DNA from: Telmatocola sphagniphila
GTDB taxonomy: Bacteria; Planctomycetota; Planctomycetia; Gemmatales; Gemmataceae
Reading direction: 5' to 3'
Assembly: GCF_018398935.1 (NCBI RefSeq)
Contig: NZ_CP074694.1
Location: 1,830,001-1,862,000 of the forward strand
DNA length: 32,000 nt
Shown here: piece by piece, positions 1 through 32,000 of the stretch
Layout: the number at the start of each line of letters is the position of its first letter
How positions within the stretch are numbered: position 1 is the first letter of the stretch
Program-made: the position numbers and the translations under genes
The notes under the pieces: model-generated
The model's input: the letters and a program-made list of their open reading frames with translations, nothing else
Told to the model about the DNA's origin: nothing
Databases searched by the model: none

Positions 1-911
1 TCCGTAAGGCCTTCCTCGGAATAAAAAGCCGAATGGGGATTCAGAATGACCCGATCGTGGCAAGGATTTTGGGGATCGCGCCAGGCCAGCACGAGTGGAT
101 TCTCTGGTTCGGGAGGTTCATCGGCCAGAACATCGATTCCAGCCCCCGCGAGCCGTCCACTGGCAATCGCTTGCGGGATAATTGTGGTATCGACGATGGC
201 TCCCCGGGCGGTGTTGACTAAAAAGGATCCTTTCGGCAACAGTTCAATAGTCTGTGCGTTGATCAGATGCCGGGTTTCTGGAGTGAGAGGACAGTGAACG
301 GAAACGGCGTAGGACTGTTGCAGTAACTCTTCGAGAGAGTTTACCCGCTCGACTCCCAGGGCTTTTTCCACCCCGTCGGAGACATAGGGATCGTAAAAGA
401 CGACTCGCATGTTGAGCGCTTTGGCCCGCAGGACAAAGGCGGTGCCAATCCGACCGACGCCAATGACGCCACAGGTCTGGCCGCGCAGTCGACGAAGAGG
501 AGCAACCTGAGAATAGGAATATTCTCCCTGGCTGCGGATCAGCCGCTGGTTCAAAAAGGAAATGCCGCGAGTCAGCGATAGAAGCATTCCCAGGGCGGTA
601 TCCGCGACTTCTTCGGAGCCGTAATCGGGAACGTTCGCGACCGGAATGCCCTGGGTTCGGGCGAATTTCCAATCCACATTGTCGATACCGACGCCGCAGC
701 GAACGATCAATTTGCAGTTCTTGAGGCGTTCAATGGTCTTCGAGGTGAGGGCCAGATTGTGGTACATCATAATCGCATCGGCCTCATCGATGCGGCCCCA
801 GAGTTCGGCTTCCGCGAACCCGTTGAGCGACTCAACCGTCGCTAAATCGCCGAGAATTTTCTTCTCGGGTTGTAAAGAATCGTGAATAAAGTCGGAGATC
901 ACAACTTTCAT
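1..911 (-). CDS. D-isomer-specific 2-hydroxyacid dehydrogenase family protein (CtBP-like); 3' end cut by window edge
   Basis: Absent from the supplied ORF track because it has no stop inside the window. My own minus-strand translation from ATG (911-909) gives MKVVISDFIHDSLQPEKKILGDLATVESLNGFAEAELWGRIDEADAIMMYHNLALTSKTIERLKNCKLIVRCGVGIDNVD... It contains the NAD-binding motif GVIGVGRIGTAF (GxGxxG), plus NTARG and NPHSAFYSEE, which are typical of the family. The frame stays open to position 1. Confidence 0.85.
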   Translation of the reverse strand, partial: MKVVISDFIHDSLQPEKKILGDLATVESLNGFAEAELWGRIDEADAIMMYHNLALTSKTIERLKNCKLIVRCGVGIDNVDWKFARTQGIPVANVPDYGSEEVADTALGMLLSLTRGISFLNQRLIRSQGEYSYSQVAPLRRLRGQTCGVIGVGRIGTAFVLRAKALNMRVVFYDPYVSDGVEKALGVERVNSLEELLQQSYAVSVHCPLTPETRHLINAQTIELLPKGSFLVNTARGAIVDTTIIPQAIASGRLAGAGIDVLADEPPEPENPLVLAWRDPQNPCHDRVILNPHSAFYSEEGLT

Positions 912-1039
912 GAGAATACCGGCCTGCCCAGCGAAAAAGTAAGGATATGCGCTAGGATAAGCGTTCGGGCGGCTATTTCAACGGGAGTAATCGGAAGCCC
1001 TATCCCCAACCCCCCTGCCCCCATACCCTTATTGGATAA

Positions 1040-1112
1040 GCCCTCGTAGCTCAGGGGATAGAGCGGCTGTTTCCTAAACAGTAGGTCACAAGTTCGAATC
1101 TTGTCGGGGGCA
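1040..1112 (+). tRNA. tRNA-Arg (anticodon CCT)
   Basis: A 73-nt cloverleaf was folded by hand. Acceptor stem GCCCTCG/CGGGGGC, D-arm GCTC-AGGGGATA-GAGC, anticodon stem GCTGT/ACAGT with loop TTCCTAA (anticodon CCT), T-arm ACAAG-TTCGAAT-CTTGT, discriminator A. No encoded CCA. Confidence 0.85.
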
Positions 1113-1240
1113 TTGGCGTGAATGAGGATTGGGCGAAAGCTCGGTTCTTTTTTTATGATGAATGGATCTCGAGGTCGACAAACCAACTCTACCCGGGCTA
1201 TGTGACCGGAGCAGGCTGGAACACTGAGCATCAGCGGCCG

Positions 1241-2293
1241 CTATCGACGATACGACGGCGGTTTTAGCTTGAGGCGATGAGGGTTCTGCATAACCCACCT
1301 CACGGCCAACTCTGCCATACGGTCGGTGTCGCCGGACTTGCGTTTCACCTCAGTAACGATGACCACGGCTTCGGCAATATCTGGTGGTGAAAGTGGCTTG
1401 CCACTTTGCATGTGCTCAAGGAATGCGTCGGCCATGCTTTTGTATTCCGCGTCCCAATTAGCCCCGCCATTACGTTTCATTTCGTCGGAGATACGTCCGG
1501 AAATGCGAATCACCTCTCCTTGCACGGTTGCTGCGGAGCCTTGCGAAGGGACCAGCAGGTTCCACAGCTCATCATGTTGTGTTTGCCACGTCTTCGCTCG
1601 CACAACTATGGGCGAATTGCCGTCGTGAACCTGGCGGCGAGGCACAGGCGTTACCTCGAAGATTTTGTACAGTTCGCCCAGCGCATTGCTCACAGCATCC
1701 ACATGCTCGGGAGCGAAACCGCTACGGTGAAACTCGAAGCGCTTGCCGATTTCTTCGACGAATCCCGGCATGCGATGAGTTTTCTCCGCTCCAGCCTCTA
1801 GACAGACTTTCGCGAGCGTCACCATGTTTTCGATGTCAATATTGTTGCAGCTACGCAAGGCCAATTCGAGCGGCGTCAGCTTGTCACGATTAAGTTCATT
1901 AACACGGGCACCGTGCTGAAGCAACAACAGGGCATGACCCACGTTGTGTGAATCGGCTGCTGCATGGAGCGGCGTGCCAACCGAACTGGTGGCCTTGTTA
2001 ACGTCGGCGCCTAATTCCAGCAGTACGTTGAGGCGACTCCGCCGGCTTCTCGCGCGATGATGAAGCGGTGTATTGCTCCAGCTATCAGTTGCGGATAAGT
2101 CCGCTCCTTGAGCTACCGGCCACCGTGCTAGGTCATCGGGGCACTTGTCGAAGGCAAGCGCCGTCTGTTTGCTGTATCCACCACGAGCGTCGATTTCACA
2201 GATGTCGAATACGGCTTTGAGCTCGGCTACAGTCCCCTTTTCCAGCAAAACTTCAAATTCCTTTGGAAGTGTTTTTCTTTTCGCCTTTGCCAT
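1241..2293 (-). CDS. Ankyrin-repeat protein with an uncharacterised ~200-aa C-terminal domain
   Basis: 350-aa ORF. The N-terminal half has clear ANK repeats (TPLHHRARSRRSRLNVLLELGADVN, GTPLHAAADSHNVGHALLLLQHGARVN, LTPLELAL). I cannot place the C-terminal half (..WNLLVPSQGSAATVQGEVIRISGRISDEMKRNGGANWDAEY..) in a family. No signal peptide. Confidence 0.75.
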   Translation of the reverse strand: MAKAKRKTLPKEFEVLLEKGTVAELKAVFDICEIDARGGYSKQTALAFDKCPDDLARWPVAQGADLSATDSWSNTPLHHRARSRRSRLNVLLELGADVNKATSSVGTPLHAAADSHNVGHALLLLQHGARVNELNRDKLTPLELALRSCNNIDIENMVTLAKVCLEAGAEKTHRMPGFVEEIGKRFEFHRSGFAPEHVDAVSNALGELYKIFEVTPVPRRQVHDGNSPIVVRAKTWQTQHDELWNLLVPSQGSAATVQGEVIRISGRISDEMKRNGGANWDAEYKSMADAFLEHMQSGKPLSPPDIAEAVVIVTEVKRKSGDTDRMAELAVRWVMQNPHRLKLKPPSYRR

Positions 2294-2582
2294 GCGCTAG
2301 GTCACTACTTTGAATGAAGCTGCGTAATGCAACCGGCGCCGGTAACATTTTGGAGCGTCGATCAGTATAAAGCAGGGTGATAGGCAAGACGCCGGCACGT
2401 TGCCTAAGTTGTACAAGCACGGGACAAGAAAAATCAGGTTTCACGAACTTCCGGTGCTCTTCTTGCCTTCTTCGGGCCGACACGCCGCTTGCAGTTGGGC
2501 CTAGCCATGGAAGTAGCTAAAATCAAATGACAAATTACCGGTCAGCCATGTAAGTCGAATCGAACTCAAAAAAGCGTAGTCG

Positions 2583-4658
2583 TCACTTTTTAGCATCTTT
2601 CTTTTCTGCAGCTTCGGGCAAATTTCGATATTTCTCAAACCATTTCAATGTGTGAGCCACCTTGGCGATCATTTGGCTCGGCCTGGCGCCAATGTTATGG
2701 GATGCACCGGGAATACGCACCAGGGCCGTATCGATCTTGCGAAGCCTCAAGGCCTGATAAAACTGCTCCGACTCGGACATGGGAGTGCGGAAATCGACTT
2801 CGCCGGTCATCAGCATCGTCGGCGTTGTCACATTGCCCACGAGCGAGATCGGCGAACGTTTCAGATACTCCTCGGGTTTCTCCCATGGGTGCGTTCCGAA
2901 CCAGTAGGGGCCGAAGAAAGAATACTCGTCGGCGGTTAACACAAAGCTATACCAGTTGATGACCGGTTTGCTGGCGACGGCGGCCTTAAAACGTTTCGAC
3001 TTGCCGACTATCCAAGCCGTCAAAGCGCCGCCTCCGCTGCCGCCAGTCACAAACAAGTTATCTTTATCGACGTAGCCTTTCGCCAGGAGTGCATCGACAC
3101 CGGACATCAAGTCGTCGTAATCGTTACCGGGATATTTGCCGTTGATTTGTTGAGCGAACTCCTCGCCGTAGCCGGTGCTGCCGCGCGGATTGGTGTAGAG
3201 AACAACGTAACCGGCGGCAGCATAAAGTTGTATTTCGGCACTGAAACGCTCGCCGTAGTTGGCATAAGGGCCGCCATGAATCTCCAGAATTAAGGGATAC
3301 TTCTTCTTGGCATCGAAATGAGGCGGCTTGACAATCCAACCCTCGATCTCTCGATTATCGTGGCTGGACTTGTATTGAATGCGTTCCACCTGCCCGAGCG
3401 TTTTGTGGCCGAGTAAGTTTTCGTTCAAGCGGGTCACTATTCGCTTGGCAGTGGGCGTAAGCACTCCCAGCTGAGCCGGAAATGCAGGTCGAGTCGTCGT
3501 AAAAGCCAATGTGCCATTATCAGAAAGAGTAAAACTTCCTCCCGAGTAAGGGCGACCGAAATCCTCACCGCCGAGGTCGGCCGCGAGAGACTCTATCTTT
3601 CCATCGATCGAAACGAAGTCAATTCGGGTGGTGCCGTGATCTTCGTACAGGAAGTAGACGCCGCTACCGTCTTTACGCCAGAGAGGAGAATGTATATCTC
3701 GATCCAGCTTGCCGGCAAGAAGCTTGCTCCCGGTGCCATCACGATTCATGATGTAAAGATGATGAGATTGATAACCCTTATGCTCGTCATCGAATCCAAT
3801 GTAGGCGATCTGCTTCCCGTCGGCGGAAATAGCTGGTTGCGAATCGGGTCCCTTTCGATCGGTCAGCGCCCGGATCTTTCTATCGGCGAGAGTTAATTCG
3901 TAAATTTCGCTATTGAGAGGATCGTAGTCGCCGTCGGGGTGTCGATTCGCCGAGCAGAGAAAAGCTTTACTATCAGGGGTCCAAACCGGTGCGACGTGGT
4001 CGTAGGGGCCGCTCGTGAGCTGTCGCGCGGCACCGCCTTCGGCGGATACGGAGAACAACTGCATATGTTCGTCTTTCAAATAACCTTCGCCATCCGCGCG
4101 GTAGAGGAGTTTTTGGATTACCTTGGGGGGAGCAGACCATTCTGCACCCTCGGGCTTTTCCGGCATTTCCGCAAATGCCTCAGATTTTTCCGGGACCGTC
4201 ATGGCGAAGGCTATCCATTCTCCGTCCGGTGACCAAACGGCATTCGCAGGTGCGGAAGTAAGATTCGTAAGTTTGGCCGTCTGTCCACTATCCATCCAGC
4301 GGCAATGAATTTGCGGCGTGCCGCTTGAACTGGAAATGTAAAGCAACTTCTTGCCGTTAGCCGACCAGCGCGGCGAGAAATCGTTTTGCGTTCCAGATGT
4401 CAAAGGCCGAGGATCCGTACCGTCACTGTTGACGATCCATAAATTGGATCGGCGCTTATCCTTCATGATGTCCAAGAAATTGCGAACATAGACGACCTGT
4501 TTGCCATCCGGCGAAATTTGCGGGTCCGATGCATATTCGAGCCGAAACACATCCAGGGGGCGGAAGATTTCATCTCCAGGATTTTCGTCGCCTGCCTTTG
4601 ACGGGGTTTGCAACAAAAAACATAGTATTCCAAGAATCCCGATGGCATACATTTTCAT
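2583..4658 (-). CDS. S9 family serine peptidase (prolyl oligopeptidase / acylaminoacyl-peptidase type) with N-terminal beta-propeller; secreted
   Basis: 691-aa ORF with an N-terminal signal peptide (MKMYAIGILGILCFLLQTPSKAG). TolB/DPP-IV-like propeller repeats are present (SPDGKQVVY, SANGKKLLY, SPDGEWIAF, TPDSKAF, SADGKQIAY). The C-terminal alpha/beta-hydrolase has the nucleophile motif VTGGSGGGAL and later D/H residues (GEVDFR, GASHNI). Confidence 0.9.
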   Translation of the reverse strand: MKMYAIGILGILCFLLQTPSKAGDENPGDEIFRPLDVFRLEYASDPQISPDGKQVVYVRNFLDIMKDKRRSNLWIVNSDGTDPRPLTSGTQNDFSPRWSANGKKLLYISSSSGTPQIHCRWMDSGQTAKLTNLTSAPANAVWSPDGEWIAFAMTVPEKSEAFAEMPEKPEGAEWSAPPKVIQKLLYRADGEGYLKDEHMQLFSVSAEGGAARQLTSGPYDHVAPVWTPDSKAFLCSANRHPDGDYDPLNSEIYELTLADRKIRALTDRKGPDSQPAISADGKQIAYIGFDDEHKGYQSHHLYIMNRDGTGSKLLAGKLDRDIHSPLWRKDGSGVYFLYEDHGTTRIDFVSIDGKIESLAADLGGEDFGRPYSGGSFTLSDNGTLAFTTTRPAFPAQLGVLTPTAKRIVTRLNENLLGHKTLGQVERIQYKSSHDNREIEGWIVKPPHFDAKKKYPLILEIHGGPYANYGERFSAEIQLYAAAGYVVLYTNPRGSTGYGEEFAQQINGKYPGNDYDDLMSGVDALLAKGYVDKDNLFVTGGSGGGALTAWIVGKSKRFKAAVASKPVINWYSFVLTADEYSFFGPYWFGTHPWEKPEEYLKRSPISLVGNVTTPTMLMTGEVDFRTPMSESEQFYQALRLRKIDTALVRIPGASHNIGARPSQMIAKVAHTLKWFEKYRNLPEAAEKKDAKK

Positions 4659-4975
4659 AACAACTCCGATGCCAGCTACTTGTGAAAAGTTTCGAGTGAT
4701 TAACCCTCTTTACTTGTATGCGCATTATGGCGGATTACAGTCATGAACCGCTAAATCAAATTTTATTACAACAAATCTTTACTCGTCTCAAAGTCTTTTC
4801 CATTTCGGCGAGCGGCACGGACCGGATCCTCCCGTTTGTCCTAACTTGTAATCCGAGATTGCGTCCAAGGCCTCCTGGACGGAGGTCCCCATACAATCGA
4901 CAATCTCATCTACTCTTTGTCGAGAACAGTCGTTCGCATCAAGTCGATAACTCCTTCAGTACCTCCTCTTTGACC

Positions 4976-6316
4976 TTACCTCGCCGGTGAGAATATTCGA
5001 TGGGCTATCTCCCGCAAAATGAAACCACCCGGACCGAGCACAAAAAAGAGAAATACGAATACGGCCAACGCGATGTCCCAACGGCGTTTGCGCGGCTTAT
5101 GTTGGTGGGTTGGATCGGGTTGGGCAATGACTTCCCTCCGCTCCGGAATCCGGCTTTCTGCTTCCCTCGGCTTATCAGTAACCGGTGTAATTACCGGAGT
5201 CGACTCGGTTTGTCCGGTCTGTAAAGCCGCCAGACCCTGACCGAGCAAATCCGCGACTTCCTGGGCCGTTCCGATCCGCTCTTCCGGATTTTTGGCATGT
5301 AACCGGGCGATCAGATCGCATAGCCATTGCGGAACTTCGGGAATGATCTCCCGGATGTCCCGCGGCGTATCCTCGGCCACCCGTTTTAACACCGCGAGTG
5401 CACTGCGGGCTCGAAACGGCGTCCGCCCGGAGCACATGGTGTAAAGCACGCTGCCTAGGCTGAACAGGTCCGCGCGATGATCGAGCTTGTCGCCATGCGC
5501 CTGCTCGGGAGCCATGTACATGGGTGTCCCGGCGATAATGCCGGACTGGGTCAGGCTGGCATCGTCGGCCGTTCTCGCCAGGCCGAAATCAGTGATTTTG
5601 ATCGATAATTGGGCTCCCGATTCGATCAGGATATTCCCCGGTTTGATGTCGCGGTGAATCAGCCCCTGAGCATGGGCAGCCTCCAACCCTTCGGCAATTT
5701 GTTTCCCGAAGAGAAGCACTTCCTCGAGTTCCAACGGGCCTGTTCGGTCGAGCCGTTGCTGCAGAGTTTCTCCAGGGATGAACTCCATCACCAGATAGGG
5801 GATGGGATCTTCTTCCACCGCATACACTTGAACGATATGCTCGTGCCGCACCCGGGCCGAGGAGCGGGCTTCGCGTAAGAATCGCTTACGGGCGGGTGAA
5901 GCGACCGCCAGATGAGGGGCCATCACCTTGACCGCCACCACCCGTTGCAAGGTTTCGTCCAAGGCTCGAAAAACGATCCCGAAACCTCCGCGTCCCAAGA
6001 CTTCCAGAACTTCGTAGTGTCCGATGCGGCCGAGCGATCCCGACCTCTCGGAAGGACGGAGGAAGGTCATCGTTTCCTTCAAATCGTCGGAGCCACTCTC
6101 CGGTCCGGTCAGGTCCTGCGTTAACAGATTAGCGGGACTGGCCGCGGGGACCGGCGAATTCTCCAGAAACCCTCCCGCTTTGTCGTGGGCCCGGAGGAGA
6201 TTTTCGATCCGCTGGTGAAGCTCCGGATTTCCTGCACAAACTTCCTCGAGATAGTGAGTTCGGGACGCTGGATCGGCTTTTTCGAGGGCGGCGGCAAAGA
6301 TGGTTTCATCGGTCAT
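4976..6316 (-). CDS. Ser/Thr protein kinase, C-terminally membrane-anchored, partner of the upstream ECF sigma factor
   Basis: 446-aa ORF. Hanks kinase motifs are present: GRGGFGIVF, VAVK, HRDIKPGNIL, DFGLAR, MAPE. A conserved-looking N-terminal helical segment (FAAALEKADPASRTHYLEEVCAGNPELHQRIENLLRAH) precedes the kinase domain. There is a single TM near the C-terminus (WDIALAVFVFLFFVLGPGGFIL). SD-like GGAG lies 6 nt upstream of the ATG. Confidence 0.9.
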   Translation of the reverse strand: MTDETIFAAALEKADPASRTHYLEEVCAGNPELHQRIENLLRAHDKAGGFLENSPVPAASPANLLTQDLTGPESGSDDLKETMTFLRPSERSGSLGRIGHYEVLEVLGRGGFGIVFRALDETLQRVVAVKVMAPHLAVASPARKRFLREARSSARVRHEHIVQVYAVEEDPIPYLVMEFIPGETLQQRLDRTGPLELEEVLLFGKQIAEGLEAAHAQGLIHRDIKPGNILIESGAQLSIKITDFGLARTADDASLTQSGIIAGTPMYMAPEQAHGDKLDHRADLFSLGSVLYTMCSGRTPFRARSALAVLKRVAEDTPRDIREIIPEVPQWLCDLIARLHAKNPEERIGTAQEVADLLGQGLAALQTGQTESTPVITPVTDKPREAESRIPERREVIAQPDPTHQHKPRKRRWDIALAVFVFLFFVLGPGGFILREIAHRIFSPAR

Positions 6317-6358
6317 GGCTGGCTCCTAGGGAAGGTCCTGTTACCAACAATGCGAGAA

Positions 6359-6374
6359 GCCAATCGGAATTGGC
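6359..6374 (-). promoter_or_regulatory. Small hairpin directly after the sigma-factor stop codon (GCCAAT-NNNN-ATTGGC)
   Basis: Perfect 6-bp inverted repeat with a 4-nt loop that abuts the sigma stop codon (6375-6377). It sits inside the 58-nt sigma-kinase spacer. Function unknown; it could be an attenuator, a stability element or chance. Confidence 0.2.
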
Positions 6375-6953
6375 TCAGGAATTTTCCAATTTTTCTTGGG
6401 TCCCGCCCATGGCCTCGAAGAGCCACGCCTTACTGTAATTCCAGTACCGTTTGGCGGTCGCCGGAGAGATGCCAAGGGAATCGGCCGCCTGTTCTATGGT
6501 CAATCCGGCGAAGTAGCGGAGTTTCACCAATTCCGCCTTTTGGGGATCGACTGCCCAAAACCGGTTCAGGGCTTCATCGAGCGCTAAAAGATCTTCGGGG
6601 ACTTCCGGCATTTCGATGTCGATTTCCCCCACATCGCAACGCTTGAAATCGCCGCCATGTTTCTCCGCCCGCTTGCGGCGAGCGGCATCGACCAGGATGC
6701 GGCGCATCGCTTCCGCGGCCGCGGCAAAAAAATGAGCCCGGTTTTCCCAGCGACTCTCGTCCACCGGACCAATCAACCGAAGGTAAGCCTCGTGGACGAG
6801 AGCGGTGGCCGTGAGGGTGTTGCCGGGATTTTCCGAGAGCATCCGCGCCGTCGCGAGTTTACGCAATTCTTCGTAGACGAGGGGAAGCACTTCCGCCGCG
6901 GCCTGACGGTCGCCGGTTGACGCAGCTTCCAGAAGTACTGTGACATCGGTCAT
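6375..6953 (-). CDS. ECF-type RNA polymerase sigma factor (planctomycete Sigma70_ECF / TIGR02999-like, kinase-associated type)
   Basis: 192-aa ORF. The N-terminus LLEAASTGDRQAAAEVLPLVYEELRKLATARM...TALVHEAYLRLIG...RAHFFAAAAEAMRRILVDAARRKRAEKHGG matches my memory of this ECF subfamily. The C-terminal sigma-4 HTH is LVKLRYFAGLTIEQAADSLGISPATAKRYW. No anti-sigma gene is adjacent; a Ser/Thr kinase follows instead. Confidence 0.9.
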   Translation of the reverse strand: MTDVTVLLEAASTGDRQAAAEVLPLVYEELRKLATARMLSENPGNTLTATALVHEAYLRLIGPVDESRWENRAHFFAAAAEAMRRILVDAARRKRAEKHGGDFKRCDVGEIDIEMPEVPEDLLALDEALNRFWAVDPQKAELVKLRYFAGLTIEQAADSLGISPATAKRYWNYSKAWLFEAMGGTQEKLENS

Positions 6954-7296
6954 GCTTCCCTTTCTAGGAGTTTTCCCGAGCCGAAGGAGAGTTACGGCCT
7001 GAGCCGCGAAAACCGGGCGGAACGGTTTTCGAGTCGAGCCCTTCCTTTTGCAGTGGAAGGGATCTCGTTCAGGAACTGCTGGAAGCCTGCCTTCTCACGA
7101 AGTGGCCGCTCCCCGCAATTGCTTTCCCGGACTGAATCGATTAGACTAAGAGGACCTGCCGAGAAGTTTCCGTTTACTGGCTTTTGCGATTACGACTTCT
7201 GTCCCGCTGAATTGATCGACTTTCATTCGTTGTCTTTGCGAATCTCCCCCGGACGATCCGACCGTTTTTCCAGTTTCGGATCCTAAGAGAAGAATC

Positions 7297-10044
7297 ATGC
7301 GATCCTCTCCCGCGCTTCTTCTGTTGCTTTTACTTGCTCCCGGTCTGGGGTGGCTTGCGGGGGATTTTTCGGCCTTACCTCTCCTCGCCCAGTCGAAAGA
7401 GACGGGAAAAGAATCGCCCGCTTCTGATTTTTGGTCCTTTCAGCCGATCCGCCGCCCGAAGATTCCCACCCCTCCCACGGAAGATAGAACTTGGGTTCGC
7501 ACTCCCATCGATGCTTTTATTCTGGATACACTGCACGCGCACGGTTTACGCCCTTCCCCGGAAGCGAGCAAACGAGTGCTCGCGCGGCGCGTCTCTCTCG
7601 ACCTGACGGGGCTTCCTCCGACTCCTAAAGAATTGGAAGATTATCTCCGCGATTCCTCCCCCGAGGCATATGAGAAACTCGTCGATCGCCTGCTCGCTTC
7701 GCCGCACTATGGCGAACGCTGGGCCAGGCACTGGCTCGATATCGCGCATTACGCCGATTCCCATGGCCAGGATCAGGATCGATTTCGCCCGAATGCCTGG
7801 CCCTACCGAGATTATCTCATTCGCTCCTTTAACGCCGACAAACCGTACGCGCGACTGACACAAGAACAGATCGCGGGCGATGTTCTCTTCCCGGATAACC
7901 CCGAAGCTCTGCTCGCTACGGGATTTCTGGCTGCCGGTCCCTGGGACGAGAGCGGCCTGCGCGACATCAACGAAAACTCGATCGATCGCCAAGTCGCCCG
8001 GTATCTGGATCGCGACGACATCGTCACTTCCACCATGACCACTTTTATGGGGCTGACGGTTCACTGTGCCCGCTGTCACGATCACAAATTTGATCCAATC
8101 TCTCAGGCGGAGTATTACGGTCTTCAGGCCGTATTTGCGGGAATCGACAAGGCGGAACGGCCTTATGATCCCGACCCGAAGGTGGCCGTGCAGCGCCGGG
8201 AGTTGAACGCGGAGTTGGAACGAATTCGAAGCTTAAAGGGCCGGACGGATAAAACTTTGTTGACGCCGGAAAGGCAAAAGGCCGTCGCGGCGTTCGAGCA
8301 GCAAAGAAAAGCCGCCACGTCCGCCTGGTTCGTACCGGTGCCGGAAACCTGGCAAGCGCAAAAAGGGTCGTCCTTGCGGGCCTTACTCGATCGTTCGATT
8401 CTGGCCGTGGGCCCAACTCCCGAAAAAGATACCTACACGATCACGCTTTCGACCGATCAGATCGGGATCACGGGCGTACGGCTCGAACTGTTATGCGACG
8501 ACACGCTTCCTCACCTGGGACCGGGCCGGGCCAGTAATGGCAATCTCCATCTCTCGGAGATTCGAATCCGGGTCCATCCTCTCGGAAAACCCGACCAGGT
8601 CAAGCTCGTGCGGGTGAAAACGGCCCGGGCCGATTTCAATCAGGCCGATTGGGGCATCGAGAAAGCCATTGACCAGATTCCTTCCACGGCCTGGGGTATC
8701 CATCCGGAGGAAGGGAAACCGCACACCGGCGTCTTCGCCTTTGAAAAACCCGTCGGATTTGAGGGAGGAACAATATTTCAAATCGAGCTCGATCAAATCC
8801 ATGGCGGCGGCCATTTGATCGGAAGATTCCGACTGGGGCTCACCACAAGTAAGAATTTGCTCGAGATCGCGGCTCCGCTTCCAGAACCGATTGCTGCCCT
8901 GCTGGCCTTGCCGGAGACCCAGAGAGCCGACCTGCAACGTTGTGAACTTTCGCGCTGGTTGTGGGAAAATCAGCTCTCCCGGGAATGGGACAGCCTTCCC
9001 CCGCAATCCCGAATCTATTGCGGTACCAACCAGTTCCCGAGTGAAGGCAGTTTTCGCCCAGCCACGACTCCGCGCCCGGTCCATATCCTCAAGCGCGGTG
9101 AGATCAGCCGACCGGGCGCCCTGGCGACCCCGGCGGCCCTGGAAGCTCTGGCCGAAGTGAAAACTGCCTTCGTTCTGAAGAATCCCCAGGACGAAGGACA
9201 ACGGCGGGGCGCCCTGGCGAAATGGATCACCGATCGGGAGAATCCGCTGTTCTGGCGTGTCCTCGTCAACCGGATCTGGCATTACCATTTTGGCAAAGGG
9301 ATCGTCGATACCCCCAACGATTTCGGGAAGATGGGCGGACCTCCTTCCCATCCCGAACTGCTCGATTGGCTGGCCACTGAGTTCCGCGACCAGGGCGGAT
9401 CGCTGAAGAAGTTGCACAAAATGATCGTTCTGAGCAGCACCTATCGGCAAGCCGTCTCCTCCAATCCGGAAGCGGAGCAGAAAGACGCCGACAATCGACT
9501 GCTCTGGCGAATGAACCGCGGCCGGCTCGATGCCGAGTCGTTGCGCGATAGCGTGCTCCGGATCAGCGGCCGACTCGATGAAAAAATGTACGGGCCGCCG
9601 GTCAAACACTTTCTCACTCAGCCCGGAATCCATGTCACCCCGACGGCCGATTACGAGCAGTTTGACGTCGATTCTCCCGAGGCTTCCCGACGCAGCGTCT
9701 ATCGCTTTCTATTCCGAACCCGCCCCGATCCCCTGTTGGAAGCGCTCGATTGCCCGGATGCCTCGCAGTCGGCGCCCGTCCGAAATACTTCCGTCAGCGC
9801 TACCCAGGCGCTCGTGCTCTGGAACGACAAATTCATTCTCAAACAGTCTGAGCATCTTGCGAAACTGGCGGAGCAATCGGCCTCCGATTCCGCCGGGAGA
9901 TTGGAATTTATCGCGCAGCGCGTGCTCCTGAGAAATCCGACCACGGAGGAAGTGAAATTGTGGGGAGAGTATGCCCGGCATCACGGTTGGGCCAACCTCT
10001 GTCGGGTGCTGTTCAACTGCAGCGAATTTCTGTTCATCGATTAA
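7297..10044 (+). CDS. DUF1549/DUF1553 (PSD1-type) domain protein, secreted, with central beta-sandwich-like insert
   Basis: 915-aa ORF with signal peptide MRSSPALLLLLLLAPGLGWLAG. DUF1549-type motifs are present (LVDRLLASPHYGERWARHWLDIAHYADS, HCARCHDHKFDPISQAEYY). The DUF1553-type C-terminus has RVLVNRIWHYHFGKGIV, HPELLDWLA and a terminal NCSEFLFID. Confidence 0.9.
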   Translation: MRSSPALLLLLLLAPGLGWLAGDFSALPLLAQSKETGKESPASDFWSFQPIRRPKIPTPPTEDRTWVRTPIDAFILDTLHAHGLRPSPEASKRVLARRVSLDLTGLPPTPKELEDYLRDSSPEAYEKLVDRLLASPHYGERWARHWLDIAHYADSHGQDQDRFRPNAWPYRDYLIRSFNADKPYARLTQEQIAGDVLFPDNPEALLATGFLAAGPWDESGLRDINENSIDRQVARYLDRDDIVTSTMTTFMGLTVHCARCHDHKFDPISQAEYYGLQAVFAGIDKAERPYDPDPKVAVQRRELNAELERIRSLKGRTDKTLLTPERQKAVAAFEQQRKAATSAWFVPVPETWQAQKGSSLRALLDRSILAVGPTPEKDTYTITLSTDQIGITGVRLELLCDDTLPHLGPGRASNGNLHLSEIRIRVHPLGKPDQVKLVRVKTARADFNQADWGIEKAIDQIPSTAWGIHPEEGKPHTGVFAFEKPVGFEGGTIFQIELDQIHGGGHLIGRFRLGLTTSKNLLEIAAPLPEPIAALLALPETQRADLQRCELSRWLWENQLSREWDSLPPQSRIYCGTNQFPSEGSFRPATTPRPVHILKRGEISRPGALATPAALEALAEVKTAFVLKNPQDEGQRRGALAKWITDRENPLFWRVLVNRIWHYHFGKGIVDTPNDFGKMGGPPSHPELLDWLATEFRDQGGSLKKLHKMIVLSSTYRQAVSSNPEAEQKDADNRLLWRMNRGRLDAESLRDSVLRISGRLDEKMYGPPVKHFLTQPGIHVTPTADYEQFDVDSPEASRRSVYRFLFRTRPDPLLEALDCPDASQSAPVRNTSVSATQALVLWNDKFILKQSEHLAKLAEQSASDSAGRLEFIAQRVLLRNPTTEEVKLWGEYARHHGWANLCRVLFNCSEFLFID

Positions 10045-10056
10045 GGGGAGGGAGCG

Positions 10057-11457
10057 ATGGTGCCGCACCGACGGGAATTCCTGGCCACCGGCTTCGGCGG
10101 CATGGTGCTCTCCCACCTTCTGGCCGGGGAGCAGAGTGCAAAACCCAAAGCGGAGTTCAACGGCGGCCTGCACCACCCGGCCAAAGCGAAACGGGTTTTG
10201 CAGATTTTTCTCAATGGCGGCATGAGCCAGATGGACACTTTCGATTACAAGCCTGGCCTGGAGAAGAGACATGGCCAGCAAATCGATTTGGGGTTGAAGG
10301 CGACCGCGACGGGAACCCCCGGGCCACTGATGAAATCCCCCTTCCCCTGGAAACAGCATGGCCAATCCGGTCGCTGGGTCACAGACGTTTTTCCGTACCT
10401 CGCCGGTTGCGTGGACGATCTGGCCTTTCTGATGGCCATGGCTTCCAAATCGAATGTGCACGGCCCGGCCAGCTACCTGCAGACGACGGGATTTCTGCTA
10501 CCCGGTTTTCCCTGTGCCGGAGCCTGGGTCAGTTACGCGCTGGGTCGGCTGACCGACAACCTGCCGACTTTTGTCGTGCTGCCCGACGCACGCGGGCTCC
10601 CCTACAACGGCATGGGAAATTTCTCGGCCGGTTTTCTTCCGGCCTCCCATCAGGCCACGGTGGTGAATCCGGCGGCTCCAATTCCGATTCCCGATCTGGC
10701 GCCACCGACCGCCAGTAAATTCGTCACCCCCGAAGCGAGCGCGGAGGGTTTGAAACTGTTGAAACGAGTCAACGAGTCGTATGCCCAGGATCGCGTCGGA
10801 GATTCCCGGTTGACTTCCCGTCTGGAAAGTTACGAACTGGCCGCACGTCTGCAATTGTCGGCTCCGGAGGCCTTCGATCTGTCGAAAGAAAGCTCATCCC
10901 TTCGCGAAAAATATGGGACGGCGCGAAACGGAGCCGAGGGAGCTTTCTCCCGGAACTGCTTGATCTCCCGGCGCCTCCTGGAACGGGGAGTCCGCTTCGT
11001 GCAACTCTGGAGCGGCGCGGGGGGACCCAGCAATAATTGGGACAACCATAGCAATATCCCCAAGGAACTGCCGCCGATCGCCCGTCAGGTCGATCAGCCG
11101 GTGGCCGCCCTGCTCGCCGACCTGAAATCTCGCGGTTTACTGGACGATACTCTGGTGATTTTTACGACTGAATTCGGGCGGATGCCGGTCACTCAAAACG
11201 GCGTCGGTAGAGATCACAACGGCGGCACTTTCGTCACCTGGTTGGCCGGGGCGGGGATCAAAAAAGGCGTCGCCTACGGCGCCAGCGACGAATTCTCCTA
11301 CCTGGCGGAACGGGAGAAAACGACCTGCTACGATCTTTACGCGACCGTTCTGCATCTGTTAGGCATCGATCACGAGAAGTTGACGGTGCGGCACAACGGC
11401 ATCGACCGGCGTCTGACCGATGTGCATGGAGAAGTGATCCGGCCGATCCTGGCGTAA
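10057..11457 (+). CDS. DUF1501 domain protein (sulfatase/alkaline-phosphatase-fold), Tat-signal-like N-terminus
   Basis: 466-aa ORF that starts 12 nt after the upstream stop, with a strong SD (GGGAGGGAG). It has a twin-arginine-like N-terminus (HRREFLATGFGG) and typical DUF1501 motifs (IFLNGGMSQMDTFDYKP, FTTEFGRMP, GRDHN, LHLLGIDHEKLT). Confidence 0.9.
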   Translation: MVPHRREFLATGFGGMVLSHLLAGEQSAKPKAEFNGGLHHPAKAKRVLQIFLNGGMSQMDTFDYKPGLEKRHGQQIDLGLKATATGTPGPLMKSPFPWKQHGQSGRWVTDVFPYLAGCVDDLAFLMAMASKSNVHGPASYLQTTGFLLPGFPCAGAWVSYALGRLTDNLPTFVVLPDARGLPYNGMGNFSAGFLPASHQATVVNPAAPIPIPDLAPPTASKFVTPEASAEGLKLLKRVNESYAQDRVGDSRLTSRLESYELAARLQLSAPEAFDLSKESSSLREKYGTARNGAEGAFSRNCLISRRLLERGVRFVQLWSGAGGPSNNWDNHSNIPKELPPIARQVDQPVAALLADLKSRGLLDDTLVIFTTEFGRMPVTQNGVGRDHNGGTFVTWLAGAGIKKGVAYGASDEFSYLAEREKTTCYDLYATVLHLLGIDHEKLTVRHNGIDRRLTDVHGEVIRPILA

Positions 11458-11487
11458 GCGGAGAGGCTTTCCAGGGCGCTTTCGCAG

Positions 11488-11541
11488 GGTTCGCCTAACG
11501 GCCAGGGAATCCAAAACAAATCGACGACCGAGAGGCGAACC
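11488..11541 (+). terminator. 9-bp perfect inverted repeat (GGTTCGCCT...AGGCGAACC) followed by TTTAT; possible terminator-like or structured element
   Basis: The element starts 31 nt downstream of the DUF1501 stop. The stem is perfect, but the 36-nt loop is long for an intrinsic terminator. Confidence 0.2.
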
Positions 11542-11631
11542 TTTATCATCCGACTGCTTGTTGTCCGTCTTTCTCCATAAACTGGACCAGAGAAACAGGG
11601 ATGGCTCAAGCGGATATTCAGGAGGGATCGC

Positions 11632-12780
11632 ATGTCGGTCATCTGCTTCTTCGTAGCGATTCTGATCATAGGTATCGTCTTTCTGGACACCTTCGAAGCG
11701 ATGATCCTGCCACGTCGGGTCCGTCATCCGTATCGCCCCGCCCGGGTTTTTTACCGCTCCTCCTGGACCGTTTGGAGCCTGCTCGCGGATCGCATCGCGC
11801 AAAGCCGAACGCGGCAGGCCTTTTTGAGTATCTTCGGTCCCCTGTCGATGTTCGTTCTGATTATCGTCTGGGCGATTGGATTGATTTTCGGTTTTGCGCT
11901 GTTGCACTGGTCGCTGGGAACTCCGCTCGGGACACCGGCGAATACTAGTATCCGCCTGACGACCTATGTCTACTTCAGCGGGACGACTTTCTTCACGCTG
12001 GGCTACGGCGACGTGGTACCGATCGGGATGATTGGCCGAAGTTTGAGCATTATGGAATCGGGGATTGGATTTGGTTTTCTGGCGCTCGTGATCAGCTATC
12101 TGCCCGTCTTATATCAAGCATTCTCCCGCCGGGAAATTATTATTTCCCTCCTGGATGCCCGGGCCGGTTCGCCGCCGAGCGCTGGAGAGTTTCTACGCCG
12201 AGCATCCGAAGCACGCAGCCTGATGAATCTGGGCCCCCTCTTGATCGAGTGGGAGCGCTGGGCCGCGGAATTACTCGAAAGCCATCTATCCTTTCCGGTG
12301 CTGCGGTTTTATCGTTCGCAGCACGACAACCAGTCCTGGCTGGCCGCACTAACTATGATCCTGGATTCGACCGCCTTCCTGATTGCCAATTCGGAAGAGC
12401 CCGAGGGGTATCAGGCGCGCTTGACCTTTGCGATGGCCCGACACGCGGCCGTGGATCTCGTGCTGGTTTCGCAAACCACGCCTTCGCCCCTGGAGATCGA
12501 TCGCTTACCGCCAAGTTCACTGAAGTTTTTGAGCGACAATCTGAAAGCCATGGGTTACCCGGTGCGGAAGGATGCCGATCTCGACAAAGCCCTGGACGAA
12601 TTGCGCTCCCTCTATGAGCCTTTTGTGAACACGCTCTCCCAGTATCTAAAATTCCCTCTCCCAGAGTTTGTGTTGGCCAATCAACCGGTGGATAACTGGC
12701 AAACCAGCCCGGGCATGCCCCGTTCCCCGGGTCTTTCGAGTCTGCAGGACCTGGAACGCCGGCACGAGCATTGGGAGTGA
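11632..12780 (+). CDS. Two-TM potassium channel family protein with uncharacterised cytoplasmic C-terminal domain
   Basis: 382-aa ORF. The K+ selectivity filter TLGYGD (nt 11995-12012) lies between hydrophobic helices (LSMFVLIIVWAIGLIFGFALL and GIGFGFLALVISYLPVLY). I recognise no RCK motif in the ~230-aa tail. Confidence 0.8.
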   Translation: MSVICFFVAILIIGIVFLDTFEAMILPRRVRHPYRPARVFYRSSWTVWSLLADRIAQSRTRQAFLSIFGPLSMFVLIIVWAIGLIFGFALLHWSLGTPLGTPANTSIRLTTYVYFSGTTFFTLGYGDVVPIGMIGRSLSIMESGIGFGFLALVISYLPVLYQAFSRREIIISLLDARAGSPPSAGEFLRRASEARSLMNLGPLLIEWERWAAELLESHLSFPVLRFYRSQHDNQSWLAALTMILDSTAFLIANSEEPEGYQARLTFAMARHAAVDLVLVSQTTPSPLEIDRLPPSSLKFLSDNLKAMGYPVRKDADLDKALDELRSLYEPFVNTLSQYLKFPLPEFVLANQPVDNWQTSPGMPRSPGLSSLQDLERRHEHWE

Positions 12781-13189
12781 ATTGGCCGAGGCGTCGAGGC
12801 GGCGTAGTCCCCCTGCGAGCCAATGAATTCAATAAGTCTCGCCAGTAGCTTGTCCTGCTGCTGGGAAAAGGTCGGCCTGATCCATGGGAGGGTTGGCCCG
12901 TGCCGCGGCAATTGCCCTTGGTTCCGCTAGGGAATTACTCTCGGTTGCATTGGATCGTTGGCGAGCGGGGAATGGGTGGAGAATCGGAGAGCGGCATCGA
13001 TGACGATTGAGTTTCACAAAATGCTCTTCGATCCTGGAATCCGGCCGCCGCGCTATCCGGACCCGCTCCGTTTTCAGCGGTTTATCCAAGTGGAAATCGT
13101 TTCGATAGGATAGTAACTGATTTGGGCGTAGAAACAGCTAAAGGTTTCCCTCCGCTACCCCCCTGCCCTTAAGAAGGTGTTCTTCTCCG

Positions 13190-15544
13190 ATGCCAGATCA
13201 CACCAAACAGACCAAACTCCTTCCGGGCGAGCAATCGGCTTCCGGCCAGCAACCCAACCCCACGTTTGATACGGCCGATTTTCAATCCGGTTCCCCGGGC
13301 CATTCGCCCGAGGACAAGACGCGCGGTCCAGATCGAAAAACCACTTTGGAAGAAGAAAGGACTACTGAACACGAACCGGAAGCGATCCCCGGATATAAGG
13401 TGGAGGGCATCCTCGGTCAGGGAGGAATGGGCATTGTTTACAAGGCCAAAGATCTGAGTCTGAAAAGAACTGTTGCCCTGAAGATGATCATTTCCGGGGA
13501 TTTCGCCGGTTCCAAAGAATTGGCTCGCTTTCGCATCGAAGCGGAAGCGGTGGCTCGTCTGCAACACCCGAATATCGTTCAGATCCACGAAGTGGGAGAA
13601 ACCAAAGGCCGTCCCTACCTCGCCCTCGAGTTTGTGGAAGGCGGAACCCTGGCGACCAAACTCGCTGGCAAACCGCTTCCTCTCCGCGAAGCCGCCAAAT
13701 TGGTCGAATCGCTCGCGCGCGGCATGCAACTGGCCCACAGTCGCAACGTCATCCACCGGGATCTGAAACCGGGTAACATCCTACTCAAGAGTGATGGCAC
13801 CCCGAAAATCGCCGACTTTGGTCTGGCCCGTCAGCTCGACACCGACAGTAGTGAAACTCAGTCCGGGGCGGTCATCGGCACCCCTTCTTACATGGCGCCC
13901 GAGCAAGCGGCGGGAATGGCGAATGAAGCGGGACCAGCAACGGACGTCTATGCCCTGGGAGCGATTCTCTATGAATGCCTGACGGGGAAGCCTCCGTTCA
14001 AAGCTGAGTCGATGATGAAGACTCTGGACCTCGTCCGAAATGCCCAGCCGGTACGCCCCTCGCTTCTCCAGCCGGGCGTGCCGTTGGACCTCGAAACGAT
14101 CTGCCTGAAATGCCTTCGAAAGGAGCCCGAGAATCGCTACGCTTCCGCGGCCGAACTGGCGGATGAATTGGTTCGATTTCTTCAAGGCGAACCGATTCTG
14201 GCTCGTCCCATGGGTCGCATCGAGCGCATGGAACGCTGGGTCCAGAGAAATCCAGTCGTCACGGGATTGTTGGCCGCCGTGGCGGTCAGTTTGTTGGCCG
14301 GAATATCGGTGAGTTACTGGAAATATCGGGAGGCCAAGTTGGCCGCCGAGAAGGCGATCAAAGCCCAAAATTTTCTCGTCAGCATTTTTAAGATTTCTGA
14401 AACTCATAGCGATGGCGGAAACGTCACCGCCCGGGAAATCCTTGCGGATGCTCAACGACGGATTCCGATCGAATTCGCGGACCAACCGGAATTACAAGCC
14501 GTATTGACAGCCGCCATTAAAGAAGTGAATCGGAATATCCACAAGACGATTCCGGCGGCTCTGGTCCTGGAAGTAAGTGGACCGATAAAAATTCAATCCA
14601 AACATGAATGGAAGGGTCAGTCTGACTCTCAGCGTTTGCTTTATCCCGAGGATCAATTGGAACTGGGCCCGGGGGCCACTTGTCATCTCTATTTTCTGGA
14701 GGACCTGCATCATGAATGGCTCAAAGCAGGCTCGAAATGCTCCATTGAACAGAATGGGTGTGAGCCCCCCGAGGCAGTCCGGGAAAGAGATAGCAATAGC
14801 CTGATGACTTTTGTTCGAGTACCCAAAGGCAAATTCTACAGGGGTTGGTCTGCGAATAAATTACCCAACCTGACGGAGATCCCAGAAGATTTCGAAATCG
14901 CAGTTCACGCGGTCACCCAGGGATTATGGATGGATGTGATGAAGCAGAATCCCAGCATTATTTCACGCCAGGGTGATTATTCCCACTTGGTGAAAAGCGT
15001 TTCAGATGAAGAACTGAAACTATTTCCTGTAGAAAATGTTACCTACGCGGAGATTGAAATTTTCTTAATAAAACTGAACGAACGGGAGAAAAGCCGAGGG
15101 TTTCGCTACAAATTGCCAACCGAGCATCAGTGGGAGTACGCCTGTCGAGGGGCGGCTCATACGCTAGAGGAGTGCTCCTACTATTACTATTTCGACACTC
15201 CGACCAATCGGCTGACGTCCCAATTGGCTAATTTTGATGCGATTGAGGAGCCGGACTTAGGGAAAAATAAGAAAAAAAACCTTCCTGTTCGCGTCGGAAT
15301 GTATCCTCCCAATAAGCTGGGATTGCATGATATGCATGGAAATATCTGGCAATTATGCACCTCATCTAAAGTAGATTCGAAAATCAGCAAAGCCAAAGAT
15401 AATGGCAAATTTATTACTGTCGCTCGTGGAGGAGGTTACTCCGAAAGAGCTCAAAAATGCGATTCAGCACATTCATTTTTCCCTCCAGAAAATGTTCGCA
15501 TGGAAGTAATCGGATTTCGATTGGTTCGAGTTCCCATGAGTTAA
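13190..15544 (+). CDS. Membrane Ser/Thr protein kinase with extracytoplasmic C-terminal FGE-sulfatase-like (SUMF1 family) domain
   Basis: 784-aa ORF. Kinase motifs are present: GQGGMGIVY, ALK, HRDLKPGNILL, DFGLAR, SYMAPE. There is a single TM (VVTGLLAAVAVSLLAGISVSYW). The C-terminal ~240 aa carry FGE-family motifs (YKLPTEHQWEYACRG, NKLGLHDMHGNIWQLC, ARGGGY, GFRLVR). Confidence 0.9.
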   Translation: MPDHTKQTKLLPGEQSASGQQPNPTFDTADFQSGSPGHSPEDKTRGPDRKTTLEEERTTEHEPEAIPGYKVEGILGQGGMGIVYKAKDLSLKRTVALKMIISGDFAGSKELARFRIEAEAVARLQHPNIVQIHEVGETKGRPYLALEFVEGGTLATKLAGKPLPLREAAKLVESLARGMQLAHSRNVIHRDLKPGNILLKSDGTPKIADFGLARQLDTDSSETQSGAVIGTPSYMAPEQAAGMANEAGPATDVYALGAILYECLTGKPPFKAESMMKTLDLVRNAQPVRPSLLQPGVPLDLETICLKCLRKEPENRYASAAELADELVRFLQGEPILARPMGRIERMERWVQRNPVVTGLLAAVAVSLLAGISVSYWKYREAKLAAEKAIKAQNFLVSIFKISETHSDGGNVTAREILADAQRRIPIEFADQPELQAVLTAAIKEVNRNIHKTIPAALVLEVSGPIKIQSKHEWKGQSDSQRLLYPEDQLELGPGATCHLYFLEDLHHEWLKAGSKCSIEQNGCEPPEAVRERDSNSLMTFVRVPKGKFYRGWSANKLPNLTEIPEDFEIAVHAVTQGLWMDVMKQNPSIISRQGDYSHLVKSVSDEELKLFPVENVTYAEIEIFLIKLNEREKSRGFRYKLPTEHQWEYACRGAAHTLEECSYYYYFDTPTNRLTSQLANFDAIEEPDLGKNKKKNLPVRVGMYPPNKLGLHDMHGNIWQLCTSSKVDSKISKAKDNGKFITVARGGGYSERAQKCDSAHSFFPPENVRMEVIGFRLVRVPMS

Positions 15545-15680
15545 AAGCATTTTCACGAGCGCACAAAAAAACATATTGAGCCTGACATTATACCTCGATC
15601 AACCTTCAAGTTATTTTTTGATGTACTGACTTAGAAAGAAGGGGAAAAACCGCAATCCTAAAATTGCGTCCGGATTTTCA

Positions 15681-15709
15681 TTGAATTATTTTTAGCGTAT
15701 TATTACACT
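15681..15709 (+). promoter_or_regulatory. Sigma-70-like promoter candidate for the small-peptide/protease unit (TTGAAT-17 nt-TACACT)
   Basis: A -35-like TTGAAT (15681-15686) and a -10-like TACACT (15704-15709) with a 17-nt spacer lie in an AT-rich 216-nt gap. Planctomycete promoter rules are poorly known, so this is only pattern matching. Confidence 0.3.
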
Positions 15710-15760
15710 CAAATCTTGAATTTCCCGCACAAGACGTTTATACCATTTAGGATTTGTCCT

Positions 15761-15973
15761 ATGTTTCTTCCCCCCCGTATCCTCGCCCAAACGAATACCT
15801 CAACACGTTCTTTTGAGGAGAAGGACTACACCGCCGCCGGGGACGAGGTTATACCCGCAGGTGGAAATTCACCCTCCTGTGGCCCAGGTATGAAAGAATG
15901 CACATTAGGCAGTGCGTCATGGTGCTGTTCTTTAACATCCACGTGTGGCTCGGCAATCGGTGGGTGCAGCTGA
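15761..15973 (+). CDS. Small Cys-rich precursor-like peptide (70 aa; leader + 6-Cys core)
   Basis: ATG at 15761 is preceded by AGGA 8 nt upstream. The ORF track starts it at an in-frame TTG (15716). Translation: MFLPPRILAQTNTSTRSFEEKDYTAAGDEVIPAGGNSPSCGPGMKECTLGSASWCCSLTSTCGSAIGGCS. It is co-directional with the S8 protease and ends 36 nt before it. There is no homology evidence; support is positional and architectural only. Confidence 0.5.
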   Translation: MFLPPRILAQTNTSTRSFEEKDYTAAGDEVIPAGGNSPSCGPGMKECTLGSASWCCSLTSTCGSAIGGCS

Positions 15974-16009
15974 ATTCTTGTATCGTAGCTGCTCTAACTT
16001 GCCCGTAAA

Positions 16010-17911
16010 ATGTATTCATTATCGGAACTGGAACTTTTGTGGCGAGAAACTCGCGGTGATCCGCGGGTTTCCATAGCCATTCTTGATGGCCCCGTGGACT
16101 GGAAGCACCCCAGTCTGGCCCATGCCCGGCTCGTCCCGCTAAACGGTTCCGAATCCGGCGAGAAAAATTGGGGACCTGCAAGTCGGCACGGTACCCAAGT
16201 CACCAGCCTGATTTTCGGTCAGTCGAATGGTCTCGTCAAAGGGATAGCGCCGAATTGTCGAGGACTACTGTCGCCGATTTTCGACTCGGCGGCGGACGGT
16301 ACGCTCAAACCTTCCAATCAAGTTCGATTGGCACAGGCGATTGCCGCGGCCCGCGACGCGGGCGCCCAGGTCATCAATATTAGTGGCGGCATGTTTGCGC
16401 CCAGTAGCCAAGTCGATCCGTTATTGGCCGAAGTCATTGAGGACTGTGCTCGACGAAATACTTTAATTGTGGCCGCGGTCGGCAATGACGGTTGCGCCTG
16501 CCCCCACATTCCGGCGGCTTTAAACTCCGTCCTCGCCGTGGGCGCCCTGGATGCCCTGGGGCAGCCCCTCCCATCGAGCAATTGGGATAGCTCCTACCGT
16601 TACCACGGTGTCGTGGCTTTGGGACACCATCTGACTGCCGCCGTACCCGGTTCGGGGTCGGCGCCGATGAGTGGAACGAGTGCCGCGACCGCCGTGCTCA
16701 GCGGAGTTGTGGGTTTATTACTCTCCCTGCAACTGAAACGCGGCCTGCGCCCCAATCCCTCTCAGGTGCGCGAAGCCATCCTTCAGAGCGCCGTGGATTG
16801 CCGAAAACAAGCGGCTTGGAACTGTCCACGATTATTAGCGGGACGATTGAATATCCCGGGAATTTTAGACATTCTCTTCAAGGAAACATCATATATGAAA
16901 AGCGCATCCCCTTCTGAAACTTCCGATGCTTTGCACGCATTCTCTCCTTCCGCAGAAGACTCTGGCGGAGTTGTGGCGTCCTCGGGAGTCGAGCCCTCGG
17001 CCTGCGGGTGTGGTTCGAACTCGTCCGTCAAAGTTTATGCTTTGGGTCGGATCAATTATTCTTTAGTCTCTCCCGCTCGGATCACTTTTTTAAAGACTTA
17101 CATGCAGGAGTACCCGACGAAGGCGGAACTAAAAGAACCTCCCAAGGCTTCCGAAATTAGAAATGATCCTAAAGATATTGGGTTAATGGTGAGACTACTT
17201 CGAGTAGCCGCCCACGAGCATATTGCCGCCAGCCTGGAGTGGACCCTGGAAATCGAACCGGGGATTCCCAGCTACGCGATAAAACCGCAGGGACCTTACG
17301 CCAGAGAGGCGTATCAACGTCTGATTGACGCCCTTTACGAGTTCAACTTCGGCACCAAAATCGAATACATTGTGATTCCCGGAGTAATTTCGGGAAAAGC
17401 AAAACTTCTATCGGGCCAAGAGGTTCCTGCATTGATTCCGGATTTGCGAGGTATGTTTTCCTGGAATACAGAATCGCTGATTCGCCGTCTCGAAAACGTT
17501 TTATCTGAGGAAAATCGAGCGGCGATACGCCACTATTTCCGAAGAAGTGCAAAGCTACTGAAGAACCTGGGAGTCCAAGCGGAACACCGAGCATTAAACT
17601 TTGCCCTTACCAATGCCTACACTCACATTTATGCAGCCGATGCCAAGCGCGCGGGAAATCAAGGTTATAATTCAGGGTATAGTCTCCCGGAACCGATCAT
17701 GGATCTCGAAACCGTGCACGTTTCTCGAAGTCAGATTTCCGCTCCGGGGACGGAGTGTTGGGACGTGGAAATAGCTTTCTTCTATCCGCATGTTCTGAAT
17801 TCGGAGCAAGCTCGACACATCCCGGATCGAAAAATCTATCAGTTCAAAGTTGATGTCTCTGACGTAGTTCCTGTGATGATTGGAGAAATACATTCTTGGA
17901 ACGCCCGATGA
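16010..17911 (+). CDS. Subtilisin-like (S8) protease of the PatA/PatG cyanobactin-maturation-protease family, with the family's C-terminal DUF domain
   Basis: 633-aa ORF with no signal peptide. The N-terminus LELLWRETRGDPRVSIAILDGPVDWKHP contains the catalytic Asp. The catalytic His is in SRHGTQVTSLIFGQ, the oxyanion Asn in AAVGNDGCACPHIPAAL, and the catalytic Ser in MSGTSAATAVLSG. The C-terminal domain has VYALGRINYSLVSPARITFLKTYM, LEWTLEIEPGIPSYAIKPQGPYA and IPGVISGKAKLLSGQEVPALIPDLRGMFSW. These match my recollection of the domain shared by PatA and PatG. Confidence 0.85.
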   Translation: MYSLSELELLWRETRGDPRVSIAILDGPVDWKHPSLAHARLVPLNGSESGEKNWGPASRHGTQVTSLIFGQSNGLVKGIAPNCRGLLSPIFDSAADGTLKPSNQVRLAQAIAAARDAGAQVINISGGMFAPSSQVDPLLAEVIEDCARRNTLIVAAVGNDGCACPHIPAALNSVLAVGALDALGQPLPSSNWDSSYRYHGVVALGHHLTAAVPGSGSAPMSGTSAATAVLSGVVGLLLSLQLKRGLRPNPSQVREAILQSAVDCRKQAAWNCPRLLAGRLNIPGILDILFKETSYMKSASPSETSDALHAFSPSAEDSGGVVASSGVEPSACGCGSNSSVKVYALGRINYSLVSPARITFLKTYMQEYPTKAELKEPPKASEIRNDPKDIGLMVRLLRVAAHEHIAASLEWTLEIEPGIPSYAIKPQGPYAREAYQRLIDALYEFNFGTKIEYIVIPGVISGKAKLLSGQEVPALIPDLRGMFSWNTESLIRRLENVLSEENRAAIRHYFRRSAKLLKNLGVQAEHRALNFALTNAYTHIYAADAKRAGNQGYNSGYSLPEPIMDLETVHVSRSQISAPGTECWDVEIAFFYPHVLNSEQARHIPDRKIYQFKVDVSDVVPVMIGEIHSWNAR

Positions 17912-18078
17912 TTCGATTATCCCGACGAGAACCTTTAGTCCGCCTAGGGGGCTCGGCCCGGAAACCAGTTCATCAGGAGATAAAATCGTTCGCCCGCTAT
18001 CCCCTAGAGCACGTTCAGTCCCGCGACGAATATCTCCGAATCGACACTCGATCAGAGCTCTGCCGACAAAGGCAATTT

Positions 18079-19296
18079 TTATATGGAGTGTATGCTTGTT
18101 TCCGCTTCCGGCGCAGGCAAATCGATTTCTCCCTGAAAGAATCCCCCTTTGAGCCCACTCACGGTCATTAGCATCTGGCGTTTCACGATCGGGATTTTGG
18201 GAAGCCAAGGCAGTGCGATATCGCGTCCCCAGGCCAAGGGAAACCAGTCCGACTGAAAAAACGGCGAGAGCAAGTAGGTGAGAATGGCGTAATAGCGGAG
18301 ATAAGCCCGCTGTTGAATGCGAAAGGCTTCGAAAGCCGCGGGAGGAGTGGCGGCCTCCTGCAAGCAATTCGCGAATTTCCAGGCATCCACTAAGGCCAGA
18401 TTCGCTCCCTGGCCCAAATGCGGGCTCATGGCGTGCGCGGCGTCTCCGATAAAAAGCGTGGTCGCGTCCTTGATTCGGGGCATCCAGACATGCTGGTAGG
18501 TGGTCGGTATCAACTGCTCTCGATCGATCAGATGGGTCAAAGCGTCCTGGGACTCGGGGGCGAACTGCAAAATTTCCGCTTTCAGGTTCTCCAGGTCGAC
18601 TTGGGGAAGTTGGGCCAGTTCGCGATGGGGCATTCCCCAGTAGACCGTGACCCGGTTGTCTCCCAAGGGTAACAGTCCAAAGAGATGGCGATTGCCGCGG
18701 ACCACTTGAAACAGCTTCCCCGGCCGTCCGGAACCGGGGCAAATCCACCAGAGGGTTCCGTGCGCGTAACGATGGACGCGAGCCCGAAAACCGCAGGCCG
18801 CCCGCAAGCGGGAGCGGGCACCGTCGGCCACCAGGAGAAAATCGAAAGGCCCCTGTTTGACTTCCTGCGCATCGACGATCCAGACCCGCCGACCCTGCAC
18901 CTCCCGCCGCACGATGGGAGAATCCAGATGGATCACGGCGGAGGTCTTCTGCAATTCCCGATAAAGAGCGGTGAACAGAACGCCGCGGTGGGTCCCCAGA
19001 GCATGATTGCCCGGCCGATAATCGCTGTAGCGATTGCAGATCAAAGGCTGTCCAGTGCTGTGGCGGGCATCGAGTTCGGTCAGAATCGCGGAGTGCCGAG
19101 TGACCTGTTCTCGCAGTCCCAAGTGGGCCAGAATTCGTTGCCCGGAAGTTTGAAGGAGAATGCCGGCCCCGCGGGCTCCCACTTCCGGGGCTTGTTCGAA
19201 GACGTGAACTTCATGCCCCTGGCGGGCTAATAGAATCGCGGACGCCGTGCCTGCCGTGCCCAGTCCCACGATGGCTATCCGATAGGTTCGAGCCAT
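18079..19296 (-). CDS. FAD-dependent monooxygenase (PHBH-fold, UbiH/salicylate-hydroxylase-like)
   Basis: 405-aa ORF with the dinucleotide-binding motif IAIVGLGTAGTASAILLARQGHEVHVFE. It also has the DG motif LLVADGARSRLR and the GD motif FIGDAAHAMSPHLGQGANLALVDA. Confidence 0.85.
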   Translation of the reverse strand: MARTYRIAIVGLGTAGTASAILLARQGHEVHVFEQAPEVGARGAGILLQTSGQRILAHLGLREQVTRHSAILTELDARHSTGQPLICNRYSDYRPGNHALGTHRGVLFTALYRELQKTSAVIHLDSPIVRREVQGRRVWIVDAQEVKQGPFDFLLVADGARSRLRAACGFRARVHRYAHGTLWWICPGSGRPGKLFQVVRGNRHLFGLLPLGDNRVTVYWGMPHRELAQLPQVDLENLKAEILQFAPESQDALTHLIDREQLIPTTYQHVWMPRIKDATTLFIGDAAHAMSPHLGQGANLALVDAWKFANCLQEAATPPAAFEAFRIQQRAYLRYYAILTYLLSPFFQSDWFPLAWGRDIALPWLPKIPIVKRQMLMTVSGLKGGFFQGEIDLPAPEAETSIHSI

Positions 19297-19551
19297 GACG
19301 CCTTTCCGATATTCACCGATCGGATTCCCAGCCGAACCGAGAGATCCCGGCCATCCGCAAACTTTGCTTCTACCGATGCCAGATTGGAGTGTATTTGGTC
19401 ATTTTTCGCAAATGGAATCATGCCCGTCCCTGAATCAAATCTTGGCTCCAAACGCTCCCCTCACGCACTCGGCCGCTCTTAGCGTTGCGAATGCAAGGCC
19501 CCTGATTCCCTGGCGAGTTGCGAACTTCTTAAACGGTGTTGCACGGGTCGT

Positions 19552-21021
19552 TCACTTCGGACTCCTAGGTGGCATCACCCGGAAGAGGCGCACAATTGCC
19601 TCGATATCCAGATTATCTCCGTTATCAAGAACAATTAGCGTTCGATCTTCGGCCACGTTACGCTCGATGATGGTGCGGAATCCTCCCCAACCGCCGTTGT
19701 GTCCCATCTGACTGATTTTGCCCTTATCCATCGTAATGCCCCAACCGAAGGCGTAATCCGTGGTCCCGTCTTTGCCATACTTCGAAGGGACGAGTGCCTG
19801 TTTAATGGTGGCTGGTTTCAGGACTTTGCCCTCGCGCCAGCCTTCGTCCCAGCGGGCCAGATCTTCCAGACTGGCCCAGACGCTTCCATCACCCACCACC
19901 AAGTTGGACTCATGACGGTAGGGAGGCGGTCCCCATATTTCATTCCATTTATTCTTATCCTTTTCCTTCTCATAGCCGAGCGCGGGCTCATGGATTTGGA
20001 AGTTAGGCCGATCATAAACCCCCGCCGTTTTCATCGCCAGCTTATCGAAAATTTCTTTCTTGAGGAACGCATTGAACGATTGCTTCGAGACCCGCTCGAC
20101 GATCAGAGCCAGAAGCATGAAATTGGTGTTCGTATACCGCCAGTTTGAGCCGGTTGGGAAGTAGAGCGGGGACTTCGTCCGTTCCCGGGCAAACAAGCTG
20201 ACATAATCCTCGTTCGTCACGTATTTCGGATGCTTGCCCTTGACGTTCTCGAAGTCCATATATTCGTGCAAACCGGAAGTCTGTCGGGCCAGATGCAAAA
20301 TGCGAATCGGGTTCTTTTTGTCGTATTCGGGTAATTCCGGCAGATATTTTCGGATGTCCTCGTCGAGTGCCAGCTTCCCCTGCTCATATAGGAGCAGGAT
20401 GGCCGTTCCCGTGAATTGTTTGGAACACGAGGCCAGTTCGAAGGGCGTTTGCGGAGTGATGGCTCGATTTTCTTTGAGATGCGCTAGGCCATAGCACTTC
20501 CGAAAGGCGATTTTACCCTGTTCGAGAACCAGTATGGCGCCTCCGGGTTTATGAGGCTCTTTACCGGTGTCCGCGATGATCGATTCGACTCGCGTGGCAA
20601 AGTCGCGGCCCAGCAGGTGCAACAGGGTGAGGTCCCCTTTATCCTGGCCACCATTTTCATTGAGGAGGTTAAAAGTACCTTTGAAGCGTCTTCCCAGCGG
20701 TCCCAGCGTCAGTCGGGCGGTGCCTTTCACTTTGTCCCCCCGCCAAGGTTCCTCAAAAGCAAACTCGAGGACGCGCGTCGTGGGATCAAAGGTGCCCGAC
20801 TTTAGGAGGCCGGTCTGATCCTTCGCATGGAGGTAAGTCCCCGTGACCGAAAGCAGCTTGGAATCTTTGTGCGGTGTGGTTCGGAAGGTGAAATAGCCCC
20901 AATCCGAGTCCCAAATTCCTGCGGCCAGGTCGATCGGTTCCGCCGCGAAACACCTAGAAGTGCAGGCCGGGCCCAGACAGAAGACAACACTCAAAAGGAG
21001 CGAGTAACTGGCACAATTCAT
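19552..21021 (-). CDS. Serine hydrolase of the beta-lactamase/transpeptidase-like family with extra N-terminal domain; secreted
   Basis: 489-aa ORF with signal peptide MNCASYSLLLSVVFCLGPACTSRCFA. The SxxK motif is ASCSKQF, the YxN motif is YTNTNF, and HNGGWGG lies near the C-terminus. A ~125-aa N-terminal domain has no family I recognise. Confidence 0.85.
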   Translation of the reverse strand: MNCASYSLLLSVVFCLGPACTSRCFAAEPIDLAAGIWDSDWGYFTFRTTPHKDSKLLSVTGTYLHAKDQTGLLKSGTFDPTTRVLEFAFEEPWRGDKVKGTARLTLGPLGRRFKGTFNLLNENGGQDKGDLTLLHLLGRDFATRVESIIADTGKEPHKPGGAILVLEQGKIAFRKCYGLAHLKENRAITPQTPFELASCSKQFTGTAILLLYEQGKLALDEDIRKYLPELPEYDKKNPIRILHLARQTSGLHEYMDFENVKGKHPKYVTNEDYVSLFARERTKSPLYFPTGSNWRYTNTNFMLLALIVERVSKQSFNAFLKKEIFDKLAMKTAGVYDRPNFQIHEPALGYEKEKDKNKWNEIWGPPPYRHESNLVVGDGSVWASLEDLARWDEGWREGKVLKPATIKQALVPSKYGKDGTTDYAFGWGITMDKGKISQMGHNGGWGGFRTIIERNVAEDRTLIVLDNGDNLDIEAIVRLFRVMPPRSPK

Positions 21022-21267
21022 GGGACACCTCAGGGAAAAAGGTAGTCAAATGACTTTGTGGAAGAGCCTAGTTTAAACTATCGACTCCCCGCCTGTTGAC
21101 TTGGTTTTCTCCAGGTCAGACCACTCCGGTGGCTTTCTCGATTTTTTCAGCGGCCCGCGGCTTCGAACAATTGGGAAACCGTCTGGAGGACAGACGAATT
21201 TCGACGGAATGGCCCAAAGAGCCGATACTTTCTGGTGCGAACTCTCCCGGGGAGGTATAATTTCCTC

Positions 21268-24063
21268 ATGCGATCCTACCCTCTGGCTCTCTTAATAATA
21301 CTGCTGATTTCTGGCGATTTCGCGAGCGCCGCCGAGCGTCTTTTCGTCGCCGTGGGCTACGGCGGACGTCGATTGATTTCGCGCGATGGGATCCATTGGG
21401 AAATTGCCGCCGAATGGAAAGAGAACGGCGGCGATGATGCCCACAATTTGACCAGCGTGGTCTTTGCGAAGGGCAAATTCGTGGCTGTGGGTGGGGCATT
21501 CGGAGGTCATATTCTCGTCTCTCCGGACGGGCGAACTTGGCGCGAAGTCGAAAGCCCGAAATTCCGCGTCAACCCCGTGCTGTTTGGGAACGATCGCTTC
21601 GTTGCCGGCGGCCCCGATCAAACGCTCTTGTGGTCCAGTGACGGTGAAAAGTGGCAAAAAGGGGGCAAGATCGAGGCTAAAGAGGCCACTCATTTTCGGG
21701 TCGGCGCATTCGGAAATAACACCTTTGTCTTTATGGGCAACGCGGGCGGTAACAGCCCCACTACCTGGATAGCAACCAGCAAAAACGGCGAAAAGATCGA
21801 AAAAGTTCGCGTCGATCTACCGCAACTCTTCAATGTCGTTTATGGGAAGGATTGTTTCGTCGCGGTGGGGGCCGAGGGGCGACGGTTGCGTTCCACCGAT
21901 GGCCTGAAATGGGAACACGAGGTATTGGAAAAAGGGATCGAACTTCGCAGTCTGGTCTGGAGTGGTCGAGAATTCATTGCCGGTGGCAGCGGGCAGACGT
22001 ATCGTTCCGCCGATGGAATTACCTGGAGCAAGGAGGCGAAGGGAATGCCATGCCATTTGCTCTATGCCGATGACAAAGTATACATCGGAACCAATTGGCC
22101 AGGTCAAATGCTGAGCTCCCCGGATGGCCAGGTCTGGTCCAAGCATGAGAAGTTGACCCCCAACGGCATCAATCAACTGGCCGTGGGGGAACTCGCACCG
22201 GCCAACACTGAGGAAAAATCGCAACCGGTGCAAGTGTTCGCCGACGCGAAAGCGCTAATTGCGACGCGCTGCTCGAAATGTCACAACGACAAGATCCGCA
22301 AAGGCGGGATCGATCTCTCGATTCTGGCCGACGAAAAGAGTTTAGCCAAACACCGCAAGATTTGGCGTCAAGTTGTGACTCAAGTGGAAACGAGTGAGAT
22401 GCCGCCGGAGGATCAGCCTCGTCTGGGCGAAGTTCAAAAGAAATCGCTCGTGCAATTCGTTCGCGCGCGGTTGAGTGAAATTGAAGCGGCGGAGAAACAA
22501 AAGCCCGATCCGGGCCCGGCTCTGATTCGGAGACTGACGCGGACCGAATACAATCGCGCGGTTCGCGATCTCTTTGGCCTCGAAGACAATATCGCCGAAG
22601 CGGTCGGCATGCCCGAAGACACCCAGGGGGAGAACTTCGACAACCTCTCAGCCGCTTTGAATTTCTCGGATGCCCAGATTGAAAAGTATTTCAGCGCGGC
22701 CGACTACATCCTCGAGAAACTTTACACGCCGCCGACCCAAGGCAAAAAACCCAAGGTTCCCGTCTCGCGCGAACTCGATCGATGGATAGTCTCCTGGCCG
22801 GATAACGGGATCTCCCTTCAAGAAGCGACTCGCGAAATACTGGCCCCCCTGCTCCGTCGGGCCTACCGGCGGCCTGTTGAACGCCGCGAGTTGGAGCGCT
22901 TCGTGGAACTGGTCCGGAAGGCCGCGCCGGGAGCCAAGAGCTTTGAAGAATCTCTGAAACCGGCCCTCAAAGCGTTATTGGTTTCGCCCAATTTTCTGAT
23001 TCGGATCGAACGGGATCGCGGTAAAACCGCGGAAGAAAATTATCGAGTCCGCGATCAGGAATTAGCCGTCCGCCTGGCCTTCTTTCTGTGGGGAGCACCC
23101 CCGGACCAAAAACTCAACGAGTTAGCCGATCGAGGGGAACTCAGCCAACCGGCCGTCTACGCCGCTCAGGTGAAGCGATTACTGGCGGACCCGAAGGCGA
23201 AGGCTTTGACCGAAGATTTCGCCGCGCAGTGGCTGCGGTTGCGGAAATTACCCGAGGCCCGCCCCTCCACCGAGTTCTTTCCCACTTTCAATGCCAACCT
23301 GCGGCAGGCTATGGGCGAGGAAGTGACGCAGTTCTTCGATCACCTTCGCAGCGAAGACGGGTCCATTCTGGATTTGATCGATGCCCGTTACACTTACGTG
23401 AATGCGGAATTGGCCAGGCACTATGGCCTTCCAGACACCCGCAAAGAATTTCATCGAGTGGAATGGTCAGACGCGAATCGGGGGGGACTGCTCGGCATGT
23501 CCGCGATTTTGGCCATGACCAGCCATACGAATCGGACCAGCCCGACACTGCGGGGAAAGTATGTCTTGGATGTCATTTTAGGAACCCCGCCGCCCCCACC
23601 GCCGCCCGATGTGGGAGTGATCGATGAGGCGAAATCGAAAGGAAAAGGCGCCCAGACCTTCCGGGAGCTGTTGACGCAGCACGCCACCCAGCCGAGTTGT
23701 GCGGGTTGCCATAGCAAGATCGATCCCCTCGGCTTCGGTCTCGAAGTGTTCGATCCGATCGGGCGACTCCGAAACCCGGGAAGTTCCATCGATGCTTCGG
23801 GCAAATTGCCGACCGGCGAACACTTTGTTGGTGCGGCCGAGTTGAAAAAGATCCTGCTCCAACGCAAGGACCAGTTTACCAGGAACTTTGTCGAAAAAAT
23901 GCTCACCTTCGCCCTCGGCCGCGAGTTGAGACCCCCCGATGAATCGACCGTGAACCGCATCGTCGAAAAAGTTGTCCAGCGGGGTTATCGATTTTCCGCG
24001 GTTGTGGAAGAGATCGCCAACAGCTATCCTTTCTTATATCGCCGAAACTCTACTGCCGATTGA
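21268..24063 (+). CDS. DUF1592-family protein (PSCyt + DUF1587/1592/1595/1588/1585 type) with N-terminal six-blade Asp-box (BNR) propeller; secreted
   Basis: I prefer ATG 21268 (signal peptide MRSYPLALLIILLISGDFASA, GGAGG upstream) over the track's GTG at 21235. Six SxDGxxW Asp-boxes are present (SRDGIHW, SPDGRTW, SSDGEKW, STDGLKW, SADGITW, SPDGQVW). A planctomycete cytochrome-c-like motif CSKCHNDKIRKGGIDLS follows. C-terminal motifs include CAGCHSKIDPLGFGLEVFDPIGRLR. Confidence 0.85.
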   Translation: MRSYPLALLIILLISGDFASAAERLFVAVGYGGRRLISRDGIHWEIAAEWKENGGDDAHNLTSVVFAKGKFVAVGGAFGGHILVSPDGRTWREVESPKFRVNPVLFGNDRFVAGGPDQTLLWSSDGEKWQKGGKIEAKEATHFRVGAFGNNTFVFMGNAGGNSPTTWIATSKNGEKIEKVRVDLPQLFNVVYGKDCFVAVGAEGRRLRSTDGLKWEHEVLEKGIELRSLVWSGREFIAGGSGQTYRSADGITWSKEAKGMPCHLLYADDKVYIGTNWPGQMLSSPDGQVWSKHEKLTPNGINQLAVGELAPANTEEKSQPVQVFADAKALIATRCSKCHNDKIRKGGIDLSILADEKSLAKHRKIWRQVVTQVETSEMPPEDQPRLGEVQKKSLVQFVRARLSEIEAAEKQKPDPGPALIRRLTRTEYNRAVRDLFGLEDNIAEAVGMPEDTQGENFDNLSAALNFSDAQIEKYFSAADYILEKLYTPPTQGKKPKVPVSRELDRWIVSWPDNGISLQEATREILAPLLRRAYRRPVERRELERFVELVRKAAPGAKSFEESLKPALKALLVSPNFLIRIERDRGKTAEENYRVRDQELAVRLAFFLWGAPPDQKLNELADRGELSQPAVYAAQVKRLLADPKAKALTEDFAAQWLRLRKLPEARPSTEFFPTFNANLRQAMGEEVTQFFDHLRSEDGSILDLIDARYTYVNAELARHYGLPDTRKEFHRVEWSDANRGGLLGMSAILAMTSHTNRTSPTLRGKYVLDVILGTPPPPPPPDVGVIDEAKSKGKGAQTFRELLTQHATQPSCAGCHSKIDPLGFGLEVFDPIGRLRNPGSSIDASGKLPTGEHFVGAAELKKILLQRKDQFTRNFVEKMLTFALGRELRPPDESTVNRIVEKVVQRGYRFSAVVEEIANSYPFLYRRNSTAD

Positions 24064-24109
24064 ACCCCCCGAACCCAGCGGCTTCCCGCACGAATTTCGA
24101 GTCGAACCT

Positions 24110-25552
24110 ATGGCCAGCCAGCGATTGAACCGACGATCTTTTCTCCGCGGAGCGGGCGCACTGCTCTCGCTGCCCTTCCTGGAACAATTGGCCCGGGCCC
24201 GCACCGGTTCGGTGAAACCCCCGCTGCGTTTCGGCATCTTCACCGTGACCGGCGGCACAGTTCTGGAATCGTGGAAACCACCCGCGGCCGGGACGCTCAC
24301 CAAACTCCCGTCGATTTTGAGTCCGCTCGAGTTTGCCAAATCCGATCTCCTGTTGCTCTCGGGCTTATCGAATCACGGTCGCTCGGAGGGGGGCCTCAAT
24401 GCGCACGAGCACTGTTCTCTAACGCATCTGACCGGGGCCCCGCTCGTCCGACGAATCGGCGGAAAGTTCGTGGCGGCGACTTCCATCGATCAGGTCGTCG
24501 CCAATAAACTGGGTGGCGAAACCCTGATCCCTTCGCTGCAAATCGGTCTTGCCGGGGCGGAGAACAAATATTCTTTCCGAACGCCCGATTTGGCGCTGCC
24601 CACGGAAGCCAATCCCCGTCTGGTCTTCGATCAACTGTTCCGGAATCGCAAAGCCATCGTGCCGAACTGGCCGAACCGCGCTCGAAATTCCGAGAAGACC
24701 GTGGGCGATAAACCCCAATCGCCGAACCCGGATCGTTCCGTTCTCGACCTGGTTCGCGAGGAAGCCCAGGATCTCAAACGGAACCTGGGGTACGGAGATC
24801 AGATTCGACTGGACCAGTATCTGGAAAGCGTGCGCGCCATCGAGCGGCGCATCGATTTTCTGGAACATCGCCAGCTCCTGGAAGCCAAGGATGCCTTGAA
24901 CCCCGGCCCGTCGAAATTGATCGAAGTTTCGGGATTACCGGCCGAGAATACCCCGGTCTGGAAAGTGACCCAGCCGGTCTCACGGGATCCGGAACGGCAC
25001 GAAGAATATATTCGCCTGATGGCCGACTTGATGGTATTGGCCTTCCAGACCGATAGCAGCCGCGTCTGCCTTTTTGCCTGCGGCAGCGACGAAGCGAACT
25101 TCCCGGGCGTCGTCACGGTGGGCTACGAGCGCCACTGCCACACCCTCGAACATCAAGGAAATGCCGACAAGGTGGAAAACGCCGACCCGATTGCTCGGGA
25201 AGCCCTGCGGCAGATTCATGCCTGGTACACGCGATTATTTGCCGAAATGATCCGCAAAATGAAGTCCATCGACGAAGGCGGGTCCTCCTTGCTCGACAAC
25301 ACTTTGATGCTTTACACTTCCTATATGGCCGACGGCGGCCACGGCATGAACAATTACCCGGTGCTGCTCGCGGGCAATGCCGGTGGCACGCTGAAAACCG
25401 GCCGGCATATCGAATTCAAAGCTCAGACACCGATGGCCAATCTCTACCTCGAGATCACCGACCGGTTCGGCCTCAAATTACCGAACTTCGGCGAGAGTCA
25501 CAATTCGCCGCACCAAGCGTACGACGGACGACTTCCCGGGTTGAACGGTTGA
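24110..25552 (+). CDS. DUF1552 domain protein, Tat-signal-like N-terminus
   Basis: I prefer ATG 24110 (MASQRLNRRSFLRGAGALLSLPFLEQLA), 46 nt after the upstream stop. The track's 23972 start overlaps the previous gene. Pairing with a DUF1592-family gene is the standard arrangement for this family. Confidence 0.85.
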   Translation: MASQRLNRRSFLRGAGALLSLPFLEQLARARTGSVKPPLRFGIFTVTGGTVLESWKPPAAGTLTKLPSILSPLEFAKSDLLLLSGLSNHGRSEGGLNAHEHCSLTHLTGAPLVRRIGGKFVAATSIDQVVANKLGGETLIPSLQIGLAGAENKYSFRTPDLALPTEANPRLVFDQLFRNRKAIVPNWPNRARNSEKTVGDKPQSPNPDRSVLDLVREEAQDLKRNLGYGDQIRLDQYLESVRAIERRIDFLEHRQLLEAKDALNPGPSKLIEVSGLPAENTPVWKVTQPVSRDPERHEEYIRLMADLMVLAFQTDSSRVCLFACGSDEANFPGVVTVGYERHCHTLEHQGNADKVENADPIAREALRQIHAWYTRLFAEMIRKMKSIDEGGSSLLDNTLMLYTSYMADGGHGMNNYPVLLAGNAGGTLKTGRHIEFKAQTPMANLYLEITDRFGLKLPNFGESHNSPHQAYDGRLPGLNG

Positions 25553-25580
25553 TCCCTGGAAGCGCAGAAGGCGGGATACG

Positions 25581-26468
25581 ATGTCGAAGAAAACGATCTT
25601 CCTCGCGGCGGGACAGGACGGCCTCCGAACCTCTTCGGAGGATGGTCTGATTTGGTCGAAACCGCAAACGGGTAAAGAGGGAGAATATTATAAAGCGATC
25701 GCTTTCGTGAACGGCATTTGCTTAGCCGCCGGTTCCTATGGTGGCGACAACATTCTCTCCGTGACTCGCGATGGGCAAAGTTGGAAGACGATTCTCAAAA
25801 AAGCCGAATACGTGAACTATATCCGCGGTTTGGGCGTCGATGACAAGCGATTCATCGCTCTGGGCGGCGATCCCGGAAGTGTCGGCAACTCGCGAACGTT
25901 CGTGATGCTTTCCCAAGATGGCCTAGATTGGTCCGAATCAAAATTGGTGGGCGGCAAGCATCTTTTACGACGCCTCGCCCGCGGCGGCGGACGTTTCGTC
26001 GCCGTGGGTGATCGAGGTCGCCGGGCCACCTCGGCCGATGCCGTGACCTGGACCGATGCCCCAGAGGTCAAGGCCCTCGATACCCTCGTCGACGTCACTT
26101 TCGGGAACGATGTATTCGTGGGGGTCGGGCTGCATGGCTTGCGCATGTGCAGCCGCGATGGCCTGAAGTGGACGGATCGCCAAGCCGGCGAAGAGGGCGA
26201 ACACCTCAATTCCGTGGTTTGGGCCAAGGATCGGTTTGTGGCCGTCGGACCGACGGCTACCTTCACTTCTCTCGAGGGCAAGCGTTGGGAAAAAACGAAG
26301 AATGACAACGCCCCGCAGACAATCTGTTACGGCGCGGGCAAGTTCGTCGGTCTCTCGTGGAAGGGAAAAATCCATTTCTCGACGGACGCCGTCCACTGGA
26401 AGCTAGCGGCCAAGTTCGATCAAAATCTGGAAGCCGTGGCTTTTGGGGAAGTCGAAACTTCGCCTTGA
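25581..26468 (+). CDS. Stand-alone Asp-box (BNR) beta-propeller repeat protein, no obvious signal peptide
   Basis: 295-aa ORF starting 28 nt after the DUF1552 stop. It has seven repeats with SxDGxxW-like boxes (SEDGLIW, TRDGQSW, SQDGLDW, SADAVTW, SRDGLKW, SLEGKRW, STDAVHW), each followed by a FVAVG-type strand. This repeat style matches the N-terminus of the 21268 gene. Confidence 0.75.
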   Translation: MSKKTIFLAAGQDGLRTSSEDGLIWSKPQTGKEGEYYKAIAFVNGICLAAGSYGGDNILSVTRDGQSWKTILKKAEYVNYIRGLGVDDKRFIALGGDPGSVGNSRTFVMLSQDGLDWSESKLVGGKHLLRRLARGGGRFVAVGDRGRRATSADAVTWTDAPEVKALDTLVDVTFGNDVFVGVGLHGLRMCSRDGLKWTDRQAGEEGEHLNSVVWAKDRFVAVGPTATFTSLEGKRWEKTKNDNAPQTICYGAGKFVGLSWKGKIHFSTDAVHWKLAAKFDQNLEAVAFGEVETSP

Positions 26469-26775
26469 GTTTTCGCAAAGCCTGCCATTTTTGAACCGGC
26501 TCGTGTTAGTTACCCGGGCCCTGGGCAACTCGGCTTCGTTCTTCTAACGACTTGTGGATCGCTCTTTCGGGAATCAAGGCACTTTCCCAGGAAGTATTCG
26601 TCACTAAATACCAATTTTTTCGGAAGCCTTTTGATCGCTCCACGCCCACCATCCCTCCAGTCGCTTGTCAGGAGTTTTCGAAAGTCGAGTTTCGCATTCT
26701 TCCGACAATCATTTCTCGGTTTCCCGTCCTGCGCGAGTGGCCAAGAAAGGACAATAAGGATTGAGGTGACGCGCC

Positions 26776-26828
26776 CCACGCACTCAACGAATTCCACTTC
26801 CCTGAAGAGTGGGAAGGAAAGTGCGTGG
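26776..26828 (+). promoter_or_regulatory. Nested inverted repeat in the 5' region of the DUF2092-like gene (CCACGCACT...CTTCCC-N8-GGGAAG...AGTGCGTGG)
   Basis: The outer stem is 9 bp and perfect (26776-26784 / 26820-26828), with an inner 6-bp stem. It ends about 50 nt upstream of ATG 26879, inside an unusually long (410 nt) intergenic region. Confidence 0.2.
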
Positions 26829-26878
26829 AACTCGTCTCCCGAACTCGGATTGAGTCTACTGAAAGCGGGAATAGGGAC

Positions 26879-27739
26879 ATGAAAAAAATTGCTTTGGGAA
26901 CTCTGTTTTTTGCCCTGCTCGTCGTTCTGGGTCTCTCGGTGCCTGGCTCCCCTCCGGTCGAGGCCAAAGCCATTTCCGGGCCACAAAATCCCCAGGGAAA
27001 TCCTGTCCGAGAGGTTCGGGAAATTCCCAAAATCGAGCCCAAAGCAGACGAGTATTTGAAAGCGATGTCCACTTATCTGGCCAATCTCAAAACGTACTCT
27101 TTTCAAGTCGAGGAATCGTTCGACGAAGTGGAAGAGGATGGCCAGAAAATTCAGATGAGTAATCAGCGCCACCTGTCCGTAGTGCGGCCCAATAAAGTTT
27201 TCGGAGAAGACCTGGGGGACTCGATCAATTCTTCGTTCTACTACGATGGCAAAACCGTGAGCGTTTACGATCGGGGTCAAAAAACCTACGCCACCGAAAA
27301 AGTGCCCGGCACTATCGATTCGATGTTGGAAGATCTCCATACCCGATTCGACACGCATCAGACGCTGGCCGATTTTCTATTTTCCGATCCCTACAAGATG
27401 TTTACGGAAAACTTGCTGACCGGTACTTACGTCGGATTGCATCAGGTCGGCAAAGTGAAGTGCCATCACCTCGCCTTCCAACAGAAGCTGATCGATTGGC
27501 AGATCTGGATTGATTCCGGCGATCAGCCGTTGCCGCGCAAATTCCTGATCACCTTCAAACGCCAAATGGATGAACCGCAATACTCCGCAACGATTAATCA
27601 CTGGGATGTGAATCCGAAACTCAGCGACACGCTCTTTCAATTTCAGCCCTCGGAAGGGGTTCGCAAAGTCGATTTTCTCTACCGGCATGCCGAGTCCGAG
27701 GCTCGGATCAAAGCCGGCGGCAAATCAGGCGACCGATAG
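26879..27739 (+). CDS. DUF2092-like (LolA-fold-like) periplasmic protein
   Basis: I prefer ATG 26879 (signal peptide MKKIALGTLFFALLVVLGLSVPGSPPVEAKA) over the track's 26825 start. Length and sequence style (ADEYLKAMSTYLANLKTYSF..., YYDGKTVSVYD, WQIWIDSGDQPLPRKFLITF, QFQPSEG) fit my recollection of DUF2092. The assignment is unverified. Confidence 0.65.
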   Translation: MKKIALGTLFFALLVVLGLSVPGSPPVEAKAISGPQNPQGNPVREVREIPKIEPKADEYLKAMSTYLANLKTYSFQVEESFDEVEEDGQKIQMSNQRHLSVVRPNKVFGEDLGDSINSSFYYDGKTVSVYDRGQKTYATEKVPGTIDSMLEDLHTRFDTHQTLADFLFSDPYKMFTENLLTGTYVGLHQVGKVKCHHLAFQQKLIDWQIWIDSGDQPLPRKFLITFKRQMDEPQYSATINHWDVNPKLSDTLFQFQPSEGVRKVDFLYRHAESEARIKAGGKSGDR

Positions 27740-27819
27740 CACGTAACGGGATCTGACTTCCGAGGAAAAAGATCTTTCGAATTTCTGGAGTTGATTTACC
27801 GCATGAAAGCAGCGCGATC

Positions 27820-28389
27820 ATGAAACGCATCTATCTATGTTCCGGTTGGCTGGTTCTAGCTGTATCCGTGGGTCTCGCGATAACGAGCCCTCTGACCGCC
27901 CAACGCGGCGGTCGGGGCGGCGGGGGCCATGCCGGTGGAGGGGGCCATGCGGGCGGAGGTGGCCATGCCGGCGGGGGTGGTCACGCGGCCGTGCACACCG
28001 GTTCGGTCCACTACGGGGGAGCGTCTCGAGCACAAATCGCTCCCGGATTTCGCGGCGGAAATCTCGGCGGCGTTCGAGCCCGCGGCGGGATTTCGCGGGG
28101 AATCGGATTCGGGGGCGGCTCCCGCGGTTCCGTCTACTACGCCGGCTCCGGCTTTGGCGGAGGAGGTTATCGGAATCCCTATCGCAGTGAATACTTCAAT
28201 CGCTTTCGGGTCGGCTACTTCCCCTATATCTACGAGGGGGCTCAGTACTACGCTTATAACGACCTGCCGGTCACGTATCAAATCGTCGTGATCAATGGGA
28301 TCACCTATTACGTGGCCGATGGAATCTATTACCAGGCCTACATCAACAACGGGCAAACCGTCTATGTGGCCGTCCCCGTCCCAGAATAA
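27820..28389 (+). CDS. Secreted Gly/His-rich repeat protein with Tyr-rich C-terminal domain
   Basis: 189-aa ORF with signal peptide MKRIYLCSGWLVLAVSVGLAITSPLTAQ. It continues with RGGRGGGG, (HAGGGG)x3 then HA, a Gly/Arg-rich linker, and a Tyr-rich C-terminus (YFPYIYEGAQYYAYNDLPVTYQIVVINGITYYVADGIYYQAYINNGQTVYVAVPVPE). Confidence 0.7.
   Translation: MKRIYLCSGWLVLAVSVGLAITSPLTAQRGGRGGGGHAGGGGHAGGGGHAGGGGHAAVHTGSVHYGGASRAQIAPGFRGGNLGGVRARGGISRGIGFGGGSRGSVYYAGSGFGGGGYRNPYRSEYFNRFRVGYFPYIYEGAQYYAYNDLPVTYQIVVINGITYYVADGIYYQAYINNGQTVYVAVPVPE
27916..27987 (+). repeat. Four tandem 18-nt units encoding (GGGGHA)x4
   Basis: The units are ggcggcgggggccatgcc / ggtggagggggccatgcg / ggcggaggtggccatgcc / ggcgggggtggtcacgcg. 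They are in frame within the 27820 CDS. Confidence 0.85.
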
Positions 28390-28553
28390 TTCCCCTTATA
28401 CCCAAGACTCTGGGAGTAGGCCCGCGACTTCCAGAAAACCGTGGGATTTCGTCGCAGTCGAGTGCGTGCACAAGGCTTACCGACCCGATCCAGATGTCCC
28501 TTCCGACCAATCGAATATCTATCGGAATCTCAAATAGCCCTGAGAAAATCCAC

Positions 28554-29996
28554 TTACGCAAAGACTTCTCGGACGATCCGTCCCTGAACATCGGTCAGCC
28601 GGAAGTCGCGACCGGCGTGCCGGTAGGTCAGCTTTTCGTGATCCATGCCCATCAGAGCGAGAAGGGTCGCATGCAGATCGTGCATATGCACTTTATTTTC
28701 CACCGAGTAGTAACCGAACTCATCGGTTGCGCCGTAAACGCTGCCGGCCTTCACGCCGCCCCCGGCCAGCCACATACTGAAAGCGTGCGGATTGTGGTCC
28801 CGGCCATCCCCACCTTGAGCGGTTGGAGTTCGTCCGAACTCACCCCCCCAGAGAACCAGCGTATCTTTGAGTAGCCCCCGCCGCTTGAGATCACTGAGTA
28901 GGCCGGCGATCGGCTTATCGACTTCCAGGGCATTTTTCGCGTGATCCTTGCGAAGCTCGCCATGCTGATCCCATTTGTAGCTGTGGGACACCTGGACGAA
29001 CCGAACCCCGGCCTCGGCAAAGCGGCGGGCCAGCAGACACTGTCGGCCGAAATTCTCGGTGGGCTTCGATTCGTCGATGCCGTAAAGGGCCAGCGTCTCT
29101 TTGCTCTCCGAGGCGATATCCATCACCTGGGGGGCTTCCGCCTGCATCCGAAAAGCCAGTTCAAACGCGTCGATTCTTCCTTCGAGGGCGGCATCCCGAC
29201 CCGTTGATTCCAGTTGACGGCGATTCATCTTCGCCAGGAAGTCCAACTGGATCCGCTGTTGATCGCGGGTCAGGCCCTGAGCAGAAATATCATTGATGCG
29301 GGCGTCCTTGCAGCGAATACCCGAATGACCAATCGGTGTTCCCTGGAAGGCCGCGGGTAAAAAGGCGCTGCTCCAGTTCTGAACTCCGCCGTGACCCAAG
29401 GTGGGACAGATGGTGATGAAACCGGGCAGATTCTGATTCTCGGTCCCCAGACCGTAGGTCACCCACGAACCCATGCTCGGTCGCACAAAAGTATCGGATC
29501 CGGTATGCAACTGCAACAAGGCGCCGCCGTGGGCGGAGTTGTCGGCGTGGATCGATCGAATCACACAAAGGTCATCGGCCAGCTTGCGAACTTCCGGGAA
29601 GAGATCACTCACCGGCGTTCCGCAGCTCCCGCCGGGTTTAAATTCCCAGGGCGATTTCAACAGGTTTCCTGTGGCCGCAAATTGGACGCGCGGCTTTTGA
29701 CCCGGAAATGGCTTGCCATCGTATTTGGCCAGCATCGGTTTGGGATCGAAGGTGTCGACCTGACTGGGCCCGCCGTGCATGAACAAGAAGATGATGCGCT
29801 TGGCCCGGGCGGGAAAGTGCGGTTTGCGAACGGCCAGCGGATTCTCGCTGGGGGGGGAGTCGGAGCCCGCCTGAGTCGTTTGCGCCAACAGGCTGTTCAG
29901 CGCCAGTAATCCAAAGCCGCTCGCCGTCGTGCGGAGGGCTTCGCGACGACTCATCACCGGGGTGAAACGGTTGCAGAAGCTGCGGGACTTTTCCAT
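28554..29996 (-). CDS. DUF1501 domain protein (second copy), Tat-signal-like N-terminus
   Basis: 480-aa ORF. GAGGAG lies 5 nt upstream of ATG 29996, and the gap to the upstream PSD1-type gene is 35 nt. Motifs include SRREALRTTASGFGLLAL, IFLFMHGGPSQVDTFDPKP, WGGEFGRTP, GRDHNP and LLALMGMDHEKLT. Confidence 0.9.
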   Translation of the reverse strand: MEKSRSFCNRFTPVMSRREALRTTASGFGLLALNSLLAQTTQAGSDSPPSENPLAVRKPHFPARAKRIIFLFMHGGPSQVDTFDPKPMLAKYDGKPFPGQKPRVQFAATGNLLKSPWEFKPGGSCGTPVSDLFPEVRKLADDLCVIRSIHADNSAHGGALLQLHTGSDTFVRPSMGSWVTYGLGTENQNLPGFITICPTLGHGGVQNWSSAFLPAAFQGTPIGHSGIRCKDARINDISAQGLTRDQQRIQLDFLAKMNRRQLESTGRDAALEGRIDAFELAFRMQAEAPQVMDIASESKETLALYGIDESKPTENFGRQCLLARRFAEAGVRFVQVSHSYKWDQHGELRKDHAKNALEVDKPIAGLLSDLKRRGLLKDTLVLWGGEFGRTPTAQGGDGRDHNPHAFSMWLAGGGVKAGSVYGATDEFGYYSVENKVHMHDLHATLLALMGMDHEKLTYRHAGRDFRLTDVQGRIVREVFA

Positions 29997-30031
29997 CGGA
30001 TTCTCCTCGAAAAGGTCAGAGCGTCATCGAC

Positions 30032-32000
<1,969 letters not shown>

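Follow-up and report, generated by a model that had tools for sequence, protein, structure and literature searches.

The locus analysed here lies in a 32-kb stretch of DNA of the peat-bog planctomycete Telmatocola sphagniphila (the window) and carries a receptor-type Ser/Thr protein kinase gene, a short ORF and the gene of a subtilisin-like (S8) protease (Table 1). Translation of the short ORF (15761–15973) yields MFLPPRILAQTNTSTRSFEEKDYTAAGDEVIPAGGNSPSCGPGMKECTLGSASWCCSLTSTCGSAIGGCS. Its stop codon ends at position 15973 and the protease ATG is found at position 16010, so that the two genes share strand and frame and are separated by 36 nt; the coordinates of the ORF, its length of 70 aa and its 36-nt spacing to a 633-aa protease are all as given in the initial annotation. 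The ATG start of the ORF is backed by the alignment of its MFLPP with the MK(L/I)PP of the orthologous peptides described below. The protease is 100% identical to a T. sphagniphila S8 peptidase, and the kinase is named by NCBI as a bifunctional Ser/Thr kinase/FGE family protein of the same organism. A convergent FAD monooxygenase gene is located at 18079–19296.

The gap upstream of the peptide ORF (15545–15760) has a GC content of 35%, the ORF itself 54.5% and the flanking genes 52–53%, in agreement with the AT-rich gap described earlier. The sigma-70-like promoter proposed in the same description was found as a site, but the number of such sites in the region (four, versus 2.3 ± 1.8 in shuffled sequences) is not above the shuffled expectation, so that a promoter before the peptide ORF is plausible at this level.

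Pfam annotation of the scanned ORFs revealed no YcaO, prenyltransferase, lanthipeptide synthetase, radical SAM or C39/ABC protein in the 32-kb window. As for a second S8 protease or macrocyclase, tblastn found a single copy, and no other S8 domain was present in the Pfam-scanned window ORFs. The absence of YcaO, prenyltransferase, second protease, lanthipeptide synthetase and C39/ABC, as noted initially, is thus borne out for the window. PatB/PatC small proteins were not found in the window either, and the cassette encodes neither an exporter nor a signal peptide or a thiol oxidoreductase.

Table 1. Positions of the genes and sequence features of the locus within the window.
Feature	Position	Strand	Evidence
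Receptor-type Ser/Thr protein kinase	13190..15544	+	Pfam Pkinase 1.7e-53, FGE-sulfatase 1.2e-28
AT-rich intergenic region, 35% GC	15545..15760		Sequence, GC values, consensus scan
Inverted repeat in the intergenic gap	15651-15668		Sequence
Sigma-70-like site, TTTTCA-17-TATTAT, 9/12	15675-15703	+	Consensus scan
Putative precursor peptide gene, 70 aa + stop	15761..15973	+	ATG ORF; orthologues with identical Cys framework
Predicted leader, residues 1-33, degenerate cyanobactin-type N-terminal box M-F-L-P-P	15761..15859	+	Alignments
Predicted protease recognition/cleavage motif E29-V-I-P-A33	15845..15859	+	Orthologue alignment, family counts
Predicted core, 37 aa, GGNSPSCGPGMKECTLGSASWCCSLTSTCGSAIGGCS, six Cys	15860..15970	+	Regular expression for spacing
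PatA-type cyanobactin-family maturation protease (by alignment), 633 aa	16010..17911	+	TIGR03895, alignment to PagA/PatA
Peptidase_S8 catalytic domain, aa 20-263	16067..16798	+	PF00082, E = 3.8e-25
PatG_D, aa 341-443, first half of cyanobactin DUF	17030..17338	+	PF18047, 34 bits
PatG_C, aa 500-630, second half of cyanobactin DUF	17507..17899	+	PF18065, E = 2.1e-22

Domain architecture and subtype of the protease

The models named for this protein in the initial annotation (TIGR03895, Peptidase_S8 and the PatG C-terminal domain models) all matched. TIGR03895 scored 441.3 bits, 20 bits above its cut-off of 421.05, and the suggested PatG-like C-terminal domain was recognized by both DUF models, PatG_D (PF18047, E = 4.4e-08, 34 bits against a cut-off of 27) and PatG_C (PF18065, 79.7 bits, over its cut-off). 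Residues 384–631 furthermore matched the PatG DUF crystal structure 4UVQ (E = 1.1e-20). PatG-DUF failed to bind precursor peptide in vitro (PMC4259220), so that any role assigned to the DUF would be putative.

Residues 4–293 of the protease domain aligned to residues 7–293 of PagA (4H6W) with 254 bits, and the PatA structures 4H6V/3ZXX gave full-length matches of 235 bits; the macrocyclases PatG/PagG (4AKS, 4H6X) scored 122–125 bits and aligned only from query residue 59. The catalytic D26 and H60 are separated by 34 aa, and the insert that macrocyclases carry between the catalytic Asp and His is absent. As the alignment to PatG/PagG begins only after this insert, the macrocyclase subtype was rejected, and by sequence the enzyme is of the PatA, i.e. 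leader-removing, subtype. The earlier assignment to the PatA/PatG family therefore holds at the family level (TIGR03895) and is narrowed to PatA by the PagA/PatA alignment. D26, H60, S224 and the oxyanion Asn N159 are invariant in an alignment of 25 protease sequences. A hydropathy scan detected no signal-peptide-like or transmembrane (TM) segment and flagged only the helix of the catalytic Ser, consistent with the cytoplasmic location proposed before.

Conservation of the peptide gene, its Cys framework and its predicted cleavage site

In three further loci, L004, L091 and L092, whose proteases are about 44–49% identical to that of the window, a homologous ORF with an identical six-Cys framework was found directly upstream of the protease gene; conservation of the small ORF next to orthologous proteases was the point on which the initial annotation had made its proposal depend. 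The Cys spacing that it gave for the core, C-x6-C-x7-CC-x5-C-x6-C, was verified by a regular expression search. When all 93 sources are translated in six frames, this exact framework occurs independently only four times, all four directly upstream of the protease and on the protease strand, which is more than chance. The orthologous peptides are 30–37% identical to the window peptide (BLASTP E = 2e-10 for that of L004), and 16 columns of the alignment, among them those of the six Cys, do not vary; within the core, C40, G43, C47, T48, G50, W54, C55, C56, C62, S64 and C69 are invariant in the four orthologues. In L091 a tyrosinase gene follows the protease.

The peptide ORF occurs in no public gene call, nor do its homologues in the three loci, and neither the 70-aa nor the 85-aa version of the peptide was found in a collection of 15 billion proteins. 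It also matched no Pfam or NCBIfam model, including the cyanobactin precursor models TIGR03678, TIGR04446, NF042906 and PF19158, at E ≤ 0.1. While the missing gene calls and model matches would suit a chance ORF in intergenic DNA, such a reading is effectively ruled out already by conservation: a full-length homologue with six identically spaced Cys is retained at four independent loci although their proteases share less than half of their residues, and the GC content of the ORF is that of coding DNA. Because relatives of the protease keep a homologous ORF with the same Cys framework upstream, ORF 15761–15973 is a conserved, real gene.

The leader had initially been thought to end in a double-glycine-like motif, with cleavage at AGG|N. 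The GG is not conserved, the orthologues reading PAGS, PSAG and PSGS at this place, whereas V30 and P32 are invariant in 4/4 orthologues. The resulting pattern, V30-x-P32-(A/S), matches both the family-wide motif G(I/V)x(P/A)S and G(L/V)E(A/P)S, the site after which PatA-like enzymes cut in cyanobactin precursors (PMC10885120). Since this pattern is conserved and the GG is not, cleavage is predicted after A33, two residues before the site proposed earlier. Across the family, P4 is Ile or Val in 50 of 60 sites, P2 is Pro or Ala in 56 and P1 is Ser or Ala in 46; canonical precursors matching TIGR04446 bear AVTAS at the position of the motif. In the window site, E-V-I-P-A, the P4 Val and P2 Pro fit the family profile, and the P5 Glu (instead of Gly) and P1 Ala (instead of Ser; Ala at P1 in 9/60) deviate from it. 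Of the family leader box, MxLPxQxxPVxR, the window leader keeps only M-x-L-P-P and is without the Q and the PVxR; MAFFT aligns its MFLPPRILAQTN beneath the box. The window leader was not among the matches listed for the leader HMM, and the L004 leader, with 9.5 bits, was the best non-family match among 700 sequences. As the window leader is degenerate and that of L004 reaches only 9.5 bits, membership in the leader family appears to be transitive only.

The core ends in ...GSAIGGCS, which runs straight into the stop codon without an RSIII of the AYDG or FAGDDAE type, and the earlier statement that no AYDG-like follower is present was confirmed. The calculated monoisotopic mass of the 37-aa core is 3455.369 Da in the reduced form and 3449.322 Da with three disulfides. 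An AF2 model of the core showed a beta-hairpin at moderate confidence (pLDDT 73.5). The regular expression search also recovered the C-C-CC-C-C order of knottins, and the core resembles inhibitor-cystine-knot (ICK) peptides and conotoxin framework VI/VII in this six-Cys order, in similar loop lengths and in its predicted beta-hairpin. However, Foldseek against the PDB gave nothing significant, the best E-values being 9.7 with the core model and 6.1 with that of the full peptide, and no match came from a profile search among PDB sequences, so that it is the Cys order only that suggests an ICK/knottin fold.

The wider family of PatA-only loci

A PatA-type protease together with at least one small gene encoding leader box, site and Cys-rich core was present in 54 of 93 loci, and canonical cyanobactin signatures in 17. 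A regular expression for the leader box matched 137 small ORFs that share the strand of the protease, compared with 17 on the other strand (75/87 loci). The 72 unique Cys-rich peptides share the consensus MxLPxQxxPVxR, a spacer of mostly 9–13 aa, G(I/V)x(P/A)S and a hypervariable core of 22–75 aa with 4–12 Cys, and their genes occur in one to six copies per locus. Among 66 non-redundant cores, 57 have an even number of Cys (binomial p = 1e-9), and the window core, with six Cys in 37 aa and no follower, conforms to the family in both respects; most sister peptides have Cys frameworks other than that of the window. Cys density is extreme in L046 (12 Cys in 40 aa), and the sister loci L056, L070 and L074 encode Cys-free amphipathic peptides with a bacteriocin-like look. 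Matches of the sister peptides to curated precursor models were sub-threshold and confined to the N-terminal box, and the Cys-free relatives fit the precursor model TIGR04446 better than TIGR04220.

Hosts of the family are Planctomycetota, Bradyrhizobium (Bradyrhizobium ontarionense) and cyanobacteria (Symploca). Neither a macrocyclase nor a heterocyclase is present in the PatA-only loci, and their peptides have no C-terminal follower. When the flanking ORFs were clustered all-vs-all, no modifying enzyme proved to be conserved with the peptide–protease pair, the kinase being the sole recurrent neighbour, and neither YcaO, PatF-type prenyltransferase nor PatB/PatC was recurrent among the Cys-rich loci. 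The window locus, initially described as an orphan, is instead a member of a large multi-phylum family of PatA-only peptide–protease loci, with the kinase as a third conserved partner in its clade. We found neither a curated model nor a published description of this Cys-rich peptide–protease family.

The protease has the same architecture as PatA/PagA of the cyanobactin pathways (pat, tru, pag, acy, pir), with S8 domain and PatG_D/PatG_C DUF; the LPxQxxPVxR leader box is common to these pathways and the precursors of family members, the family motif G(I/V)x(P/A)S matches RSII, and cyanobactin cores are likewise hypervariable and their precursor genes often multi-copy. In contrast to these pathways, the window lacks the PatG macrocyclase/oxidase, the PatD YcaO heterocyclase, the PatF prenyltransferase and PatB/PatC, and its precursor has neither RSI nor a C-terminal RSIII. 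Cyanobactin cores comprise 6–20 aa, well below the lengths found here, and cyanobactin pathways are cyanobacterial, whereas PatA-only hosts also include Planctomycetota and Alphaproteobacteria; in the window clade the cassette is linked to a receptor Ser/Thr kinase. The linear cyanobactins (aeruginosamides, viridisamide, muscorides) stem from cyanobactin-type clusters and are likewise not N-to-C macrocyclised, but unlike the proposed core they consist of 3–5 residues and are heavily modified (prenylated, methylated, azol(in)e-containing), and their clusters retain YcaO, G-type proteins and tailoring enzymes where the window has an A-type protease alone. Class II double-glycine bacteriocins share with the product proposed here leader removal and disulfides as sole maturation steps. 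Their leader is cut at GG by the C39 domain of an ABC exporter, whereas the window protease is a soluble subtilisin; as the GG is not conserved in the orthologues and no C39/ABC is encoded in the window, a peptide processed in this way was rejected.

The kinase upstream of the peptide gene consists of a cytoplasmic kinase domain (aa 69–319), one TM helix (∼354–372) and an FGE-sulfatase-like domain (aa 540–780), and in the closest loci it is syntenic with the peptide–protease pair. L091 encodes a 781-aa kinase of the same type (STK-FGE), 58% identical over its full length, in the same order of kinase, peptide and protease. Protease-adjoining kinase domains in L087, L007, L013, L014, L024 and L012 are 52–59% identical to the window kinase; the window's own kinase paralogue, with 43%, falls below this range. 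Besides the TM helix, the adjacent kinases carry FGE-like, WD40 or TPR domains only, and no lyase or LanC-like domain. Both STK-FGE loci (window and L091) have the six-Cys framework, and all STK-WD40 loci in which a peptide was found (L007, L012, L014, L024, L087) have other frameworks. So far, ectodomain type tracks core type, and shared ancestry could explain this equally well.

Proposed maturation and a possible role of the kinase

We consider it probable that the ORF encodes a real precursor, cut by the window protease near A33 to yield an otherwise unmodified disulfide-rich peptide. A minimal module of precursor and PatA/PatG-family protease, other than a canonical cyanobactin cluster, had been proposed initially and is supported by the comparative tests, in which the ORF was conserved next to orthologous proteases; the thioether alternative offered alongside it is without support because no modifying enzyme is conserved. 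In the proposed mechanism the locus would be a minimal cyanobactin-derived peptide maturation cassette. The 70-aa precursor would be made in the cytoplasm, and the protease would recognise E-V-I-P-A and cut after A33, freeing a linear core of 37 aa, GGNSPSC...GGCS. After leader removal the core is proposed to undergo no further enzymatic change, whether heterocyclisation, macrocyclisation or another, because no such enzyme is conserved and the peptide is without matching recognition elements; indeed the peptides keep only those elements that fit the sole enzyme present, with no AYDG/FAGDDAE follower and no heterocyclase site. The six Cys would then pair as three disulfides to give a small beta-hairpin mini-protein, a step for which the peptide would have to leave the reducing environment of the cytoplasm; the cassette encodes no route for this.

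A further-modified RiPP, with thioethers, dehydrations, hydroxylation or other changes introduced by enzymes from outside the locus or by neighbours that are not conserved, is unlikely. In its favour are the high Ser, Thr and Cys content of the core, the oxidases next to the protease in two orthologous loci (the FAD monooxygenase of the window and the tyrosinase of L091 being the candidates) and the adjacent Ser/Thr kinase domain; class III/IV lanthipeptide synthetases employ a kinase domain. However, no modifying enzyme is common to the loci, the two oxidases are from unrelated families with one on the opposite strand, and the even-Cys bias suits Cys–Cys pairing better than Cys–Ser/Thr thioethers. 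The window kinase combines a TM helix with a C-terminal domain of sensor type, and a class III/IV lanthipeptide system was rejected, as the adjacent kinases are without the fused lyase and LanC-like cyclase domains.

It is quite unlikely that the family is real but the Telmatocola locus a decaying relic, with a degenerate leader, a drifting protease and no mature peptide. The protease and the leader of the window are the most divergent members. Among 25 relatives the window protease diverges most: it forms a long branch and differs at 15 positions that do not vary in the other 24 (median 1). Its TIGR03895 score is barely over the cut-off, and the leader was not among the matches listed for the leader HMM; the divergence of the protease could reflect co-evolution with its leader, or decay. 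Against decay stand the intact peptide and protease ORFs, the retention of D26, H60, S224, N159 and 117/132 otherwise-invariant positions, of all six Cys and of the V-x-P-(A/S) site, and the well-conserved adjoining kinase.

An improbable alternative is that the small protein assists or regulates the protease, like PatB/PatC, rather than serving as its substrate. PatB-family proteins of canonical loci, which match TIGR04220, begin with the same box (MRLPxLSPPVKR), sit after the protease and score 13.7 bits to the leader HMM; yet they are without the PatA-type cleavage motif borne by the Cys-rich peptides, whose hypervariable C-terminal regions and multiple copies per locus are traits of precursor genes, and the Cys-free relatives are closer to TIGR04446 than to the PatB model. 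Still more improbable is a cytoplasmic metal-binding peptide, metallothionein-like or zinc-knuckle-like and without disulfides. The lack of an encoded export function, the apparently cytoplasmic protease and the Cys density of members such as that of L046 would agree with this reading, but even Cys numbers prevail, 6 and 10 occurring as often as multiples of 4, the His content of the cores is low (1.7%), and the modelled beta-hairpin is typical of disulfide mini-proteins.

The reading of an unmodified disulfide-rich peptide remains preferred, and the locus represents a widespread peptide–protease family with cyanobactin-type parts, for which no curated model or paper was found. It is conceivable, albeit doubtful, that the kinase is a sensor of the mature peptide or a regulator of its production; more speculative is a peptide-ligand/receptor-kinase signalling module made up of kinase, Cys-rich peptide and PatA-type protease. 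In such a module, the protease would mature a hypervariable disulfide-rich peptide, which would then be released and recognised by the ectodomain of the co-inherited single-pass kinase, a variable extracytoplasmic domain that is FGE-like in the window and WD40 or TPR in relatives. The functional analogy is to plant SCR/SP11–SRK, where the receptor, a Ser/Thr kinase with one membrane pass and a variable ectodomain, is genetically linked to a secreted Cys-rich peptide of hypervariable sequence, although there is no homology, the bacterial peptide has no signal peptide and binding is putative here. If true, the module would be a prokaryotic counterpart of the plant Cys-rich-peptide/receptor-kinase pairs, assembled from parts of cyanobactin maturation.

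The protease and the small gene upstream of it

The initial annotation had described a 70-aa ORF ending 36 nt before a 633-aa ORF on the same strand, with which the sequence agrees, and had assigned the larger product to the PatA/PatG family. The latter holds as well: the protein scored 441.3 bits against TIGR03895, the PatA/PatG family model (curated cut-off 421.05), and carries Peptidase_S8, PatG_D and PatG_C domains, the last two forming the shared C-terminal DUF, with residues 384-631 matching the PatG DUF structure 4UVQ. Residues 4-293 were co-linear with the leader proteases PagA (4H6W, 254 bits) and PatA (4H6V/3ZXX, 235 bits), whereas the macrocyclase domains of PatG and PagG gave only 122-125 bits and aligned only from residue 59, past the site of the capping insert. 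The catalytic residues D26, H60 and S224 and the oxyanion residue N159 were invariant among 25 relatives, and a hydropathy scan revealed neither a signal peptide nor a membrane segment. As it is co-linear with PagA and PatA and lacks such segments, these comparisons identify the protein as a bona fide family member of the PatA type, that is, an apparently cytoplasmic, leader-removing protease, and exclude a macrocyclase. It is 100% identical to an S8 peptidase of Telmatocola sphagniphila (Gemmataceae, Planctomycetota), the organism to which the window and its kinase QVL33730.1 belong. Its public annotation (P0001) has 624 aa, implying a TTG start at 16037; a start at the ATG at 16010 agrees better with the family, because the later one would drop residues that align to the conserved N-terminal part of PagA and of other relatives.

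Features of the window considered here (window coordinates)
Feature	Position	Strand	Description
S9 prolyl-oligopeptidase-family gene	2583-4658	-	PD40 repeats; 11 kb from the cassette
ECF sigma/kinase gene pair	4976-6953	-	
Second Ser/Thr kinase gene	4976-6316	-	
ECF-type sigma factor gene	6375-6953	-	PF07638 Sigma70_ECF, E = 3.1e-56; directly upstream of the second kinase gene
Planctomycete-specific gene pair	7297-11457	+	
Ser/Thr kinase gene	13190-15544	+	QVL33730.1; directly upstream of the peptide gene; one TM helix after the kinase domain; C-terminal FGE-sulfatase-like domain
AT-rich gap	15545-15760		35% GC
Hairpin	15651-15668		CGCAAT-CCTAAA-ATTGCG, perfect 6-bp stem
Sigma-70-like match	15675-15703		
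Precursor peptide gene	15761-15973	+	ATG ORF, 70 aa, MFLPPRILAQTNTSTRSFEEKDYTAAGDEVIPAGGNSPSCGPGMKECTLGSASWCCSLTSTCGSAIGGCS
PatA-type protease gene	16010-17911	+	633 aa
FAD-dependent monooxygenase gene	18079-19296	-	
Planctomycete-specific gene pair	21235-25552	+	
Planctomycete-specific gene pair	28554-31993	-	

Direct protein searches failed to reveal relatives of the 70-aa peptide. It matched no Pfam or NCBIfam model, a word-indexed protein search returned no candidate, and an exhaustive phmmer search over 1.84 billion representatives gave a 2102-aa surface protein as its sole match (E = 2.9e-4); this protein carries Cadherin-like and PQQ_2 domains, and the similarity looks compositional. 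A contig scan with the single protease as query yielded only three loci, none with this type of peptide. Orthologues were detectable only in the DNA upstream of protease homologues. At three loci, L004, L091 and L092 (proteases P0003, P0005 and P0002, respectively), a homologous ORF lies directly upstream of the protease gene and on the same strand, reading ...AAGEVNPAGSVGGGCQAGYTSCTDGTNTWCCQNGTSCGSSMGVCTM, ...SEAVTPSAGKTCTAGFNQCTSGPNTWCCAVGTACGSSMGECI and ...AAEVAPSGSTGTSCTTGYFPCTLGANTWCCPNGTSCDSTVNSCVS, respectively. All four peptides share the spacing C-x6-C-x7-CC-x5-C-x6-C, and their alignment contains 16 invariant columns (M1, P4, P5, V30, P32, the six Cys, G43, T48, G50, W54 and S64). 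The window and L004 peptides were 36% identical over the full length by BLASTP (E = 2e-10), and a regular expression for the framework, applied to six-frame translations of 93 sources, matched only at these four sites. Conservation beside related proteases, which had been proposed as a check, was thus found, with an identical Cys framework.

None of the four peptides is present in a collection of 15 billion proteins, so that none has been called as a gene with these starts; in the gene tables of the three orthologous loci, the peptide sites either are empty or carry a call on the opposite strand. Judged by the DNA beside the protease homologues, which settles the matter, the small ORF is a real gene. 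The ATG at 15761 is preferred over an upstream TTG at 15716, since MFLPP aligns with MK(L/I)PP of the orthologues. An Rfam scan of 15000-18500 detected no RNA family.

The gap preceding the peptide gene is AT-rich, as had been noted, compared with a GC content of 54.5% in the small ORF and 52-53% in the flanking genes. The sigma-70-like pattern reported there is present as a single match, but by consensus scan the total of such matches was not above shuffled expectation. The gap, which lies between the kinase and peptide genes, also holds a perfect hairpin, scored as terminator-like on the - strand, that may mark a boundary between the transcription unit of the kinase and that of the peptide and protease.

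A family of leader-box peptides and their predicted cleavage site

The locus had been regarded as an orphan, a view that has to be given up, as it belongs to a large family. A metagenome scan with a protease alignment yielded 80 further loci, and a leader-box regular expression detected 137 small ORFs on the protease strand against 17 on the other, spread over 75 of 87 loci. Almost all of them directly follow the protease gene, with one to six per locus. The unique leader-box peptides with at least four Cys (n = 72) have a common layout, in which MxLPxQxxPVxR is followed by a spacer of mostly 9-13 aa, the motif G(I/V)x(P/A)S and the core. Cores are hypervariable, ranging from 22 to 75 aa (median 41) with 4-12 Cys, and lack a C-terminal follower. 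Classified by regular expression, 54 of the 93 loci were of the Cys-rich type, 17 bore the marks of canonical cyanobactin loci (an RSIII follower, a PatB-like gene or a second protease), one carried both, eight encoded other leader-box peptides and 13 none; the window falls among these 13, its leader being degenerate.

Members include P0129, the peptide of locus L014, in Gemmataceae; one four-Cys leader-box ORF 3' of the protease in Pirellulaceae (L001); three small genes with a protease in Bradyrhizobium ontarionense (L088, CP088156.1); and, in the cyanobacterium Symploca sp. SIO2C1 (L089), two Cys-containing leader-box peptides with a protease and no PatG within 8 kb. In these last two loci, which are not from planctomycetes, other signal-transduction ATPases lie beside the protease and its peptides, namely a 1019-aa Trans_reg_C, AAA_16 and TPR regulator divergently upstream in L088 and a NACHT/nSTAND3 protein ∼3 kb downstream in L089. 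Where named at all, family peptides are annotated at source as 'hypothetical protein', and curated models gave only sub-threshold matches, to the N-terminal box.

The same leader box begins canonical cyanobactin precursors in some loci, for example MKTSKLLPKLTAPVQR...AVTAS|THCDIATRQCFP|FAGDDAE, which matched TIGR04446 (E = 4.9e-19) and scored 19.9 bits against our own leader HMM. The canonical loci L057, L064-L069, L073, L076 and L080-L086 also encode small proteins of the PatB/AcyB/McaB family (TIGR04220, E = 1.1e-36) that start with an MRLPxLSPPVKR box as in the precursor leaders (13.7 bits against the leader HMM); PatB may be a precursor-derived protein using the same docking element. At three further PatA-type protease loci (L056, L070 and L074) several leader-box peptides have Cys-free cores that look amphipathic or bacteriocin-like, e.g. 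...NGVEAS|FPWLAAALPVVGEVIKAIANR, and the use of a PatA-type protease alone is therefore not limited to Cys-rich products.

Counts at the putative cleavage site were G in 34 of 60 at P5, I/V in 50 of 60 at P4, P/A in 56 of 60 at P2 and S/A in 46 of 60 at P1, with 0-4 residues between the site and the first Cys of the core. This consensus coincides with the published PatA cleavage site, G(L/V)E(A/P)S (PMC10885120). Family peptides keep the N-terminal box and an RSII-like site, and are without RSI (heterocyclase) and RSIII (macrocyclase); the retained elements correspond exactly to the one enzyme present, and those lost serve enzymes that are absent.

In the window peptide the corresponding site is E29-V-I-P-A33; all four orthologues have V30 and P32, with either A or S at P1. 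A double-glycine leader end had been proposed instead and was rejected, as the GG is not conserved, the orthologues reading PAGS, PSAG and PSGS at this position. Cleavage is therefore predicted after A33, which would remove a leader of 3667.82 Da and release a 37-aa core with a calculated mass of 3455.37 Da, or 3449.32 Da once three disulfides have formed. For the AGG|N site proposed initially, the calculated core masses are 3341.33 and 3335.28 Da, respectively.

The window protease forms the longest branch among the 25 relatives: its identity to the others is 46-49%, compared with 53-83% for pairs among those others, and at positions where the other 24 do not vary it carries 15 substitutions (median 1). 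Little of the box is left in its leader, which was not among the matches listed for the leader HMM. Enzyme and leader may have diverged together by co-evolution, or decay may have set in; neither ORF is disrupted, and the catalytic residues, the cleavage motif and all Cys are retained.

Fate of the core

When all flanking ORFs of 120 aa or longer were clustered, no enzyme, transporter or thiol oxidoreductase recurred among the loci, and the 32-kb window contains no YcaO, LanB/C/M, radical SAM, prenyltransferase or C39/ABC gene. The product would therefore most simply be an unmodified linear peptide. An even number of Cys was counted in 57 of the 66 non-redundant cores (binomial p = 1e-9), and cores with six or ten Cys were as frequent as those with multiples of four, a pattern that speaks for all Cys being paired with one another rather than forming thioethers or tetrahedral metal sites.

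Single-sequence AlphaFold2 models predicted a beta-hairpin core (pLDDT ∼80 when the full-length peptide was modelled and 73.5 for the isolated core). Foldseek comparison of these models with the PDB gave nothing significant, and a profile of the four orthologues matched no PDB sequence; the knottin fold, suggested by Cys order, is a possibility. Overall, the interpretation in the initial annotation of a precursor and protease module is supported, with its cleavage site, orphan status and knottin claim corrected.

A tyrosinase-domain gene (PF00264, E = 9.6e-36) lies 72 nt past the protease in L091 (5606-7231, +), and on the equivalent side in the window there is a convergent FAD-dependent monooxygenase gene. 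The two are not from one oxidase family, and neither is conserved across the loci, but the invariant Trp of the core, or its aromatic residue (Tyr/Phe in the orthologues), could be a target of either. S9 enzymes process some RiPPs, but nothing ties the S9-family protein of the window to the peptide.

The neighbouring receptor kinase and known pathways

In L091 a 781-aa orthologue of the window kinase occurs in the same order, STK-FGE, peptide, protease; the two kinases are 58% identical from end to end, rising to 75% within the kinase domain and dropping to 49% within the FGE domain. At six further loci (L087, L007, L013, L014, L024 and L012) a kinase gene follows the protease on the same strand, and in all of these except L013, where none was found, a leader-box peptide lies between the two, with gaps of <100 nt where measured. 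The kinase domains of these six are 52-59% identical to that of the window kinase and 52-97% to each other, whereas the second kinase of the window shares only 36-43% identity with any of these seven. On the contig of protease P0004 the order is STK-WD40, a 64-aa ORF and the protease. A single TM segment follows the kinase domain in L007, L012, L013, L014, L024 and L001, and none was found in the 493-aa kinase ORF of L087. The C-terminal domains are WD40 in L007, L012, L014 and L024 and TPR in L001; L087 has a separate WD40 gene after the kinase. The kinase is not universal, being absent from L004 and several others. Inspected by eye, the four peptide orthologues lack the FGE-substrate motif CxPxR, reading C-G-P-G-M, C-Q-A-G-Y, C-T-A-G-F and C-T-T-G-Y.

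Planctomycetes are rich in such kinases, but the orthology pattern nevertheless argues for a real linkage between kinase and cassette. The kinase may sense the peptide, regulate the cassette or be a mere neighbour. Use of the kinase as in lanthipeptide synthesis was dismissed, as it has receptor topology and no lyase or cyclase domains. Other neighbours were not conserved between orthologous loci, neither the FAD monooxygenase, beta-lactamase-fold protein and PSCyt/PSD genes of the window, nor BBP7 and DnaJ in L004, nor the tyrosinase and a metallophosphoesterase in L091. The planctomycete-specific gene pairs of the window combine PSCyt2/PSD1 with DUF1501 twice and PSCyt/PSD1-5 with DUF1552 (HXXSHH) once. 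The ECF sigma/kinase pair, which we take to resemble the kinase-regulated ECF sigma arrangement of planctomycetes, is unrelated to the peptide cassette, its kinase being only 43% identical to the cassette kinase.

Cyanobactin machinery is prized chiefly for macrocyclisation. The window system resembles the first proteolytic step of cyanobactin biosynthesis and differs in having no G-type protease, RSIII, tailoring enzymes or precursor-model match; the locus thus fails most defining features of the pathway and, as proposed initially, is not canonical. It also differs from linear cyanobactins, double-glycine bacteriocins and kinase-dependent lanthipeptides. According to a 2015 review, cyanobactins are believed to be exclusively cyanobacterial in origin (PMC4663559). 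Full-text literature searches, with subscription titles mostly outside their coverage, returned no paper on loci combining a lone PatA-type protease with Cys-rich peptides or on cyanobactin-type proteases in planctomycetes, nor was a curated Pfam or NCBIfam model for such peptides found.

The A-type protease and its leader logic are here reused alone, in several phyla, and the products would be long, linear, Cys-rich peptides. If confirmed, the family would open up a large, unexploited source of genetically encoded disulfide-rich mini-proteins, each matured in a simple step by one enzyme, which would be useful in peptide engineering. Such a minimal system would also be a clean setting for the roles of the PatA/PatG DUF and the N-terminal leader box, since these are the only elements kept besides the active site and RSII, and in planctomycetes the cassette would allow a secreted peptide to be linked, in a testable way, to one of their many orphan receptor Ser/Thr kinases.
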